This document shows, piece by piece, positions 1 through 64,000 of a stretch of 64,000 nt of DNA (within the stretch, counting starts at the first letter, position 1; each line of letters begins with the position of its first letter). The DNA comes from a virus (lineage: Duplodnaviria; Heunggongvirae; Uroviricota; Caudoviricetes): IMG/VR virus record IMGVR_UViG_3300025896_000021; one strand, written 5' to 3'. The notes beneath the pieces were generated by a model, which saw only the letters and a list, made by a program, of their open reading frames with translations, did no database searches and was not told the origin of the DNA. The position numbers and the translations under genes are program-made.

Positions 1-47
1 TGGTTTTCAAGGCCAGTCGCAGGACCATCCCCGCTGCATTACTCTCC
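1..47 (-). tRNA. tRNA-Ser(UGA), 5' part only (runs off window)
   Basis: Minus strand GGAGAGT...CTGGC-CT-TGA-AA-ACCA; variable and T arms lie outside the window. Confidence 0.75.
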
Positions 48-53
48 ATTTGT

Positions 54-110
54 TGGTGGTAGCTCGCTTTGCATCTCATGAAAACGCAAAGGGTCATGAC
101 TCCGACTACC
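54..110 (-). ncRNA. 57-nt tRNA-like mini RNA with acceptor stem, A-CCA end and one long hairpin capped by CAU
   Basis: GGTAGT pairs with GCTACC-A-CCA; internal CTTTGCGTTTT-CAT-GAGATGCAAAG hairpin; spaced like a unit of the tRNA array. Confidence 0.55.
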
Positions 111-115
111 GTAAT

Positions 116-236
116 TGGCCCCGTCTGGGGGAATCGAACCCCCGTTTCGTCCTTGACATGGAATGTTGTATATTGCTGACTGCATCCTTGACAGGATGAC
201 CTTTTATACGTGTGCTAACCACTACACTAAGACGGG
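116..236 (-). tRNA. tRNA-Asp(GUC) interrupted by a 46-nt insert (162-207) in the anticodon stem
   Basis: Acceptor CCCGTCT/AGACGGG-G-CCA, D arm, T arm GGGGG-TTCGATT-CCCCC; removing 162-207 restores CGTCC-AT-GTC-AA-GGACG and a 75-nt cloverleaf. Confidence 0.8.
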
Positions 237-241
237 AAACT

Positions 242-320
242 TGGTACCCTGCCTCGGACTCGAACCGAGAGAACTCTTCCTTTTGAGAGAAGCGACTTTG
301 CCAGATTTGTCCAGCAGGGC
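242..320 (-). tRNA. tRNA-Leu(CAA), short variable loop
   Basis: CTTCT-CT-CAA-AA-GGAAG arm, GTTCGAGTC T loop, A-CCA. Confidence 0.88.
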
Positions 321-329
321 ATAAAACTT

Positions 330-405
330 TGGGGTGTCGTACGGGATTCGAACCCGTACTAAGAGATTCACAATCTCTGGTGCTAACCTTTACACTAACA
401 ACACC
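330..405 (-). tRNA. tRNA-His(GUG) with G-1
   Basis: AGAGA-TT-GTG-AA-TCTCT; G-1:C73; CCA. Confidence 0.93.
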
Positions 406-415
406 ATATAACTAT

Positions 416-489
416 TGGTCTCCGATGCAAGAATCGAACTTGCGCTCCTTGGTCCCAAACCAAGAGTGATTCCATTTCACCAATCGGAG
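416..489 (-). tRNA. tRNA-Pro(UGG) copy 1
   Basis: CTTGG-TT-TGG-GA-CCAAG; C1:G72, A73, CCA. Confidence 0.92.
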
Positions 490-497
490 ATAAATTT

Positions 498-575
498 TGG
501 TCTGCGCTGGAGGATTCGAACCTCCGACCCCTCACTTCCAAGGCGAGAACTCTGACCAGACTGAGCTAAACACAG
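498..575 (-). tRNA. tRNA-Pro(UGG) copy 2 (different body, A37)
   Basis: CTCGC-CT-TGG-AA-GTGAG; GGTTCGAATCC; CCA. Confidence 0.92.
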
Positions 576-583
576 ATGAATTT

Positions 584-657
584 TGGTGGAGCTCCGGGGG
601 ATCGAACCCCGATGACTAACGTGCAAGGCTAGCATAATCCCATTATATGAGAACCCC
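584..657 (-). tRNA. tRNA-Ala(UGC)
   Basis: CTAGC-CT-TGC-AC-GTTAG; G3:U70 pair; A-CCA. Confidence 0.92.
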
Positions 658-663
658 AATTGT

Positions 664-807
664 AGGTTTTTGAGAGGCTACCTATCCTTGTTGAAGGGAC
701 TCAATAGTTTGTCTCGTATGGAGGAGGTCTTGCATCTTTCACGTTAAACACGTGCTTCTCTTGCTGCACCGCTACTTGCGACTCGACTCCTACGTCTATC
801 TCAAAAC
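664..807 (-). ncRNA. Unidentified ~140-nt multi-stem RNA in the tRNA array
   Basis: Closed by TTTTGAGA/TCTCAAAA; inner stems CGTA-GGAG/CTCC-A-TACG and CACGT/ACGTG; no ORF in the track; fills a slot between tRNA units. Confidence 0.5.
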
Positions 808-808
808 T

Positions 809-882
809 TGGCCCCTGAGATCACCGTCGAAAGTGACATTCCCAACTATTAACTAGATTGCGCGGTCTAGTCAAACTCAGAG
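809..882 (-). ncRNA. 74-nt tRNA-like RNA lacking a normal D arm/anticodon arm pair
   Basis: Acceptor CTCTGAG/CTCAGGG-G-CCA; T-like arm TCACT-TTCGAC-GGTGA; a single 9-bp hairpin TTGACTAGA-CCGCGCAA-TCTAGTTAA. Confidence 0.6.
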
Positions 883-888
883 ATAATT

Positions 889-963
889 TGGTACCTAGTG
901 TAGGACTCGAACCTACGACATTCCGCTAATCGGGCAGACGTTCTTCCTCTGAACTAACTAGGC
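889..963 (-). tRNA. tRNA-Ile(GAU) with atypical loop (C33, U37)
   Basis: TCTGC-CC-GAT-TA-GCGGA; normal D and T arms; A-CCA. Confidence 0.85.
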
Positions 964-971
964 ATATTGTT

Positions 972-1046
972 TGGTGGATGTAAGTAGATTTGAACTACTG
1001 ACCTGCTCCGTATGAAGGAGATGCACTACCGCTGTGCTATACATCC
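972..1046 (-). tRNA. tRNA with CAU anticodon (elongator Met or Ile2)
   Basis: CTCC-TT-CAT-AC-GGAG; G1:C72 paired so not initiator; A-CCA. Confidence 0.88.
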
Positions 1047-1051
1047 ATGAT

Positions 1052-1125
1052 TGGTGCCCCATGACAGAATTGAACTGCCGTATCCTGATTACAAAACAGG
1101 CGTAATACCGTTATACGAAAAGGGC
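1052..1125 (-). tRNA. tRNA-Thr(UGU)
   Basis: CCTGT-TT-TGT-AA-TCAGG; G1-C72, C2-G71; CCA. Confidence 0.9.
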
Positions 1126-1131
1126 TAAAGT

Positions 1132-1206
1132 TGGCGCCATGGACGAGAATCGAACTCGCATAGAACGGATAGACAATCCGGTGCATTACCAGTCTGCTAC
1201 CATGGC
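1132..1206 (-). tRNA. tRNA-Asp(GUC), uninterrupted, U37
   Basis: CGGA-TT-GTC-TA-TCCG; G73; CCA. Confidence 0.9.
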
Positions 1207-1214
1207 ATAAATTT

Positions 1215-1288
1215 TGGTGCTCTAACGTAGAATCGAACTACGATATCTGTCATACCAAGACAGTGTTCTTCCATTAAACTATAAGAGC
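1215..1288 (-). tRNA. tRNA-Thr(GGU)
   Basis: CTGTC-TT-GGT-AT-GACAG; CCA. Confidence 0.92.
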
Positions 1289-1295
1289 ATGAATA

Positions 1296-1361
1296 ACAGG
1301 ATGCAGTTTCTTTTCAAAGATAAAAGTTTTGAATTGATTTAATTTTGCAGGATGCATCCTA
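1296..1361 (-). ncRNA. Stem-closed element AGGATGC...GCATCCTG enclosing an anticodon-like loop (CT-TTG-AA)
   Basis: Terminal AGGATGCA/TGCATCCT helix; both halves resemble the tRNA-Asp insert at 162-207. Confidence 0.55.
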
Positions 1362-1365
1362 AAAC

Positions 1366-1442
1366 TGGTGCGGGGTACAGGGTTCGAACCTGCGACCTGT
1401 AAGTTGGCAACCTACTGCTCTACCAAACTGAGCTAACCACGC
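1366..1442 (-). tRNA. tRNA-Gly(GCC)
   Basis: GTAGG-TT-GCC-AA-CTTAC; GCG/CGC acceptor top; A73. Confidence 0.92.
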
Positions 1443-1450
1443 ATTGTATC

Positions 1451-1527
1451 TGGTGCGACCGGAGAGATTCGAACTCCCGACTCCTAAGTTCGTAGCCTAG
1501 TACTCTATCCAACTGAGTTACGGTCGC
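1451..1527 (-). tRNA. tRNA-Arg(ACG)
   Basis: CTAGG-CT-ACG-AA-CTTAG; A20 in D loop; CCA. Confidence 0.94.
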
Positions 1528-1534
1528 ATTATAT

Positions 1535-1620
1535 TGGTGGAGCAGATAGGGTTCGAACCTATACAGCAGTACTGTCCTCCGGGTTACAGCCGGGAGCCCT
1601 TCCTCTCAGGCGTCTACTCC
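1535..1620 (-). tRNA. tRNA-Tyr(GUA)
   Basis: CCGG-CT-GTA-AC-CCGG; long variable arm CAGTACTG; A-CCA. Confidence 0.9.
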
Positions 1621-1711
1621 ATATTAACTCGGCGGTGCGAAACCAGCTGCACACTTACGCATCTTAGCTTCTCGTTCCTAGGAAACTTACGCTTGGGTCA
1701 TCGCCTTGACT

Positions 1712-1786
1712 TGGTACTCAGTAGGGGAGTCGAACCCCTCTCTGGAAATTGAAAGTATCCTGACCTAACCGATAGTCGAACTGAGT
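1712..1786 (-). tRNA. tRNA-Glu(UUC)
   Basis: GGATA-CT-TTC-AA-TTTCC; GGGGTTCGACTCCCC; CCA. Confidence 0.9.
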
Positions 1787-1825
1787 GTAAAATTGTTGAT
1801 TAACCGGAGTGTAATAAATACGTGC

Positions 1826-2530
1826 ATGAAGGCACTTGATATATTATACACCCCACTTGATACTCCATCTGTTCCTAAAACAGATATTACTAAACTGCTA
1901 TCTTGGGCAGATTCTTATCGTACTACACAGCACCATCCTAATCGACTGGATGCGAGTAAAATTAAAGAAGTCAGTAGCACTTATCCCTGGAACTTAGTAT
2001 ATCCTAGAATCAATGATAACTGGTGCCATGACTTTAATATAGAATTTCCAGAGCTTGCAGATTTTTTTAGTTCTGCTTATAAAATACGTGAATCAGAAAT
2101 AAACAATGTAGTATTATTACCTGTTCGTTCTGACTTCGCCGGTTTAGGATTTTGGCATAGCGATCCAGATACTGCTGGATTACGCTGCTATATTGAAAAT
2201 CAAGAAGAAGACAATAATTTTCTACTAATAAGACCCACTATCATACCATATGATAGTAGACCAGGATTTGGCATTCTAGATCCTAACTTCAGTGAAACTC
2301 CGTTACAGAATGTAACACTGAGCGCAAAACTGCGTGAACCTAATCAAACATTTTATTTAAATAATGTTAGAGCAGTACATGCAGTTAACACACCGACTGT
2401 CGGAGCATTACGAATCGCAGTTATCGTTGCAGCCGATATTACAAAAGTAAGAGACCGCATTAGTAGCTTGGTAGTAGAGTCTGCTAAAAAATATAGCGAC
2501 TACGCACTATACTGGAAGCAACCAACTTAA
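1826..2530 (+). CDS. Putative 2OG-Fe(II) oxygenase/cupin-fold protein, antisense inside the tRNA array
   Basis: FWHSD...LNN..AVHAVN (HxD...H triad); start moved to ATG 1826, 5 nt after ATAAATA (1814-1820). Confidence 0.6.
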   Translation: MKALDILYTPLDTPSVPKTDITKLLSWADSYRTTQHHPNRLDASKIKEVSSTYPWNLVYPRINDNWCHDFNIEFPELADFFSSAYKIRESEINNVVLLPVRSDFAGLGFWHSDPDTAGLRCYIENQEEDNNFLLIRPTIIPYDSRPGFGILDPNFSETPLQNVTLSAKLREPNQTFYLNNVRAVHAVNTPTVGALRIAVIVAADITKVRDRISSLVVESAKKYSDYALYWKQPT

Positions 2531-2533
2531 AAC

Positions 2534-2611
2534 TGGCAGGGGTAATTGGATTCGAACCAATGATGACGATTTCAAAGACCGTTGCCTTGGGCCAGACTAG
2601 GCGATACCCCA
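2534..2611 (-). tRNA. tRNA-Gln(UUG), first tRNA of the array
   Basis: ACGGT-CT-TTG-AA-ATCGT; G73; CCA. Confidence 0.92.
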
Positions 2612-2621
2612 ACAATATATA

Positions 2622-2900
2622 ATGTGCGTACTTGGACCTTCACAGGGTCAATAATTTTCCTCGCACACGCTATTCTGAAATTCACTAAACTACTTAGGCT
2701 GCGATAGGAGCCATTGTTCATAGAGTGAATTTTAGAATAGCGTGATGTATCTTTCAACATCCACGCTATGATAGAGTTAATACTCTACCCAGAAGTCTTA
2801 CTAGTGCATTACCGCTACACGTTCATGTATTCTGTCCGCCCGTTTACAACATGTTTATAGTGCATTGTCAGGACCTCGTTTCCTGGGCAGGGTTACTGCT
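2622..2900 (-). ncRNA. Structured RNA region upstream of the first tRNA
   Basis: 21-bp inverted repeat 2666-2686/2724-2744; hairpins at 2623-2667 and 2772-2787; junction CTGCCC/GGGCGG with CAGGA-AACGAGG-TCCTG at ~2835-2890. Confidence 0.55.
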
Positions 2901-2919
2901 CTAAATCCACACTAATTTT

Positions 2920-3060
2920 TTATGCTAGTTGTTTTCTAGCTTTTACTGACTGACCCTTGTTACGCTCTACCTTCTGTAAGATCAATTGCTTGAACTGTTC
3001 AGGAGTTAGAGTATTCTCCTTGAGCCAATCAGATTTTTTATTCTTATCTGATTGTAACAT
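2920..3060 (-). CDS. Small basic hypothetical protein (46 aa, MLQSDKNKKSDWLKENTLTPEQFKQLILQKVERNKGQSVKARKQLA)
   Basis: Open frame below the ORF-track cutoff, downstream of promoter 3152-3180, GGA upstream. Confidence 0.4.
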   Translation of the reverse strand: MLQSDKNKKSDWLKENTLTPEQFKQLILQKVERNKGQSVKARKQLA

Positions 3061-3079
3061 AAAATCCATTTACTGTCAA
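3051..3079 (-). promoter_or_regulatory. sigma70-type promoter
   Basis: TTGACA-17 nt-TACAAT. Confidence 0.8.
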
Positions 3080-3151
3080 AATTCTTTTGTTGTATCTTTA
3101 CAACATCTTCTTATTCAATGAAGCCTTTTTACTTGCTTCTTTAATGTCTCT

Positions 3152-3180
3152 AGTATAACAGAATCACCATTTACTGTCAA
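3152..3180 (-). promoter_or_regulatory. sigma70-type promoter
   Basis: TTGACA-17 nt-TATACT; shares CCATTTACTGTCAAA with promoter 3051-3079. Confidence 0.82.
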
Positions 3181-3194
3181 ATTCTTTCTACCAC

Positions 3195-3231
3195 AAAACA
3201 AAAAACCCCTGAGACTTTGCAATCCCAGGGG
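3195..3231 (-). terminator. Intrinsic terminator (attenuator)
   Basis: CCCCTGGGA-TTGCAAAG-TCTCAGGGG followed by TTTTTTGTTTT. Confidence 0.88.
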
Positions 3232-3293
3232 CTTCATAAAACTTGTTGAAGTATTACAATTAGTTGTAACTACCTCGTCCTATGAACCCCTGG
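3225..3293 (-). promoter_or_regulatory. Antiterminator hairpin, mutually exclusive with terminator 3195-3231
   Basis: CCAGGGGTTCATAGGAC/GTTTTATGAAGCCCCTGG (17 bp) stacked on GAGGTA-G-TTACAA/TTGTAA-TACTTC (12 bp); the CTAA loop holds the leader stop codon. Confidence 0.75.
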
Positions 3294-3433
3294 AGCATTC
3301 TGCCCTGATCACTAGATCCGCGAATACTTGTCGGCGCTGTTGAATAATTCCCCTCAAAGGCTGCTAACATGGCTATCGTCACGGGTGACCATAGTCCTGT
3401 ATGTTTCAGCGATTGACAGTTAATATTCATCAT
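3260..3433 (-). CDS. Putative attenuator leader peptide, 57 aa (MMNINCQSLKHTGLWSPVTIAMLAAFEGNYSTAPTSIRGSSDQGRMLQGFIGRGSYN)
   Basis: Translated by hand; lies between promoters and terminator; 3' end overlaps the antiterminator; contains all 20 amino acids. Confidence 0.7.
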   Translation of the reverse strand: MMNINCQSLKHTGLWSPVTIAMLAAFEGNYSTAPTSIRGSSDQGRMLQGFIGRGSYN

Positions 3434-3509
3434 AGTCTTTTATTTAGTCCTGGTTTAAAAATACTGCAAATTAAGCTACTTTTTTCGCTCTTTTGCAGTT
3501 CATGTATGT

Positions 3510-3538
3510 ATTATAGCACCGATTGTATTAGTTGTCAA
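3510..3538 (-). promoter_or_regulatory. Perfect-consensus sigma70 promoter upstream of the leader ORF
   Basis: TTGACA-17 nt-TATAAT with extended -10 TG. Confidence 0.9.
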
Positions 3539-3608
3539 CAACTATTTTCATCAGCTTACCCATAACACAAAAATTCTTTTCTGAATCGATTTCTCAATTC
3601 ATGTGTGA

Positions 3609-3637
3609 AGTATAACAGAGAATGGATTAAACGTCAA
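3609..3637 (-). promoter_or_regulatory. sigma70-type promoter
   Basis: TTGACG-17 nt-TATACT. Confidence 0.75.
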
Positions 3638-4247
3638 CCTTTGTGTTGCCCAAAACGTATTGATACGTGTCTTCAGCAACCTTAACCCAATCAGGATCGA
3701 GGTCTAAATTAGGGTGTTGGAAGTCACTGGCTAACACGCATCTCGCTTTTGTTAGTATACTGATACCTTGAATTTCTGTCAAGGCTAGATACCCCAGAGT
3801 TCGATTCCTTACACATATATCCCATGCAACACCAAACACGTACACATTTTTTATCTCAGGATTAAGAGACAAATAATATTCAAGTTGCCATGCCCAATGC
3901 ATTGCTATTTGAAATTTTGAAGGGTTATTGTAATGTAGTACAGTAGGATGGGTTTGTTCAAGTGGATAGGTAGTGTCCCTTGCCATATGCAATCGATGCA
4001 CATGATTCAATTCTTTTATTTTTCTTAGTGGATTATTCGGTCCATACAATGCGTGATGATTGAGGTACCACACTGAGCTACTATGAGTAAGCTCCCTCTT
4101 GCAGTTATATGAAGCAAGCACAATAGTGCCAACCGCCGGGTCGTTAGTTACGCAATCAATTATATCATTATATAGTTTTGGTTCTATTTCAGGTGGGATA
4201 TCCCAGCAATCAATCAGTATAGCCAGACTAGGTTCATTAAGCATCAC
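3627..4247 (-). CDS. Isochorismatase/cysteine-hydrolase-like protein
   Basis: AILIDCW N-terminal strand and VFGVAWDICV motif. Confidence 0.55.
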   Translation of the reverse strand: MMLNEPSLAILIDCWDIPPEIEPKLYNDIIDCVTNDPAVGTIVLASYNCKRELTHSSSVWYLNHHALYGPNNPLRKIKELNHVHRLHMARDTTYPLEQTHPTVLHYNNPSKFQIAMHWAWQLEYYLSLNPEIKNVYVFGVAWDICVRNRTLGYLALTEIQGISILTKARCVLASDFQHPNLDLDPDWVKVAEDTYQYVLGNTKVDV

Positions 4248-4248
4248 A

Positions 4249-4280
4249 TATTTATAGGGTTACCCGATAGCTTATAAATA
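4249..4280. promoter_or_regulatory. Divergent pair of T4-late-type promoters
   Basis: TATAAATA on minus (4249-4256) and plus (4273-4280), each a few nt from a start codon. Confidence 0.8.
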
Positions 4281-4284
4281 AAGC

Positions 4285-5391
4285 ATGTCAGAGAATTTTT
4301 GCAGGTACCTTACCAACCAATACCGTTTTGTCTACGGAGTACTTCAGCCCTGTTGCTGGTACACTAAGACACAAGACTTGTCAGCGGGCCAAGAAGCAGT
4401 TGACGCATACAAGCAGGAACTATACGCTATCAAAGATTGGGTACCCGAGTGTAACTTTTGCAAAGAACGTGAAGATAAAGGGATGCATAGTCCCAGGATA
4501 GACGCCAACAAAGATCAAACCATAGAGTGGGTAGACGGTGAAGGTGTCAACTTAGAGTTCCAAATTGATAAGGATTGCAACGGTGCATGTCTTATATGCG
4601 GTAGTTGGAACAGTACAACTTGGGAACAATACACTACTCAAACTATCAACAAAAAAGTTTTCACCATCAAAAGCAACGAAGACAACGTTGAAGTTTGGTT
4701 AAAGCAAATACATGAGACTGTGAGGTTTGATAAAGTCAGACGCATTACGTTCTTGGGAGGCGAGCCACTTAGAACAGATACCCATTTTAGAATACTGCAA
4801 GAAGTTAAAAAAGTACAAGACTTGAAAAAGGTTCGGGTAACTTACATCACGAATGGCAGTGCAAAGCCTACTCCAGAGCAGCTAGAGTTATGGTCTGAGC
4901 TATCGCATCTTAACTTGCATTTTAGCTTAGACGCAATTGGTGAGCACTTTAATTATCTGCGCTGGCCGTTGCAATGGTCACACGTAGAAAAGAACTTACG
5001 ATATATCATTGACTTAGACTTACCTAATGTAAGTATCACTGGTAGCTATACACTGACTCCGTTCAATATCTTTTACCATGATAGATACGATGCGTGGGCG
5101 CATGAGTTCTTTAAGGGTACTAAGTATAGCCCAAAGAACATATTTAGACAACCCTTCATGGCTAACGGAGTTATGAGTTTAGCTGCGTTGCCGCCGGTGT
5201 TGGCAATGATAGTTAGGAAGAAGTATGCAATATCTGAGATCACCGATAATGATCACACGGTTGATAAATGCATTCCCGGTTATACCAGAGCATCATACGA
5301 TGAGTTTATGAAACACATTGAATATCACGACGGGCATAGAAAACTAGCATGGCGTGAAGTTTTTCCAGAGATAGAAAAGTATTTTAAATAA
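4285..5391 (+). CDS. Radical SAM protein with N-terminal Cys-rich (twitch-like) domain
   Basis: CNGACLIC, GGEP, TNGS, FSLD; N-terminal FC..PCC..CNFC. Confidence 0.88.
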   Translation: MSENFCRYLTNQYRFVYGVLQPCCWYTKTQDLSAGQEAVDAYKQELYAIKDWVPECNFCKEREDKGMHSPRIDANKDQTIEWVDGEGVNLEFQIDKDCNGACLICGSWNSTTWEQYTTQTINKKVFTIKSNEDNVEVWLKQIHETVRFDKVRRITFLGGEPLRTDTHFRILQEVKKVQDLKKVRVTYITNGSAKPTPEQLELWSELSHLNLHFSLDAIGEHFNYLRWPLQWSHVEKNLRYIIDLDLPNVSITGSYTLTPFNIFYHDRYDAWAHEFFKGTKYSPKNIFRQPFMANGVMSLAALPPVLAMIVRKKYAISEITDNDHTVDKCIPGYTRASYDEFMKHIEYHDGHRKLAWREVFPEIEKYFK

Positions 5392-6572
5392 TGGCTAATA
5401 AATTTTGCAGGCAACTAAGTAACGGTTATAAAATCAATGTACAGGGTGACAAACTGTTATGGAGCCCTTGTTGCTTCTACACAAAGAAAACTGACATGTC
5501 CAATGCCATCGAACTGAAACGTGACATGGAATATGCACACAATGCAACAGGATGGTTACCTGAATGTAACTCATGCAGGAACATGGAAGAATCAGGAGTA
5601 GAAATACTAAAGCCAAGACTAAATGCGAATCAAATGATATCGGCTGAATCAGTGCCCGGTGATTGCGTTAACTTAGAAGTTAGCTTTGATACCAAATGCA
5701 ATGCAGCTTGTCTCAGTTGCGGTAGTTATTGCAGCACTACTTGGGCTAAGTTTGAGAAAAAACATAATCTAAATATAAGCGGAGTCGTTCCAAAAGTAAT
5801 TAAACTTAGCAATTCATTTGAACGAAAGATTGCTGAGGTGCAGTATAAGATAAAGCTAACCGATGATGATACTGATACAAGTGATTTGTTATTTCGTAAA
5901 CTCATAAACACAGTTCCGCTAGATAAGCTAGAGACTATCTTTATCATGGGCGGTGAACCATTCTATACCAAGTCTCATATCAAATTACTTAGACACTTAA
6001 AAGACGTACATCCAGACCTGAGCAAGGTCAGCATACGATATCAATCTAATGGTAGTATCTTCCCGAGTGATGAAGTATTAACGTTATGGGAAGACTATAA
6101 GAACATTGTATACGGTGCTAGCTTTGATGGCATTGGAGAACGATTTGACTATCTACGTTGGCCACTTAAGTGGTTTCGGTGTGGGCCCATACTGAAAAGA
6201 ATAATGACAGAGACTAGGGCCCAGCTACACGTGAACTGTACTATAAGCCCATTGAATATTTTATATGTTAACGATCTAGAAGATTGGTTGAAGGAAAATA
6301 TACCAGCGCATAGAATGAAGAACTTATCTAATTTAATTAGGCCCAATGCATGTATGGGTACTATGGATCTAAAATATGCTAATCAGAAACTAAGAGATAA
6401 GGTGTTTGAAAAATACGGGGAAGAGCATGACATAAGCAAAATGCTGTCTAGCTTAGAGATGTATGACAATGCATCCCCGATGTTCAACTATATCGAACAG
6501 ATGGATAAGATACGCCGTACTGATTGGCGTAAGACTTTTCCTGATATAGTTGATTGTTATTCAAACGTGTAG
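5391..6572 (+). CDS. Radical SAM protein, tandem paralogue of 4285-5391
   Basis: CNAACLSC, GGEP, SNGS, YLRWPLxW; N-terminal FC..PCC..CNSC. Confidence 0.88.
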   Translation: MANKFCRQLSNGYKINVQGDKLLWSPCCFYTKKTDMSNAIELKRDMEYAHNATGWLPECNSCRNMEESGVEILKPRLNANQMISAESVPGDCVNLEVSFDTKCNAACLSCGSYCSTTWAKFEKKHNLNISGVVPKVIKLSNSFERKIAEVQYKIKLTDDDTDTSDLLFRKLINTVPLDKLETIFIMGGEPFYTKSHIKLLRHLKDVHPDLSKVSIRYQSNGSIFPSDEVLTLWEDYKNIVYGASFDGIGERFDYLRWPLKWFRCGPILKRIMTETRAQLHVNCTISPLNILYVNDLEDWLKENIPAHRMKNLSNLIRPNACMGTMDLKYANQKLRDKVFEKYGEEHDISKMLSSLEMYDNASPMFNYIEQMDKIRRTDWRKTFPDIVDCYSNV

Positions 6573-7183
6573 GCCCAGGCAGCAATATCTACTGCAAACA
6601 CTTCTGCCACTTTTAATTTGTCAGCATCAGTGTAAAGAACTGAATACCCTTCACATGCAGCGTGTGCTTCTGAAAGATAATCTACATTATCAACAGTGGC
6701 AAACTCTGGAATGGTTCTAACATCTACATTAAAATTATCGAAGTCAAGTAAGTAACTTACTGTTAGCTTGCCGTCTCCAGACATATAGAATGGAGCTGCA
6801 TTAACTGCATTCTGCGAAGCGTAATTTGGATTCTCCGGGCTCAAGTATAAGTCTAAGAATTCAGTAAGAGACTTACAACCAGTGTAGTCTACGTAGTTCG
6901 GGCCCATTTTCCATTGAGCATCTAGGACTAGATTAGTCCTAGTCTTATAAAACAATACCATTCGTTTGAACGGGTTGATCCGCACCGCAATAGTCTTGAA
7001 TTCATTTGAGGTTAAGTCAAATATTTCATGGATCTCACTGATCGGGTGATTGTCTTGTTCACCCAACAAATCGTCGGCTGAAACAAAATATTCTAAGTGA
7101 GTACTACATGCCTGCACGAATGGAAGCATGTATTCTCTTGGGATTGCATATTGCAATAGGGTGTAATGGGTCATCATAATCAT
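6557..7183 (-). CDS. Sulfotransferase-family-like protein
   Basis: IAVRINPFKRMVLFY resembles the 3'-PB motif; C-terminal YTD..K.KVAEVFAVDI..W.Y.F; 5'-PSB motif degenerate. Confidence 0.45.
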   Translation of the reverse strand: MIMMTHYTLLQYAIPREYMLPFVQACSTHLEYFVSADDLLGEQDNHPISEIHEIFDLTSNEFKTIAVRINPFKRMVLFYKTRTNLVLDAQWKMGPNYVDYTGCKSLTEFLDLYLSPENPNYASQNAVNAAPFYMSGDGKLTVSYLLDFDNFNVDVRTIPEFATVDNVDYLSEAHAACEGYSVLYTDADKLKVAEVFAVDIAAWAYTFE

Positions 7184-8541
7184 AGTCCTTTAAAGGTGTT
7201 CCAAAATCTAACAGAGTAGTACTCTCGTAGTTTGCCCTCTTTGACAAAGGCAATGTTTTTATCTATTCTGTATTTATTCTCTTTCCACCGTTCTATCATG
7301 TTTGTGGAAGTTAACATGTTTAAATTCAAGTCGATGGCACTATTAATCCGTGTTGCAGGGTCTTCTATCGAGTCATACGAATGATCTACTACATCATCAA
7401 ACATATCTATACCTATATTACGCAGAAAATCAACCGTACCCGGACTAGAAATCATAATAGGGAAGTTCGCCCCGTATATAAAGTGCAGTGTCTTTTCAGT
7501 GATATTGAAGCTACGCTCATTGTAACTAGTCTCTGATACAAATTCAACTAGACTACTATGGTACTTGTCTTGCAGGCTGTGTTTAAAGTTGGTGAGATTA
7601 TCGTTGTGGGTGGTATAGATGTTCTTGGAATCTTCTACTTTGTTTTCTTTTAATAGCGAATATCGATTAAACCCGGTGTTGGCTATATCATAGCCACTGT
7701 CACTAGCATAGTCGTATGCTATAGCGTCAGACAATACTGTATTGTTTGGTAATGACAGATAGCTAATGTTACCGAAGTTATCTAACTCTCGCCCGTATAA
7801 TGCTGATACCAAGTATGTTCTATGATGGCGCGGGCCTCGGTTCAACGATATAAAGTTCATTGCATTAATATCTTTTTCAATACTAGGCGCATGTTGCATA
7901 TACATTGATAACTGATTAGTAACATCACCGCCCATTGGTATGATAGTGCAGTTAGAATTAACAATCTCTTTATCTAAGTTCTCAAGTGAGGTAACTAGTA
8001 TAAAGCGTTTGTTTGGATAGTAGTCAAACAAGTTACTGAAATATATACTGAGTTCGGGCATAGAGCTAGTCCAAGAATTGCTAGTTGATATCCTAAAGTG
8101 ATCCTTGACAAACAATACTATCGTATCATTCACACACGCTTCCTGAATCATGTCCTCCATCATACCCCGATCCATTAGATTTTCTACATAAGGTGCATAG
8201 TGTTTACAGAATGCATCATACAATTCTAAAGTACTAGCTGTTTCAGTAAACTCACAGTACAACGGGTACATATCATCACGACTATTGAGATGTCGTTTCT
8301 TTCCCATAATCATCGATGACCGAAACTCTATGAAGTCTGTGAATCTAGGTAGCTGTCTCGGGCTAGTACTGGCTAAGCTAGTGTTACTGTACGAGAAAGA
8401 TGTTGGATTACTTAACGGGCCCGTCCATAGATAGACAAAGCTAGCATCACTTAAGCCCAGTTCTTTCTTCTTCCCGAACACTTGGAAGAACAGTTTCTTA
8501 CTGTAGTCGTCAAATGGAGGGGAACTAATAATCTTAAGCAT
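7180..8541 (-). CDS. Putative glycosyltransferase-like phage protein
   Basis: FISLNRGPRHHR and VSET...ITEKT...FPI...LRNIGIDMFDDVVDHSYD motifs. Confidence 0.5.
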   Translation of the reverse strand: MLKIISSPPFDDYSKKLFFQVFGKKKELGLSDASFVYLWTGPLSNPTSFSYSNTSLASTSPRQLPRFTDFIEFRSSMIMGKKRHLNSRDDMYPLYCEFTETASTLELYDAFCKHYAPYVENLMDRGMMEDMIQEACVNDTIVLFVKDHFRISTSNSWTSSMPELSIYFSNLFDYYPNKRFILVTSLENLDKEIVNSNCTIIPMGGDVTNQLSMYMQHAPSIEKDINAMNFISLNRGPRHHRTYLVSALYGRELDNFGNISYLSLPNNTVLSDAIAYDYASDSGYDIANTGFNRYSLLKENKVEDSKNIYTTHNDNLTNFKHSLQDKYHSSLVEFVSETSYNERSFNITEKTLHFIYGANFPIMISSPGTVDFLRNIGIDMFDDVVDHSYDSIEDPATRINSAIDLNLNMLTSTNMIERWKENKYRIDKNIAFVKEGKLREYYSVRFWNTFKGL

Positions 8542-8545
8542 GACT

Positions 8546-8562
8546 TATTTACGCTATAAATA
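8546..8562. promoter_or_regulatory. Divergent late-type promoters
   Basis: GTAAATA on minus (8546-8552) and TATAAATA on plus (8555-8562), each 4 nt from an ATG (8541, 8567). Confidence 0.75.
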
Positions 8563-8566
8563 TGTT

Positions 8567-10117
8567 ATGCGATTTAATCCCTCAGACTATATCACAGTGT
8601 TCTTGAGCTATGACGAACCTAACTGTGAAGAAAACTATCAACATTTACTAACACTTAACCCGAATGCACTTAGAGTGCATGGCGTTGAAGGTAGTGATAC
8701 TGCACACAAAGCATGTGCTAAACTAGCAACTACCAGCCGTGTTGTCATCATAGACGGTGACAACTGGGTAAGAGACAATTTCTACACTACTGATATTGAA
8801 CTAGAGTATACGGACGAGGACGTTATCAGCTACTCAGGATACAACATAGTGAACGGTACACAATACGGTAACGGTGGAATCAAGTGCTGGCCTGTTAAGC
8901 ACATCAATGAGATGCAGACACACGAGAATGGCACAGAGGATAGCATTGACTTTGTACTGAACAAGTACATAGAGTTAAACAACATAGGTAGCGACTTACG
9001 TATCAACGGTAGTCCATTACAAGCATGGCGCGCAGGATTCCGTGAAGTAATTAAACTAACACGTGATGATAACGTTGACTGGCGCAACTATGATAGATTA
9101 TGGCGCTGGATGCATGTTGGATCAGACATTGAGAACGGTGTCTACTCTATGTACGGAGCTAGACTAGCATACTACATGCTTAAGGTTAACAAATGGGATG
9201 GCTCGCACAATGTCAAGAACTTTGACTTCTTAAACAAACTATATGAGCATGTTACTACATCACTGGCTAACACGGTATTAGAAGAAGCCAATGTATTGGG
9301 TACACTTATCGGAGAGAAGACTAATGATAAGAATATCTCTATAGCACTGCCCGAATGGAACAGCAATGAGTATCGTAGACGTATTGGCAACCCAGTACGT
9401 AGCCCCGTAAACTATATTCCAGAGTACGATATCGTATTCATACACAATAATGAGTTAGGTGCAACTGAGAACTATAACAGAATCAAAGAACGATTCCCAC
9501 GAGCTAAAGAGTTAAGTGGGGTTACGGGCATACACAATGCACACATACAAGCATCAAAACTATGTAGAACGGATTACTTCTGGGTAGTAGATGGGGATGC
9601 AGTTATCAATAATGACTTTGACTTTACATACAGTATCAACTTCTATGAGCAACCCACTGTCAGAGTCTTTCGTTCTATCAACCCAGTAAACAAGCTAGTA
9701 TACGGTCATGGTGCTGTAAAGTTACTACCCCGTCTAGCTACACTAAAAATGAGTAAGGGTAATGTAGATATGACAACAAGTATCAGCACACTATACGAAC
9801 CCATTAACATCATAAGCAACATACACAAGTTTAACACGGATGCATTCAGTGCATGGCGTACCGCGTTTAGAGAATGCGTGAAACTATCTAGCCAAGTGAT
9901 AGACAGACAACAATCTAGTGAAACAATAGACAGATTGTACACATGGTGTAGTGTTGGGTCAGAAGAACAGTACGGTCGTGAAACGATTAAGGGCGCACTA
10001 ACGGGAAAAGTATACGGAGAAGTTAACCGTAACAGTATAGAAAAGCTAGCAAAAATTAACAACTATGAATGGTTAAGAAGTGAATATGACAAACAATTTC
10101 AGCAACATCCCGTTTAA
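8567..10117 (+). CDS. Tandem two-domain GT-A-like glycosyltransferase
   Basis: Two homologous halves, each VF..Y/N.E...ENY...GV.G...AH..., DGD motif, YG.G..K, AWR..FRE; start moved to ATG 8567. Confidence 0.65.
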   Translation: MRFNPSDYITVFLSYDEPNCEENYQHLLTLNPNALRVHGVEGSDTAHKACAKLATTSRVVIIDGDNWVRDNFYTTDIELEYTDEDVISYSGYNIVNGTQYGNGGIKCWPVKHINEMQTHENGTEDSIDFVLNKYIELNNIGSDLRINGSPLQAWRAGFREVIKLTRDDNVDWRNYDRLWRWMHVGSDIENGVYSMYGARLAYYMLKVNKWDGSHNVKNFDFLNKLYEHVTTSLANTVLEEANVLGTLIGEKTNDKNISIALPEWNSNEYRRRIGNPVRSPVNYIPEYDIVFIHNNELGATENYNRIKERFPRAKELSGVTGIHNAHIQASKLCRTDYFWVVDGDAVINNDFDFTYSINFYEQPTVRVFRSINPVNKLVYGHGAVKLLPRLATLKMSKGNVDMTTSISTLYEPINIISNIHKFNTDAFSAWRTAFRECVKLSSQVIDRQQSSETIDRLYTWCSVGSEEQYGRETIKGALTGKVYGEVNRNSIEKLAKINNYEWLRSEYDKQFQQHPV

Positions 10118-11072
10118 TCGAATAGTTAAGTTCGGGCAAGCTAACATGCTTGACATGGACTTGTTCACTACTAGCTGGATACTGGGCAGATTCTGTAACT
10201 ACAGTTGCAGCTATTGCTGGCCATATGCTAACAGCAATGTCCCCGATCATCAGGAACTATCTATATACAAGCAGACGATTGACAGCATTAAGCAACAAGC
10301 TAGACGCAATGGGTTTAACAAGTTTCATTGGTCTTTCAGTGGGGGCGAACCCACAGCGTACAAACACTTACTAGAGCTTACAAAGTACTTAGATGAGGGT
10401 CCGGTAGAGGGTTATCAGAGTGTCCACATGACTACAAATCTATCACCCAGTGTTGCATGGTGGCTACGTTGGGAGAAAGCTACGGAGATGCTACAGCGTA
10501 GAAGTCTTACAGCTAGCTATCATAGTGAGTTTGCTAAAGAGAATGAGTTCGGGGATAAGATACTAGCATTGATGCAGGAGCAGGTTTACGTCACAGTTAA
10601 TCAAGTTATGGTCCCCGAAAATTTTTTTGAGAGCTATGAAAGACTGAACCGTTTTCATGCTAGGGGAATCAATGTTACATTGAAGCCACAGTCTGACCCG
10701 ACCGCTAGTCACATAGTCTCAGGGTACACTGACGAGATGATACAGATCATGCGCAATGGATTCCCACAGCAAGCTAATGACGAACCCGTACTACAAGTAA
10801 AACTAATAGACGACAATAACAAGATATGGTGGCTGGATCAAGCAGAACGCTTCAATAGCTTTGGGTTTAACAAGTTCAGTGGATGGATGTGCAACAGTGG
10901 CTATCAGGGTATAGTTATACGTAGTGACGAAGTAAAGCGTAGCTATAGTTGCGGAGACTTACCTTTAGGGTCACTAAGCGGCGGCTTTACTATCTTTGAC
11001 AAGCCTGTGATATGTACAACACAGTCATGCGTAAGTAGTGCCGACAGTAAGATACCTAAAGAGAAGATATGA
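10086..11072 (+). CDS. Radical SAM protein with C-terminal SPASM/twitch-like Cys cluster
   Basis: CNYSCSYC, SGGEP, TTN; WMCNSG..C..CTTQSC. Confidence 0.9.
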   Translation: MTNNFSNIPFNRIVKFGQANMLDMDLFTTSWILGRFCNYSCSYCWPYANSNVPDHQELSIYKQTIDSIKQQARRNGFNKFHWSFSGGEPTAYKHLLELTKYLDEGPVEGYQSVHMTTNLSPSVAWWLRWEKATEMLQRRSLTASYHSEFAKENEFGDKILALMQEQVYVTVNQVMVPENFFESYERLNRFHARGINVTLKPQSDPTASHIVSGYTDEMIQIMRNGFPQQANDEPVLQVKLIDDNNKIWWLDQAERFNSFGFNKFSGWMCNSGYQGIVIRSDEVKRSYSCGDLPLGSLSGGFTIFDKPVICTTQSCVSSADSKIPKEKI

Positions 11073-11827
11073 GTTATGACTTTGTATGGGACAGTACGCC
11101 CGATAGAATTAAAAAGGGTCACTTTTTACATGCAGGTTCATACAGTGCCGGGGCATATACAGGCACTGATACTGAACAACTATTCAAAGAACATCTACTA
11201 ACACAACCGAACCATTGGTTCTATCGTAATAACCCCATAGAGTATAAGCTAAACAAGCATGGGTACAGAACGCATGAGTTTGACAGTATTGATTGGGCTA
11301 ACTCAATCGTAGTGTTCGGGTGCAGTAATGTGTTCGGGGTGGGAGTGCATGAAGAAGATACATTGTCTAATCAGTTATCTGTGCTAACTAACACACCCGT
11401 TGTCAATATGGGTATCGGAGCATCATCTATAGAGTACTCATTGTACAATAGTATCATACTTAACGAGCATTACCCTACGCCCAAAGCAGTTATACAAGTT
11501 TATAGTGCTATAGATAGAACTACGTACTATAACAAAAAGAACGTTAAGCATCATGGATCATGGGATATGAAACCAAACGACTACATGGACTTGTATAGTA
11601 CAGATCCTACTCATGCTAGAGTACATGCAATCATGGCTCAAATGATTAGTAAACAGTTATGGGCTGACAAAACAAAGTACTATGAGACTAGCTTCTTTAA
11701 CGATATACTTAACACATTGAATCTAGTTAGTCCAACGTGGTATGATGTTGCTAGAGATTTAAAGCACCCTGGGCGTGAGACACTATATAAACTAGCACAA
11801 CAGATTAAAGACAATTTAGAGTTATGA
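11069..11827 (+). CDS. SGNH/GDSL hydrolase-like protein
   Basis: NKHGYR, VFGCSNVFG, VNMGIG, ARDLKHPG. Confidence 0.65.
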   Translation: MSYDFVWDSTPDRIKKGHFLHAGSYSAGAYTGTDTEQLFKEHLLTQPNHWFYRNNPIEYKLNKHGYRTHEFDSIDWANSIVVFGCSNVFGVGVHEEDTLSNQLSVLTNTPVVNMGIGASSIEYSLYNSIILNEHYPTPKAVIQVYSAIDRTTYYNKKNVKHHGSWDMKPNDYMDLYSTDPTHARVHAIMAQMISKQLWADKTKYYETSFFNDILNTLNLVSPTWYDVARDLKHPGRETLYKLAQQIKDNLEL

Positions 11828-12483
11828 AAAGATTAGTAGCATTTGGAGATTCATACACATACGGCGACGGGTTAGCAGATTGCTGGGTAAAGCATAGTAG
11901 TGATAATTATACATCAGGTAACGTGTGCAGTCAGTATGCATGGCCGGCACTAGTAGCTAAGAATTTAGGATACAGTGTAGTCAATAGTAGCTGCTCAGGA
12001 TTGAGCAATCTCGGTATGCTACACAGACTATTGAACACGGTGTTCACTGAAAATGATGTATGTGTTATAATGTGGAGCTTCCCGCACAGAGATATGATAT
12101 TCAATAAGAATTACATGCCGCACATTGCTAACTTTAACACCAATAGAGACTATACTAATAGAACAACGCACGTAGGATCGTGGATGGATGATGACTTAAC
12201 GAAGTACTGGATGCTGACGCACAATAACACAGACTTATTGATAAGATCGTGGCTACATATTCATCATGCTAATCTATATCTAGATAGCTTAAACATCCCA
12301 CACTACAACTTCTTTATCAACTACGGTCAGCTTAAGTCACATAAGCCTAGCTACATTAAGATACCCTTTGCTGATATACTAGTAGAACGCTATATAGACA
12401 GAGCATTAGACGGTGATCACCCGGGACCATTGAGCCAAGAAAGAATGGCTAAAGAGATTACATTATTGATTGACCACTTATGA
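11824..12483 (+). CDS. SGNH/GDSL hydrolase-like protein
   Basis: AFGDSYTYG, WP, DGDHPG. Confidence 0.7.
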   Translation: MKRLVAFGDSYTYGDGLADCWVKHSSDNYTSGNVCSQYAWPALVAKNLGYSVVNSSCSGLSNLGMLHRLLNTVFTENDVCVIMWSFPHRDMIFNKNYMPHIANFNTNRDYTNRTTHVGSWMDDDLTKYWMLTHNNTDLLIRSWLHIHHANLYLDSLNIPHYNFFINYGQLKSHKPSYIKIPFADILVERYIDRALDGDHPGPLSQERMAKEITLLIDHL

Positions 12484-13088
12484 ACATAGATACAGAGCAT
12501 TTACACTATTGGATGTGTGCTATCAGAGATAGTAATGACACTAAAAGAACACTAGACGCATTCTGGCGTGGGCAGATCAGTAGCAAAGAGTGGCTAATAG
12601 AGAGTCTTACACAGTATGTAACTAAACCCTCGTCAGTAGATATACACGGTGGATGGGTGGGAGTGCTAGCAAGTTTGTTGTTTCAATCAGATATCCCTGT
12701 CACTACTATCAGAAGCATAGACATTGACCCATGGTGCGAGTCTATAAGCAACATGATGAACAGAATGGAACAGATACAAGAACGGTATCGTGCGGTTACA
12801 AGTAACATGACTGAGATACGTAGTGATACTGATATCATTATCAATACATCATGTGAGCATATAACGCAGGATGAGTACGACTTATGGCTAAGTGGGTTGC
12901 CCTACAATAGCTTGTTAGTACTACAGAGTAACAACTATATAATTCCAGAGCATGTTCGCCCAGTAAATAGTCTAATAGAATTCGAATCACAGTCTCAGAT
13001 CAACGTGTTATGGTCTGGAGAGCTAGTGCTTCCACTATATACAAGATACATGATTATAGGCAAACAATGTTCCGATTCGATCAACTAG
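12480..13088 (+). CDS. Class I SAM-dependent methyltransferase-like protein
   Basis: DIHGGWVG, SIDIDP, IINTSCEH. Confidence 0.7.
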   Translation: MNIDTEHLHYWMCAIRDSNDTKRTLDAFWRGQISSKEWLIESLTQYVTKPSSVDIHGGWVGVLASLLFQSDIPVTTIRSIDIDPWCESISNMMNRMEQIQERYRAVTSNMTEIRSDTDIIINTSCEHITQDEYDLWLSGLPYNSLLVLQSNNYIIPEHVRPVNSLIEFESQSQINVLWSGELVLPLYTRYMIIGKQCSDSIN

Positions 13089-14143
13089 AAGACATACACT
13101 TAGAGATAACAAACAACTGTCAAGCATCATGCCCAATGTGTAGTCGCAACGTTAACGGGGGACTAGAGAACCCATTAATTCGTGTAACTAATTGGACATT
13201 AGATGAGTTCAAGACAATAATGTCACCCGTTGTACTGAAACAGATTAAACGCTATTACTTCTGCGGAAACTTCGGTGACCCCATGATGAACAATGATTTA
13301 ATAGAGATGATTGAATATAGTGTGTCAATCAACAGAGAATTGAACATACGAGTACACACTAATGGGGGCGCACGGAACACTGAATGGTGGACTAGACTAG
13401 CACTAGCACTACCCAAGAATCATTTGGTTACGTTCGCACTAGACGGTTTAAGTGACACCCATAGTCTATATAGAGTAGGAACAACATATGAAAACGTCAT
13501 ACGCAACTGCAAAACGTTTATCGATGCGGGTGGGAATGCTGAATGGGTATACATTAAGTTCAAGCACAATGAACATCAAGCTGAAAGTGCTAGACAAATA
13601 GCACTAGACATGGGCTTTAAAGAGTTCACCGTCAAGAATTCTAGCAGATTTATGATAGAGCCTAAGGTTAATGTAGTAGACAAGCATGGTAACTATACAC
13701 ACAGTATTGAACCGGCCACTGACACCCCCATGAAGTTCATTGACTTAAAGACTATTGAAGCATTCAGTGATATAGTAAAAGACAGTGTTATCGACTGCAA
13801 AGTAAAGAACGACAAGGAAGTGTACATAGATGCACATCGTAACCTATACCCTTGCTGTCACACTGCTAGCATTCCCTACATGCGTGAGCGCATTAACGGG
13901 TTTCACTCAGACAAGATTAAAGAAATCACTGACACAATGATGAGCCAGCATTTAGATATGATTAACACTATCGGGGAAGTCAATACACTATTACGTACGG
14001 TAGAAGACATTATTGACAGTACGGCATATCAAAACATGTGGGATGAGTACTGGACTACTAAGAAGTTGCTTATATGCGCTAGAACATGCGGCGTAAGCAA
14101 GAAGATAGACTTTTCACTACCGAGAGAACAATGGAAACAATAG
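13067..14143 (+). CDS. Radical SAM protein with C-terminal Cys cluster
   Basis: CQASCPMC, CGNFGDP, HTNGG, FALDG; PCC..CARTC; start moved to ATG 13067. Confidence 0.9.
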   Translation: MFRFDQLEDIHLEITNNCQASCPMCSRNVNGGLENPLIRVTNWTLDEFKTIMSPVVLKQIKRYYFCGNFGDPMMNNDLIEMIEYSVSINRELNIRVHTNGGARNTEWWTRLALALPKNHLVTFALDGLSDTHSLYRVGTTYENVIRNCKTFIDAGGNAEWVYIKFKHNEHQAESARQIALDMGFKEFTVKNSSRFMIEPKVNVVDKHGNYTHSIEPATDTPMKFIDLKTIEAFSDIVKDSVIDCKVKNDKEVYIDAHRNLYPCCHTASIPYMRERINGFHSDKIKEITDTMMSQHLDMINTIGEVNTLLRTVEDIIDSTAYQNMWDEYWTTKKLLICARTCGVSKKIDFSLPREQWKQ

Positions 14144-14913
14144 GATTCTTTGGCGATAGCTTCTGTGAGCATTTAAACAATACACACAGCATAGACAACA
14201 ACTATAAGACATATATGGAGTTATGTCGTGACAACCTAGACTTAAAGATAGTTAATATGGGTATGGGTGGCTCTAGCATATACGATGTTATATTAAAGCA
14301 ATTAAACCCACTGATTAAATCTAACAGTGTCCCGGATGTATGTGTATTCTTCTGGACTATCCCCCAACGACTATATCACCCTGTATGTCGCTCTATTCAT
14401 TTATCTAGTGCATTAGCGGGATATAACAGTAAGAAAGAAGAATGGTTCAGTAAGACTTATCCACAAGAACAAAATTGGTTCAGTAAAGATATCTGGGACG
14501 CTGCACAACAATACTTTATGCATTTATATGACGAGGAGAAGAGTCAATTAGAGTATATCAGCTTCTTACAGTATATAGACAATAACATACTACCCCAATT
14601 AAAGTGTAAGATAATTCACTTATGGAGCATTGGGAACGTAAACAATTGGGAGCTAGATAGCTTTAAGCCAGACAATATCAACTATGTACACGATTGGAAG
14701 CATGGGGTAGAAGTACGCCCATCATTAATGAGTGTGTCAGCAGTTAATGGGAACACATTTAAGTACCCTATGATAGACAATAGACCTAATCATTTAGACG
14801 GACAATTAAAGAACGACATAGTGTTTGATTATATCGTGCAAGCATTAAACAATTACAGTGACAGCAATTTATTAGACTATACAACTATGGTAAACAAGTT
14901 ATGGAACGACTAA
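14131..14913 (+). CDS. SGNH-like protein
   Basis: GFFGDSFC, VNMGMGGSS, RPNHL; start moved to ATG 14131. Confidence 0.6.
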   Translation: METIGFFGDSFCEHLNNTHSIDNNYKTYMELCRDNLDLKIVNMGMGGSSIYDVILKQLNPLIKSNSVPDVCVFFWTIPQRLYHPVCRSIHLSSALAGYNSKKEEWFSKTYPQEQNWFSKDIWDAAQQYFMHLYDEEKSQLEYISFLQYIDNNILPQLKCKIIHLWSIGNVNNWELDSFKPDNINYVHDWKHGVEVRPSLMSVSAVNGNTFKYPMIDNRPNHLDGQLKNDIVFDYIVQALNNYSDSNLLDYTTMVNKLWND

Positions 14914-15755
14914 GAGTAGCTACATCATATAGTGAATCGTTTCTAGAGATAGAACGTCCAAGCCCATTAACTGATAATCATATTGAAAGTATGATACAAG
15001 ATGTATTGTCCGGGAAGTTATCTAAGGATATCTCTAATGATGTATACAGTAATTTCAAGATAGAAGTAGACAATTACATTAACGGTACTAAATTAAACAC
15101 GTTAACAGGCTTAGATAGTTTTAATCGTATAGATATAATTAACGGCTGCACCCAATATATAGACAATCTTTATATGTGTGGCCCGGTACAAGTATTAGAG
15201 GGTGATTATCGGTACCACAACCGCTTAGGATTATCTATGGTATCTACATTGGGAAAGCTAGCACATAATACCCCGTTAATCATAGCTATGCCGTTCCCTA
15301 GTACAGGCAGAGTGCATAACAATATGACGGAACTATTAACAGAATGCACAGAGAAACATATCCCAGTGCATATAGACGGTGCCTGGCTTACATGCTGCAA
15401 AGATATAGTCTTTGACTTTAGCCATAGTGCAATACAGTCAGTGGGCATTAGTTTAAGCAAGGGTTTAGGACTAGGGTGGAATAGAGTAGGACTCCGTTAT
15501 ACTAGACAAATTAACCCAGATAGTGTTACAATAATGAATGATTTTAATATGAATCTACGTGCCCCAGCAATGATCGGCTTGCACTTTGTACGCAATCTAC
15601 CCGTAGATTACTTATGGAACAAGTACAGTGACTCATACTATAAGATATGCAGAGACTTTAACTTAACACCCACTAATAGTATCTATCTAGCATTACGAGA
15701 CAATCAGCCAGTAGGGTTAAGCCCATTAATAAGGTATTTACATGAACGAATTTAA
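14901..15755 (+). CDS. Fold-type I PLP-dependent enzyme-like protein
   Basis: IPVHIDGAW and SLSKGLG...RVG (PLP-binding Asp and Schiff-base Lys). Confidence 0.65.
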   Translation: MERLRVATSYSESFLEIERPSPLTDNHIESMIQDVLSGKLSKDISNDVYSNFKIEVDNYINGTKLNTLTGLDSFNRIDIINGCTQYIDNLYMCGPVQVLEGDYRYHNRLGLSMVSTLGKLAHNTPLIIAMPFPSTGRVHNNMTELLTECTEKHIPVHIDGAWLTCCKDIVFDFSHSAIQSVGISLSKGLGLGWNRVGLRYTRQINPDSVTIMNDFNMNLRAPAMIGLHFVRNLPVDYLWNKYSDSYYKICRDFNLTPTNSIYLALRDNQPVGLSPLIRYLHERI

Positions 15756-16482
15756 TGTTGACGGGGTTAGTATACCCTTTGAGAACGATGTGCAGTCTAT
15801 AGCTATATCATTATCCGGCGGTGCGGACTCTGCATTGCTAGCATATCTATTGTGCGAACACATTGAAGCAAATAAGCTACCCATTGACGTGTTCATTATA
15901 TCACATATACGCATGTGGAAGACTAGACCCTGGCAGAAGTACAATCAATTAGATGTATATGGATATTTGCAGAAACGTTTCCGTACTATACACTTTACAC
16001 GCTATGAGAACTTTATCCCACCAGACATTGAATGGGGTAACAAGGGTGCTACACTAATAGATGAGTACGGTAAAGAATCGTCCGGGGATATCATTGAGAT
16101 ACGTGCATTCGCCGAGTATATATGTCATCAAGAAGATATTGACGTATACTATAACGCTGTTACACGCAATCCCCGTAACGTTGACTTCAAGGGTATGGAA
16201 AAGCGTGACATTGAGCCTACAGAAGATAACAAGCATCTAAGACTAATGACACACATGGGGCGCATTGCTGTACACCCTTTTAGATTCATTGAGAAGTCAT
16301 GGGTAATTAAACAGTATAAAGACAAAGATATACTATCATTACTAAACAATACACGTAGCTGTGAGGGAGAGTTTGATAATGTTAACTATATCACATATAG
16401 CATAGGAGACTTTGTTCCGTTATGCGGAGAATGCTTCTGGTGCAAAGAAAGACAATGGGCGTTAGAACAAAATGAGTTGTAA
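15742..16482 (+). CDS. QueC-like PP-loop ATPase
   Basis: SLSGGADS PP-loop; TRSC...CGECFWCKER zinc motif. Confidence 0.7.
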   Translation: MNEFNVDGVSIPFENDVQSIAISLSGGADSALLAYLLCEHIEANKLPIDVFIISHIRMWKTRPWQKYNQLDVYGYLQKRFRTIHFTRYENFIPPDIEWGNKGATLIDEYGKESSGDIIEIRAFAEYICHQEDIDVYYNAVTRNPRNVDFKGMEKRDIEPTEDNKHLRLMTHMGRIAVHPFRFIEKSWVIKQYKDKDILSLLNNTRSCEGEFDNVNYITYSIGDFVPLCGECFWCKERQWALEQNEL

Positions 16483-17743
16483 TAAAAACAGTAAAACATT
16501 CTGTATGCATCCTTTCACAGGGTTAGCTACACGAGAAGACGGGGCCATTACTGCTTGCTGTCGTAGTCATCCAGTGGGGTTCATTGACAAAGATAGCTTA
16601 GAGGGTATCTGGAACAATGATACTATGAAGCGTATACGCAAGCAAGTGTTAAGTGATGAGCGTCCCCCAGAGTGTGAGCCATGTTTCTCACTAGAAGATC
16701 AAGGTGTTGAGTCATTGCGTCAGCGTCATATCACTGCACGTATTCCAGAGAGTCGCATTAGCTTATACCCCAATGCATTAGACACACTGAATGACGATTA
16801 CTCAATGCCCTTTGAGATTCCTACTATGGAACTTAAATTAAACAATCTATGTAACCTTAAGTGTCGTATGTGTCATCCTATGGATAGTACAAGCTGGAAC
16901 GATTGGGGTACTGTTAAAGACTTCTACAAGCGTGAGGGCAACATCATGTATGCTATAGTAGAGGAACATAACTTAGAGAACAAACCCTTCTTAGATAAGT
17001 TTCAAGACAATCCCCAGTGGTGGGAGTCATTGAGTAAGCTATTGCCATACTTCCGTAGAGTAGAGTTTGCTGGGGGCGAACCGTTGATGGATCCTCAACA
17101 CTATCGCATTCTAGACATGCTTAGTGAGTATGGACATCAGATTGAGATCAAGTATGCTACCAATCTTTCTATGCTGGGTAAGGGTTCACGCAACATCTAT
17201 GAGTACTGGCCTAAGTTTAAGTCTGTAGCCGTTAACGTTTCCATCGACGGCATGAGAGACACTTATGAGTACATTCGAGGCAATGGTGATTGGGACGTTT
17301 TAATCGCCAATATAAAGGAAATACAGGGTATTAAAAATATATCTCGCATCGTTGGCGCTGTCACCGTGCAAGTGTCTAACGTATTAATTCTAGACAAGAT
17401 GATTGAATACTTTTTAAACGACCTTGGCATCATCTTTCACACCCATCGTGTTGAATATCCTAAGCTATTAAGTGCTCAGGTACTGCCATTACCGTTGCGA
17501 AACCTGGCGATAGACCGATTAAAAGCCATTAAAAAACACGTCCCTTTCTATCGATTGTGCGTAGAAGAGCCTAGAATCATACCATACACTCTGCTCCAGA
17601 TAGATGACAATATCAACTATTTGGAGGCACGTGAACAAATGGATAAATGGGACGATTGTGTAGCGTTTAATCACCAATTAGATTTGAATAGAAACCAATT
17701 AAGTTTCGAAACTGTAACCCCAGAGTTCAAGCCCTATGTATAA
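16472..17743 (+). CDS. Twitch-domain radical SAM protein
   Basis: CNLKCRMC, AGGEP, SIDG; N-terminal FCMHPF..CC..CEPC. Confidence 0.92.
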   Translation: MSCNKNSKTFCMHPFTGLATREDGAITACCRSHPVGFIDKDSLEGIWNNDTMKRIRKQVLSDERPPECEPCFSLEDQGVESLRQRHITARIPESRISLYPNALDTLNDDYSMPFEIPTMELKLNNLCNLKCRMCHPMDSTSWNDWGTVKDFYKREGNIMYAIVEEHNLENKPFLDKFQDNPQWWESLSKLLPYFRRVEFAGGEPLMDPQHYRILDMLSEYGHQIEIKYATNLSMLGKGSRNIYEYWPKFKSVAVNVSIDGMRDTYEYIRGNGDWDVLIANIKEIQGIKNISRIVGAVTVQVSNVLILDKMIEYFLNDLGIIFHTHRVEYPKLLSAQVLPLPLRNLAIDRLKAIKKHVPFYRLCVEEPRIIPYTLLQIDDNINYLEAREQMDKWDDCVAFNHQLDLNRNQLSFETVTPEFKPYV

Positions 17744-18665
17744 AGTAACAAGCATCTATCCGCATCAGGATAAAATTAAAGTCGAATGGAATTTAGGAAA
17801 AAGATGCAACTATAATTGCGAATATTGTCCTAGTGAGATACACGATAGCACCTCACCCCACACTGAGATAGAAATTCTCTACAGTGCGGTTGACACCTTA
17901 GTACAGCAGGGTGACATACGGTTGAGCTTTACCGGTGGCGAACCCTGCGTACACCCTATGTTTGAAGAACTTGTCTCATATGCTAAGAGTACCGGGATAC
18001 GATGGGTTAGTGTTACTACTAATGGAACTCGTAAAGCAGACTACTATGTTGGGTTAAGTGTAGATCAGTATGTGTTCTCATTACACTTTGAAAGTGATTG
18101 GCGTCGTGTGTTAGATACCATCATTGAAGTGCATCGTGCTAGTCAACGTTTTGTTATGGTTAACTTAATGGCTCATCAAGATAAGATGGATTTAGCTAAA
18201 GAAGCCGTAGCATTACTAAGTGCTGCGAATGTTCCCTATGTTGTCCGTCGTATACGTTGGAGTCAGGGTGTACAAGATGTGTTTAATGATGAGAAGTATA
18301 GTGAGGTAGACTTAGACTGGATTGTGTCTAATACTGCTACAGTAAAGCCTAACACTATCATTGATGATGTTGACAAGTATCACGCTAATGATATCATTAA
18401 ACTGCACTTAAACAAGTATCATGGGTGGAGTTGTAACGCGGGTTTAGAGTCACTAATGATTAACTGGGACGGTGATGTACATCGTGCTACATGCAGGGTT
18501 GGGGGTTCATTGGGCAATATCTATAAAGGTTCATTCTCTCAGATACGTGAGCCTGTTATCTGCACACGTGAGTATTGTACTTGTGCTGCTGATATCCCAC
18601 TAACTAAAGTTTCACTATCTGAATTACCTTCGTTGCCCGTTGTTCCGGAGCACAGTGACAACTAG
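17736..18665 (+). CDS. Radical SAM protein with C-terminal SPASM-like domain
   Basis: CNYNCEYC, TGGEP, TTNG; WSCNAG..C..CTREYCTC. Confidence 0.92.
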   Translation: MYKVTSIYPHQDKIKVEWNLGKRCNYNCEYCPSEIHDSTSPHTEIEILYSAVDTLVQQGDIRLSFTGGEPCVHPMFEELVSYAKSTGIRWVSVTTNGTRKADYYVGLSVDQYVFSLHFESDWRRVLDTIIEVHRASQRFVMVNLMAHQDKMDLAKEAVALLSAANVPYVVRRIRWSQGVQDVFNDEKYSEVDLDWIVSNTATVKPNTIIDDVDKYHANDIIKLHLNKYHGWSCNAGLESLMINWDGDVHRATCRVGGSLGNIYKGSFSQIREPVICTREYCTCAADIPLTKVSLSELPSLPVVPEHSDN

Positions 18666-19587
18666 TTTGATAGCAAGTGGTTGACGTTATAGTAGGGTTA
18701 TACTTAGCTATAAAGTCTTTGTCATAGATATTAAACTTATAGTCTAGGTTATATAAGCGTTCATTGCATGTTCCGGATAAACTTCCATCTTTGTTAATGT
18801 ATAGAGTATCTACGCCTAGATTGCAATCCCAATGATAGAAGTTACTATAGTTATTCAATGATAGATAGTTATTGCTTACTGTCTTAACGGTTCCGTCATT
18901 AAAGTATAACGTGGGGTCTTCATTGATAGATTTCTTACATTCATAGTAATAACGTGCATCGGGCAAGCGTTTATTCGTATTACTTAGATATTGTTTCTGT
19001 TCCGTTGTATAATTGACTGTACTATGCAGTATTTCATTAGAGGATATACTATATTGATTCTTACTGTGTTTAAGTTCTTCTATGATGTTTAAGCACTTAT
19101 CCCAATGATTAGGATCCATTAACACAATACAATTAGCCCATACATTCTTTTCGTATAATATATCAGCTACACTTATAATATGCTTTGTATCTATAGTTTC
19201 ATGGTGGCAACTTAACATAACGTGGTCAAAGTATTGTCCATATTCATCCCACCATCTAAGTGTTCTAGAGCCATTAGTTGACATACTGATAACTGCATTA
19301 TACTTATCCTTGAAGTGTTTAGTAAACTCTCCAAAGTCTCTCCATAATGTAGGTTCTCCGCCCACTATATGCAATAGTATTTGCTTCTTTCCTAGTGTTT
19401 TCTTATAGTATTCTATTAGATGTGATAGATTGTCGATAATACTATCTAATGTAGGCCAAGGTGTTATTCCTTCTTTACTACCCGGGAAGCAGTACCAGCA
19501 GTTATAATTGCACTTATCCCCGAGAAACAACTCTATTCTAAGTAAGTCTTTAGGTTGATTAGAATCTATTCGTATTAGATCATTCAT
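18604..19587 (-). CDS. Radical SAM protein with C-terminal SPASM-like domain
   Basis: CNYNCWYC, GGEP, STNG; WDCNLG..C..CYQTSCHC. Confidence 0.92.
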   Translation of the reverse strand: MNDLIRIDSNQPKDLLRIELFLGDKCNYNCWYCFPGSKEGITPWPTLDSIIDNLSHLIEYYKKTLGKKQILLHIVGGEPTLWRDFGEFTKHFKDKYNAVISMSTNGSRTLRWWDEYGQYFDHVMLSCHHETIDTKHIISVADILYEKNVWANCIVLMDPNHWDKCLNIIEELKHSKNQYSISSNEILHSTVNYTTEQKQYLSNTNKRLPDARYYYECKKSINEDPTLYFNDGTVKTVSNNYLSLNNYSNFYHWDCNLGVDTLYINKDGSLSGTCNERLYNLDYKFNIYDKDFIAKYNPTITSTTCYQTSCHCAPEQRATKVIQIVKL

Positions 19588-20984
19588 AGTAAATGACTTA
19601 GTTCAGGGAATGTTGTTTTAAAGTCTGTATTACGTTGCTTATCCATTACGTTAATATACTCACGGAAGTCTGGTAATAGATTAGTATGATCCTCATTGTC
19701 CATCCAATCTAATATACCCTCCCAGCGTTTCCATCCATAGGGATTAGTTGTCCAGAATTCTTCATCTTGACTATAGTTATCCCATAGCCATTGTTTTAAT
19801 TCACTGAATAGTTCTCTTACATGTAGTTTATCCTCTACGGGTAATACTCTTAATGATAACCAAGTGGGTATCCATAACAAATGCACTCCAATTAACCCAC
19901 CGGCCATTGTCTGTCCACTCGCATTCTTATCAAAGTTAATCTTTTTGAAGTTACTATTAACCTTCCATTTAATAAACTCTGGTACATGCTTGATATTAAG
20001 TATCTGCACAGCAAATGCAATGTTAGTTACAATGTTATCCGGGGCATTATCTAGCATGATTAATGACTGTTCAATCACACTCCAATCTAATGGGTATCTA
20101 ATATAATGCCCGCGAGTTTCCATTCCGTCTAAACTAAGTCCTACTTTAACTTTACGGAACTTACTCCATACATCAATTATCTCTTGATCTACTAATAGTC
20201 CGTTAGTATTATATCTCAAGCTAATCTTATCTGCATACCCACGCTTGATAATCTCTAATAGAAACGTTTTATGCTCACGGATCATTAATGGTTCGCCACC
20301 AGCAAAGTATAATTGCTTTATGTTAGGGATTTGATCGTATATCTCTTCCCAGAACTGTGGATTCTCATGCCAGAAGTTATTAAAACCCTTACGGTCCCAA
20401 CTCATTTGTTTCTTGATTAATTCTGATTGAAAGATGGGGAACACTTTCTTATGCTCACCCACCCACTGCGAACTATCGTGGGGACTGCACATAATGCACT
20501 TTAAATTACATGTATGGCCTAGTCTTAAGTCTAAGTACTGTAACTTATACGGTACGTTACCATCTTCGTCTGTTTGTTTAATTAGTTCAGGGATATCTAC
20601 ACCATCATAGTGCCATGAGCCTGTCTCCCATATACGCTTGCTAGCAATGCCTTCAGTTTCTTCTTTAAAGCATTTAGTACAGCTTGCGGGTATCTCTCCT
20701 GCTAGCATAGTCTTGCGTACAGACTTCATATAGTCATTGTTAAACGCTTGAGTAGGTAAATCGTGTGCAAAGTTAGCGGGCTTACCGTCTTCCATCTTTA
20801 CTAATCCTACTGTATAGTCTCCGGTGTCTGCTCCTGATGCATTAGCAACACAGCATATACGCATATCGCCGTTGGGTCTAGTTGCTAGATGAATCCAGGG
20901 TAATACACAAAATGTCTTGCTTCCTGCTATCTCTGTGATCTGATTCTGCCATTTAACTAATTGGGGTTCGGTGTTTTCTTGCAT
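19584..20984 (-). CDS. Twitch-domain radical SAM protein
   Basis: CNLKCIMC, AGGEP, YNTNG, SLDG; N-terminal FCVLPW..CC..CTKC. Confidence 0.92.
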   Translation of the reverse strand: MQENTEPQLVKWQNQITEIAGSKTFCVLPWIHLATRPNGDMRICCVANASGADTGDYTVGLVKMEDGKPANFAHDLPTQAFNNDYMKSVRKTMLAGEIPASCTKCFKEETEGIASKRIWETGSWHYDGVDIPELIKQTDEDGNVPYKLQYLDLRLGHTCNLKCIMCSPHDSSQWVGEHKKVFPIFQSELIKKQMSWDRKGFNNFWHENPQFWEEIYDQIPNIKQLYFAGGEPLMIREHKTFLLEIIKRGYADKISLRYNTNGLLVDQEIIDVWSKFRKVKVGLSLDGMETRGHYIRYPLDWSVIEQSLIMLDNAPDNIVTNIAFAVQILNIKHVPEFIKWKVNSNFKKINFDKNASGQTMAGGLIGVHLLWIPTWLSLRVLPVEDKLHVRELFSELKQWLWDNYSQDEEFWTTNPYGWKRWEGILDWMDNEDHTNLLPDFREYINVMDKQRNTDFKTTFPELSHLL

Positions 20985-20988
20985 CAGA

Positions 20989-21006
20989 TATTTAGTTCAA
21001 TAAATA
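20989..21006. promoter_or_regulatory. Divergent late-type promoters
   Basis: CTAAATA on minus (20989-20995) and ATAAATA on plus (21000-21006). Confidence 0.7.
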
Positions 21007-21014
21007 CGTCATAT

Positions 21015-21695
21015 ATGATTTCTAAGACTAACATGATTGTGCCCCCAGAGCTATTTGAACTAGCAGTAGACAGTGTTCCATACAGTGAGGGCAAGTTTGT
21101 ATTGAACGAACCCACTGGACGATTCTTCTATGATAAGTGGCGTATTAAAGAAGAATTCGTGGGGACAGCGTGGGAACAACTATTAGCAATGCTCCCGGTG
21201 CATGGTGAAGCACGATTGATCTATCTACGTAGTGCCACATGCTATACTACCCACAGTGACATAGACGATAGATATCATTTGAATCTAAAGGGTGGTTATA
21301 GCTATCTGATTGACTTAGATAGCCAACAGTTGCATCCTATCATGCAAGACGGTTGTTGGTATGATATGAATGCTGGACCAAGACATACTGCTGCTAACTT
21401 TGGATACACTGATAGAGTACAACTAGTGGTTCGTCAACTGCTTAGAGACAGCAAACTACACAAACCGTTGTCAATACGTCTTAGCTCCAACATAGACGAT
21501 TTAGAGATGGCCCGCTTCATCTTTGACGACACCATAAGTCCATGGTTAAACACCATAAACAAGCGTCATTTAATAAATGATTTCAGATTAAAGGGACCTG
21601 ATGTTCTGTTCAATCTAGAAGAACTGTATCTGCCTTCACTGCTAGAAATATTGCCAAAGGAGTTCAACTGTGAACAAGTATCTATACAAGATTGA
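21015..21695 (+). CDS. Asp/Asn beta-hydroxylase-like 2OG-Fe(II) oxygenase
   Basis: ARL..L...HSDIDDRYH...HTAANFG..DRVQLV; start moved to ATG 21015. Confidence 0.7.
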   Translation: MISKTNMIVPPELFELAVDSVPYSEGKFVLNEPTGRFFYDKWRIKEEFVGTAWEQLLAMLPVHGEARLIYLRSATCYTTHSDIDDRYHLNLKGGYSYLIDLDSQQLHPIMQDGCWYDMNAGPRHTAANFGYTDRVQLVVRQLLRDSKLHKPLSIRLSSNIDDLEMARFIFDDTISPWLNTINKRHLINDFRLKGPDVLFNLEELYLPSLLEILPKEFNCEQVSIQD

Positions 21696-22326
21696 TTACA
21701 CGGATAAAACACAATGTACAACTAATTTGTTGTATACTCCGATCATTATGGACAATTGTTTGCTGTGTATGGACTGGAATTCGTCTGACTATCATGAAAA
21801 AGTGCTTTCTGATAGCCTATTGTCGTGGTTCTTCGCTCGTGAAGTGTGTGGTTTTGAGAAATTTCAGGGGTACTCGTGGGCACCGGAAATTATGGGTATT
21901 AACGCCATAAATAGACGCATTTATTTTAAATGGTACGGGGATTCTTTGAACCACATCATCATGGATCCCAATCGTGATATCAATATAGAATGCCCTGATT
22001 GGAAAGAACAGCTTAACAAGATATTGTCTGACATTGTTTCTAATGATTACTATAAAGTCACACTATATCCTCACTGTTTCTACTTAGACGACAAGAAACG
22101 TATACATACCTTTGACTTATATGGGTGTGTACCTATGAACGACTGTATGGTAGAGTTATCTAAGGTTGAAGACATGATTGGGGCTGAGAGCGTACAACGG
22201 TTTGCCGAAGCACGTGTTGATGACAACATAGACTTCGGCATATTCTTTGACCGTTTACTAGATACTTACTTAGATAAGTATTGGAATGGGAATAACCCTT
22301 TCCCTCGTGCTATCTCCAGAAGTTAA
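21670..22326 (+). CDS. Protein-kinase-like fold protein (degenerate)
   Basis: FAREV, WAPEI, LYPHCF, FDLYG at helix-C, catalytic-loop and DFG positions. Confidence 0.45.
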   Translation: MNKYLYKIDYTDKTQCTTNLLYTPIIMDNCLLCMDWNSSDYHEKVLSDSLLSWFFAREVCGFEKFQGYSWAPEIMGINAINRRIYFKWYGDSLNHIIMDPNRDINIECPDWKEQLNKILSDIVSNDYYKVTLYPHCFYLDDKKRIHTFDLYGCVPMNDCMVELSKVEDMIGAESVQRFAEARVDDNIDFGIFFDRLLDTYLDKYWNGNNPFPRAISRS

Positions 22327-22864
22327 ACAAGAACTTATCACTTGCACCACCGTTGACACCCGCGTGCCAGCTCTTACGTGATGGCCATTGAAACGTATCT
22401 CCCACTTGTTGTTTCCATAAGCATTCGTCTTCAATGAATAACGCATGTCCCGGTTGACTAGGGATGATATGAACGTGAAAGCGTTTAGGCTCTAGTGTGT
22501 TACTGAGTATACCCTCATCATCTGTTACGTCCCAATGCCAGGGTGCTACGTTTCCCGGCTTAACTCTGCTAATCCAGCAGTAGTAAGGGCCATCTAAGTC
22601 TATATTAACAAACTTAGCAAACTTCTCTACTACACTGATATCAAACTGTGTGCCGGGGAAGTACATATCCCATGATGCATTACCACCTTCTTCTACTGTC
22701 TTATATCCTGCAATGTCCCATACACTAGAAACTTCTTCTAATCCCGGGATAATGTCTGTAGCTCTGTGTCTAGGGCCTACATATGCTGGGGGCATATCTT
22801 TGATTGTATTGATTACTTCGTTCCAGTCGATTAAGTGACTGCAATTGCCTATATACTGTGTCAT
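22310..22864 (-). CDS. 2OG-Fe(II) oxygenase/cupin-fold protein
   Basis: VKPG..APWHWD...WHAGVNGG..K.L. Confidence 0.7.
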   Translation of the reverse strand: MTQYIGNCSHLIDWNEVINTIKDMPPAYVGPRHRATDIIPGLEEVSSVWDIAGYKTVEEGGNASWDMYFPGTQFDISVVEKFAKFVNIDLDGPYYCWISRVKPGNVAPWHWDVTDDEGILSNTLEPKRFHVHIIPSQPGHALFIEDECLWKQQVGDTFQWPSRKSWHAGVNGGASDKFLFNFWR

Positions 22865-22865
22865 A

Positions 22866-23675
22866 TTAATAGCTTTCTAAGTGATTGATGCCGAGTTTTG
22901 TTCTAAACTCTTCGGTGAATTTGCCGTCTATTCTAAGTGAGTAACTTTGTTCCATGATCTTTTCTCCGCCGTGCCAGTCATTGTCATTCCACCATGCTGC
23001 TCTAGTGTTTAAATATGTTTTATCTTTAGTCTCAGGATCCCATAGATAAAACGCTTTCTTTGTATTAGGCCTTACATGAATAAACTCATTACGATGAGGA
23101 CCATGATTATTAATTCCGTTCTTAGCGTCTAAATCTCTATGCTCAAAGGGTATTCCGTCTGCTTCACAATGAAAGAATATAACCCGTCCAATATGCTCAA
23201 AGATATTGTCAGTGATTAACTGCTCTACCCATTTAACTGTATTAGGGAAATGTTTAGCTTCTTCCGTTAGTTTTCTTTCTGCTGTTCTATCATCCCATGA
23301 TCCTTCTTCCCATAAGAAATAATAGATATACGGGTCATAAGCACCCATTGCCATCTTTAAATAGCGTGTAAATCTATTACGTACTTGATAATCGTTGAAG
23401 TCACGGAATAAATCAATTCCCCCTAACTTAATTGGGTCATCATCAGGTAACTGCATAAACTCTTCCATAGCTTGATAGATGGGTTTCCAATTATGCTTAT
23501 AACTCATTTGTTCGAATGTAAATCCGGGTTTCATCCATGTGCCTTCTTTAGCATACATTCTAGCGTCACTGAAGCCGCGGATGATTTCTGGCTGCAATTG
23601 ATTAAACTGTTCCATATTTAAATACGGGGCCATATCGATATATGGCTGATGGTTAATTCCGATTAGTGATGACAT
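22866..23675 (-). CDS. 2OG-Fe(II) oxygenase-like protein
   Basis: EHRD...WHGG..SLRIDG. Confidence 0.6.
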   Translation of the reverse strand: MSSLIGINHQPYIDMAPYLNMEQFNQLQPEIIRGFSDARMYAKEGTWMKPGFTFEQMSYKHNWKPIYQAMEEFMQLPDDDPIKLGGIDLFRDFNDYQVRNRFTRYLKMAMGAYDPYIYYFLWEEGSWDDRTAERKLTEEAKHFPNTVKWVEQLITDNIFEHIGRVIFFHCEADGIPFEHRDLDAKNGINNHGPHRNEFIHVRPNTKKAFYLWDPETKDKTYLNTRAAWWNDNDWHGGEKIMEQSYSLRIDGKFTEEFRTKLGINHLESY

Positions 23676-23700
23676 TTTAATTCCTCGTCTGTTCTGTTGA

Positions 23701-23713
23701 TTAAATATTTATA
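23701..23713. promoter_or_regulatory. Overlapping bidirectional late-type promoter (palindrome TAAATATTTA)
   Basis: TTAAATA on plus (23701-23707) overlaps TATAAATA on minus (23706-23713) between divergent genes. Confidence 0.7.
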
Positions 23714-24396
23714 TGAAATACGACTACTACTACAATAAGCTACCCGGGGAAGAACCATGGAGAAACAATTTAATCTATACAAGTTTAATGAGTGAGGATA
23801 AGAAAGTATTTGTCCAGTGGTATTTTAATGATGAGGTCTATCACAGGGGTCAAAATCAAGTGGTTCTGCCCGAATTAATGCAAGAGAAGTGGGAGCGTGA
23901 GATTAAGTATGCTCAACTGATGAATTTAATGTATCCTGACTTAGTTCCTAAGATTCTTGATATAGATCATAAAAACCGTAAATTATATCTAGCAGTAGAT
24001 GGGGATGATTTCTGGCAGCGTAGTCATGAATTAAATAGCTATTATGATGTATTACCTGACTGGGATACTCAAATGATTGATATAATTAATGCCCATAAGA
24101 GTTTAGACTTACACAAATATAGTATGCATCCTTCAAGCTATTTTGTAGTAGAGGGCAGATTAAAATCAATTAATTATTTCTTTACATATCATAAAACTGA
24201 CCCAGAAGTTAGTATTAGTGATGTGGAAAGTCATATCTATAGTACTCGACAGGATGAAATGCGCAAGCATATAGAATCATTAGGAATAGAATGGGATAAG
24301 CCCCAACCGTTTCCTTTATTAGATAAGTTATGCTGGGAATCATTTAGAAAGAACTATCCTGATGAATTTATTGACAGAGTGCAATGTTTAAAATAA
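23713..24396 (+). CDS. Kinase-like fold protein, paralogue of 21670-22326
   Basis: Shared NL.YT, WEREI, VPKIL.I, PDW..Q, HP..YF motifs. Confidence 0.45.
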   Translation: MKYDYYYNKLPGEEPWRNNLIYTSLMSEDKKVFVQWYFNDEVYHRGQNQVVLPELMQEKWEREIKYAQLMNLMYPDLVPKILDIDHKNRKLYLAVDGDDFWQRSHELNSYYDVLPDWDTQMIDIINAHKSLDLHKYSMHPSSYFVVEGRLKSINYFFTYHKTDPEVSISDVESHIYSTRQDEMRKHIESLGIEWDKPQPFPLLDKLCWESFRKNYPDEFIDRVQCLK

Positions 24397-24938
24397 TACC
24401 CTGGAATGAATCATTAGATTTAACTGACTTCTATAGAATAGCGGAACAGAAGGGTTTTACTAATAATAGTAGCCAGAAGGCTATGATTGATTGTTTTGAT
24501 CGTGAGCCTGAGAAATGCGTATATATTCTTTATTATAATGATATAGCAGTGGGTAGCTGTGCAGCACATACATTTGATATAATGGGCGAGAATTGCTATA
24601 GAATAGCAGCAAGGACTTGTGCATTTACTGATATGATTCCCTACAATTCATTAAGAACCCGTAATCAAATAGTAACCCATCAGCATGTTACTAGTCAATT
24701 TTTAATACCCGCTTGTATTAATTGGGCCCCGAAGGGTAGTAGATTGTTTATTACCAGTACCGATAGTGATTTGGGTACTCAAAGATTAGTGCATAGAATC
24801 TTTGGTCCTGCTATGGCTAGTACAGGACAAATGCGTAATATGGGTGATGTAGTATATCGTAATACTAATCAAACAGTCTGGGAGTTATTCCCAGACGTGT
24901 TCATGAATGAATTAAACAAATACCCTAGATGGGTTTAG
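24384..24938 (+). CDS. Hypothetical protein, possibly GNAT-like
   Basis: YILYYND.AVG..AAH, YRI..RTC strand pattern. Confidence 0.4.
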   Translation: MFKIIPWNESLDLTDFYRIAEQKGFTNNSSQKAMIDCFDREPEKCVYILYYNDIAVGSCAAHTFDIMGENCYRIAARTCAFTDMIPYNSLRTRNQIVTHQHVTSQFLIPACINWAPKGSRLFITSTDSDLGTQRLVHRIFGPAMASTGQMRNMGDVVYRNTNQTVWELFPDVFMNELNKYPRWV

Positions 24939-25786
24939 AATAGAATTCTAAGTCTTTTATATCGTTCAAAGCATGTGCTAAAGCCCTCACCCGGGGTAAC
25001 TTCAACTAAGTTGTTGGGCTGTGGTTTTTCATTAGGTACTGACAAGATATTTGCTACAGTACTTGAACCGAATGGATTCTCGTCAGCGACTTTAAACGTA
25101 TCTGCAATAGGATCTGTTCTACATGCCACCCAGTATTGAGTATACTGTCTATCAGTTAAGAACTCATTTACTTTAGTCCATACATCCCATTCCATAGCTT
25201 CATAGAACACTACAGGACGAAACTTACTTATAGTCTTGGTACATCCTTGAATTGCTTCATACTCGTGCCCTTCTACATCTAGTTTGATAACATGACATGA
25301 GCTAAGTCCTACTGTATCTAATGGAATCATCTTGACGGTGATACCTTCATCCTCAGTGATATGAATGTCACCGTAGTTGGTAGATTTTGTAGGGTCAAAG
25401 TCTTTTAATGTAAACTCTGAACTCTTATCGCTTGCGCCTGCATTGACAACTTGAATCTTAGGGTAGTCTTTGCTGTTGTATGATGCTACTGCAAAGTGCT
25501 TTGGGTTAGGCTCAAATCCTAATACATTACAGTTAGTTGCTTTGTGTACTGCGACTAGATGATATCCAATATTGGTCCCGATATCAATGTACTGGCTTGT
25601 TTCTCCTAGATACTCTGATAGAATATCAACTTCTGCTTGACAGTACTCACCGTACAAGTCAATCGCTTTGCTGATGACAATATCATTCTTGTATACTAGA
25701 AAGTCTCCTATCCTTGAGCTAGTTACTAGTAGTGAATCTTTTAGTGAATCAAGCGTTGCTTGAATTGTGCTGGGTGTATCTTCCAT
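24935..25786 (-). CDS. FkbM-family methyltransferase
   Basis: DIGTNIGYH, FEPNP, IKLDVEGHE...I..FRPV. Confidence 0.9.
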   Translation of the reverse strand: MEDTPSTIQATLDSLKDSLLVTSSRIGDFLVYKNDIVISKAIDLYGEYCQAEVDILSEYLGETSQYIDIGTNIGYHLVAVHKATNCNVLGFEPNPKHFAVASYNSKDYPKIQVVNAGASDKSSEFTLKDFDPTKSTNYGDIHITEDEGITVKMIPLDTVGLSSCHVIKLDVEGHEYEAIQGCTKTISKFRPVVFYEAMEWDVWTKVNEFLTDRQYTQYWVACRTDPIADTFKVADENPFGSSTVANILSVPNEKPQPNNLVEVTPGEGFSTCFERYKRLRILF

Positions 25787-25830
25787 GTAAATCTTTCAGT
25801 GATACTATGATTTAGTGCATTTCAACCGAG

Positions 25831-26403
25831 TCAAAAAATTTGATCATATTCATTGTTATCAGGGATTAACCATCCCAGCTTCAGTAAGTCTTTGCGTATC
25901 TCATCAGTAACAAAGCCTTCACCCACGTATGCTTTTTGCTCTAGATATTCAATCTGTTCTTCTTTAGATAGTTCTCTAAATGAATCATCGTCTAAGTCTG
26001 TTGCATTTCGTATGCCACTACAGTACCAATTGATGTAGTCACCTTCTTGCTTTATATCAGCGATGATGCCGCCCGCATGCCTCCATGAACAACTCCATCG
26101 CTTTTCTGTTAGAATAGGCCATACATCGTTTTTAGTAAAATCATTGTTGCATAGTGCTGCATACAGATTTTGAGCGTAGATTGGATCACTACATTTCTCT
26201 ATGATATATTCACTAGTACGCAAGTCATATTCCATATTGTCAGTACGCCATTCAGCAGTTTCTTCTAACTCTAACTGCATTTGCTTGTGGCTTTTATAGA
26301 AGTCTATCATATCTAATGCAGACTGATCCTGAGGATTATCTATGAGTTTCTTCTCGTACCTATCCATACTAAATGTTCCCCGCTGTGGGCTTCTTCTCAA
26401 CAT
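25831..26403 (-). CDS. Hypothetical phage protein
   Basis: 190-aa ORF; YAQNLYAALCNN, WSCSWR, DY..WYCSG motifs. Confidence 0.65.
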   Translation of the reverse strand: MLRRSPQRGTFSMDRYEKKLIDNPQDQSALDMIDFYKSHKQMQLELEETAEWRTDNMEYDLRTSEYIIEKCSDPIYAQNLYAALCNNDFTKNDVWPILTEKRWSCSWRHAGGIIADIKQEGDYINWYCSGIRNATDLDDDSFRELSKEEQIEYLEQKAYVGEGFVTDEIRKDLLKLGWLIPDNNEYDQIF

Positions 26404-26968
26404 ATTTTACTTTCTGTTTGCTATAGAATATATGATTACCTATTCGTGCTACTTGCTTGTAGGGCCAGAACGGATCAACTGTTAGATTATGAAAGAACAA
26501 TGCAGTACGGGGTAATACTTCTTGATATGCATCGTATGCCAGTACTTGGTATGCAACATCTAGTGCTTGCACATACTTAGGGTCATTGACATTTACTTTC
26601 TTCTTACCCTCGCAAACCCAACTAAACTGACACATTCTAACTCTATATGAATCTAAGGTGTTCTCATCAATCTTTGTTATCATTGTCATTTGATGTATTA
26701 CATTGCAGGGCGTACTAGCAAAGCCATGACTAACTCTGTTCATTACTACTCTTGCTACTGCTGCTTTACCTGCAATTGATTCGCTGCCTGCTTCGTAATA
26801 TATATTCTCTGCCATACATAGTAGTTGTTTACTATCAACTGGCCTAGCTTCTACTACGAATTCCGGTTCTTCTTGCACAGTAGTCATATCAATCACTACT
26901 GTTATCATTGTGTATACCGCTATACTTATTGCTAGTACTTTAGCGGTGATTGAGGCTATATTTTTCAT
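26369..26968 (-). CDS. SleB/CwlJ-like cell wall hydrolase (Hydrolase_2)
   Basis: CMAENIYYEA, AVARVVMNRV, CQFSW, IGNHIFY; N-terminal hydrophobic anchor; AAGGAG RBS before ATG 26968. Confidence 0.9.
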   Translation of the reverse strand: MKNIASITAKVLAISIAVYTMITVVIDMTTVQEEPEFVVEARPVDSKQLLCMAENIYYEAGSESIAGKAAVARVVMNRVSHGFASTPCNVIHQMTMITKIDENTLDSYRVRMCQFSWVCEGKKKVNVNDPKYVQALDVAYQVLAYDAYQEVLPRTALFFHNLTVDPFWPYKQVARIGNHIFYSKQKVKYVEKKPTAGNI

Positions 26969-26989
26969 ATATACTCCTTTCTTATGCAT

Positions 26990-27019
26990 AGTATAACACT
27001 ATACAACGTTGAACGTCAA
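26990..27019 (-). promoter_or_regulatory. sigma70-type promoter for the hydrolase gene
   Basis: TTGACG-18 nt-TATACT. Confidence 0.65.
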
Positions 27020-27029
27020 TTGTTTTGGC

Positions 27030-29270
27030 TTACAGTATATGGTCCCAACAATCACAATTACATAATATAACATCTTCGATTGCTTGGGCGGGGGTAAGAA
27101 TTGACGGTTTCACGATAGGTGTAATAGAAATTATATCTATCGAGGGTGGAACTAATGTAGTCCACGGCGAGGTGTTACCATTCCCTGTATTTGGGTTAAT
27201 AGTTGGGTACGGAGTACCTACTACTGCGTCAGGTGACGATGGTGTTGTAGGGTCAGTCGTAACGACTGTGCCCCACGGTGGTCCGACAGGGCCGGGACCG
27301 CCCGTGTCGATTGGAAGATCGACTATAGGTCCAGATGTAACAACAGGGACAATAATAGTCTCACCTGTTATCGGGTCGATAGTAGTTGTAGTCGGTACTA
27401 CTCCGTTGACTCTAGGTAAGGTCAGTTGTTCTATACCTACTTCGTTGTCTTGCTCTGCACCAGTTAGCCCTAGTCGATGTGCATTGCGGACTTCTCTCAT
27501 GCTACCGATCATGCTATTGCCACCAATCTTAGAAGTATCAGTGATAGCTTCTAAATTCTGTACGGCTCCCCATTTTTCAGTCTGCATAGCGTAGCCATTC
27601 AAACTTTCCATGAATCCGTATATATCAGTTGTAGTGGTGCTTAGATCAGGTAGATACTTTTCGGCTCGTAATCCTATACTTCTAGCGTTTTGTTCTATAG
27701 TTAATTGTTTGCCAAACTTGTTATATAAGTTGTTTATAGCTATTGTTAGTGCAGGGTTATTAGATGCAATAGATGCAATTTCAGTATTAGCTGCATTTAT
27801 ATATGATAGCACTATGGTATTTGTTGCAGTCCAGTCGGGTAATCCTGACAGCGACAACACTGGTTCGGTGATAGACTCATATAATGATTGGTATATACTA
27901 ACTAAGGTGCTAGTAGTTAATGAATTAATATACGATTCTAATATGTTCCACTCGTATGGTAATCCTGACATGGCTCCAAAGAAGTCGCATGTAGTGTATC
28001 TGCCATTCTTTCCCGAACCCAATGCAATAAGAGGCAACGTAGCGTTTCTGATAGGCTGATTAGTAGGGACGTTTGTTCCATTAACACCTAGATCACTTAC
28101 TGTTTCTAAGTTACGAACTACTTGACTGAATCTTTCAATGTCCATTGACTTGATGTTTTTAATCTGTAGCATTGTGGTGCTGAATGCTGCACATGATGCC
28201 GCTAAGGTGTCTGGAAGGATAGTCTTTAACTCTTCTCCGTACTTGTTCAATACATGTGAAGTTAGTTCGCCACCGGTATATAACAGGTAGTATGTCTTAC
28301 TATTAGTAGGGCCCGAGTTTGCATTGTACTCAGGTACTGTTAATGTAGCATAACTTCTAGGGAATATCATCTTAGGGTTTAACAAGTCAGCTAGAGTCTC
28401 TAGTCCCTTTGTCTGACAATTCAAAGCAATCAATGATTCAACGAGATCGATGCCCATAACAATACTGAATGCACCGTATAGTTTCTTTTGTTGATCCACA
28501 GTAGCTTCGCCGCCGCTAATGATATAGTCCATGTCATCAGCGGAGAAACCTGCTGCTAACAATGCTAGATTAACTGCCTTAGTTAACGCTTTGTTTTTAT
28601 ACAAAGTCTTCAATAGGTTACTAGGACGACCGTATGTATCAATGTACCCTAAGTCTAATGCTCTACCCAATACAATTAAGTCTTGGCCCCAAAAGAACAA
28701 TGCTAAACTGACGCCGGCTAAGTCTGCCGTAATCAAGTCGTTCATGTTGCTATACGTACCGTCTAGGTAAGTATCTGCGGCATTCATTGCATCAATAGCT
28801 TTGTTAGACTGTCCGATGAACCCTTGTGCCATATTGAATGTGTACAAGAAATCACTATATGATCCGTTATTGATATAGAATTCATAGTGAGCTTGCAACG
28901 GAATAGTACGCAACCATCCATAGCTAGTATATTCGCTAGTGTATGGAACTGAATTGGGGTAGGGATTAAGTGATTCTGTACGCAAATACTCCGGTGGCTT
29001 ACTATCTCCTAGCGCGGGGATACTGTTACTACCAATTGATATTAATTCACTATAACAAGTGAGATTAGATTGCAAGAATCCTGCTCTTATAGAATTAACT
29101 AGCATTCGCAATACAGTATTGAGTGTGGTTGTTCCTAGAGTATAATTACTCAATCCAGTGCTCGTGCCCATATGTAGCACAGCGTCTGGATTGATACACA
29201 ATCCTTCATTCTGCACAAACGAGCCCAAGCTATTTAAATTGAGGGGAGAATATTTACCTGTTAAACTCAT
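27030..29270 (-). CDS. Probable virion structural (baseplate-region) protein
   Basis: 746 aa, translationally coupled to the PAAR gene; Pro/Thr-rich segment and CNCDC C-terminus. Confidence 0.5.
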   Translation of the reverse strand: MSLTGKYSPLNLNSLGSFVQNEGLCINPDAVLHMGTSTGLSNYTLGTTTLNTVLRMLVNSIRAGFLQSNLTCYSELISIGSNSIPALGDSKPPEYLRTESLNPYPNSVPYTSEYTSYGWLRTIPLQAHYEFYINNGSYSDFLYTFNMAQGFIGQSNKAIDAMNAADTYLDGTYSNMNDLITADLAGVSLALFFWGQDLIVLGRALDLGYIDTYGRPSNLLKTLYKNKALTKAVNLALLAAGFSADDMDYIISGGEATVDQQKKLYGAFSIVMGIDLVESLIALNCQTKGLETLADLLNPKMIFPRSYATLTVPEYNANSGPTNSKTYYLLYTGGELTSHVLNKYGEELKTILPDTLAASCAAFSTTMLQIKNIKSMDIERFSQVVRNLETVSDLGVNGTNVPTNQPIRNATLPLIALGSGKNGRYTTCDFFGAMSGLPYEWNILESYINSLTTSTLVSIYQSLYESITEPVLSLSGLPDWTATNTIVLSYINAANTEIASIASNNPALTIAINNLYNKFGKQLTIEQNARSIGLRAEKYLPDLSTTTTDIYGFMESLNGYAMQTEKWGAVQNLEAITDTSKIGGNSMIGSMREVRNAHRLGLTGAEQDNEVGIEQLTLPRVNGVVPTTTTIDPITGETIIVPVVTSGPIVDLPIDTGGPGPVGPPWGTVVTTDPTTPSSPDAVVGTPYPTINPNTGNGNTSPWTTLVPPSIDIISITPIVKPSILTPAQAIEDVILCNCDCWDHIL

Positions 29271-29548
29271 GGTACGAACACATCCGGGCTTCCTTGACTG
29301 ATACTATGTCCGCAACTGTTACCTGAACCCACTCTGAGTACAGGAACACCCTCACAAAATACAGTAGGACTACCATCAGTTGTAGTTGCTGCTTCATGAG
29401 GTGGATGCGGTCTGCCCCAAGGTGCGTGTGGAGTTATGCCGCTAACGTGCAAGCCTACAGCTATTCCATTTGCAAACACTGAATCAGCTCCGCGCTTGAT
29501 TGCACCTCCGGCTTGATTCTGATCTCCTACACGACTTAATGCTGACAT
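29267..29548 (-). CDS. PAAR-type spike-tip protein (T4 gp5.4-like)
   Basis: SRVGD, GSPTVFCEG.PV.RVG...SCGH.I..GSPDVF. Confidence 0.88.
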   Translation of the reverse strand: MSALSRVGDQNQAGGAIKRGADSVFANGIAVGLHVSGITPHAPWGRPHPPHEAATTTDGSPTVFCEGVPVLRVGSGNSCGHSISQGSPDVFVP

Positions 29549-29549
29549 A

Positions 29550-29849
29550 TTATCCTAAGAATATTTTTTTCTCGGGTACTTTGATACCCGTTGTTGCTTC
29601 AATATACTTCATTTTGATACTGTCCTCAGTCTCAGAGTACATAGCAACGCTATTAGTATTTAGTGTAACTGAAGAACCGGGTTCTGCGGTAAACATGCTA
29701 GGAATCATTTGCATGCCGTTCTGTGCGGGGGCGATTGATACTGGATCGCTAATCTTAATAGTATGTTCTTCTGTGAAGATATCAACTACTTTAGCAATAA
29801 GTTCCTCGCCTGAGTTTAATTTGAATGTATATGTTTTACCTTGTTCCAT
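29550..29849 (-). CDS. Small Sm-like-fold phage protein
   Basis: FKLNSGEELIAKV...I.DP...Y..ATTGI. Confidence 0.5.
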   Translation of the reverse strand: MEQGKTYTFKLNSGEELIAKVVDIFTEEHTIKISDPVSIAPAQNGMQMIPSMFTAEPGSSVTLNTNSVAMYSETEDSIKMKYIEATTGIKVPEKKIFLG

Positions 29850-30082
29850 TATTTGCTTTCTGTTAGTTTAGTTCTGAGTTCAGTGAACCCACCCACATAT
29901 TCTTCACCCAAGAAGATTTGTGGTAATGTTCGTGCAGTTGGTACTGCTTCTAGTAGTTGTTCTTTAGTCCAGGTGCCGTGCATGATGTTACGTTCTTCAA
30001 ATGCGATACCTTTCTGTGTGAGCAGGGCTTTAGCCTGAACACAGTAAGGACAGGCGTCCTTACTCCATACGATTGCTGTCAT
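29849..30082 (-). CDS. Glutaredoxin
   Basis: CPYC active site, TLPQIF, VGGF; follows nrdB. Confidence 0.95.
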   Translation of the reverse strand: MTAIVWSKDACPYCVQAKALLTQKGIAFEERNIMHGTWTKEQLLEAVPTARTLPQIFLGEEYVGGFTELRTKLTESK

Positions 30083-30093
30083 TTTTGTTCCTG

Positions 30094-31194
30094 TTAAAAA
30101 TTAGGTAGTGTGTCATAGTCTAATGAGTCACTCATTACACCAATAACATAGTTTGTTGATTCGTTTTCTTGCAGTGCAGTTTGCTTCTTGCTTGTATCAA
30201 CGTGCTTATTGAACCACGGGATAGGAGTAGATTTAGGAGCAATAGCTTGATACTTGATACCAATCTCTTTCAATGCACCCACTGCTGTATAGTCTACAAA
30301 GTCATTTAGAATGTTTGCATTCAATCCAATCACTGGACCGAACTTGAATAGATACTTGGCCCAGTCTTTTTCTTCACGGATAACATCCATGTACAGTTGA
30401 TAGACTTCTGCTTCACACTCTAGTTTAATAGCGGCAAAGCGACTATCTTCTTTGATTACTTGATTGATAAGATATGCTGTCCAACCCTTGTGTAATAGTT
30501 CATCTTGTAGAATCAAGCTAATGATATTACCGTTACCAATAAAGATTTTGTTCTCAACCATTGCTAAACTTGTAGCGAATGATACCATGAATCTAAATGC
30601 TTCTAGTGCATAACTTGCATGTAGTGCCATCCAGATAGCTTTGATATGATCTTTTTCTAGTACAGGCATGCCCAACTGCTTCTGACAGTTAACATTATGT
30701 AATGCTTCATAGTAGTTACCAACACTACTAGCCATGTCAACAATCTCTTGTGTATCGTGGATAGTGTTGAACACATCTTTAGGTACATTATAGATGTTAC
30801 GGATGATGTGACTATAGCTACGACTATGAATGTTAGTCTCAAAGAAGCTCCAGTTGTAAATCAATGCTTCAAGTTCAGGCAATGATACAACAGGGGTAAA
30901 CACTTGACTTGGTGCTCTACCCTGTAAGCTATCTAGTGCAGTCTGACGCAATAGGTTGCTAGTAAAGATATGCTTAACGGCATCACTAGCTTCCTTGAAG
31001 TCAGTTGCATCTTTAGTTAAACTAACTTCTTCCGGAACCCAAAAGAAGCCACGTGCTGTTTGTTCAAAGTCTACGATCTTTTTGTACTTGACTTCCTCAA
31101 ATCGTTGAATAGTTACAGGACCCTCTGGGTCTAGAAACATCTTACGGTTGAGATAGTCTGTTTTTGTTGTTAGGTTATATTGTTCTTTACTCAT
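30094..31194 (-). CDS. nrdB: Ribonucleotide reductase class Ia beta subunit
   Basis: FFWVPEEV, LDSLQ, ETNIHSRSY (radical Tyr), LEAFRF, DELLH, C-terminal QE.E...Y. Confidence 0.97.
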   Translation of the reverse strand: MSKEQYNLTTKTDYLNRKMFLDPEGPVTIQRFEEVKYKKIVDFEQTARGFFWVPEEVSLTKDATDFKEASDAVKHIFTSNLLRQTALDSLQGRAPSQVFTPVVSLPELEALIYNWSFFETNIHSRSYSHIIRNIYNVPKDVFNTIHDTQEIVDMASSVGNYYEALHNVNCQKQLGMPVLEKDHIKAIWMALHASYALEAFRFMVSFATSLAMVENKIFIGNGNIISLILQDELLHKGWTAYLINQVIKEDSRFAAIKLECEAEVYQLYMDVIREEKDWAKYLFKFGPVIGLNANILNDFVDYTAVGALKEIGIKYQAIAPKSTPIPWFNKHVDTSKKQTALQENESTNYVIGVMSDSLDYDTLPNF

Positions 31195-33515
31195 AATTTG
31201 CAGCTTTCACAGTCTTCTTCGTTATCAAAATCAATTGGTTCTAGCATTGTTGGGGCATCTTCTGCTACTTGTTTACTACCGGCTTTGTTAATCAAGCTAT
31301 AGTAGAATGTCTTCAATCCCCATATATGAGATTGCATCAAGTTCTTAGCAATCAACGTTGTGGGGACTTTTCTTTCAGGAAAGTGAGCAGGGTTATAGAA
31401 TGTATTAGTACTGATACTCTGGTCAACATAAGCTGCAATCACTGCGGCTGTCTTTAGATAACCATCACAATCTTTCTGTTCCCACATCAATTGATAGTTC
31501 TTGCGTACCTTAGCATTGGTATACTCTGGTACAACTTGAACAAATGATCCTGCTTTGCTTTCTTTAACACTAATCAAACTCATTGGCATTTCAATGCCGT
31601 TAGTTGAGTTGATAGCAACACTGCTAGATTCTACAGGAGCTACAGCACTATTAGTAGCATTACGGACACCGTATGTAATCATATCTGCCCGTAATGTTTC
31701 CCAGTCTAGTTCAGGGGTAAAGTCAGTTAGTTCGTTAACACCCTTAGCACGTAGCTCCCACGGGAAGACACCCTTACCATAACGAGTATGGTCACTACCC
31801 AAACACTTACCACGCTCTTTAGCTAACTCAACACTCATCTCTGTGAGATAGAATGTCTGATGTTCCATCCATGTTTTAAGTTCAGCTAGTGCATCTTTGT
31901 CACCATACTTCAAACTGCGCTTTGCATGCCAGTATGCTAAGTTAGTGATACCGATACCTAATGGGCGAATCTCATCATTGCTTAGTTTAGATTGGATAGA
32001 AAGGAAGTCTTGGTAATCCAAAATGTTATTAAGACTACGATGCAGAATGCGACAAGCCCTACGCATATCTTCGGGATTGCGAAATGCACCCCAGTTAATA
32101 CTGCCAAGTGTGCAGAGCGCAATTCTTCCCTCTTCGTCATCAAGTCTCTTAAACGATTTCGTTGGTAATAGAATTTCACAGCATAGATTACTCTGGTAGA
32201 TTGTATGATACTCAGGATCGAATGGACCTTGATTCATTACATTGTCAATGAACACTAGGTAGATACGTCCTGTATCTGTTCGTTCTTTTAGAATTCCACT
32301 TTTGAATACCTCTTCGGCACTCATTGTTTTCTTGCGAAGGTTCTTTTGTTTCTCGTACTTGACATACAGTTCTTCAAAGAGTTCCGTATTAGAATAGAAC
32401 GCTTGATAGAGGTCGGGGACTTCATTGGGGTCGAAAAAAGTGATATCTTCTTTGTTCTTAAATCTACGCCAGAAGAAAGCAGATAGTACAACTCCATAGT
32501 CCATGTGACGCACACGAGTTTCTTCTGTTCCTTGATTGTTCTTAAGAACGATTAGGTCATCAAACTGATGATGCCAGATAGGATAAAATACAGTAGCACT
32601 TGCATTACGAATACCTCCTTGACTGCACGAACGCAGATCCCCAAACCATTTCTTTAAGAAGGGGATCATACCTGTATGCATAATTTCTCCGCCACGAATA
32701 GGACTACCTAAGGGGCGTAGTCTTCCAATCTCTAAGCCAATGCCAGCACGTTTGCTAGCATACTTTGCCATCATTTCGCCACTAGCAAAAATACTATCCA
32801 GATCATCATCGCTCCTGATAAGCACACAACTACTAAATTGTTTTGTCGGAGTGCCAAGACCAGCAAGCACAGGTGTAGCAAGAGTAAACAGACCATCACT
32901 AGCAGCATTATAATATTCCTTTATGTAACGCATTCTCGCTGCATTCGGTTCTTCTTTGTGAAATATAGTAGCGGACGCGACCATATATCTAATTTGTGGA
33001 GTTTCATATGTTTGTTTTGTGCTACGGTTCTTAACCAAGTACTTCTCTATCAATTGTTCAATGGCGGCATAAGAATATTGCTCGTCCTTAGAATGGTCTA
33101 AGAATGAATCCATCTTGTTCCAGTCTTCTTCACTGTACCATTCTAGTAGTTCATTAGTGTATAGACCTGTCTCTACATTAGTCTTAATGATAGAGTACAA
33201 GCTAGGTACTTCATAGTCACCGTATACATCTTTACGTAACATGCTTAGTCGTTGCTTGCCAGCTACATACTGATAGTTAGTATGTCCTACATCTGGATTA
33301 TTCTCTACATCAATCAAGTCTACGATAGCACGTAGGGTAATCTCGTCAATTTGACGGGTTGAGATACCGTCATAAAAGTGAAGTTGTGACTTAATTTCTA
33401 CCATTGATGGGCTAACATCAGCTATCCCAACACATATTTTAGCGACCTGAGCTTGCCACTTTTCTAACATCAGTGGCTCTTTAGTTCCATCTCTCTTGAT
33501 CACATTTATATTCAT
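31191..33515 (-). CDS. nrdA: Ribonucleotide reductase class Ia alpha subunit
   Basis: ATP cone VIKRDG, QFSSCVL, SCSQGGIR, SNLCCEI, KTFYY, C-terminal CESC. Confidence 0.97.
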   Translation of the reverse strand: MNINVIKRDGTKEPLMLEKWQAQVAKICVGIADVSPSMVEIKSQLHFYDGISTRQIDEITLRAIVDLIDVENNPDVGHTNYQYVAGKQRLSMLRKDVYGDYEVPSLYSIIKTNVETGLYTNELLEWYSEEDWNKMDSFLDHSKDEQYSYAAIEQLIEKYLVKNRSTKQTYETPQIRYMVASATIFHKEEPNAARMRYIKEYYNAASDGLFTLATPVLAGLGTPTKQFSSCVLIRSDDDLDSIFASGEMMAKYASKRAGIGLEIGRLRPLGSPIRGGEIMHTGMIPFLKKWFGDLRSCSQGGIRNASATVFYPIWHHQFDDLIVLKNNQGTEETRVRHMDYGVVLSAFFWRRFKNKEDITFFDPNEVPDLYQAFYSNTELFEELYVKYEKQKNLRKKTMSAEEVFKSGILKERTDTGRIYLVFIDNVMNQGPFDPEYHTIYQSNLCCEILLPTKSFKRLDDEEGRIALCTLGSINWGAFRNPEDMRRACRILHRSLNNILDYQDFLSIQSKLSNDEIRPLGIGITNLAYWHAKRSLKYGDKDALAELKTWMEHQTFYLTEMSVELAKERGKCLGSDHTRYGKGVFPWELRAKGVNELTDFTPELDWETLRADMITYGVRNATNSAVAPVESSSVAINSTNGIEMPMSLISVKESKAGSFVQVVPEYTNAKVRKNYQLMWEQKDCDGYLKTAAVIAAYVDQSISTNTFYNPAHFPERKVPTTLIAKNLMQSHIWGLKTFYYSLINKAGSKQVAEDAPTMLEPIDFDNEEDCESCKL

Positions 33516-33525
33516 ATTTTGCCTG

Positions 33526-33960
33526 TTATAATTTTAATTGGATTGCGGACACATCAATGTGTCGCTTGATTGTAAATTCTGTTGAACTGCTATTTAATAC
33601 TGAATTGGGCCAGTAATTAAGTACATACTTAGCGCGGTCAACTAGGACTATTACCATATCATCGCCTTGCATGTCAGTCGCCTCAACTAATTGTATATCG
33701 TCTACTCCCACTAGAAGTAGAGTATAACACATTCCTAGTGCTCTTGCAACCGTACAGTAGGTATTTTCGGATAGAAGTTCCCAGGGTCCCGGCCATGTCA
33801 TAGAATCTTGTAAGTGTAAATGGTGATTGACCAAAGGAGCTTTCTGCCACCAGTGGTCAATTGCTATAGATTTGGTTTTAGTATCGCTGTTTTCTAGGGT
33901 TGATCTTAACTCACACCAGCTGCGCAGTCTGGCTTCATAGTTAGTTTGAAATACATTCAT
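33526..33960 (-). CDS. Hypothetical protein, possibly transglutaminase-like Cys-protease fold
   Basis: WPGPWEL....YC..ARALGM.YTL...G; preceded by ATAAGTA (33969-33975). Confidence 0.5.
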   Translation of the reverse strand: MNVFQTNYEARLRSWCELRSTLENSDTKTKSIAIDHWWQKAPLVNHHLHLQDSMTWPGPWELLSENTYCTVARALGMCYTLLLVGVDDIQLVEATDMQGDDMVIVLVDRAKYVLNYWPNSVLNSSSTEFTIKRHIDVSAIQLKL

Positions 33961-34008
33961 TAGACATATACTTATCTATAGAATGCTTCCGTAGTTTTTA
34001 AATTACAA

Positions 34009-34311
34009 TCAGAAGAAAGAAAAGAATTCACCGGTCACCGGTACCACCGTAAAGATCCAGCCAGTGTTGTCACCGAAGTTGTAATTGGTTCTACTAGTAG
34101 CATCCCAAACTGCTCCACCAGTAGCGTTACTGTCTTGTATTTTCGTATAGGTTGCGGTAACTGTGCCGCTAGATTTAGCCAAAGTGAACTGTGTGCCGGG
34201 TGAAGAACTTTTCAGTGTTAGCATAGCTCCATCTACTCCGGATATATTAGTATCGGTTATCGTAGTAGTAGTCCCTGCTTCAAAAATAAGGGTAGTTGTA
34301 GATTGTGTCAT
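34009..34311 (-). CDS. 100-aa protein resembling the C-terminal cap of phage beta-helical fibre proteins
   Basis: LTLKSSSPGTQFTLAKSSGTV...IQDSNATGGAVW...DNTGWIF. Confidence 0.65.
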   Translation of the reverse strand: MTQSTTTLIFEAGTTTTITDTNISGVDGAMLTLKSSSPGTQFTLAKSSGTVTATYTKIQDSNATGGAVWDATSRTNYNFGDNTGWIFTVVPVTGEFFSFF

Positions 34312-34336
34312 GTGCTTATTCCATTATTAATATTAG

Positions 34337-37300
34337 TTACAGTGTTATAGTACCGGAGCTCTTGAAGATGTATAAGATATACAATCCATCATATACTACA
34401 GTGCATCCACCAGTTGCAGCGGCCGGTGGGGAAGTCGTCAGTAATTGACGAATGATGACTATACCCGAACCGCCAGTTCCGCCATATGTGTAACCAGCTG
34501 CTGCGCCACCTGCGCCGCCACCTGTATTTGTTTTGCCATTTCTAACACCGGTCGAATTAGATTGAGTACTGGCTGCAGATCCGGAGCCTTGATAAGTACT
34601 GGATGCACCCACTGCCCCGCCACCTAAACCACCTGCGCCACCGCTACCGTTTGCCATGCCACCGCCTCCGCCAGCAAAGTAAACAGAACTACCAGAAATC
34701 TCTCCTACACCTAGCGTTAGTGCTATGCTAGCACCAATCAATGTAGATGCTATACCAACGCCACCGACACCGCCAAGTTGAGATACACCGTAACCACCTA
34801 CTGCTCCGGCGCCACCTCCGCCGCCGCCAGCCGATGTGCCTCCACCTTCATTACCTGTTCGGCAGTTGCCGCCGTTGTTACCGTATCCACCACTAGCACT
34901 AGTTGGTTGTAAACCTGTGCCGCCTGTGCCCGGTGGGTAGTCTCTACCACCACCACCACCACCACTGCCGCCTGCAGTACCGTTCACCTGGAACGTGCCG
35001 CTTGCGCCACCGCCTAATGCAGTGAGTGAAAAAGTATTATCGGCCGCAGCTACTGTCGAATTAGAACCGTTACTATTGTAGCCACCAGTACCAACTGTCA
35101 CTACTATCGCTGTTTGCGATACTATCACTGATTGAGGAATAGTGTAAGTTGTAAGGACTACTCCGCCACCGCCACCGCCACCGATACCAGAATTTGCGTC
35201 TCCAGCGCCTATTTGGCTACCACCACCACCACCGACTATCATCATATCCACAGTCACCGGTGTATCTACTGGGAACGATCTTTTGTACCCCCAGATAATA
35301 CGAACTGCACCGTCGCCACCGGGCCCGGAATTGCCGCCGAATGTGTAGAGGCCATTGCCACCACCACCGTACAATTTTCCGGATCCACCTGATCCAGGAC
35401 TACCACTAGCACTTGTTATGCCGCTCGAAGCTGCTGAGCCATTTGCACCTAGACCCATAATTCCTACACCACCACCAGAACCGGTACCGTTGCCAACGCT
35501 AGTAGTACCATTTCCGCCACCACCGCCACCATTCTGTCCAGCACCGGCGCTGAGTCCGCTGCTATCGCCACCTTGACCACCGGTACCACTATTGCCGTTG
35601 TATCCTCCAGCACCTCCGGCGCCACCCCAGATGAATGATACCCGGCCGCCAGCACCACCACCGTCTCCGGCCAGAACAGCGCCGCCCGGTACTAGAGTTC
35701 CACTGCAATTGCCCCCAGTGCCGCCACCGGCTCTGACAGTAGTTGTACTTAAAAAGTAACTGTCGCCACCCGAGAAGCCGGTGTTTGAGCTAGATTGATT
35801 AACTTGTGCAGCACCGCCCGCACCGACAACTACGGTGTATGATTGGCCAGGAGTAACCGAAATATTGTTTTTCCAAGCTAGAGCACCGCCACCACCGCCC
35901 ATAGCTCCGCCAGTACTACCTATGCCACCAGACCCGCCGCCGCCGACAGTCACTACACTAACACTAGTTACGTATGCTGGTGCTGTCCAAGTATAAGTAC
36001 CTGGTGTAGTATATGACATTTCACCGATAGGTATCATAGCAGTAACAAATTCAACCATGTCGCTGCTTACTTGTACACTTTCAAAGCTGTTAGAACCTGT
36101 TATTAAAAGAGGGTACTTGCTCTTTTGAACAAGTGTACCATAAGTTCCCCCAGCGCCTGCAAATGTTTTAGTCGCCTGTGCAACCATATTAATTGTACAA
36201 CCGGATGTGTCGAGCCCCGTACCATTTATAACAGACCAATTATTAGTTACTGTAATTGCACTCGCTCCAGTAATAACTCTTGATCCGGTACCAGTAGAGC
36301 TAAAATTGTAACAAGATATATCATATCCGGCTAGATTTAGTGTCCCGGCATTTACTACGATATTAGACATAACAGCTAATGTTTGAGTACCGTCTAATGT
36401 TAGTGTGGCGCCTGCCTTATTCACTCCAATGCCACTTAATACTTTGCTGAATTGACTAGTCCAAGTTTGTGTTCTAGTAAATACCGAAGTCAAACTAGTG
36501 TAAGTGCCACCGGTCGCAAGTGTTAGTGTATCTACATTTAATGTAGTTGGAATTATCTCACTCGTACTACCGGTAAAATCTAATACCCTAAACCAACTAC
36601 CATTACTGATTGTTAGTAGATTTGCACCAGAGGTTATAGATAAATTAGGTGCACTTGTTGCAGAGCCACCTGTTGTACTTCCGAAACTAAATGTTCTTGT
36701 CACATTCATTCCTGCAGTAAATCCACCAGTACCTGTACAAGTGAAGTTAGTAGCATCTGCCATTGATAAAACTTCAGTATCTGCTACAGTAGTTGCTAGT
36801 GTAATGTTATTTGAGCCAAATACAATCGCACGAGCATTATTATTACTTGAAACAACTGATCCAAATGTTACATTGCTACCGCCTAAATCTAATGTACCTG
36901 CAGTCAGTAATAACTTACTTGTCGTTGCATAGGTTTGTGTACCATCTAGAGTAAGAGTTGCATCAACACTATTTACACCTATTCCAGCTAATTGCTTGGC
37001 AAATTGCATTGTCCAAATTTGTGTTCTAGTGAATACAGGTGTTAATCCGGTATATGTACCGCCGGTCGCTAACGTCAATGTATCTACATATAAGGTAGTT
37101 GCTGCTATAGTGCTTGTAGTGCCGGTAACAGCTAATACTTTGAACCAACTACCACTGGTAAGTGTTATTGTGCTTGCACCACTGGTTAGTGATAGATTCA
37201 TTGCATTGAATATAGAACCCCCGGCTGTACTACCAAAAGTAAATGTTCTAGTTACACTCATTGCACTAGTAAATCCACCAGTGCCGGTGTAACTGAAGTT

Positions 37301-40300
37301 AGTAGCATCATCCATTGACAATACAGTAGTTGATGCGGTAGTGCTAGTTAATGCAATATTACCTGTACCAAAAGCTAGTACACGAACATTCGTGTTGCTT
37401 GAACTGAATCCAGCCGTTGTTAGTGTAAAATTGTTTAGATTCAGTTTTCCTAGAGTTAATGAGGTAACTCCTGTTACAGTTAATGCACCACTTAATGTTA
37501 CTATGTCAGGTGAAGATGCTATTAATGGAATAGCTATAATAGTAGAAACATTAGGTGATCCAGTCGTTGATGATGGATCCGCGTAAACGGACATGTAACT
37601 AATAATTACTACACCCGAGCCGCCTGCGCCACCGCTAGTATTTCCGCCACCACCGCCGCCACCTCCGCCGCCGGTGTTAGATGTGCCTGCTGATCCGTTT
37701 TGGAGGTTACCTCCACCTGCTCCGCCGCCGCCATTGCCGCCAGCGCCCGGAGTAGTATTTCCGCCACCACCACCACCGCCAGCATAATATGTTTCTGTAC
37801 CGGCAATAACAGAAGATAGTCCGTCGCCGCCAGAACTAGCGACAGTAGCCACTGCATCAGCGGCTGCAAAGCCTGCACCACCACCACCACCAGAAGAATC
37901 TGCATTTGCCGGGCCGGCTGCTGCTGCTGCACCACCGTTATTACCTTGACCTGCAGTACCGAGTCCGCCTATACGGGTGCCTAGGCCACCTCCACCTCCA
38001 CCACCGGATCCGCCTGCACCACCTGGGACTCGCTGCCCGCCGTAACCTCCACCAATTGCTATACTATCATGAAATGAAGATATTGATCCTGATGTTCCGC
38101 TAATACCAGTGGCTGCAATGCCACCTGATCCGACTGCTATTGAATAACTAGATCCGGGTACTATACTAGCACTTGATAAAATTAGACCGCCGGCACCGCC
38201 GCCGCCCCCGCCACCACCGGCACCAATACCTCCTCCTCCTCCACCACCGCCTGCAGCTACTAAATATTCAACTGTCGGTGGTGCATTAGATGCAGGGAAA
38301 GTTATTGACCCGGAACTATTAAACGTATAAACTTTATATGGAACCAGTACGTCGGGGTTATTAGAATTGATGTTTAGTGCTGCAATAGTTTTACCATTAC
38401 TAGTAATAGTTCCAGTACCAACCATATTTACTGTTAGATTAGTGTATGTTCCGCCAGTTGCTAATATTATAGAATTGACATTAACTGTTGTCACTGCAGG
38501 TGTGCTAGAACTACCAGTAAAATTCAAAGTATTAAACCAACTATTAGTTATGATAGTAGGAATAGCTGTACCACTGTAAATAGATAAATTAGGTGCCTTA
38601 GTTGATGAGCCACCTGCTGTACTACCAAATCTAAATGTTTGTGCTACACTCAATGCACTAGTAAATCCACCAGTACCAGTACAAGTAAAGTTAGTAGCAT
38701 CTGCCATTGACAATACAGCAGTTCCGGCTGCGGCGGCCGTACTTATTGCAATGTTGCCTGATCCAAAATCAATTGCACGAACATTCGTATTACTTGAAAT
38801 AAAACTACTAGTTGACAGTGTGAAATTGTTTAGATTAATTTTTCCAAAAGTTAATGTCGTAGTTCCTGTTACAAACAATGCGCTACTTAACGTTACTATG
38901 TCAGATGTAGTCTGTGTTACTGCTACTAAAGGGACCGCAATAGTATAAACAGCAGGTGATCCAGTCGTTGACGTTGGATCCGCGTAAGTAGCTAGATAAC
39001 GGATACTGACTAGGCCCGATCCACCACCACCACCGAGGCCGGTGCCGCCATTGAATCCCCCGCCCCCGCCGCCACCGCCCTTATTAGCTGTACCGTTGCT
39101 GCCATTAGAATCCGAGCCCCCTGCCCCTCCGCCACCATTTCCGCCAGCGCCGGCCGAAGTACTCTGCGCACCGCCGCCACCGCCACCGGCGTAATAACTA
39201 GATGTTCCGGATATAGAGTTTAATAGACCCACACCGCCTGCGCCGCCAACGCTGCCATTGTCGCCGATGGCTCCCATTCCGCCGCCACCGCCGCCGCGCC
39301 ACGGGCCAGGAGTGCCGCCATCGAAGCCTTGGCCGCCGCCATATCCTTGATTTCCGGCTGCACCTGCTTGATTGCCGTTCTGCGAGCCACCGCCACCGCA
39401 GGCACCAGTAGTTGGGCCGTTGATATCCTGATAGCCACCACCGCCACCGCCGTTTCCTGTAACTCCAGAAAAAGATGATGCAGTTCCGACAGCACCCGCA
39501 CTGTCGGCTATTACGGTAGCGGCTCCGCCGCTACCAACAGTAACCGGGTAACTTATCCCACTAGTTATCGAAGATGTTCCCGCTACTAATCCGCCGGCAC
39601 CGCCACCTCCGCCACCACGCTGGGCGCCGCCGCCTCCCCCGCCTCCCCCGCCAACTACTAGATATTCAACTGTAGGTGGTGCATTAGATGCAGGGAAAGT
39701 TATTGACCCGGAACTATTGAAAGTAACAACTTTATATTGTTCTGTTGTGTTAGGGTTATTAGAGTTGACAGTTAGTGCTCCAATAGTTTTACTATTGCCG
39801 TTGATAGTACCATTACCAACCATATTTACCGTTAGATTGGTATATGTTCCGGTGCCGGGCAGTGTTAAACTGTTGAGATTCAATGTAGCCACATCCGGTG
39901 TGCTAGAACTACCGGTAAAGTTTAAAGTATTAAACCAACTACCGGATATGAATGTTGGTATTGAGGCGCCACTAGTCAATGATAGGTTAGGTGCATTGAC
40001 TGATGTGCCCCCCGCAGTAGATCCAAAATTAAATGTTCTAGCTACACTCATTGCACTAGTAAATCCACCGGTACCAGTGTAGCTAAAATTAGTAGCAGTT
40101 GGCATACTAAGGTTTACTACGGCAGCAGTAGTAGTTGCTAATATAATATTGTTAGTACCAAAAGCAATTGAACGAGTGTCAGTAGTATTTGAAATAAATC
40201 TACCAAATGTTTGATTAACACCACCTAAATTCAATGTACCAGCAACTAAACTAAAACTACCAGTCGCACTGTAAGTTTGTGTTCCATCTAGTGTTAGTGT

Positions 40301-43300
40301 TCCATCAATTAAATTAAAACCAATGCCAGCTAATGTTTTACTGTATTGACTGGTCCATGTTTGTGTTCTAGTGAATAATGGAGTCAATCCAGTGTAAGTG
40401 CCGGCGGTAGCTAATGTCAATGTAGACACGTTTACCGTAGTTGCTGCGGGTGTACAAGTACTACCTGTAAAATTAAGTGCGTTAAACCAGCTACCACTGG
40501 TAATTGTTGGTATTGCAGCACCGCTAGTAATAGATAAGTTTGGTGCGTTACTTACAGAGCCGCCTGTTGTACTGCCGAATGTAAATGTTCTATCTACTGA
40601 CATTGCACTAGTAAATCCACCAGTACCAGTACAAGTAAAGTTAGTAGCATCTGCCATGTCTAAATTCAGCACTGCTGATCCACTAGGGACTGATAAAACA
40701 ATATTGCCGGTACCAAACGCAATTGATCTTGTGTTTGTGTTAGTCGAAATGAAAGCAGCAGTTGTTAATGTATACCCAGCTAGCGCCAGTGTCCCACTAG
40801 TTAACGTGACCGAACAATTCAACACATAGTTTACTGCAAAATTTCCACCCAGTGTAGTGGTGGCCGAATGATTGATAGTTAGCCCGCCTAATGATGCAGT
40901 GCCATTACCTATAATAATGCCACTGCCAACCAGGTTTACAATCAAAGCAGTATAGCTGCCGCCGCCACTGGATAATGTCAGCCCGTTTAAGTTTAATGTA
41001 GTTACACTGGGGGAAAATGCAGTAGTACCAAAATCAAGTTTATTAAACCAGCTACCAGTAGTCAATGTTTGTATAGCGGTACCTGAACCAGTAAATGTCA
41101 AGTTAGGAGCGTTGGCACTAGTGCCACCGGTAGTACCAAAAACAAATGTTCTTTCCCTATCCGCCGGTATTACAAATCCACCGGTGCCAGTGCAGGTAAA
41201 GTTGGTAGCATTGCCAAAGTTAAGAGCTGTTACTAGTGTAGCAGTAGTAGTCAATACAATATTGTTGGTGCCAAATGCAATCAATTCGGCGGTACTGTTG
41301 GCACTAAATGTTCCAATTGAGAAATCATATCCACCTAAATTTAATTTTCCTGCCTGCAATAAAAAGCTGGAAATAGCAGGGAATGTTTGTGTACCATCTA
41401 ATGTAAGCGTACCGCCAGCCAGGTTAAACCCCATGCCACCCAGTTGTTTACCATATTGCATTGACCAAGTTTGTGTTCTAGTAAATCTAGCTACCAAACC
41501 GGTATAATCGCCACCTGTGGCCAATATCAAGGTGTTCACGTACGCCGCTGCTGCAATCGGTGCGCAGGTACTACCAGTAAAGTCTAACTTATTAAACCAA
41601 CTGTTAGTAGTGATAGTTGGTACAGCACTACCACTAGTAATTGCTAGGCTCACTGCATTTGTCTCAGAGCCTCCAGTGGTTCCGAAAGTAAATGTGCGGG
41701 TGATTGATGCCGCAGTGACAAATCCACCAGTACCTGATGTAGTAAAGTTAGTAACAACTGCCATTGACAGAACAGTAGTAGCGACAGTAGTATGTGTCAG
41801 TGTAATATTACCTGTACCAAATTCAATTGAGCGGGCAACGATACCGGTCGAACTGAATATACCAGTACTCAAATTATAGTTATTCAAATTCAATGAGCCA
41901 GCAGTTAATGTATATGTACCATTCACGGTGAGAGCGTAACTCTTACCTAGTGTCACCGTACCTGCATTATGATTAAACGTAGCTACCGGACTTATTGTTC
42001 CACCAAGGTAAGTAAGTGATCCTGAATTTAAGGTAATAGCTGAACTCGGAGTGATGATACCATTATCAAGTACAAAATTTCCAGCAATATTAAACGAAGT
42101 GCAAACAAAAACATTAATGTTAGAGAATGAGCCGCTAGAATAGATGGCAACAGTTCCGGTCAAGTTAAAATTATTGAAGTCAATGTTACCAGTAGTGTAT
42201 GTATGCGTAGTGCAGGTTAGTGCCCCCGCTAATGAAGTAGTTCCTAAATCAGTATGATTTATAACTAATGCTGCTATGCTCTTGCCATTAGGTGTGATTA
42301 TACCATTAGACCGCATGGTTGCTGAAATACCAGTAAATGTGCCGCCACTAGATAACGTTAGGTTATTGACATTTACTACTGTTGCTGCAGGGGTGCAACT
42401 ACTACCAGTGAAGTCAAGAGTATTAAACCAACTATTAGTTGTAATAGACGGTATTGCTGTTCCGCTATTAATTAATAAGTTTGGTGCATTCGCCGTGCTA
42501 GCACCGAGGGTGCTGCCAAATTGATATGTTCTTGCTATAGTAGCATCAGACACAAAGCCTCCGCTGATACTAGTATAACTAAAGTTAGTAGCATCAGCTA
42601 CTGACAGCACTGCGCCCGCAGTAGTAGTGTTCAAAATAATATTAGTATTTTTAAACACAACTGAACGAATACTTGTGCCTGAACTAATGAATGACCCAAT
42701 TGTTAAATCATACCCACCTAAGTCTAACGTACCTGCTATCACTGAGCACACTGAAGTTGCAGTATATGTTTGAGTGCCGTCTAGCGTAACAGTAGTGAAA
42801 AGTCTGTTCACCCCGATACCACCTAACTGTTTACTGTGCTGACTAGTCCAAGTTTGTGTTCTAGTAAAGCAAGGGATCAATCCAGTATAAGTTCCAGTAG
42901 CGTCAAGCAGTAGCGTATCTATATTGACGGTAGTTGCAGCCGGGGTACAAGTACTGCCGGTAAAATCTAATACTTTGAACCAACTGTTAGTTGTAATAGT
43001 TGGTACAGCACTACCACTAGTGATTGCCAAGCTAGGTGCATTGTTAAAGTTAGCACCCAAAGTACTACCAACTGTAAATGTTTTGGTCACATCTGCTGTT
43101 GTTCTAAATCCACCAGTCCCGGTATAGTTGAAATTAGTAGCGTCTGCCATTGACAGTACAGTTTGTGCTGCTGTTGTGTGAGTTAACATAATATTACCCG
43201 TACCGAATAATATAGAACGGGCAATGATACCAGTTGAACTGAATATACCAGTAGACAACGTAAAATCATTCATTGCTAGTGTACCAGCAGTGAACGTGTA

Positions 43301-46300
43301 AGTACTGTTTGGTGCTAAGGTCAAGTCACTAGTCATATTAACAGTACCGCTAGTGTGTGTAAAATTTGTCACCGAAGACAAATCTCCACCAACATAATTA
43401 AATGTACCAGATGCTACAGTAAAAGTAGGAGTATTTATTACGCCGCTAATGAATGAAAATACTCCGGTTGAGATAGTGACACTAGCGCAAGTAATAGTAG
43501 CATCGGTCAACGTTCCACCAGTATAGGACATTGCTCCTGTACTATTTATAGTATAGGTTTGATAATCAATGAATCCATCTAATTGGAAGTAATTTGCACA
43601 TTGTATGTTGCTAGCTAATGTAACTGTACCAAGTGTGTTAACAGTAAATGATCCGATTGTTTTACCGGCAGTATTGATGGTACCAGTACCGATCATATTA
43701 GGTGATAGTGCGGTGTACGTGCCATTAATAGATAACAACAGAGTAGTAAGATTTAATGTAGTTGTACCTGGATTGAATGAAGTAGTGCCAAAATTTAGTG
43801 AGTTAAACCAACTAGCAGTGGTAAGAGTTTGCACTGCTGCACCAGTAGTAAAAGTTAAGTTAGGTGCATTAGCTGTTGTACCGCCAATGGTGTTACCAAA
43901 AGCAAAAGTCCGTGTTATATCTGCTGCTGCTCTAAAGCCGCCGATACCAGTGCAACTAAAATTAGTAGCAGTTGACATATTAAGGTTTACTGCGGCTGCT
44001 GTACTAGTTGCGAGAATAATATCATTGAGACCAAAACTTATTTCACGAATATTTGCGTTACTTGAACTGAATATACCAGTAGTTAAGTTGTAACCGTTTA
44101 AAACTATGTATCCAGCAGTCAATGTATACGTACCGGTAGCAGTGAGCGCATACGCTTTAGAAAAAGTTGCGACGCCTGAAGTATGAATGAATGCCGGTGC
44201 CGGACTTAACGTACCACCGACATATTCAAATGTACCTGACGCTAATATGAAGCTAGTGCTAGGAGTAAGTGTACCGTTGGTAAGAGTGAAGTTACCGTTA
44301 ACAGTAAAAGTAGTGCAAGAAATTATACCAGTATTAGCGTATGTACCAGATGTGTAAGCTATTGCACCTGCGCAGGTTAAATTATATGTACCAAAATCAA
44401 TATCACCTGATGTTTGAGTATATGTTCCTGAAACTGTCAAGGATCCAGTAAAAGTTGTAGTACCAATGTGGTTGACGACTAATACGAACATTGATTTACC
44501 GTTACCGTTAATAGTACCAGTGTCAACTATATTTGCAGTCAAGTTAGCATATGATGCAGCACCACCAAGAGTTAATGATTTAAGATTTAATGTTACGAGT
44601 GTACCAGTAGCAGACCCAGATACAATACAAGTACTACCAGTCAAATCAAGTTTATTAAACCAACTGGTTGAAAAAAACAATATTTCATTAGAACCACTAG
44701 TAATAGACAAATTGGGTGCGTTAGAATCAGTACCACCTGCGGTGCGACCAAAATCAAATCTTCTACCAACTATATCTGCAGCGGCAACAAATCCACCTAT
44801 ACCGGTATATGAGAAGTTAGTAGCATCGGCCATTGACAAACAATTAATATTAGTAACAGTATTTGTTAATACAATGCTACCCGAACCAAATGCAATTGCA
44901 CGAGTGTTAGCATTAGATGAACTAAAGATACCAGTTGTTAATGTAAACCCACCTAAGTCTAGTGTACCACTTGTCAGTGCATAAATACCAGTAGTAGTGA
45001 GGCTATAATCTTTACCAAATATCACATCACCTGATGTATGAGTGAATAGAGGAGTTGGGCCCATCGATCCTAGTGCAGCCAATGTATATGAACCTGAGTT
45101 AATTACAAAACTAATGCTGCAATTTATAGATCCACTGTCAAGTACTAGAGTAGGTCCGTTGAGCGTAAAAGTAGTACAACTAATATTTCCAAAATTAAGT
45201 ATTACTCCACCATTATAATTGATTACCCCCAGTGAGGTAAATGCAAACCCAGCTAAATCTAAAGTAGTGTTTATCAACTGAGTATGAGCATTGACTCCCA
45301 ATGCACTTAGTAGGGTAGTTGTCCCTGTAGTAGGAATAGTAAACGTGTTTACTGACTTACCATTACCGCTGATAGTGCTAGCAGGTCCAAACATATTTGC
45401 AGTTAATGCAAGATATGTACCGCTACTGGATAATATTAACTCATTTACATTTATAATAGCAGGAGCACTTGTGCCAGTGCTACCAGTAAAGTCAAGTTTC
45501 TTAAACCAACTATTGTTTACCGAATCAAATGGAGCACTACCCGATGCTACAAATAAATTAATCGCATTGGAGGTATCGGCGCCGGATGTGCTACCAAAAT
45601 TGAACGATTGGGCTACGCCCATACTACCTTTAAATCCGCCGGTGCCTGTATAAGTGAAGTTGTCAGCAATTGGCATATCTATGCCGGCGGTAGTAGTTAC
45701 TATATAGTTAGTGCCAAAAATTATTGAACGTACCGTATTATAAGACGAAGCAAACGATCCGGTTGTCAAATCATAGCCATTCAAATCTAATGTAGGAGCT
45801 AAAGTGGCGCCAAATGTAGTAGTGCCGACCACAGTAACCGTTCCGACTAAACTTGTAGTACTGTCATGGTTTATAGTTAATGCCGCGATTGATTTACTGT
45901 TACCATTAATAGTACTCATTCCAACCATGTTTATAGTCATGAGAGTGTAGGTGCCATCACCTAAAATTAACGACTGTGTGTTAAAACTTCCAGTTACTCC
46001 GGTGCTACTACCGGCTACCGTACTTGTACTACCGGTATAGTCAACAGTTTTGAAATAACTTCCAGTGTACATCAGAACTTCACTAGCACCACTAGTGATT
46101 GACAAATTGGGTGCATTAGTTAATGTGGCTCCACCAGAACGACCGAAGTCAAATCTTCTAGAAGTTGTCATTGCGCTAGTAAAGGCGCCTGTGCCAGTAT
46201 AAGTAAAGTTAGTAGCAATAGCCATTACTAGAGCACTATTACCTGCAATAGTATTAGTCAATACAATATTAGTAGAACCAAATATTATTGAACGCTCATT

Positions 46301-49300
46301 TGTATTAGTTGAACTGAATACACCAGTTGTTAACGTGAATCCACCTAAATCTAATATACCTGTTGTTAATGTAGTGGTTCCGCCTGCGGTCAATGAGAAT
46401 GCATCTACCAATGTAGTAGTACCCGACACTGAATTGATATTCAATATTGCTAAAGTCGCATTTCCATTAGATTTGATAGTTCCAGTACCAACCATGTTTA
46501 TAGTCATGGTAGTATAAACGCCTGCGGCCGATGAAAGAGCTAAACTATCAAGATTTAATGTAGTTGTTCCTGGATTAAACGCAGTAGTACCAAAGTCTAG
46601 TTTATTAAACCAACTACTACTAGTCAGTGTTTGAATAGCAACGCCTGTAGTAAATGTTAAGTTAGGTGAGTTGTTAGTTGTTCCTCCGGTCGTACCAAAG
46701 GTAAACGTTCTAGTAATATCTGCTGCTGCCACGAATCCACCAGTACCGATATAAGTGAAGTTAGTAGCAGTCGCTATATTAAGGTTTACTGCGGCTGCGG
46801 TAGTAGTCGCTAATATAATATTATTAGAACCAAAACTTATTGAACGAGTGTTGGTATTAGTAGAACTGAATGTACCTATAGTTAGATCGCTGCTACCTAA
46901 GTCTAAAGTACCAAGAACTAGTAAAAATATTGATGTTGCAGTATATGTCTGTGTGCCATCTAATGTTAGTGTTCCGCTGCCTAAGTTAAATCCAATGCCG
47001 CCTAGTTGTTTACTGAACTGACTTGACCAAGTTTGTGTTCTAGTGAATACAGGAATTAGTCCAGTGTAAGTTCCGCCTGTTGCTAGAGTCAATGTACTGA
47101 CGTATATACCTAGAGTAATCGCAGACATTGCCGGGGTACACGTACTACCAGTAAAATTTAAAGTGTTGAACCATGATCCATTAGTAAATGTCGGAACTTC
47201 TGCTCCACTAGTGATAGATAGATTAGGTGCATTAGTTGATGAACCACCTGCGATATAACCAAATCGTAATGTGCGAGTAACGTTCATTCCTGTAACAAAC
47301 CCGCCCGTTCCAGTGTAACTAAAGTTAGTAGCATCTGATACTTCTAACACCACAACCGCAACAGTAGTATGTGTTAATACGATGTTGCCTGTACCAAATG
47401 CAATTGAACGAACAATAATGCCGTTTGTGTTGAATATACCAGTGGTCAGTGTAAAATCATTAAGATTTAATGTGCCACTTGTTAGAGTAGTAGTACCGGT
47501 GACAACAGTGGTTAATGCATCATTTAAAGTAGTAATTGCTGTACTATTGACAGTCAATGCTGCAATTGTTTTACCAGCAGTAGTTACACTGCCGGTGCCA
47601 ATTCCTACTATAGTTAAACCAGTATAAGTGCCGCCGGTATTTAAGATAATAGTGCTGACGTTCACTGATGTAGTAGGAACTGCGAATGCAGTAGTACCAA
47701 AATCAAGAGTGTTAAACCAACTACCAGTTGAGAATGTTGCTATACCAGCGCCAGTGCCAGTTAGCTTTATCTTAGGTGCGTTGGCTGCAGTAGGGGCAGT
47801 ACCACTAGTGCCGAATATATATGATCGTGTTACTGAGGCATCACTTTCAAACTGTCCAGTGCCGGTGTAAGTGAAGTTACTAGCGTTCGCTACTGATAAT
47901 ACGTTTGTTCCTGCCGCGGTAGTTGCTAATATAATTTTATTAGTACCAAACGCAATTGAACGGGCTAAGGTACTAGATGCAGTAAATGAACCTATAGTTA
48001 AATCTCTACCATTCAAATCGAATGTACCTGAATTCAAGTTGATGCTAGAAGTTGCTGCGCCAAACGGCAAGTTACTTGGTAGATAAAACGTACTCAAAGT
48101 ATTGATAACTAATCCACTGATAGGTTTACCATTAGAAACTATAGTACCACTACCAACCATTGTAGGTGTCAAACTGGTATATGTTCCACCAGTTGATAGT
48201 ACCAAATCGTTGACATTCAATCCAGTGCCAGGGAGCACGAATGCAGTAGTACCAAAATCTAGTTTATTAAAATAACTAGCAGTAGTAAGAGTTTGTATTG
48301 CGGTACCAGTAGTAAATGTTAAGTTAGGAGCGTTCGCTGATGTGCCGCCTGTAGTACCAAATGTAAATGATCTTGTTATATTTGCTGCTGCGTTGAATCC
48401 ACCGGTGCCTGTACAACTAAACCCAGTAGCAGTTGCCATGTTCAGGTTAGTTGCTGCCGCAGTAGTAGTTGACAATATAATGCTACTGGTACCGAAAGTT
48501 ATTGAACGAGTGTTAGTGTTAGTCGAACTGAATGTTCCAATAGTTAAATCACCAGTTAAATTCAATGTGCCAGCAGTTAGGGTGAATGCAGCAGTAGGAA
48601 CAAACGTTGGGGTGCCGTCTAAAGTTAGTGTTCCGCCACTTAAGTTAAATACCATACCTCCTAATTGTTTACTGAATTGACTTGTCCACGTCTGTGTTCT
48701 AGTGAACGACGGTATTAAAGCTGTATATGTACCACCTGATGCCAATGTTAATGTAGACACGTTAACTGTAGTTGCAGCAGGGGTACATGTGCTACCGGTA
48801 AAGTCTAACGTATTAAACCAACTGTTAGTTGTGATAGTAGGTATTGCAGCACCACTAGTAATAGCTAAGTTAGGTGCATTAATTGATGTGCCGCTAGTGG
48901 TTCCAAAAGTAAATGTGCGGGTGATTGATGCCGCAGTGACAAATCCACCAGTAGTTGCGGTTGTTGTAAGATTAGTTACAATTGCCATATTCAATACTGT
49001 AGTAGCGGCAGTAGGGTGCGCTAATACAATATTACCTGTATCAAATGCAATTGCACGGATAGTAGTATTAGACGAACTGAATATACCAGTTGTTAATGTA
49101 AAACTAGCTAATGCAAGAGTGCCGCTTGTCAATGTAGTAGTAGCGGTGTTAACTGTTGTGAGTGCATCTCCTAATGTTGTAGTACCTGATATACTATTAA
49201 TAGTTAATGTCGGTAGAGGTTTGCCATTGGAAATAATAGTACCAGTTCCTACCATTGTCGGCGTTAAAGTAGTAAATGTACCACCACTTGATAATGTTAA

Positions 49301-50695
49301 TCCATCCAAGTTTAATGCCGTTGTTCCCGGATTAAATGCAGTAGTACCAAAATTCAATAAACCAAACCAACTACCTGTTGTGAATGTTTGTACTGCTGTA
49401 CCACTACCAGTTAATGCTAAGTCAGGGGACTTCGCTGATGTGCCACCTGTAGTTCCAAACGTATAAGTTCTGGTTACTGATGCATCACTAACAAATGACG
49501 GTGATCCAGTAGAACTATAATTAGTAAGAACAGCCATATCCAATACAGTCTGCGCAGCAGTAGTGTGTGTCAAATATATACTATTTGTACCCCATGCAAT
49601 TGCCCGAATGTTTGTGTTATTGGAACTGAAACTACCAGTAGTTAAATTAAACCCATTTAATAAAAGGCTACCATTCGTTAATGTGGTGGTGACCGCTGCT
49701 CCAGTAGTTAATGCACTACCTAAAGTCCATGCCCCGCCTACTCCATTAAATGTTATCGGACTACTAATTGCTACTGTGTTAGCGGTTACTGTTCTACCCG
49801 AAGTGGTAGAGTTGAATGTTAGCAGACCAGTGGCACTCCAAACTGTTCCCGCATCTAATGACATAGAACCAGAATTTGTAAGTGTACCTGTGGATGTAAA
49901 TGTGGGTGCGCTGGCACTAACAGTCATACCAAAGCATGTTAAAGCACCTGTCATAGTGACAGTATAAGTACCAGCTTGATCAAATGTTACAGAATCAGAC
50001 ACCTTCGGGGCAGGAGCACCACTTGCACCACCTGATGAGAATGCCCAGTTAGTTGTTGTAGCATCCCATGTTCCAGTGCCGCCTACCCAATAGCGGCCGC
50101 TGGGTATGATGGAGAATGTAAAACCAGTCAGCTGGGTTAGAACATCTATTGTTGCGGATCTAATGGTACTAAGGCCTGCTGCTGCTTGAGTCTCATCTAC
50201 AATTAACAAACCGTTAGAAGTTGTATTGGACGATGCATTGACACGAGTTGTAGTAGGGGAACCGGGCGCTGTCCAGTTGCCTCCTGTGTTGGTAGCAGCA
50301 AAAACACTAACTTGAAGTTCATTGGCATAAGTGTTTGTTGTTTGTGAAGAAGTAGTTATAGGGCCTAGAGAAAGAGTTGGTTTATAAACATAACCACTAG
50401 TTACATCAACTGCGCTTGCGCCACGATAAGCAAGCATAACTGCAATAGAGTTAGCGCCGGTTAAGTTTGTTAGTGCTACTGCTGTTTCTGTACCAGTTGC
50501 AATTTTAGAGAGAATGACCACATACATTTGCCCACCTTGTGAGCGAGTTTGTGTCCAACCAGCCGGAGTTGCAACCGTACTTGAACCAGTGACAGTAATT
50601 AGAAGCAAGTCTCCTTGAATAAATCCTGCAGGAACTGCTACTGTAGGATTTACTCCTCCGGCTACAGCACCGGCAGCAACAAATGATACTGCCAT
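34337..50695 (-). CDS. Giant (5452 aa) repeat-rich virion fibre/adhesin
   Basis: RYWVGGTGTW motif, ~19 Thr/Gly-rich repeats marked by S(W/Y)F..L.F, four Gly-rich domains; ATAAATA at 50730-50736. Confidence 0.85.
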   Translation of the reverse strand: MAVSFVAAGAVAGGVNPTVAVPAGFIQGDLLLITVTGSSTVATPAGWTQTRSQGGQMYVVILSKIATGTETAVALTNLTGANSIAVMLAYRGASAVDVTSGYVYKPTLSLGPITTSSQTTNTYANELQVSVFAATNTGGNWTAPGSPTTTRVNASSNTTSNGLLIVDETQAAAGLSTIRSATIDVLTQLTGFTFSIIPSGRYWVGGTGTWDATTTNWAFSSGGASGAPAPKVSDSVTFDQAGTYTVTMTGALTCFGMTVSASAPTFTSTGTLTNSGSMSLDAGTVWSATGLLTFNSTTSGRTVTANTVAISSPITFNGVGGAWTLGSALTTGAAVTTTLTNGSLLLNGFNLTTGSFSSNNTNIRAIAWGTNSIYLTHTTAAQTVLDMAVLTNYSSTGSPSFVSDASVTRTYTFGTTGGTSAKSPDLALTGSGTAVQTFTTGSWFGLLNFGTTAFNPGTTALNLDGLTLSSGGTFTTLTPTMVGTGTIISNGKPLPTLTINSISGTTTLGDALTTVNTATTTLTSGTLALASFTLTTGIFSSSNTTIRAIAFDTGNIVLAHPTAATTVLNMAIVTNLTTTATTGGFVTAASITRTFTFGTTSGTSINAPNLAITSGAAIPTITTNSWFNTLDFTGSTCTPAATTVNVSTLTLASGGTYTALIPSFTRTQTWTSQFSKQLGGMVFNLSGGTLTLDGTPTFVPTAAFTLTAGTLNLTGDLTIGTFSSTNTNTRSITFGTSSIILSTTTAAATNLNMATATGFSCTGTGGFNAAANITRSFTFGTTGGTSANAPNLTFTTGTAIQTLTTASYFNKLDFGTTAFVLPGTGLNVNDLVLSTGGTYTSLTPTMVGSGTIVSNGKPISGLVINTLSTFYLPSNLPFGAATSSINLNSGTFDLNGRDLTIGSFTASSTLARSIAFGTNKIILATTAAGTNVLSVANASNFTYTGTGQFESDASVTRSYIFGTSGTAPTAANAPKIKLTGTGAGIATFSTGSWFNTLDFGTTAFAVPTTSVNVSTIILNTGGTYTGLTIVGIGTGSVTTAGKTIAALTVNSTAITTLNDALTTVVTGTTTLTSGTLNLNDFTLTTGIFNTNGIIVRSIAFGTGNIVLTHTTVAVVVLEVSDATNFSYTGTGGFVTGMNVTRTLRFGYIAGGSSTNAPNLSITSGAEVPTFTNGSWFNTLNFTGSTCTPAMSAITLGIYVSTLTLATGGTYTGLIPVFTRTQTWSSQFSKQLGGIGFNLGSGTLTLDGTQTYTATSIFLLVLGTLDLGSSDLTIGTFSSTNTNTRSISFGSNNIILATTTAAAVNLNIATATNFTYIGTGGFVAAADITRTFTFGTTGGTTNNSPNLTFTTGVAIQTLTSSSWFNKLDFGTTAFNPGTTTLNLDSLALSSAAGVYTTMTINMVGTGTIKSNGNATLAILNINSVSGTTTLVDAFSLTAGGTTTLTTGILDLGGFTLTTGVFSSTNTNERSIIFGSTNIVLTNTIAGNSALVMAIATNFTYTGTGAFTSAMTTSRRFDFGRSGGATLTNAPNLSITSGASEVLMYTGSYFKTVDYTGSTSTVAGSSTGVTGSFNTQSLILGDGTYTLMTINMVGMSTINGNSKSIAALTINHDSTTSLVGTVTVVGTTTFGATLAPTLDLNGYDLTTGSFASSYNTVRSIIFGTNYIVTTTAGIDMPIADNFTYTGTGGFKGSMGVAQSFNFGSTSGADTSNAINLFVASGSAPFDSVNNSWFKKLDFTGSTGTSAPAIINVNELILSSSGTYLALTANMFGPASTISGNGKSVNTFTIPTTGTTTLLSALGVNAHTQLINTTLDLAGFAFTSLGVINYNGGVILNFGNISCTTFTLNGPTLVLDSGSINCSISFVINSGSYTLAALGSMGPTPLFTHTSGDVIFGKDYSLTTTGIYALTSGTLDLGGFTLTTGIFSSSNANTRAIAFGSGSIVLTNTVTNINCLSMADATNFSYTGIGGFVAAADIVGRRFDFGRTAGGTDSNAPNLSITSGSNEILFFSTSWFNKLDLTGSTCIVSGSATGTLVTLNLKSLTLGGAASYANLTANIVDTGTINGNGKSMFVLVVNHIGTTTFTGSLTVSGTYTQTSGDIDFGTYNLTCAGAIAYTSGTYANTGIISCTTFTVNGNFTLTNGTLTPSTSFILASGTFEYVGGTLSPAPAFIHTSGVATFSKAYALTATGTYTLTAGYIVLNGYNLTTGIFSSSNANIREISFGLNDIILATSTAAAVNLNMSTATNFSCTGIGGFRAAADITRTFAFGNTIGGTTANAPNLTFTTGAAVQTLTTASWFNSLNFGTTSFNPGTTTLNLTTLLLSINGTYTALSPNMIGTGTINTAGKTIGSFTVNTLGTVTLASNIQCANYFQLDGFIDYQTYTINSTGAMSYTGGTLTDATITCASVTISTGVFSFISGVINTPTFTVASGTFNYVGGDLSSVTNFTHTSGTVNMTSDLTLAPNSTYTFTAGTLAMNDFTLSTGIFSSTGIIARSILFGTGNIMLTHTTAAQTVLSMADATNFNYTGTGGFRTTADVTKTFTVGSTLGANFNNAPSLAITSGSAVPTITTNSWFKVLDFTGSTCTPAATTVNIDTLLLDATGTYTGLIPCFTRTQTWTSQHSKQLGGIGVNRLFTTVTLDGTQTYTATSVCSVIAGTLDLGGYDLTIGSFISSGTSIRSVVFKNTNIILNTTTAGAVLSVADATNFSYTSISGGFVSDATIARTYQFGSTLGASTANAPNLLINSGTAIPSITTNSWFNTLDFTGSSCTPAATVVNVNNLTLSSGGTFTGISATMRSNGIITPNGKSIAALVINHTDLGTTSLAGALTCTTHTYTTGNIDFNNFNLTGTVAIYSSGSFSNINVFVCTSFNIAGNFVLDNGIITPSSAITLNSGSLTYLGGTISPVATFNHNAGTVTLGKSYALTVNGTYTLTAGSLNLNNYNLSTGIFSSTGIVARSIEFGTGNITLTHTTVATTVLSMAVVTNFTTSGTGGFVTAASITRTFTFGTTGGSETNAVSLAITSGSAVPTITTNSWFNKLDFTGSTCAPIAAAAYVNTLILATGGDYTGLVARFTRTQTWSMQYGKQLGGMGFNLAGGTLTLDGTQTFPAISSFLLQAGKLNLGGYDFSIGTFSANSTAELIAFGTNNIVLTTTATLVTALNFGNATNFTCTGTGGFVIPADRERTFVFGTTGGTSANAPNLTFTGSGTAIQTLTTGSWFNKLDFGTTAFSPSVTTLNLNGLTLSSGGGSYTALIVNLVGSGIIIGNGTASLGGLTINHSATTTLGGNFAVNYVLNCSVTLTSGTLALAGYTLTTAAFISTNTNTRSIAFGTGNIVLSVPSGSAVLNLDMADATNFTCTGTGGFTSAMSVDRTFTFGSTTGGSVSNAPNLSITSGAAIPTITSGSWFNALNFTGSTCTPAATTVNVSTLTLATAGTYTGLTPLFTRTQTWTSQYSKTLAGIGFNLIDGTLTLDGTQTYSATGSFSLVAGTLNLGGVNQTFGRFISNTTDTRSIAFGTNNIILATTTAAVVNLSMPTATNFSYTGTGGFTSAMSVARTFNFGSTAGGTSVNAPNLSLTSGASIPTFISGSWFNTLNFTGSSSTPDVATLNLNSLTLPGTGTYTNLTVNMVGNGTINGNSKTIGALTVNSNNPNTTEQYKVVTFNSSGSITFPASNAPPTVEYLVVGGGGGGGGGAQRGGGGGGAGGLVAGTSSITSGISYPVTVGSGGAATVIADSAGAVGTASSFSGVTGNGGGGGGYQDINGPTTGACGGGGSQNGNQAGAAGNQGYGGGQGFDGGTPGPWRGGGGGGMGAIGDNGSVGGAGGVGLLNSISGTSSYYAGGGGGGAQSTSAGAGGNGGGGAGGSDSNGSNGTANKGGGGGGGGFNGGTGLGGGGGSGLVSIRYLATYADPTSTTGSPAVYTIAVPLVAVTQTTSDIVTLSSALFVTGTTTLTFGKINLNNFTLSTSSFISSNTNVRAIDFGSGNIAISTAAAAGTAVLSMADATNFTCTGTGGFTSALSVAQTFRFGSTAGGSSTKAPNLSIYSGTAIPTIITNSWFNTLNFTGSSSTPAVTTVNVNSIILATGGTYTNLTVNMVGTGTITSNGKTIAALNINSNNPDVLVPYKVYTFNSSGSITFPASNAPPTVEYLVAAGGGGGGGGIGAGGGGGGGGAGGLILSSASIVPGSSYSIAVGSGGIAATGISGTSGSISSFHDSIAIGGGYGGQRVPGGAGGSGGGGGGGLGTRIGGLGTAGQGNNGGAAAAAGPANADSSGGGGGAGFAAADAVATVASSGGDGLSSVIAGTETYYAGGGGGGGNTTPGAGGNGGGGAGGGNLQNGSAGTSNTGGGGGGGGGGNTSGGAGGSGVVIISYMSVYADPSSTTGSPNVSTIIAIPLIASSPDIVTLSGALTVTGVTSLTLGKLNLNNFTLTTAGFSSSNTNVRVLAFGTGNIALTSTTASTTVLSMDDATNFSYTGTGGFTSAMSVTRTFTFGSTAGGSIFNAMNLSLTSGASTITLTSGSWFKVLAVTGTTSTIAATTLYVDTLTLATGGTYTGLTPVFTRTQIWTMQFAKQLAGIGVNSVDATLTLDGTQTYATTSKLLLTAGTLDLGGSNVTFGSVVSSNNNARAIVFGSNNITLATTVADTEVLSMADATNFTCTGTGGFTAGMNVTRTFSFGSTTGGSATSAPNLSITSGANLLTISNGSWFRVLDFTGSTSEIIPTTLNVDTLTLATGGTYTSLTSVFTRTQTWTSQFSKVLSGIGVNKAGATLTLDGTQTLAVMSNIVVNAGTLNLAGYDISCYNFSSTGTGSRVITGASAITVTNNWSVINGTGLDTSGCTINMVAQATKTFAGAGGTYGTLVQKSKYPLLITGSNSFESVQVSSDMVEFVTAMIPIGEMSYTTPGTYTWTAPAYVTSVSVVTVGGGGSGGIGSTGGAMGGGGGALAWKNNISVTPGQSYTVVVGAGGAAQVNQSSSNTGFSGGDSYFLSTTTVRAGGGTGGNCSGTLVPGGAVLAGDGGGAGGRVSFIWGGAGGAGGYNGNSGTGGQGGDSSGLSAGAGQNGGGGGGNGTTSVGNGTGSGGGVGIMGLGANGSAASSGITSASGSPGSGGSGKLYGGGGNGLYTFGGNSGPGGDGAVRIIWGYKRSFPVDTPVTVDMMIVGGGGGSQIGAGDANSGIGGGGGGGVVLTTYTIPQSVIVSQTAIVVTVGTGGYNSNGSNSTVAAADNTFSLTALGGGASGTFQVNGTAGGSGGGGGGRDYPPGTGGTGLQPTSASGGYGNNGGNCRTGNEGGGTSAGGGGGGAGAVGGYGVSQLGGVGGVGIASTLIGASIALTLGVGEISGSSVYFAGGGGGMANGSGGAGGLGGGAVGASSTYQGSGSAASTQSNSTGVRNGKTNTGGGAGGAAAGYTYGGTGGSGIVIIRQLLTTSPPAAATGGCTVVYDGLYILYIFKSSGTITL

Positions 50696-50746
50696 ACTTT
50701 ACCCCTGACCCGCTTGTTTCATTGACCGGTATTTATTTGCCATATG

Positions 50747-50974
50747 TTATACTATTGGAGTTTCTGTTACGGGAACTTCTTCAGTTGGCATAGCATTAAT
50801 AATAGCTAACCAGCTGTCATATCTTTCTTGCTTAATTGCATCAATAGATGCACTAGATGTTGCATCGTATTCTGTTTGTGCCATCCATATTGCATCTCGG
50901 TAAAGTTGAGCTCCTTCACCTTTTTCAAAGATCACTTGTACTTGTTCACCGATGCGATTGATAATATCTGCCAT
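50747..50974 (-). CDS. Small acidic protein, possible fibre accessory
   Basis: 75 aa with AAGGA RBS; YRDAI..., KQERYDSW. Confidence 0.65.
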   Translation of the reverse strand: MADIINRIGEQVQVIFEKGEGAQLYRDAIWMAQTEYDATSSASIDAIKQERYDSWLAIINAMPTEEVPVTETPIV

Positions 50975-50992
50975 ATTCTATTTCCTTAAAGT

Positions 50993-51565
50993 TTAAAAGC
51001 CAAAGTTCTTAGCTAATAAATGCCATTTGTTAGTTGCACTATTATATATGAAACCCATATAGTCATATTTATCACTACCTGTAGACACGGTTGGCAATGC
51101 TAAATCAGCAGATCCAGCAAAGATAATATTCCATGCAAATTCTTGAATGTTAATAGACTGTATTCTGAATATAATTTTTTGCCCATCAAAGAATGACCCG
51201 GTTACTGCATTGATAGTTAATATACCTGCGACTTGCGTATTAATCTGTGATGCAATGTCAGTTACATCAGCGTTCATGGTGACAGATGTTGCATCTGTTA
51301 TAACTACTACTCTTGGTTTAACTGGGCCGCTGATGCCGCTAGTCGCAACTAAATTAGTAGCATGAAGATTACCGTTATAGTTTAATCTACTAGTATCAAC
51401 CGGATCAGTAGTACTATTATTAAATTGTCCATTGGCGACGTTGCTACCGTTATATGCGATAAACGATGACAAGTCATCGCTTGCGGTTACACCACGATCA
51501 CCGGGTAAAGTACCGCTAGTTAAAACCGCGGCATTTCCAAAAGATAATTGACTAGCTACACTCAT
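50993..51565 (-). CDS. Putative tail-fibre-associated protein
   Basis: GQKIIFRI...W...LPT.S....DYMGFIYN....KW C-terminal module. Confidence 0.6.
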   Translation of the reverse strand: MSVASQLSFGNAAVLTSGTLPGDRGVTASDDLSSFIAYNGSNVANGQFNNSTTDPVDTSRLNYNGNLHATNLVATSGISGPVKPRVVVITDATSVTMNADVTDIASQINTQVAGILTINAVTGSFFDGQKIIFRIQSINIQEFAWNIIFAGSADLALPTVSTGSDKYDYMGFIYNSATNKWHLLAKNFGF

Positions 51566-51582
51566 TGTTTTTTCCTGTTATA

Positions 51583-54477
51583 TTAAGCCTGTGCTTCGCC
51601 CCAGCGTAGAAGCGTGGTTGCAATTGCTGTTCCTGAAACAATTCTAACGTTGATAGCTAAAATGTCCGGACCGTTTGGATATGCGCCAACTCCGCCGAAT
51701 GGGCTATTTGTTAATTCTTTTAGTTCTAGTAGGTCAAGTTTACTATCATTATTGGGAGTTGCTGAGAACGCAAATACCTGTTCTCCTGGAATAGCAAAAC
51801 TACCCGATGACCAAGATACGCTTGTAGCAACTTGCGCAAGACTAGGTTGACCACCTTGACTTTCTAAGTTCAATGATGTCCAAGTAGCACTATTGAAGTT
51901 CTTTGGATTTAAAATACCTTCAACAATAACTGATCCGGGACTTGATGCCCCACTATAGGTTTGTATACCCACTGAATTAAGTAACAACTGACTTCTGTTC
52001 AATAAATCTTTTGCTCCTAAATCACCGATCTGTGAGTTGCTAACGCTTGGTGCTAGACGAATCAAGAACATAGTTGTTGCGACTGTAGTAATTGAAACTG
52101 CAGGACGCTGATAGTTAAAGATGTACCCACGATCTTGATCAAACAAACCGTCACATATTAAAGCACTACCCCAGTGAGTTAGTGTTGGGCTACATGTATT
52201 AGATACTAAGATAACACCGGTATTCGCAGTGTGCGCAGCTGCCGCGCCTGCAGCACCTTCTCTGAATGATCCAGATACCCACTGTGTCAATGTAGCAGCA
52301 CGGGTACATCCGGTGAAGGTTGTCGCTGTTTTACCGGTATAGCTAATCATTTCATTATCAATGTATACTGTAGCAGCACTTGGGAAATACGTTGTGTCGT
52401 TGATTGCCAGTGTTGTTGTAGTGTCAGTGACATCCGCGGTTAAGTAGCATAATGCAGGACTTCCGTCATTGTCAATACTATAACGAACTGGCAAGTTACC
52501 TGTACGCATGTGCGCTTCAGTGTTAACGTTGTTATTCTTCATGCGGTGAGCATAGACCCAATTACCATCACTGCCGCGACACATGAAGTCAATAAAGCCT
52601 GCGCCGTACCATGTATATTGCAGTCCCATCATTTGCATTTTACTAGGGTTAATGACGTATCCACTAGGTCCGGTACCATCTAGCTTATCAATATTAAAAT
52701 CACTTTGCTTAACACGAGTTTCTTGAACTACTGAGGCTTTGACACCTGATGCGTTAGATACGCCCCTGTAGTCAGGAGTGACAGTCATTGAAGTGTTACT
52801 TGAAACTTGAGTCACATACTGTGTCATGCCACGAATGACAACTTTATCACCAACCTTGACTTGTTGAGTGAATCTAGTATTATTACCAGTTACAACATTA
52901 GAGTTTGCATTAATTGATAGTGTTCCGGATAGCTGTTGAGTAGCTCTGCGTCTGACAACTGATAGTATTGTACCGGTATAGTCCCAGAACATACCATTTT
53001 GATCGTCAAAGCATCCTGCACGTGCAACTGCACCGTGCCAGTTAGTTACACTGATTGAGGATACTAAATCTAGTACCGGTTCAACTGCACCCAATACGCT
53101 AGTTGATAAAAATGTGAAAGTGTAATCATCTATGATGTTGGATACAATATATGAACCATTGTAGCCGCTTGTTGCTACACCAGTAAGAGTTATCTCTGCA
53201 CCTATTTGTAACCCATGATCCACATCATCAGTTTTGCAAGTGATAATTGAACCAATGATAGTCCCATCTGCTCCTATTGACTGTACATCATAACTAGGTC
53301 TAAATATTGTACCAGTAGACCATAACAAACCCTTACCTGATTGATATCTAAAATATTTTTTACTTACACGTACAGTACTTGCACCAAATGTAGGGGTTTT
53401 ACAACTAATCAGTACGCCACCGTCAAACGGACGATGAACAACTGAGCTATTTGAAAGCGCATAGATAGTAGGAGTACCGGGAGTTACAATGCCGCCGGTT
53501 CTTGCAGTAAACACAATACTAGTTAGTGTGGGGACACTAGAAATAACAAACTGACCAGTAGCTAGTAAAGGATTTGTTCCACCTGTCATACTACAGTAGA
53601 TAGGGCAGTTAGGAACTAGACCGTGATTTGAACTAAAATTTACTGTAATCACTGATGGATTAGCTCCGCTACTAGTAGCAGTAGTAGCAGCTAAACTAGC
53701 TCCGGTATATACGTTACCTTTCTTCAGTAACGTAAAATCAGTATACAAACTTTGGCCGGTGACTGTACCGACTACGCCATTAGCAAAATAACGAATTGAT
53801 GTAGTAGTAGGAACATCGTATACGATATAGTTTCCGTCAGCACGACTGAAGCCGGCAATTGCTGAATTCAGTCCGGTAATATTAAGAGCTTGTCCCGCAA
53901 CAAGGCCATGTGCACCTGAAGTAGTAATTCTTATCAAACTATTGCTTGTGCTAGTGGTAGTATAATCAGTCGTGATAGCAGTAGCAGTTAAATCAATGCC
54001 AGGGTATTCATAGATAGAAGGGTAGCCACGCATCAACCCGTAGCCTGCCCACTTAGTAGGTTGCAAGCCATATTCAAAGTCAGCGTCAATCATTGACTGC
54101 GGGGTTGACACACGCATACGCTCAATTGCGTCAGTACCAAAAAACCACGGGCGGACTGTTACGCCATTTTCAATTTCTTCATAAAAAATCTGTAGAGAAT
54201 CAGTACTTAGTTGTCCAACTGTACTAGCACCTAAGGTGATAATAGTATATCCACCTGATCTCTGAAGTAAATTTGGAATTGATTCAGAATTTTCAAGCAC
54301 AACGTCTACTGTTGTGCCTGCATAACTTGCATCTGCAAAGTTATATATGATTGTATTTCTAGTCGTATTGGTAATTACCAATAATTGTTCCAACCGCACA
54401 TTACCTGGAATTTGTATTGTTCCTACATTGCTTGCGCCTGGTGTAAATGTGTACGATGTTGCTAACGTTTTTGCCAT
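51583..54477 (-). CDS. Virion structural protein (964 aa)
   Basis: IDADFEYGLQPTKW, three HGL-type beta modules, FRYQSGKG, WYGAG, W.EAQA end; ATAAATA at 54495-54501. Confidence 0.7.
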   Translation of the reverse strand: MAKTLATSYTFTPGASNVGTIQIPGNVRLEQLLVITNTTRNTIIYNFADASYAGTTVDVVLENSESIPNLLQRSGGYTIITLGASTVGQLSTDSLQIFYEEIENGVTVRPWFFGTDAIERMRVSTPQSMIDADFEYGLQPTKWAGYGLMRGYPSIYEYPGIDLTATAITTDYTTTSTSNSLIRITTSGAHGLVAGQALNITGLNSAIAGFSRADGNYIVYDVPTTTSIRYFANGVVGTVTGQSLYTDFTLLKKGNVYTGASLAATTATSSGANPSVITVNFSSNHGLVPNCPIYCSMTGGTNPLLATGQFVISSVPTLTSIVFTARTGGIVTPGTPTIYALSNSSVVHRPFDGGVLISCKTPTFGASTVRVSKKYFRYQSGKGLLWSTGTIFRPSYDVQSIGADGTIIGSIITCKTDDVDHGLQIGAEITLTGVATSGYNGSYIVSNIIDDYTFTFLSTSVLGAVEPVLDLVSSISVTNWHGAVARAGCFDDQNGMFWDYTGTILSVVRRRATQQLSGTLSINANSNVVTGNNTRFTQQVKVGDKVVIRGMTQYVTQVSSNTSMTVTPDYRGVSNASGVKASVVQETRVKQSDFNIDKLDGTGPSGYVINPSKMQMMGLQYTWYGAGFIDFMCRGSDGNWVYAHRMKNNNVNTEAHMRTGNLPVRYSIDNDGSPALCYLTADVTDTTTTLAINDTTYFPSAATVYIDNEMISYTGKTATTFTGCTRAATLTQWVSGSFREGAAGAAAAHTANTGVILVSNTCSPTLTHWGSALICDGLFDQDRGYIFNYQRPAVSITTVATTMFLIRLAPSVSNSQIGDLGAKDLLNRSQLLLNSVGIQTYSGASSPGSVIVEGILNPKNFNSATWTSLNLESQGGQPSLAQVATSVSWSSGSFAIPGEQVFAFSATPNNDSKLDLLELKELTNSPFGGVGAYPNGPDILAINVRIVSGTAIATTLLRWGEAQA

Positions 54478-54508
54478 AATTCTTCCTTATCAGATATTTA
54501 TCTACGTG

Positions 54509-57500
54509 TTACATACCCATTGCAATACTCATTGCGATTGCAAAAGATTGAATAGAGTTGATATTAATTGCTGGACTAACCATACTAGAAATAATTCTAA
54601 CGATGTCACCTACATTTCTAGCGTCAACTAATACAACAGTAGCACCGTTTGAAGCAGCATAGTCATTGTTGTTCATTTGAATACCGTTAACGAATACTAA
54701 CACAGACCCAACATTATACCCGCCTAGAACAGTGAATGTTGTCTGGTCTTCAGTAGCTACAAATTCTTGTATAGCACCTGTTGCGCCTCCGCCCCCGCCT
54801 GATTGACCTACCCAAGATAGATTTCCGGAACCGTTAGTGGATAACACGTATCCAGACGAGCCACCGGGAATAGTTAAGTTACTTAATGAACCTAAGTCAT
54901 TACGACTTCCGGTTAGTGATAAATTTCCTGCTACGTTGGCGGGACCAGTGATGTTTGCGTATCCTGTAACGTTCACCCCAGTTGATGAAACAACAAATAT
55001 GTTTGCATTTCCATTCACTGAGGTAGTTACATTGCCACCACTAAGGTCTATACTTACATTACTAGTACCATTGAGTATATTAGAGCCGCCACCGCCAGTG
55101 CCTGCTGCTGAAGTAGCCCAGTATACCGTGTTGTTACCATATGTTGTTAGAACTTGTCCGTTCGCTCCGCCAGCGATATGTAAATTGCTAGCTGCACCTA
55201 ATGTTACATTACTTGTGTTGGCTAAATTAACAACACCGTTACTTGTTATCCCAGTTAATGTGCCTACTGAGGTGATGTTTGGTTGAGCATTTGTCGTTAC
55301 GACTCCGGCAACTGCTGCGTTGAGATTTGCTACTTGAGTTGTACTCAATACTAATAACGGGGCAGTACCTGAGGCTAATGTTGAGATTAGTTGCCCGGTT
55401 GCGCTGACATTACTACCACTAACATTGCTAGTTGCAGTAACATGTCCTGCAACGTTTGCGCCAGTGCCAGTGACTACTATTATATTAGCGTTACCGTTAA
55501 CTGAGGTACTTATGTTACCATTTGTAGTAACTATCAAGTTACTCGTGCCACTTGACATGAGAGCAATACCAGTTAATGCTGCACCATTACCAATGAAGAA
55601 CGGGGCAGTCACGTTACCTGTTATGTTTGCATAACCTGCAATATTTGCACCAGTCTTAGTAACAATCATCACATTAGCAGTACCATTAACTGATGTAATT
55701 ACACTGCCACCTGCTGTTGGTATAGCTACATTACTATTACCATTCACAGTAGTACTTGCTGCATCCACACCTGTTAAGAATGCACCATTACCAACAAAAT
55801 AGTTAGCAGTTACATTACCTACAACGGTTACTGCCGAACCAGTAACTGTCATTACATTGGCATTGCCTGCGCTAGATACAGTGACATTGCCGTTTAAGAA
55901 AGCCCTTACGTTAGCAGTACCGTTACTTATAGCAGCACCAGTTGTGCCGCCACCGGGTGCTGCCCAACTTAGTGTACCTGAGCCATCTGTTTGTAGTACG
56001 TAACCGGTTGTGCCGCCTGCAATGTGCAGATTGCCAGCGTCACCGAGTGTAACATTACTAGTATTAGCAAAATTAACAACGCCGTTACTTGTCAAACCAG
56101 TTAATGTACCGTGACTAGTGATATTTGGTTGTGCTGCCGTTATAACTGTGCCGGCAGTAGCTGCATTCAAGTTAGCTACTTGAGTAGTTGAAGTTACTGC
56201 TAGTGGCGCTGTGCCGGTTACAACTGTTGAAACATACTGCCCGCTTATGTTTGCATTGCCCGCAACAATGATACTTGTTCCAGACACTGTTACTACGTTG
56301 GCATTGCCTGAAACGCCCATAGTAATATTGCCGTTAACGGCATCAACACTTACGTTACTAGAACCATTTGATACAGTTGCAGTGGTGATCTGTAGTCCAG
56401 TTAAATAATAACCATTGCCCTTAACGTATGATGCATTTACGTTACCTGCTACGTTTGCATAACCAGCAACATTAATCCCGATTCCAGTGATAGTTATCAC
56501 ATCGGCATTGCCAGTGACACCTATTGTAACATTACCATTCAATGATGGAATATTTATGTTACTCGTACCGTTTGAAATATTAGCCGGGTTAGTAGCAACA
56601 CCTGTCAATAGTGAACCATTACCGATGAAGTAAGAAGCAGATACGTTACCCGTTACGTTTGCATAACCTGAAATGTTTGCGCCAGTTTTAGCGACAATCA
56701 GTACGTTAGCAGTACCGTTAACTGATGTAATTACATTTCCTCCGCTAATAGCAATGCTTACATTACTATTGCCATTAGACATGTTGCTAGGTGTTACATC
56801 AACACCAGTTAAGAATGCACCATTACCAATGAAGTACGGAGCAGATACGTTACCCGTTACGTTTGCATAACCTTTGATGTTTGCACCAGTGCTAGTGAAT
56901 ACTGCTGTGTTAGCAGTACCGGCTACCGTTAGTGAAATATTACTGTTAGGTGAAATTGTAATTGAACTATTACCCACCGCTAACGCATTAGCAGTATTAG
57001 CAGTTCCTGCATCAATATTTGTTAAGTAGTATCCATTACCTTTAATATAGTTTGCGCCTAAATCAATATTGCCTTTAACAGACATTCCATTACTCGCTAC
57101 TACTACTACATTAGCAACGCCACCGATACTAATATTAAAATTACCGTTTACTGCAGGGGCACTGACGTTACTAGTACCATTACTTATATACGATGCTGCA
57201 TATCCTAATTGTGTGGCCCAGCTTAGATTCCCCGAACCATCAGTAGTCAAGTAATAACCACTAGTGCCACCTGATATATGTAAATTACCGACTGCACCTA
57301 GGGAGACGTTGCTTGTATTCGCTAGATCCACTACCCCATTACTAGTTAATCCAGTTAATGTACCTACCGAAGTGATGTTTGGCTGTGCAGAAAATGCTAC
57401 AGTACCAGTATAGTTAGCGTAATTTGAACTAGATGAAGTAAGCCCAGTCAACAAACTACCGTTGCCGATGAAGAAATTAGCGGTAACTGCATTGCCTAAG

Positions 57501-57583
57501 TTAGCGTTTGTTGCAGTAACGTTGGCAAAGGCATAACTACCAGTAGTGTCTATGTTGAACGGTTGTAACTTTGTAAGTGCCAT
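54509..57583 (-). CDS. Asn/Gly-rich repetitive tail fibre-like protein
   Basis: Repeats of ISNGTSNV, FIGNG..LTG, AQPNITSVGTLTGL, L.TDGSGNLSW; ATAAATA at 57601-57607. Confidence 0.75.
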   Translation of the reverse strand: MALTKLQPFNIDTTGSYAFANVTATNANLGNAVTANFFIGNGSLLTGLTSSSSNYANYTGTVAFSAQPNITSVGTLTGLTSNGVVDLANTSNVSLGAVGNLHISGGTSGYYLTTDGSGNLSWATQLGYAASYISNGTSNVSAPAVNGNFNISIGGVANVVVVASNGMSVKGNIDLGANYIKGNGYYLTNIDAGTANTANALAVGNSSITISPNSNISLTVAGTANTAVFTSTGANIKGYANVTGNVSAPYFIGNGAFLTGVDVTPSNMSNGNSNVSIAISGGNVITSVNGTANVLIVAKTGANISGYANVTGNVSASYFIGNGSLLTGVATNPANISNGTSNINIPSLNGNVTIGVTGNADVITITGIGINVAGYANVAGNVNASYVKGNGYYLTGLQITTATVSNGSSNVSVDAVNGNITMGVSGNANVVTVSGTSIIVAGNANISGQYVSTVVTGTAPLAVTSTTQVANLNAATAGTVITAAQPNITSHGTLTGLTSNGVVNFANTSNVTLGDAGNLHIAGGTTGYVLQTDGSGTLSWAAPGGGTTGAAISNGTANVRAFLNGNVTVSSAGNANVMTVTGSAVTVVGNVTANYFVGNGAFLTGVDAASTTVNGNSNVAIPTAGGSVITSVNGTANVMIVTKTGANIAGYANITGNVTAPFFIGNGAALTGIALMSSGTSNLIVTTNGNISTSVNGNANIIVVTGTGANVAGHVTATSNVSGSNVSATGQLISTLASGTAPLLVLSTTQVANLNAAVAGVVTTNAQPNITSVGTLTGITSNGVVNLANTSNVTLGAASNLHIAGGANGQVLTTYGNNTVYWATSAAGTGGGGSNILNGTSNVSIDLSGGNVTTSVNGNANIFVVSSTGVNVTGYANITGPANVAGNLSLTGSRNDLGSLSNLTIPGGSSGYVLSTNGSGNLSWVGQSGGGGGATGAIQEFVATEDQTTFTVLGGYNVGSVLVFVNGIQMNNNDYAASNGATVVLVDARNVGDIVRIISSMVSPAININSIQSFAIAMSIAMGM

Positions 57584-57614
57584 GTATTGATTCTCTTGTA
57601 TATTTATGCTATGG

Positions 57615-60600
57615 TTATCGTGTCACAGACGCCGATGTTGGTGGAGTAAAGGTAGCTGTATAACGTGCAACACCTTGTGTAATTCTTAAATCATCTATAT
57701 AACCGTTAAACATGCATTGAGCTAAATTGCCAGTTCTAGTACCAATAGACCAGGTACTTGTGTTATTTCCCATGGCAGAGGCCATAGCAACAGTCCATTG
57801 TTGTACCCCGTTAACAAAATATTTTAGTGTACCTGAGCTTTTAACCAATGCAACATGACTCCAGGTCCCGGTAGCCGGGTTGGTTCCGCCGTTAATATAT
57901 GCACCAGGTGATGTATAATAATATACCATATTCTGCCCAGACGGATGAGCTATATATATTGAAAATTCACCTGCCGCTGCGCCGTCTCCGGAGCCGCATG
58001 CTAGAAGAACGGGGTATGTGTAGGACCCTGTACCAACCGCTACTGGATATATCCACATTTCAATAGTGAAATCACCTGTACCAAATTGCAATTGCGTACT
58101 GGTAAGGACTGATAAGTAATCCCCAGTACCATCAAAATACATACTACCAGTACCGTACTTTTTAACCGCAGTGGATATTTTAGCATCTCCTATTGTTGAC
58201 AGATTATTTTTACCTGATGCATCAGTGATAGCTGCACTTGTTGAATTTACTAAAAGTACAGTTGACGTAGTTCTTGGTACCAGTGCTGTTGGAACGTAGA
58301 AATTACCAGTGTATTTTACGACACCCTTAGTTATTACTACATTACTAATATATCCATTAAAGTATGATACGTTTGATAATCTACCTATTGTTACCGCAGC
58401 AGCATCACCCATAGTAACTGAACTTGTTTGTGTTGTACTTTCCTGTACACCATTTAAGAACAATTTCCAACTACCGGCAGACCCAGATAAAGCCACGTGA
58501 TACCAAGTATAAGGAACTAGTGTAGTAGTTCCCGTAATCAACGTAGTATCGCCAGTTAGGGCCACTCGCATAAGACTACTATATACTCTAATACTCCAGC
58601 CAGCACTACCACTTGCATACTGTGATATTATTGTTTGATCTGTACTTATAGCAGTATTAACGTAAAACCAAGCTTCGGCAGTCATTGCAGAAACTGTAGA
58701 TCCTGTTCCAAATGCAAGACTCGTATTTACAGGAGCAGTCAGATAGTCAGTGCTACCGTTGAAATAAGTACTACCACCGTTTAGTACAGGATCATATGAT
58801 GCAGTTGGGCTAAACGGACTGAATGCTTGTATCTTTGGGGTGCCACTAGCCGTTAATCTATTAGTATAAACTGAGTTATCAATAAACCTATTATCTTGAC
58901 AGGTTAGTAACACTGTATTTGTTATTGCTGTTAAAGGAGTTGTAGCAGGCGTAAAGTTTGCAGTATACACTGCTGTTCCTTTTACTACACGAACATTAGA
59001 AATATAACCATTCATTTGTCTATATGGATTAGAAACTATCGCAGAATAATTTAATGCTCCTATATAATTTAATGTTCCTGCATACAATGTGCCGGCTTGT
59101 GTATAAGTTGTACCAACTTGTGTTCCATTTAAAAATACCCTGAAACTATTACCCGATCTTGTTACCGCTGCATGATACCAAGTATTTGATGCAACAGTAC
59201 CGATAGCTCCGGTATTGACTGTCCAGGTTGACCCATCTACTGATATGTAAAAACTAAGACCACTAGTATCAAGCCCCAATCTAATTCCAGCATACGCACT
59301 GGTGTTGCCATTCAGCCATATTAGTGTCTGGGCAGATGCTTGTGCAATATTACTAGTAAAAAACCAACACTCAGCGGTAAAGTCTCCGGTGCTAACATTA
59401 ATATTAGCAGTTGAGGGCATAGACAAATAATCCGTACTACCATTAAAATACGTACTCCATCCAGTTTGACTGAATGGTGAGAATGTACCTTGACTAGGTG
59501 TACCTGATGGAGTTAGTAAATTATTGTAGCCACTTGCATCTTGATATGTATTGTTGTTATGAGACTGTTTAGTTTGTAATGTTAATAAGGCTGTATTTGT
59601 TACTGCTGTTAACGGAGAGGGCGGTGGCGTGAAGGCTGCAGTGTAAAGTGCGGTGCCTTTTACTACACGAACATTAGAGATATATCCTAAGGTGTATCCT
59701 CCGCGCGGGCTCGGCTGACATCCTATAACAAAAGGATCGTTGATGCCAAATTTTCCAGTATAGGTAATTGACCCAGATGCTACACCGTTTACATAAAATG
59801 TCAGTGCGGTGTTGCTTCGTGCAATAGCTAAATGATACCATTGGCCTGCTTTAAATGCTGCATTAGTACCATCAAATTTAGTAGACCCATTATAATATAT
59901 TGCTGTTGTATTAGTCGATGCCCCAAAATCAATCTCCAATGACCAATATCCTGCTCCCGCGGTAGCACCACTGTATTGACTCAATGGAGAATAATATCCT
60001 GAGGTTGGTATTGTTGGAAGTTGAATCCAGCATTCAATAGTGAAGTCACCTGTTCCAAAGTCAAAATTAGTTGATAGCGGAGTAGTAATATAATCAGTTG
60101 TACCGTTGAAGTATCCGCTACCATAAGTATTAATAGGCAAAGTATAAGGAATAACTTGAGCAATCTTAGGAGTACCAGTAACTGTAATAGCTGATGCAGT
60201 AGTGCTGGTATCAATGAATCTATTACTTTGACAAGTTAATAAAACTGTTTGATTAGAAAGAACTGACGGAGTTGTAGCAGTACTAAACTTGATGGTTCCT
60301 GATGTAGTGAATACATATATTCTGTAGCCACCGGTAACAATGACAGTTGGTTTACCTGTCGTGATAGCGGGGGAATAACTATCGGGATAACGGATAGCTA
60401 CTATACCGCTACCACCATTAGCACCTAGGTAACTAATACCACCGGCATTATTGGCGCCGCCCCCGCCACCTCCACCTGAATTAGACATACCGGCGGTATT
60501 CTGTATAGCCAAGCCGCCGCCTTTGCCGCCACCACCTATACCTCCTCTACCGGGGAGGGTACTTGTATTGCCGGGGTCAGTGCCACCACCACCACCACCA

Positions 60601-63242
60601 GCATAGTACGTAGGTGTCCCTGTTATAGAAGAGGATAGGCCTATGCCGCCGCTACCTGCATTGCTTGCTGTGGCACCAGCAATGCCACCGATTGAGCCGG
60701 CACCACCACCGCCACCAGCTAGTCGTCCGCCTGCGCCTGCTCCACCCGCATTGCCTTGTCCGGTGATACCGGCGCCGCCGACACCGCCGGTGCCTTCGGC
60801 TGCGCTGCCACCACCACCTGAGCCGCCCGGTAGACCGGCGCCCGATTCCCAAGTGCCACCACCGCCGCCACCGAATGCAAGTATGCCAACCGGAGGGATT
60901 ACTGTTGAGGATACCGTCACTTGATTGGGTGTAATAGTATAGTTATTAGTTGAATTATCTATAATAGTGGCATTTTTAAATACTAAGTAACTTGTATTAG
61001 CTACCGCAGCTAATGGACTTATCGGCGGTGTAAAGTTTGCATTATACACTAACCTATTAGTTACTCTATAGTTACTTAAGTAACCATTAAAAGAGGCAGT
61101 ACCATTGGTAGCGCCGATATCAAAATTTGCACCGACACTATATGCTCCGGCAGCTCCGGTTGCTACTAATCCGCCATTGACATAGGCTTTGACTACACTG
61201 CCGCTACTACTATATGTAATTGCAAGATGAAACCAGGTACTAACCGGAAACTTACCCGTAATATTTGCGCCCGCGCCGTCATTTCCTTGCCAACCAAATA
61301 TATTTGCCTGAATGTTACGTATAATACCTGCTTCACCCGGACCACCATCATATAATCCTGTTATAGATGACGTATTAGAATATATCCAAGTTTCAATAGT
61401 AAGATCACCACCAGCAGTAGCTAATACTCCAGCGCCTGCTTTTCGTATATATGAGGCTCCAGTAAAAACTCCAGAATAGGTCACATCAGTAGTGGCAGAG
61501 ATTGCCGAGCTACCTCCGTATCCTCCGGGAATCTGACTTAGTGCGCCGACTCCACCGGCTCCTACAGCAACTGCAAAACCAGTATTAGATGCAACTGCAA
61601 ACCCCGTGCTAGTTAGCATACCACCGGCTCCTCCACCGCCACCCATTAAATATCCGCCGCCGCCGCCACCTGCTACTACTAGATAGTCAACTGTTGCAGG
61701 TGCGGTATATGTTACTGCTGATTCAGTAGTGGTTAATGGCGCGGTTGGTGGGTTGAATTGTTCTGTATATAGTGCTACACCTTTAATAAGTCGCACATTA
61801 GATATATATCCAGACCAATTATTACCCGTACCCCAATCAAGTCCGCCGATGAATATGTTATCTGCTGAAATATTTCCGGTACTTGTTCCTGTTGCAACTG
61901 ATACACCGTTTAAGTACAGGGTTGTTTGATTAGATCCGGTACCTGCTCTCACTAATGCAAAATGGTACCAAGCTCCAAGCACAGGAGTGAAAGCATAGTT
62001 TATAACTGTAGTACCTTCAATTTGAACTATAATATCATTACTGTTGTCTCTATACAATACAATGCCATAATGGCCGCTTCCGCCAAGATGGAATAAATGC
62101 TGCCAATGTGTATAGTCAACACTGTTGAACCATCCTTCTACTGTAAAGTTTCCGGTTCCGATTGCAAAAGCAGTTGCATTTGAAGCAACTTTTATAACAT
62201 CTGAAATACTATTGTTAAAATACCCAGAGTAGTAACCATCTTGAAACGGATTAGACTCATTCGCCTTAACACTACCGGCCGGTGTTAATGAAAATGCGTT
62301 GGTACTAGCGTCGGCAATGAACGGAGTAGTGTCACCATTCAATAACAATGATGTATTTTTAAAATAAATATCGTTTGATACATTAACTACCCAATTGATA
62401 GTTCTAGTTGATGTTCTAGTCGCGGTGCTAGTAGCAGTGAGCACAGTTGAAGTGTTAGCAGCTATTGTCGGTGTACCTGCAATGTTTGCTCCAGTAACGC
62501 TCAATCCAGTTGGCAATGTATCAGCAGTATACGTAATACTTCCTCCGGCTGCGCTGGTAGCACTCATTACTATATTAGCTATTGCACTATCTTTTCCCAC
62601 TGTGTATGTCGCACCGGCACTAGGGGTATCCCATGTAACTGCATCTGGATCAATAGTCAAACTAAATGCACGGTTCGTTGTTTGACTCTGTGCATCTTTA
62701 GCCGTAATCGTGAAACTATATGTAGTAGATGAAACCGTAGACGATGCTGTACCTGAAAGAAAACCAGTAGTACTATTCAATGTACTACCAGCCGGTAATG
62801 TTCCACTAGCAAGTGTATATGTAATTGGTGCATCTCCTGCAGCAGTTAACGTAGTACTGATGCTACCGGTTTCGTATACAGTGCCTAAGGTGCCTGCACT
62901 AGTAGACCAATTTGGTGTGCCACTATAACTAATACCCGGGATACTGATAGCAGTACCGCCGTCTGGATTGATAACATAGATAACGTAAGTACCAGCTGCT
63001 AATGCAGGGGCAATAAAACTAATCTGTGTACCGTTTATAAAGGTAACAACACTAGCTGCGGTACTAGCTACTAATACGCTACACCCACTTTGATATCCAG
63101 AGCCAGTTAAGTTAATCGTTTCTCCGCCTGCAATGTCTGTTGCAGTTTCTGTACCGGGATAAACGACTGTAGTAACCTTTGGTCCGGTTAGTGTTGCTAA
63201 TGCAGTGTCTGCAATGTTGTTAAGTGTAATCTTTGTTGTCAT
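57615..63242 (-). CDS. 1875-aa virion protein: IPT/TIG and Ig-like domains, six LamG/concanavalin-like domains, one Gly-rich domain
   Basis: Six (F/L/M)T.E.W...W.H.A..R...GYISN.R..KG.A.Y...F.PP modules; VDYLVVAGGGGGG...GSGIVAIRY. Confidence 0.85.
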   Translation of the reverse strand: MTTKITLNNIADTALATLTGPKVTTVVYPGTETATDIAGGETINLTGSGYQSGCSVLVASTAASVVTFINGTQISFIAPALAAGTYVIYVINPDGGTAISIPGISYSGTPNWSTSAGTLGTVYETGSISTTLTAAGDAPITYTLASGTLPAGSTLNSTTGFLSGTASSTVSSTTYSFTITAKDAQSQTTNRAFSLTIDPDAVTWDTPSAGATYTVGKDSAIANIVMSATSAAGGSITYTADTLPTGLSVTGANIAGTPTIAANTSTVLTATSTATRTSTRTINWVVNVSNDIYFKNTSLLLNGDTTPFIADASTNAFSLTPAGSVKANESNPFQDGYYSGYFNNSISDVIKVASNATAFAIGTGNFTVEGWFNSVDYTHWQHLFHLGGSGHYGIVLYRDNSNDIIVQIEGTTVINYAFTPVLGAWYHFALVRAGTGSNQTTLYLNGVSVATGTSTGNISADNIFIGGLDWGTGNNWSGYISNVRLIKGVALYTEQFNPPTAPLTTTESAVTYTAPATVDYLVVAGGGGGGYLMGGGGGAGGMLTSTGFAVASNTGFAVAVGAGGVGALSQIPGGYGGSSAISATTDVTYSGVFTGASYIRKAGAGVLATAGGDLTIETWIYSNTSSITGLYDGGPGEAGIIRNIQANIFGWQGNDGAGANITGKFPVSTWFHLAITYSSSGSVVKAYVNGGLVATGAAGAYSVGANFDIGATNGTASFNGYLSNYRVTNRLVYNANFTPPISPLAAVANTSYLVFKNATIIDNSTNNYTITPNQVTVSSTVIPPVGILAFGGGGGGTWESGAGLPGGSGGGGSAAEGTGGVGGAGITGQGNAGGAGAGGRLAGGGGGAGSIGGIAGATASNAGSGGIGLSSSITGTPTYYAGGGGGGTDPGNTSTLPGRGGIGGGGKGGGLAIQNTAGMSNSGGGGGGGANNAGGISYLGANGGSGIVAIRYPDSYSPAITTGKPTVIVTGGYRIYVFTTSGTIKFSTATTPSVLSNQTVLLTCQSNRFIDTSTTASAITVTGTPKIAQVIPYTLPINTYGSGYFNGTTDYITTPLSTNFDFGTGDFTIECWIQLPTIPTSGYYSPLSQYSGATAGAGYWSLEIDFGASTNTTAIYYNGSTKFDGTNAAFKAGQWYHLAIARSNTALTFYVNGVASGSITYTGKFGINDPFVIGCQPSPRGGYTLGYISNVRVVKGTALYTAAFTPPPSPLTAVTNTALLTLQTKQSHNNNTYQDASGYNNLLTPSGTPSQGTFSPFSQTGWSTYFNGSTDYLSMPSTANINVSTGDFTAECWFFTSNIAQASAQTLIWLNGNTSAYAGIRLGLDTSGLSFYISVDGSTWTVNTGAIGTVASNTWYHAAVTRSGNSFRVFLNGTQVGTTYTQAGTLYAGTLNYIGALNYSAIVSNPYRQMNGYISNVRVVKGTAVYTANFTPATTPLTAITNTVLLTCQDNRFIDNSVYTNRLTASGTPKIQAFSPFSPTASYDPVLNGGSTYFNGSTDYLTAPVNTSLAFGTGSTVSAMTAEAWFYVNTAISTDQTIISQYASGSAGWSIRVYSSLMRVALTGDTTLITGTTTLVPYTWYHVALSGSAGSWKLFLNGVQESTTQTSSVTMGDAAAVTIGRLSNVSYFNGYISNVVITKGVVKYTGNFYVPTALVPRTTSTVLLVNSTSAAITDASGKNNLSTIGDAKISTAVKKYGTGSMYFDGTGDYLSVLTSTQLQFGTGDFTIEMWIYPVAVGTGSYTYPVLLACGSGDGAAAGEFSIYIAHPSGQNMVYYYTSPGAYINGGTNPATGTWSHVALVKSSGTLKYFVNGVQQWTVAMASAMGNNTSTWSIGTRTGNLAQCMFNGYIDDLRITQGVARYTATFTPPTSASVTR

Positions 63243-63262
63243 TTTATTCTCTGTTCAGGGCT

Positions 63263-64000
63263 TTATGCGTATATGATACCAGCGGGCTTGATGCCTGTGC
63301 TACCGTTAGTGTTATATACAAATACGTGATATGAATTAGCAGTTTTTGCCGGGCTAGTAAATGTCAAACTAGTTGAACTTACATATGTAGTTGTACAAGG
63401 AGTGGTATCTACGTAAACTATCACGCCACCATAAAATCCGCTACCAGTTATTGTAATAGTTTGACCGCCGGCCGTAGTCGCTGACGAACCACTAGGATAA
63501 CTAATTGATGTGATGTTTACTCCAGCAGCGGTTACTATAGCAATAGCTAATTCACGTATCTGTATCACTATTCCAGTTTCTGGCGCACCATTAAATGTTA
63601 GTGTTGACCCTGAAATAGTATAATCTACGGTTGGAGTTTGTAATAACCCGTTTTCTGTTACTAGCACGCTAGACACAGTACAACCATCAGTAACTGAAAA
63701 AGTTGACTGTATTCCGTTACCAGTATAGTTTCTTGTTACAAACGACCCAGCGCCAGTCATGGCACCTAAAGTAGATGTAACTTCAATCTTTGAACCACTA
63801 ATAGGTGCTTCTGAAAATGTTAGAGTTGACCCAGTTAATGTATATGCTTCTCTTAACTGGAATGCACCATTGTAGTTAACTACAGTTTGATTGATACTAC
63901 CAGGTGTTACACTCAATGTAAAGCTAGTAGTAGTTCCATCACCGGTAAAGTTATCTACTGCGATAGTTGCTACTGGTTGAGCGATCCATGATAAGTTTCC
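63263..64000 (-). CDS. Virion structural protein with C-terminal IPT/TIG domain (5' end outside window)
   Basis: Frame stays open to the window edge; G.G....F...V..NG..Q.P..DYT modules; GGQTITITGSGF. Confidence 0.75.
   Translation of the reverse strand, partial: GNLSWIAQPVATIAVDNFTGDGTTTSFTLSVTPGSINQTVVNYNGAFQLREAYTLTGSTLTFSEAPISGSKIEVTSTLGAMTGAGSFVTRNYTGNGIQSTFSVTDGCTVSSVLVTENGLLQTPTVDYTISGSTLTFNGAPETGIVIQIRELAIAIVTAAGVNITSISYPSGSSATTAGGQTITITGSGFYGGVIVYVDTTPCTTTYVSSTSLTFTSPAKTANSYHVFVYNTNGSTGIKPAGIIYA

What the first reader, a model, noticed from the sequence alone, without database searches (positions are those of the whole stretch)
116..236. tRNA-Asp split by a 46-nt insert at position 29/30 that carries a second GUC loop
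Seen: deleting 162-207 gives a perfect cloverleaf. The insert folds CATCC-TGTCAA-GGATG and duplicates the 9-mer TGTCAAGGA of the true anticodon loop (150-158 and 185-193). Established: bacterial tRNA introns are much larger self-splicing introns, and short protein-spliced tRNA introns are archaeal/eukaryotic. Inference: this is either a short intron needing a phage endonuclease/ligase, or an unspliced two-loop decoy. An intact tRNA-Asp at 1132-1206 makes a non-translational role affordable.
Basis: partly seen in the sequence, partly recalled or inferred. Interest (0 to 1): 0.8.

Follow-up and report, generated by a model that had tools for sequence, protein, structure and literature searches.

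The report
Conserved mini-insert splitting phage tRNA genes
A tRNA-Asp gene of a large T4-like marine phage is split in its anticodon stem by a 46-base insert from a conserved family, undescribed in the papers I could search, that also sits in tRNA genes of cultured phages such as KVP40, so cutting and rejoining of tRNA in phage-infected bacteria could be tested at the bench.

Summary
Window 116-236 (minus strand) is not called as a tRNA as it stands. Deleting 162-207 (or 163-208) gives a perfect 75-nt tRNA-Asp(GUC).

The "second GUC loop" reading does not hold. That hairpin is a 6-7-bp stem capped by a 4-nt GNNA loop (GUCA here; GUAA, GACA, GAUA and others in relatives). It is followed after 3-4 nt by an invariant CNGCA(A).

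This hairpin-CNGCAA module, 36-56 nt with its linkers, interrupts more than 30 distinct tRNA-like genes. They occur in KVP40-like and nt-1-like vibriophages, an Aeromonas phage, Synechococcus phage BUCT-ZZ01, a 735-kb uncultured phage and many metagenome contigs. The insert usually follows "ACG" at position 28/29 or 29/30 and sometimes lies in the anticodon loop.

- The hairpin covaries strongly.
- Exon pieces rebuild a canonical 5-bp anticodon stem in 29 of 33 cases.
- Orthologues keep tRNA stems through compensatory changes.
- It is not a group I intron or an archaeal BHB intron, and it differs from the Lak-phage introns.

Best reading (about 0.45): a protein-dependent mini-intron whose exons are sealed by phage RNA ligases. 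Main rival (about 0.35): an unspliced, non-decoding tRNA-like RNA. Earlier notes of this scan describe similar inserts on other DNA.

The parts
116..236 (-). Whole interrupted tRNA-Asp(GUC) gene, 121 nt, with encoded CCA
   Evidence: ARAGORN -i places the same outer ends.
209..236 (-). Exon 1: acceptor 5' strand, D arm, A26, C27, G28 (T at 208 may belong to the exon or the insert)
   Evidence: It ends in the family-wide 'ACG'.
162..208 (-). 46-nt insert (either 163-208 or 162-207)
   Evidence: Deletion gives a perfect cloverleaf. It is identical in IMG/VR loci L001/L003/L004 and has one A fewer in L002.
183..198 (-). Insert hairpin CAUCCU-GUCA-AGGAUG (GNNA tetraloop)
   Evidence: 92.6% of cells paired against 63.8% in shuffles, 7 of 7 pairs with compensatory changes, 0 of 500 shuffles reach the observed score.
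173..178 (-). Conserved single-stranded CAGCAA (family consensus CNGCA(A))
   Evidence: C, G, C and A are invariant in 27 aligned members. Covariance-model hit at window 171-203, 34 bits (this sequence was in the seed).
116..161 (-). Exon 2: C30 C31, anticodon loop, 3' strand GGACG, variable loop, T arm, acceptor 3' strand, G73, CCA
153..159 (-). Anticodon loop AUGUCAA (anticodon GUC at 155-157)
   Evidence: In the close relative L002 and five metagenome contigs it reads AUUCUAA (UCU).

Best explanation
The 46 nt are a member of a conserved, phage-specific family of short structured intervening sequences in tRNA genes. The family module is a 7-bp GNNA hairpin, 3-4 nt, then CNGCAA, flanked by A/U-rich linkers of variable length. 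My committed model is a protein-dependent mini-intron. The precursor folds as a normal tRNA whose anticodon stem carries the module as a side branch. A phage or host factor recognises the module or the junction. Two cuts at the base of the branch release the insert. The exon ends are held in register by the 3' strand of the anticodon stem, so they form a nick in a duplex. A phage ATP-dependent RNA ligase then seals them: Rnl2-type for stem-located inserts and Rnl1, with Pnkp if the ends need healing, for loop-located ones. Shown: family membership, the structure of the module, canonical geometry of the rebuilt anticodon arm, selection on the tRNA fold after insertion, and presence of ligases in complete carrier genomes. 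Inferred: that excision happens at all, who cuts, the end chemistry, and which ligase acts.
For: (1) blastn of the gene aligns across the insert to Synechococcus phage BUCT-ZZ01 and to KVP40-like vibriophages. ARAGORN -i and a parsing script find 33 long tRNA-like genes of 110-132 nt with the same design.
(2) In 29 of 33, removing 36-56 nt gives a perfect 5-bp anticodon stem with canonical spacing to the D and T arms. Stem sequences differ between members: CGUCC/GGACG, CGAUC/GAUCG, CGGAA/UUCCG, ACGGC/GCCGU.
(3) In members with the insert inside the loop (KVP40 4568-type), exon 1 supplies A32-U33-G34 and exon 2 supplies the rest of a 7-nt loop. A loop therefore exists only after excision.
(4) Orthologues that all carry the insert keep their stems through compensatory changes: T stem GGGGG/CCCCC to GGUGG/CCAUC (window vs L001), AACGG/CCGTT to AACAG/CTGTT to ACTAG/CTAGT, and acceptor GCAGGGT/ACCCTGC to TGCGGGT/ACCCGCA.
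(5) Two different tRNAs in one phage (BUCT-ZZ01 CAU and Asn) carry modules identical over 32 nt although their exons differ.
(6) A covariance model of the module, run over 574.5 kb including three genome records searched whole (this 98-kb record, BUCT-ZZ01, ValKK3), gives all hits with E<0.01 inside long tRNA-like genes: 1, 2 and 5 per genome.
(7) BUCT-ZZ01 and ValKK3 encode Rnl1 and Rnl2. ValKK3 and KVP40 also encode a full T4 Pnkp homologue.
(8) A 19-base module pattern gives no tRNA-context hit in 185,579 prokaryote genomes. It gives 14 tRNA-context hits among 19 in metagenomes.
Against: There are no expression or splicing data.
No candidate endonuclease was found. PF01974 and RtcB are absent from the four complete phage genomes and one partial IMG/VR record searched, and neighbouring ORFs give no nuclease domain.
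T4 has the same ligases but no such insert, so the ligases are not specific evidence.
Distances from the module to both junctions vary, so a simple ruler from the module cannot set the cuts.
Interrupted anticodons mostly duplicate uninterrupted tRNAs of the same genome: Asp twice here, CAU and Asn in BUCT-ZZ01.
Several members would give 8- or 9-nt anticodon loops, A33 or C33, or anticodons that do not fit the tRNA body, such as GUA or UAG on class I bodies.
The anticodon is the fastest-changing part between close orthologues (GUC vs UCU).
Confidence: 0.45

Rival explanations
1. The RNA is never spliced. It is a stable, non-decoding tRNA-like RNA: RNase P and CCA-type processing give it stable ends, the extra arm keeps it off the ribosome, and the exposed anticodon-like loop and/or the hairpin-CNGCAA arm binds a protein. 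It could, for example, act as a decoy or inhibitor for host tRNA-targeting nucleases or a tRNA-modifying enzyme.
For: Loop middles are hypervariable between orthologues while A32-U33 and A37-A38 stay (GUC/UCU; AGG/UAG; GUA/GUG), and loops can be 7, 8 or 9 nt. Bodies do not match anticodon identity. Anticodons are redundant with intact tRNAs. T4 itself makes oversized tRNA-like stable RNAs of unknown function from its tRNA cluster (rnaC and rnaD). Single-stranded CNGCAA and linker sequences are better conserved than the stem sequence.
Against: Members with the insert inside the anticodon loop have no anticodon-like loop unless they are spliced. The rebuilt stem is exactly 5 bp with canonical spacing in 29 of 33 members, which an unspliced three-way junction does not require. 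No partner protein is known.
Confidence: 0.35
2. The insert is cut out but the halves are not rejoined. This would resemble the intervening sequences of fragmented bacterial 23S rRNA, and the tRNA would work as two base-paired pieces.
For: A stem-located insert leaves two halves held by 7 + 2-3 bp plus tertiary contacts. No dedicated ligase is then required.
Against: The 7-bp hairpin is too short for the RNase III route used by rRNA intervening sequences (my own knowledge, not tested). Loop-located members would leave a broken anticodon loop. Carrier phages do encode RNA ligases.
Confidence: 0.05
3. It is a dead tRNA copy inactivated by a small selfish insertion, which is tolerated because intact tRNA-Asp genes exist.
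For: Two intact tRNA-Asp(GUC) genes are in the same genome. Some members are visibly degenerate, such as phi-Grn1 1759 with a bulged T stem.
Against: There are compensatory changes in acceptor and T stems between orthologues that all carry the insert. The insert has 0 differences over 46 nt against 4 in 75 exon nt between the window and L001, which is not significant on its own. The family is conserved from cyanophages to vibriophages to a 735-kb phage.
Confidence: 0.08
4. One reading: a two-loop decoy that displays two GUC anticodon loops.
For: The 9-mer UGUCAAGGA occurs twice, and a repeat this long arises in only 1.3% of shuffles.
Against: The insert loop is a GNNA tetraloop closed by U-A, not a 7-nt anticodon loop. 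Its middle bases vary and are unrelated to the anticodon in other members. L002 keeps GUCA but has anticodon UCU.
Confidence: 0.02

Closest known systems
'Enigmatic' introns of Lak megaphage tRNAs (Devoto et al. 2019, PMC6784885, main text and Table S6)
   Same: Short, conserved intervening sequences in phage tRNA genes that are not self-splicing. They were found because the genes are oversized or called pseudo, and the mechanism is unknown.
   Different: The Lak introns shown in Table S6 are 93 and 114 nt (a third is about 80 nt). They lie at the canonical 37/38 site and contain tRNA-like T-arm sequences. Here the insert is 36-56 nt, mostly in the 5' strand of the anticodon stem, and is built of a GNNA hairpin plus CNGCAA.
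Archaeal and eukaryal protein-spliced tRNA introns (bulge-helix-bulge, including non-canonical positions; PMC4090602)
   Same: Short, located at varied positions in the anticodon arm, and removal would need an endonuclease plus a ligase.
   Different: No BHB motif forms at or within 2 nt of the junctions in 11 members. No EndA-family endonuclease and no RtcB were found in the carrier phage genomes searched.
Group I introns in bacterial and phage tRNA genes (PMC3984707)
   Same: They interrupt the tRNA anticodon region in bacteria and phages, and some are mobile.
   Different: Group I introns are about 200 nt or more (my own knowledge), with a P1-P9 core and a terminal G. This insert is 46 nt, ends in U and has no Rfam match.
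T4 species 1 and species 2 RNAs (rnaC, rnaD)
   Same: Oversized RNAs encoded in a T4-type tRNA cluster, of unknown function. rnaC has a T arm and an acceptor-like stem.
   Different: No similarity by eye, and the module model gives no hit in the T4 tRNA region. They lack a rebuildable anticodon arm.
T4 tRNA repair (PrrC cleavage healed by Pnkp and sealed by Rnl1) and Rnl2 nick sealing; described from my own knowledge
   Same: It supplies the rejoining chemistry that the model needs. Homologues are present in ValKK3/KVP40 and BUCT-ZZ01.
   Different: It is known as repair of damage to host tRNA, not as processing of phage-encoded interrupted tRNAs.

Membership tests
tRNA (Rfam RF00005 / ARAGORN) | Cloverleaf with a contiguous anticodon arm | tested here: not met
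   The unspliced gene is not called. After deleting 46 nt it is a perfect tRNA-Asp(GUC).
Group I intron | Conserved catalytic core (Rfam Intron_gpI), about 200 nt or more, terminal G | tested here: not met
   No Rfam hit even at E<=10. The insert is 46 nt and its last base is U.
Archaeal-type BHB intron | Two 3-nt bulges carrying the splice sites, separated by a 4-bp helix | tested here: not met
   The central helix has 0-3 of 4 pairs at the inferred junctions, and never 4 of 4 within 2 nt, in 11 members.
Archaeal-type BHB intron | EndA-family splicing endonuclease available | tested here: inconclusive
   PF01974 is absent from BUCT-ZZ01, ValKK3, LR756501, T4 and one IMG/VR record, and the archaeal controls were detected. 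Host genomes were not searched. Bacteria are not known to have it (my own knowledge).
Lak-phage tRNA introns | Insert at 37/38, about 80-114 nt, tRNA-like internal T arm | tested here: not met
   Table S6 sequences compared. Position, size and content all differ.
Hairpin-CNGCAA insert family (defined here) | 6-8-bp hairpin with GNNA loop, 3-4 nt, CNGCA(A), inside a tRNA-like gene | tested here: met
   Model R1 scores 34 bits, E 8.7e-5, at window 171-203 (the window was in the seed). Independent support: blastn across the insert to BUCT-ZZ01, E 2e-11.
Hairpin-CNGCAA insert family (defined here) | Exon pieces rebuild a canonical 5-bp anticodon stem, with the 5' junction after 'ACG' | tested here: met
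   CG|UCC or CGU|CC pairs with GGACG, with loop AUGUCAA.
Spliced intron of any kind | Exon-exon ligated RNA exists in vivo | not testable with these tools

The most novel reading that the evidence does not exclude
T4-like and other large phages run their own protein-based tRNA splicing pathway in bacteria. It would be neither ribozyme nor BHB. A hairpin-CNGCAA mini-intron is excised from the anticodon stem or loop, and the nicked stem is sealed by phage Rnl2 or Rnl1. That would give these long-studied ligases a natural substrate encoded by the phage itself, and possibly let the phage keep a reserve of tRNAs that host anticodon nucleases cannot touch until they are spliced.
Probability: 0.3. 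Interest if true: 0.9.

Novelty: new variant of a known kind. Interest (0 to 1): 0.78.

Why it matters
As far as I know and could find, short tRNA introns removed by proteins have been shown only in archaea and eukaryotes, and bacteria and phages are only known to have self-splicing group I tRNA introns.

A conserved, structured insert of about 46 nt in the anticodon stem cannot be spliced by either known route. It is present in cultured model phages (KVP40, nt-1, ValKK3, BUCT-ZZ01). In the records I looked at, these genes are unannotated or labelled "tRNA-OTHER", pseudo, or as Cys, Phe or Asn tRNAs.

So it points either to an unknown RNA processing pathway in infected bacteria or to a new class of non-decoding tRNA-like RNAs. 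Both can be tested with existing phage-host pairs. The result could also bear on the natural substrates of phage Rnl1 and Rnl2.

Tried and rejected
- **Second GUC anticodon loop:** rejected. The loop is a GNNA tetraloop with no relation to the anticodon across members.
- **BHB motif:** absent.
- **Group I intron or any Rfam ribozyme:** none in 116-236.
- **EndA (PF01974) and RtcB:** absent in carrier phages.
- **Own genome for Rnl1:** no hit, but the record is a fragment of about 27% completeness, so this says nothing.
- **Intron-less allele of this gene in IMG/VR:** none. Uninterrupted tRNAs with the same D arm exist but are other tRNAs, such as Gln.
- **ORF-containing long versions of the insert:** the 5'-half look-alikes in L008-L014 showed no matching 3' exon.
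- **T4 rnaC and rnaD as homologues:** no similarity by eye and no model hit.
- **Free element at window 1296-1361 as another copy of the module:** not hit by model R1.
- **Neighbouring ORFs as nucleases:** only sub-threshold hints (HigB-like 18.6 bits, a partial VWA domain).
- **Module in cellular genomes:** two chance-looking hits only.
- **RNA partner for CNGCAA:** I looked by eye for complementarity to the D loop, T loop and splice-site flanks and found nothing conserved. This was not tested systematically.
- **Literature:** five full-text searches and the papers I opened found no description of this insert family. The KVP40 genome paper is not held.

Full report
**Where the window lies**

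The window is bases 16205-80204 of a 98,387-bp IMG/VR virus record with 41.7% G+C. CheckV estimates it at about 27% complete. The record carries at least 42 tRNA genes, all on the minus strand. A virion protein is 48% identical to that of Synechococcus phage S-CAM1. So this is a large T4-like marine phage whose host is unknown.

**The observation**

On the minus strand, 236-116 reads as follows:
- acceptor 5' strand, D arm, A26, C27, G28, (U);
- then 46 nt of insert;
- then CC, the loop AUGUCAA, GGACG, a variable loop, the T arm, the acceptor 3' strand, G73 and CCA.

ARAGORN without introns and Rfam do not call it, even at E<=10. With 162-207 removed, ARAGORN returns a perfect tRNA-Asp(GUC). 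One T is ambiguous, so the junction is 28/29 or 29/30. Two intact tRNA-Asp(GUC) genes exist, at window 1132-1206 and at genome 13060-13134.

**Relatives**

Exact-word scans of IMG/VR found four contigs with the same gene and insert.
- L001, L003 and L004 differ from the window only in the exons. The changes preserve pairing: the T stem GGGGG/CCCCC becomes GGUGG/CCAUC, and an acceptor C becomes U, giving a G-U pair.
- L002, and five metagenome contigs found later, keep the insert with one A fewer. Their anticodon loop is AUUCUAA (UCU) instead of AUGUCAA (GUC).

blastn of the 131-nt region then aligned across the insert to Synechococcus phage BUCT-ZZ01 (E 2e-11). It aligned more weakly to KVP40-like vibriophages. 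Follow-up searches gave 33 long tRNA-like genes of 110-132 nt. They come from:
- KVP40, ValKK3, phi-Grn1, nt-1, F86, V07 and D479 (vibriophages);
- Aeromonas phage Ahp1 and Synechococcus phage BUCT-ZZ01;
- the 735-kb uncultured phage LR756501;
- several IMG/VR contigs.

In GenBank they are unannotated or labelled tRNA-OTHER, pseudo, or as Cys, Phe or Asn tRNAs. The Cys call is probably tRNAscan reading the conserved CUGCAA as a GCA anticodon loop.

**Anatomy of the family**

A table of the modules and an alignment of 27 members (A3) show the following parts in order:
- an A-rich 5' linker;
- a 6-8-bp stem whose last pairs are C-G and U-A;
- a 4-nt GNNA loop (GUCA, GUAA, GACA, GAUA, GUUA, GAAA, GGUA, GGAA);
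- 3-4 nt;
- an invariant C-N-G-C-A followed usually by A;
- a 3' linker of variable length.

The helix is strongly supported. 92.6% of cells are paired against 63.8% in shuffles, all 7 pairs show compensatory changes, 0 of 500 shuffles reach the observed covariation, and slid registers give 38-46%. RNAalifold on 22 full-length members finds only the acceptor, D, T and this hairpin.

The same hairpin, CAUCCU-GUCA-AGGAUG, sits in an Asn(GUU) gene of phage Ahp1. The loop bases do not follow the anticodon in any consistent way.

**Relation to the tRNA**

A parsing script rebuilt a perfect 5-bp anticodon stem, with canonical spacing, in 29 of 33 genes after removal of 36-56 nt.
- The 5' junction is almost always right after ACG, at 28/29 or 29/30.
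- The composite stems differ between members: CGUCC/GGACG, CGAUC/GAUCG, CGGAA/UUCCG, ACGGC/GCCGU, CGUGC/GCACG.
- In one subfamily (KVP40 4568, F86 1629) the insert lies in the loop. Exon 1 ends ...AAAGA-AUG and exon 2 begins UAAA or UGGG, followed by UCUUU. This gives 7-nt loops AUGUAAA or AUGUGGG only after excision.
- An Ala-like subfamily carries the insert at about 31/32.

Orthologues that all carry the insert show compensatory changes in acceptor and T stems. The tRNA fold has therefore been kept since the insertion, which argues against a decaying pseudogene. The two interrupted tRNAs of BUCT-ZZ01 (CAU and Asn) have modules identical over 32 nt although their exons differ. That suggests transfer or gene conversion of the insert.

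**Specificity**

A covariance model of the module (R1) was run over 574.5 kb. The sequence included this whole genome record, all of BUCT-ZZ01 and all of ValKK3. Every hit with E<0.01 lies inside a long tRNA-like gene: one here, two in BUCT-ZZ01 and five in ValKK3. The search also found a further member at L018 6438-6565.

A 19-base pattern of the module gave two hits in 185,579 prokaryote genomes. Both look like chance and neither lies in a tRNA. The same pattern gave 19 hits in metagenomes, 14 of them in interrupted tRNAs.

**What it is not**

- Not a group I intron: 46 nt, ending in U, with no Rfam match.
- Not a BHB intron: no 4-bp helix flanked by bulges at or near the junctions in 11 members. 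No EndA family member in the carrier phages searched.
- Not the Lak-phage type. The Table S6 examples are 93 and 114 nt (a third about 80 nt), lie at 37/38 and are tRNA-like inside.
- No sequence relation to T4 rnaC or rnaD.

**Rejoining enzymes**

Rnl1 and Rnl2 are present in BUCT-ZZ01 and ValKK3, and also in T4, which lacks the insert. ValKK3 and KVP40 have a full-length T4 Pnkp homologue. BUCT-ZZ01 has a homologue that matches only the first 139 residues of T4 Pnkp, next to Rnl1. RtcB is absent. In vibriophages the interrupted genes lie just downstream of a small 2H-phosphoesterase gene (gp57B-like). T4 has the same gene near its tRNA cluster, so this is not specific.

**Intron or unspliced RNA**

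Points for excision:
- the exact canonical geometry of the rebuilt anticodon arm across deep divergence;
- the loop-located members, which have an anticodon loop only after excision.

A stem-located insert would leave a nick in a duplex after excision. From my own knowledge, that is the preferred substrate of Rnl2. This link is inference.

Points against a plain decoding role:
- The anticodons mostly duplicate intact tRNAs of the same genome.
- Between close orthologues the anticodon is the part that changes: GUC/UCU, AGG/UAG, GUA/GUG.
- Several members give 8- or 9-nt loops (AUUCAUAA in KVP40, F86, V07 and a metagenome contig; AUCAUCAA; AUUUCCAA), or have A33 or C33.
- GUA or UAG anticodons sit on class I bodies.

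These points fit a non-decoding tRNA-like RNA whose loop is read by some protein. I put the mini-intron at about 0.45 and the unspliced functional RNA at about 0.35. The rest goes to excision without ligation, an inactivated copy, and the two-GUC decoy.

**Earlier notes of this scan**

Notes on other DNA (e1-5683590, e1-4039926) describe conserved 46-53-nt inserts at 28/29 in giant-phage tRNAs. From the descriptions they look like the same or a related family, but I could not compare sequences.
- a definition of the module;
- its covariation;
- its presence in cultured T4-like phages;
- the negative membership tests.

Noticed in passing
window 54-110 (minus strand): Directly after the interrupted gene lies a 57-nt RNA-like unit. 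It has a 5-6-bp acceptor-like stem (GGUAG.../...CUACC), a 6-bp hairpin with a 13-nt loop containing UUCAUGA, and then A-CCA. It has no D or T arm and neither ARAGORN nor Rfam calls it. It is identical in L002 and absent in L001, where synteny breaks.
   Followed up: partly
window 1-47 (minus strand), continuing upstream to about genome 16161: A 91-nt tRNA-Ser(UGA)-like gene (GGAGAGU...CUUGAAA...GCCA) that ARAGORN does not call in the whole genome. The window start cuts through it.
   Followed up: no
L015 4932-5055, L033 1495-1614, L034 1495-1618, L087, L031 382-500, L006 1495-1617, L037 922-1051: After removal of the insert, several family members have 8-nt (AUUCAUAA, AUCAUCAA, AUCAUAAA, AUUUCCAA) or 9-nt anticodon loops. 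AUUCAUAA recurs in KVP40, F86, V07 and a metagenome contig. These could be quadruplet-reading or non-decoding RNAs, or the true junctions may differ by one base.
   Followed up: partly
L008, L011, L012, L013 (also L009, L010 at 667, L014): Orphan units start like the family's exon 1 (7 nt, then GGUGUAGUGG(N)AGCACACGUAA) but have no T arm or matching 3' exon. Some close with a short acceptor-like stem and a terminator, and others run into an ORF start.
   Followed up: partly
window 1296-1361 (minus strand): A spacer between tRNA-Gly and tRNA-Thr shares AGGAUGCA...CUGCAA and CAUCCUG with the insert, in swapped order. It can form an 8-bp stem, AGGAUGCA/UGCAUCCU, around about 45 nt. Module model R1 does not hit it.
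   Followed up: partly
L086 about 1703 and L097 (metagenome contigs): A hairpin plus CAGCAA (CAUGCUGGUAAGCAUG-CAA-UCAGCAA) stands outside any tRNA, between a terminator-like hairpin and an ORF start. It may be a free-standing copy of the module or a chance match.
   Followed up: no
window 1055-1125 (minus strand): Rfam calls a tRNA (53.7 bits) that ARAGORN misses.
   Followed up: no
window 34337-50695 (minus strand): A single ORF of 5452 aa lies next to ORFs of 964, 1024 and 1875 aa. The 964-aa protein matches a cyanomyovirus virion structural protein.
   Followed up: no
L015 6107-6562 (KVP40), L006 1-449, L032 1-427: A small 2H-phosphoesterase gene (two H-x-T motifs, gp57B-like, sometimes annotated 'RNA ligase') lies just upstream of the cluster of interrupted tRNAs in vibriophages. 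A conserved ORF of about 120 aa, of unknown function, lies just downstream.
   Followed up: partly

Follow-up and report, generated by a model that had tools for sequence, protein, structure and literature searches.

Introduction

The attenuators of amino-acid operons (trpL, hisL, leuL, thrL, pheL and ilv) begin with a short translated leader whose end can pair with the 5' arm of a terminator, and the position of the ribosome on the leader selects which hairpin forms. The terminator is thermodynamically the stronger structure and the choice is kinetic. These leaders carry a run or an enrichment of codons for the cognate amino acid and control biosynthetic enzymes. A broader response is known from the uORF of mycobacterial whiB7, which is followed by a terminator/antiterminator and is activated by defects in amino-acid synthesis, tRNAs and synthetases; its composition, enriched in Ala and otherwise freely varying, sets what is sensed, and it controls a transcription factor (PMC10274678). 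T-box riboswitches report tRNA supply through a terminator/antiterminator choice in a leader RNA, binding one uncharged tRNA directly and without translation, and in the ermC, cat, bmrCD and vmlR leaders the stalling of drug-bound ribosomes at specific peptide motifs of a short ORF remodels the downstream RNA. Phage tRNA arrays are widely discussed as sustaining translation when host tRNAs are degraded or cleaved. A full-text literature search found no study of how these arrays are regulated.

The leader described here lies in a 64,000-nt stretch of DNA from a tailed virus (the window; IMG/VR record IMGVR_UViG_3300025896_000021) and precedes tRNAs and a non-coding RNA, whereas amino-acid-operon attenuators precede biosynthetic genes. 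It shares with those attenuators a short translated ORF whose end can pair with the terminator 5' arm, a terminator that is the thermodynamically stronger structure in a kinetic choice and, as we infer, selection of the hairpin by the position of the ribosome. Its main departure from them is the absence of a regulatory codon run, all 20 amino acids being present and mostly encoded once or twice. It is also long (44-58 codons), its stop codon lies inside the antiterminator hairpin, and promoters often follow its terminator, which is the sole barrier in only 25 of 78 loci. Among general sensors the whiB7 uORF comes closest, with the same order of uORF and terminator/antiterminator; in the phage leader, by contrast, coverage of all 20 amino acids is held and a tRNA array lies downstream. 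The proposed reporting of tRNA supply recalls the T-box, but the proposed sensor is a translated ORF, and no T-box covariance-model match was found with Rfam in positions 1-6000 of the window or in four related loci. Remodelling of RNA by stalling on a short ORF is likewise proposed, as in the ermC, cat, bmrCD and vmlR leaders, from which the phage leader differs in its all-amino-acid coverage and in having no link to resistance genes.

An earlier note on this DNA, made from its letters, had interpreted the region as an attenuator that senses shortage of any tRNA, and the comparative evidence presented here supports that interpretation. On this evidence the leader is likely to be a ribosome-mediated transcription attenuator that senses general decoding capacity and not the supply of one amino acid. 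It probably lets transcription continue when ribosomes decode any amino acid too slowly. There is a reasonable probability that such a pan-amino-acid attenuator represents a previously undescribed regulatory class, in which the leader ORF is a complete 20-amino-acid test message by which a giant phage gauges decoding capacity and raises transcription of its own tRNA set. It also seems reasonably probable that reading every amino acid in this way covers decoding shortfalls from tRNA loss, host-defence tRNA cleavage and starvation, in a family present in more than 100 uncultured freshwater phages.

Organisation of the leader

All features of the leader lie on the minus strand. Transcription is expected to begin near 3503 from P1 (3538-3510), a sigma-70 promoter of the form TTGACA-17-TATAAT that matches the consensus at 12/12 positions, as the earlier note had claimed, and has TG ahead of the -10 box. 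The P1 hexamers are unchanged among close relatives, and the most divergent family members also possess a sigma-70-like P1 with an A/T-rich stretch upstream. The 5' UTR contains a hairpin, CUGCAAA...UUUGCAG (3463..3499), seen in minimum free energy (MFE) folds, of which both arms are altered together in two relatives, L002 and L131 (CUAGAGA...UUUCUAG). It is followed by the best-conserved 15-mer of the element, AACCAGGACUAAAUA (3441..3455), although the family was gathered partly via this motif, which bears on its apparent conservation. The 3' end of the 15-mer lies 7 nt ahead of the AUG, a spacing that is 7-8 nt in nearly all copies, and the motif is unpaired in the predicted fold of the UTR and ORF body; it is probably the ribosome loading region. 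The starts of this phage's genes, the leader ORF included, are often preceded by TAAATA, and Shine-Dalgarno sequences are absent.

The leader ORF (3260..3433) consists of 57 codons and a UAA stop codon at 3262-3260. Its peptide attains 20/20 amino acids at codon 42; no codon is repeated among codons 2-21, and the first 45 include 35 distinct ones, exactly as the earlier note had counted. Only 0.2% of equal windows in the phage's own long ORFs match either codon-diversity figure, a baseline that may be depressed by a 5452-aa, possibly repetitive gene.

The end of the ORF contains arm A of the predicted antiterminator (3281..3293), which is formed by CCAGGGG (3293-3287) and UUCAUA and spans codons 47-51. 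An inner stem-loop follows (3245..3277), with the stop codon held in its CUAA apical loop, and then arm B (3225..3238), composed of UAUGAA, G and CCCCUGG (3231-3225), which may pair alternatively with arm A or with arm C. Arm C, UCUCAGGGG (3214-3206), belongs to the intrinsic terminator (3195..3235), which has a stem of 12-15 bp (3235-3202), a GCAA loop and a U6GU4 tract ending at about 3195. The segment 3293-3225 folds as a single 29-bp hairpin at -32 kcal/mol (z -6.2), and none of 200 shuffles was equally good. Its outer 7 bp join CCAGGGG (3293-3287) to CCCCUGG (3231-3225), which is the terminator 5' arm, so that the hairpin with UAA in its apical loop would sequester this arm as the earlier note had described. 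The terminator on its own folds at -22.9 kcal/mol (z -5.7), which bears out the strength ascribed to it there. When the two regions are folded together, the MFE structure (-37.2 kcal/mol) comprises the terminator and a shortened hairpin, so that a switch could operate only kinetically, as in trp.

The whole terminated transcript of about 315 nt is strongly structured (-107 kcal/mol, z -7.7). The UTR and ORF body alone reach z -3.3, with a long hairpin about the Trp codon and a second at the codons for a conserved SIRG motif, and these ORF-body stems are visibly unlike between subfamilies; they are candidates for the upstream pause or anti-antiterminator (1:2) hairpin by which amino-acid-operon attenuators synchronise ribosome and polymerase. 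This degree of structure, together with the extreme conservation of the 5' UTR motif, would suit a dual-function RNA in which the terminated transcript is itself the product, acting as a regulator, a decoy or an element for array processing or stability, and in which translation of the ORF tunes the folding or lifetime of the transcript and not read-through. Whole-leader folds also agree with such a role, as in many members arm B is predicted to pair with CCAGG of the 5' UTR and not with arm A, a pairing that also counts against the attenuator reading. A precedent for small RNAs derived from attenuators is rnTrpL, which a passage in one report describes as derived from a Trp attenuator (PMC7968998). 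We nevertheless regard a dual-function RNA as quite improbable: mutually exclusive A:B and B:C pairings at an intrinsic terminator are the hallmark of a read-through switch, all-20 coding and its placement before arm A would be left unexplained, and no Rfam family match was found in positions 1-6000 of the window or in four related loci.

Distribution of the family

A protein-pattern scan identified four viral loci, a protein search identified 24 homologous peptides (P0001-P0024) and a metagenome scan identified 18 loci. An exact-match scan with the 15-mer before the start codon, AACCAGGACTAAATA, yielded more than 120 viral contigs, some of 250-617 kb, and a profile search showed that nearly all contigs with the 15-mer carry the element in full, at about 360 nt. 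The family thus amounts to about 125 loci and 104 distinct copies, from uncultured viruses and metagenomes.

Searches of 50,697 cultured phage records (megablast and blastn with the window region and two divergent members) returned nothing relevant. The sole match was a promoter-like 60-nt stretch in Lactococcus phage BK5-T. Rfam searches returned only tRNAs, at E up to 1 for positions 1-6000 of the window and E up to 0.5 for four related loci, and in the full-text literature search the element was undescribed and an Rfam family for it was likewise not found. The candidates tmRNA, T-box, type I toxin mRNA and 6S RNA were dropped, as there was no model match and no full hydrophobic helix and the properties of the ORF disagreed with these classes.

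Translation of the leader ORF

Homologous loci were tested for loss of the ORF, and an open frame of 44-58 codons with the same start was found in all 81 distinct full-length copies; the 57-codon ORF of the window, on the minus strand, is present as the earlier note had stated. In an alignment of six close relatives (A2), five indels within the ORF have lengths divisible by 3, and where a -1/+1 pair flanks CCAGGGG the frame is regained after a few bases, whereas the indels seen outside the ORF are of 1-2 nt. Entropy at codon positions 1, 2 and 3 is 0.97, 0.90 and 1.18, the third position varying most, and of the codon differences that involve one base 43% are synonymous. This pattern of indels and substitutions indicates that the leader ORF is translated.

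Certain peptide motifs are kept, namely K-H, W, F and P-x-S-I-R-G, and the SIRG codons vary synonymously. The attenuator model leaves the conservation of these motifs unexplained. As conservation exceeds that of composition, the peptide may have a role of its own, and two alternative readings draw on this observation.

The first is an ordinary small early gene, in which P1, the ORF and the terminator form a self-contained unit whose 57-aa protein product acts on translation or tRNA, while the hairpin at the end of the ORF does no more than stabilise the mRNA or lengthen the terminator. Tandem units of promoter, small gene and terminator are common in phage early regions, and amino-acid-level selection on SIRG (with its synonymous changes), K-H and W is what such a gene would show. 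We consider it unlikely. Neither Pfam nor PHROGs contained a match for the peptide, and a folded protein would have no known reason to keep all 20 residues while its Cys, His, Asp and Val columns shift.

The second is an attenuator whose input or output differs from that proposed: it would respond to global translation arrest or to a nascent-peptide signal such as arrest at SIRG, or would mainly gate a 49-aa ORF and a second RNA downstream. The conservation of SIRG, K-H and W as amino acids favours a nascent-peptide input, and the whiB7 uORF provides a precedent for a leader responsive to many stresses (PMC10274678). A pure arrest-peptide sensor, however, would not require all 20 amino acids, and for this and for reasons of genomic context given below this reading is judged rather unlikely.

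Complete amino-acid coverage

The earlier note had cautioned that a 57-mer may contain all 20 residues by chance. In random sequence with the composition of the phage the probability of this is 0.4% for 44 aa and 2.6% for 57 aa, and in real protein windows of the window's phage it is 1% and 3.8%, respectively. The window's leader alone is therefore only suggestive, its coverage being expected by chance at about 2.6-3.8%, and the significance of complete coverage comes from comparison across the family. Of the distinct peptides, which number 65 and are 44-58 aa long, 58 have the full set of 20 amino acids, 44-residue versions included, and the other seven lack just one. Since the loci were gathered by a nucleotide motif outside the ORF, this composition is free of selection bias.

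Shared ancestry was accounted for with a tree null, in which columns were re-evolved independently on the family tree, each with its own residue set and fitted rate, from the window peptide as root. Over 400 runs of this conservative null, a mean of 19 of 65 tips had all 20 amino acids, with a maximum of 40, and no run reached the observed 58, which answers the caution about chance. About 5.9 amino-acid types are present exactly once per peptide, and such single-copy residues shift column by lineage (Cys among 7 columns, His among 6, Asp among 6 and Val among 7), implying that losses are compensated elsewhere in the peptide. This comparison shows that selection has kept every one of the 20 amino acids encoded at least once in the leader ORF.

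The position of these codons also suits a sensor. Every amino-acid type occurs ahead of arm A in 63 of 65 peptides, and in 66 of 70 sequences 7 nt or more separate the last new codon from the arm A that follows. The helicase of the ribosome is positioned at about +11 from the P site, and with a gap of at least 7 nt arm A would be free to pair when a ribosome is stalled at that codon. The Ala content of the family (7.2%, against 8.3% in phage proteins) is not enriched. Matching of leader codons to phage anticodons was uninformative, as 53 of the 57 leader codons are readable by the phage's 42 tRNAs in any case and the related loci are mostly truncated.

Conservation of the competing helices

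Alignment of 52 full-length elements with MAFFT, followed by RNAalifold, recovered the terminator alone, as arm A is not in register between the subfamilies. Column-wise counts of A:B pairs on this alignment are not meaningful, so sequences were folded individually. Homologous loci were examined in this way for loss of the alternative pairing, and with the nascent RNA folded as far as arm B the antiterminator formed in all 70 distinct 3' parts as a hairpin of 16-29 bp. Relative to shuffled ORF ends the mean z was -4.2, and 97% of values were below -2.

Arm B is nearly invariant across the family. The core of arm A, CC(N)GGG, occurs in all three reading frames (36, 4 and 21 sequences) and encodes PGS/PGT, SRG, LQG or ARG depending on the member, and has thus been kept for RNA pairing and not for the peptide. 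A protein-coding function alone, as in a small early gene, does not account for a segment encoding different amino acids in three frames, nor for an ORF end that is always the partner of the terminator 5' arm. Compensatory changes are found in both helices, and one relative, L083, also has such a change. In A:B, the pair GGGGCUUC/GAAGCCCC in two relatives (L065 and L045) stands against GGGGUUUC/GAAACCCC; in the terminator (B:C), two pairs have changed, from CG to AU in 6 sequences and from UA to CG in 2. Of the 81 distinct full-length copies, all that have the start motif also have a recognisable terminator, and the inner and apical stem is represented by 32 different sequences across the family, all of which fold. 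Taken together, folding and compensatory changes show that the competing predicted A:B and B:C helices are conserved.

The stop codon lies between arms A and B in every family member, and arm B begins 23-36 nt past it, a distance that, from general knowledge of ribosome footprints, we take to lie beyond a terminating ribosome. According to a passage in one study, a terminator that lies a few bases past a gene is repressed, and termination becomes more efficient with distance (PMC4824070). In the long subfamily, to which the window's leader belongs, arm A lies 25-31 nt ahead of the stop codon, so a ribosome bound at the stop codon would cover the inner stem and not arm A.

Association with the tRNA array

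The tRNA array begins with tRNA-Gln (2611-2534, minus strand), and its first 15 genes occupy 242..2611 on the same strand. It extends past the window start to a total of 42 tRNAs for 20/20 amino acids, all downstream of the leader. The link between leader and array proposed in the earlier note extends to the family: each of the 56 distinct copies whose downstream DNA extends for 1.5 kb or more has a tRNA gene within that distance, the 880 tRNAs found downstream all share the strand of the leader, and no upstream tRNA was found in 94 copies with upstream DNA. That the unit invariably heads a tRNA array is not explained by an ordinary small early gene.

Several features, all on the minus strand, separate the leader from the array. 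Promoter P2 (3152..3180; 11/12) lies about 20 nt past the terminator, and promoter P3 (3051..3079; 11/12) includes in its spacer the ATG of the next small ORF. These are the two downstream promoters of which the earlier note had warned, and a promoter-like site at 2757-2729 (10/12) may be added to them. The small ORF (2920..3069) encodes a conserved, basic 49-aa product and was found in 37 loci by tblastn, the 14 best rows listed having identities of 64-82%. Directly upstream of the first tRNA lies a second conserved structured RNA (2612..2905; fold z -2.3), for which an alignment of 17 loci shows covarying hairpins as well as conserved blocks; no Rfam match to it was found in positions 1-6000 of the window or in four related loci.

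Control of the array can be only partial in the window's phage, as three promoters lie downstream of the terminator. Among 78 related loci, 53 also have a promoter between the terminator and the first tRNA, mostly 10-37 nt past the terminator. The pattern of downstream promoters in the window and in these 53 relatives, with a strong promoter past the terminator, also fits a plain, independent transcription unit, and speaks for a small early gene. No promoter of at least 10/12 was found between the terminator and the first tRNA in the other 25 loci. P1 is retained in the promoter-free loci, among them the most divergent members, where it is strong; in minimal relatives no promoter intervenes between the terminator and the second structured RNA directly past it, and tRNA-Gln comes next, at about 275 nt. 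In these 25 loci a constitutive terminator, as the small-gene reading supposes, would sever P1 from the array and would make no sense.

The same context bears on the possibility that the attenuator mainly gates the 49-aa ORF and the second RNA. In the window and in loci of the L002 type the ATG of the 49-aa ORF is inside the following promoter, and a full-length message for it therefore needs transcription from upstream; in the minimal members, moreover, the second RNA is directly past the terminator. Against this, the 49-aa ORF is present in 37 loci only, and the strict association is with tRNA arrays.

A model for control of tRNA supply

An attenuator reading all 20 amino acids would operate as follows. 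The RNA made from the strong P1 would offer ribosomes an accessible start region, followed by an ORF of 44-58 codons. Arm B is transcribed ahead of arm C, hence the antiterminator would precede the terminator; arm A and the inner stem-loop would pair with arm B as a helix of 16-29 bp, which would form first unless a ribosome were then covering the inner stem or arm A. A ribosome keeping pace with the polymerase would reach the last codons, open the hairpin and release arm B, allowing the terminator to form and the P1 transcript to stop at about 3195. In the long subfamily the ribosome would open the inner stem and not cover arm A. A ribosome delayed at any earlier codon, through shortage of or damage to tRNAs or amino acids, would leave the hairpin intact, and the polymerase would continue through the small ORF and the second structured RNA to the tRNA array.

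Such a switch would amount to a feedback in which output of phage tRNA rises when decoding is poor. In the window's phage the three downstream promoters would provide a basal level, with the switch adding to transcription and not gating it. Coupling of translation to transcription is assumed in this model, for a phage whose genes have no Shine-Dalgarno sequences.

If the all-20 readout is true, this leader would be the first attenuator built as a general translation-capacity meter, and would reveal a feedback logic for phage tRNA supply. The coverage results show that complete amino-acid representation can itself be selected in a short ORF, which provides a new criterion for finding regulatory small ORFs, and the attenuator, if the model holds, could serve as a compact sensor part for synthetic biology. 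With a sigma-70 promoter and an intrinsic terminator the leader should function in laboratory bacteria, so that reporters can test the idea directly.

Genomic context of the leader

The window is contained in a 98,387-nt IMG/VR virus record with an estimated completeness of 27%, from which it follows that the phage is very large. The 206-aa neighbour upstream of the leader had no match in Pfam or PHROGs, and a scan with it returned zero related loci. Genes carried by the phage include ribonucleotide reductase, virion and baseplate genes, and its large 5452-aa gene is possibly repetitive.

Leader peptide and start region

The motif P/T-S-I-R-G of the leader peptide (3311-3331, minus strand) is nearly invariant across the family of loci that carry the conserved leader element, and Lys-His, Trp and Phe are conserved too. 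The codons of P/T-S-I-R-G vary synonymously (AGT/AGC, CGC/CGT and GGN). This conservation is at the amino-acid level and is surplus to the needs of a pure composition sensor, that is, an attenuator reading whether all 20 amino acids are decoded. The conserved motifs could reflect a nascent-chain effect or a separate function of the peptide.

Shine-Dalgarno sequences are absent from gene starts across the window. Around one-third of the long ORFs listed have TAAATA or TATAAATA 4-12 nt 5' of the ATG, examples being those at 4285, 7180-8541, 19584-20984, 23713 and 3627-4247; the leader ORF carries the same motif (3441-3455, minus strand), with the spacing fixed at 7-8 nt. The motif could mark start sites, or it could act as a promoter resembling T4 late promoters that yields leaderless mRNAs. 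Terminator arm B (3225-3231, minus strand) has a further complement in the CCAGG of the conserved 5' UTR motif (3447-3453, minus strand). When the whole leader is folded, the prediction for many family members is that arm B pairs with this CCAGG instead of arm A, its antiterminator partner at the end of the leader ORF. Such pairing may represent a third state of the leader, or possibly a fold-back closing the start region.

From the leader to the first tRNA

Downstream of the leader is an ORF encoding a basic 49-aa protein (2920-3069, minus strand), which 37 related loci conserve. The ATG of this ORF falls in the spacer of promoter P3 (3051-3079, minus strand), and in loci of the L002 type, named after one related locus, it likewise lies within the spacer of the sole downstream promoter. 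Because the ATG sits inside a promoter spacer, a full-length message for this ORF needs transcription from upstream, the source of which is either promoter P2 (3152-3180, minus strand) or read-through of the leader terminator (3195-3235, minus strand).

A second conserved structured RNA (2612-2905, minus strand) precedes the first tRNA, and in minimal relatives it directly follows the leader terminator. Its conserved blocks include GGAAACGAGG, GCACUAUAAACA and AACGGGCGGACAG, and it contains several hairpins whose stem sequences vary from locus to locus; an Rfam search with it gave no match.

Other genes of the window

The tRNA array is interrupted between tRNA-Gln and tRNA-Glu by a 245-aa ORF of opposite orientation (1793-2530, plus strand); it has no family match, and its sole homologue among the fetched loci (35% identity) is in the related locus L115. 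In the plus-strand gene block adjoining the tRNA region, four or more proteins have a radical SAM domain (4285-6572, 10080-11072 and 16472-17743); they may form a module for modifying RNA or nucleotides. A single ORF of 5452 aa (34337-50695, minus strand) has locally elevated G+C (0.49-0.52 vs ~0.40). Three ORFs come after it, of 964, 1024 and 1875 aa, and virion or baseplate families are matched by the 964-aa and 1875-aa ones.
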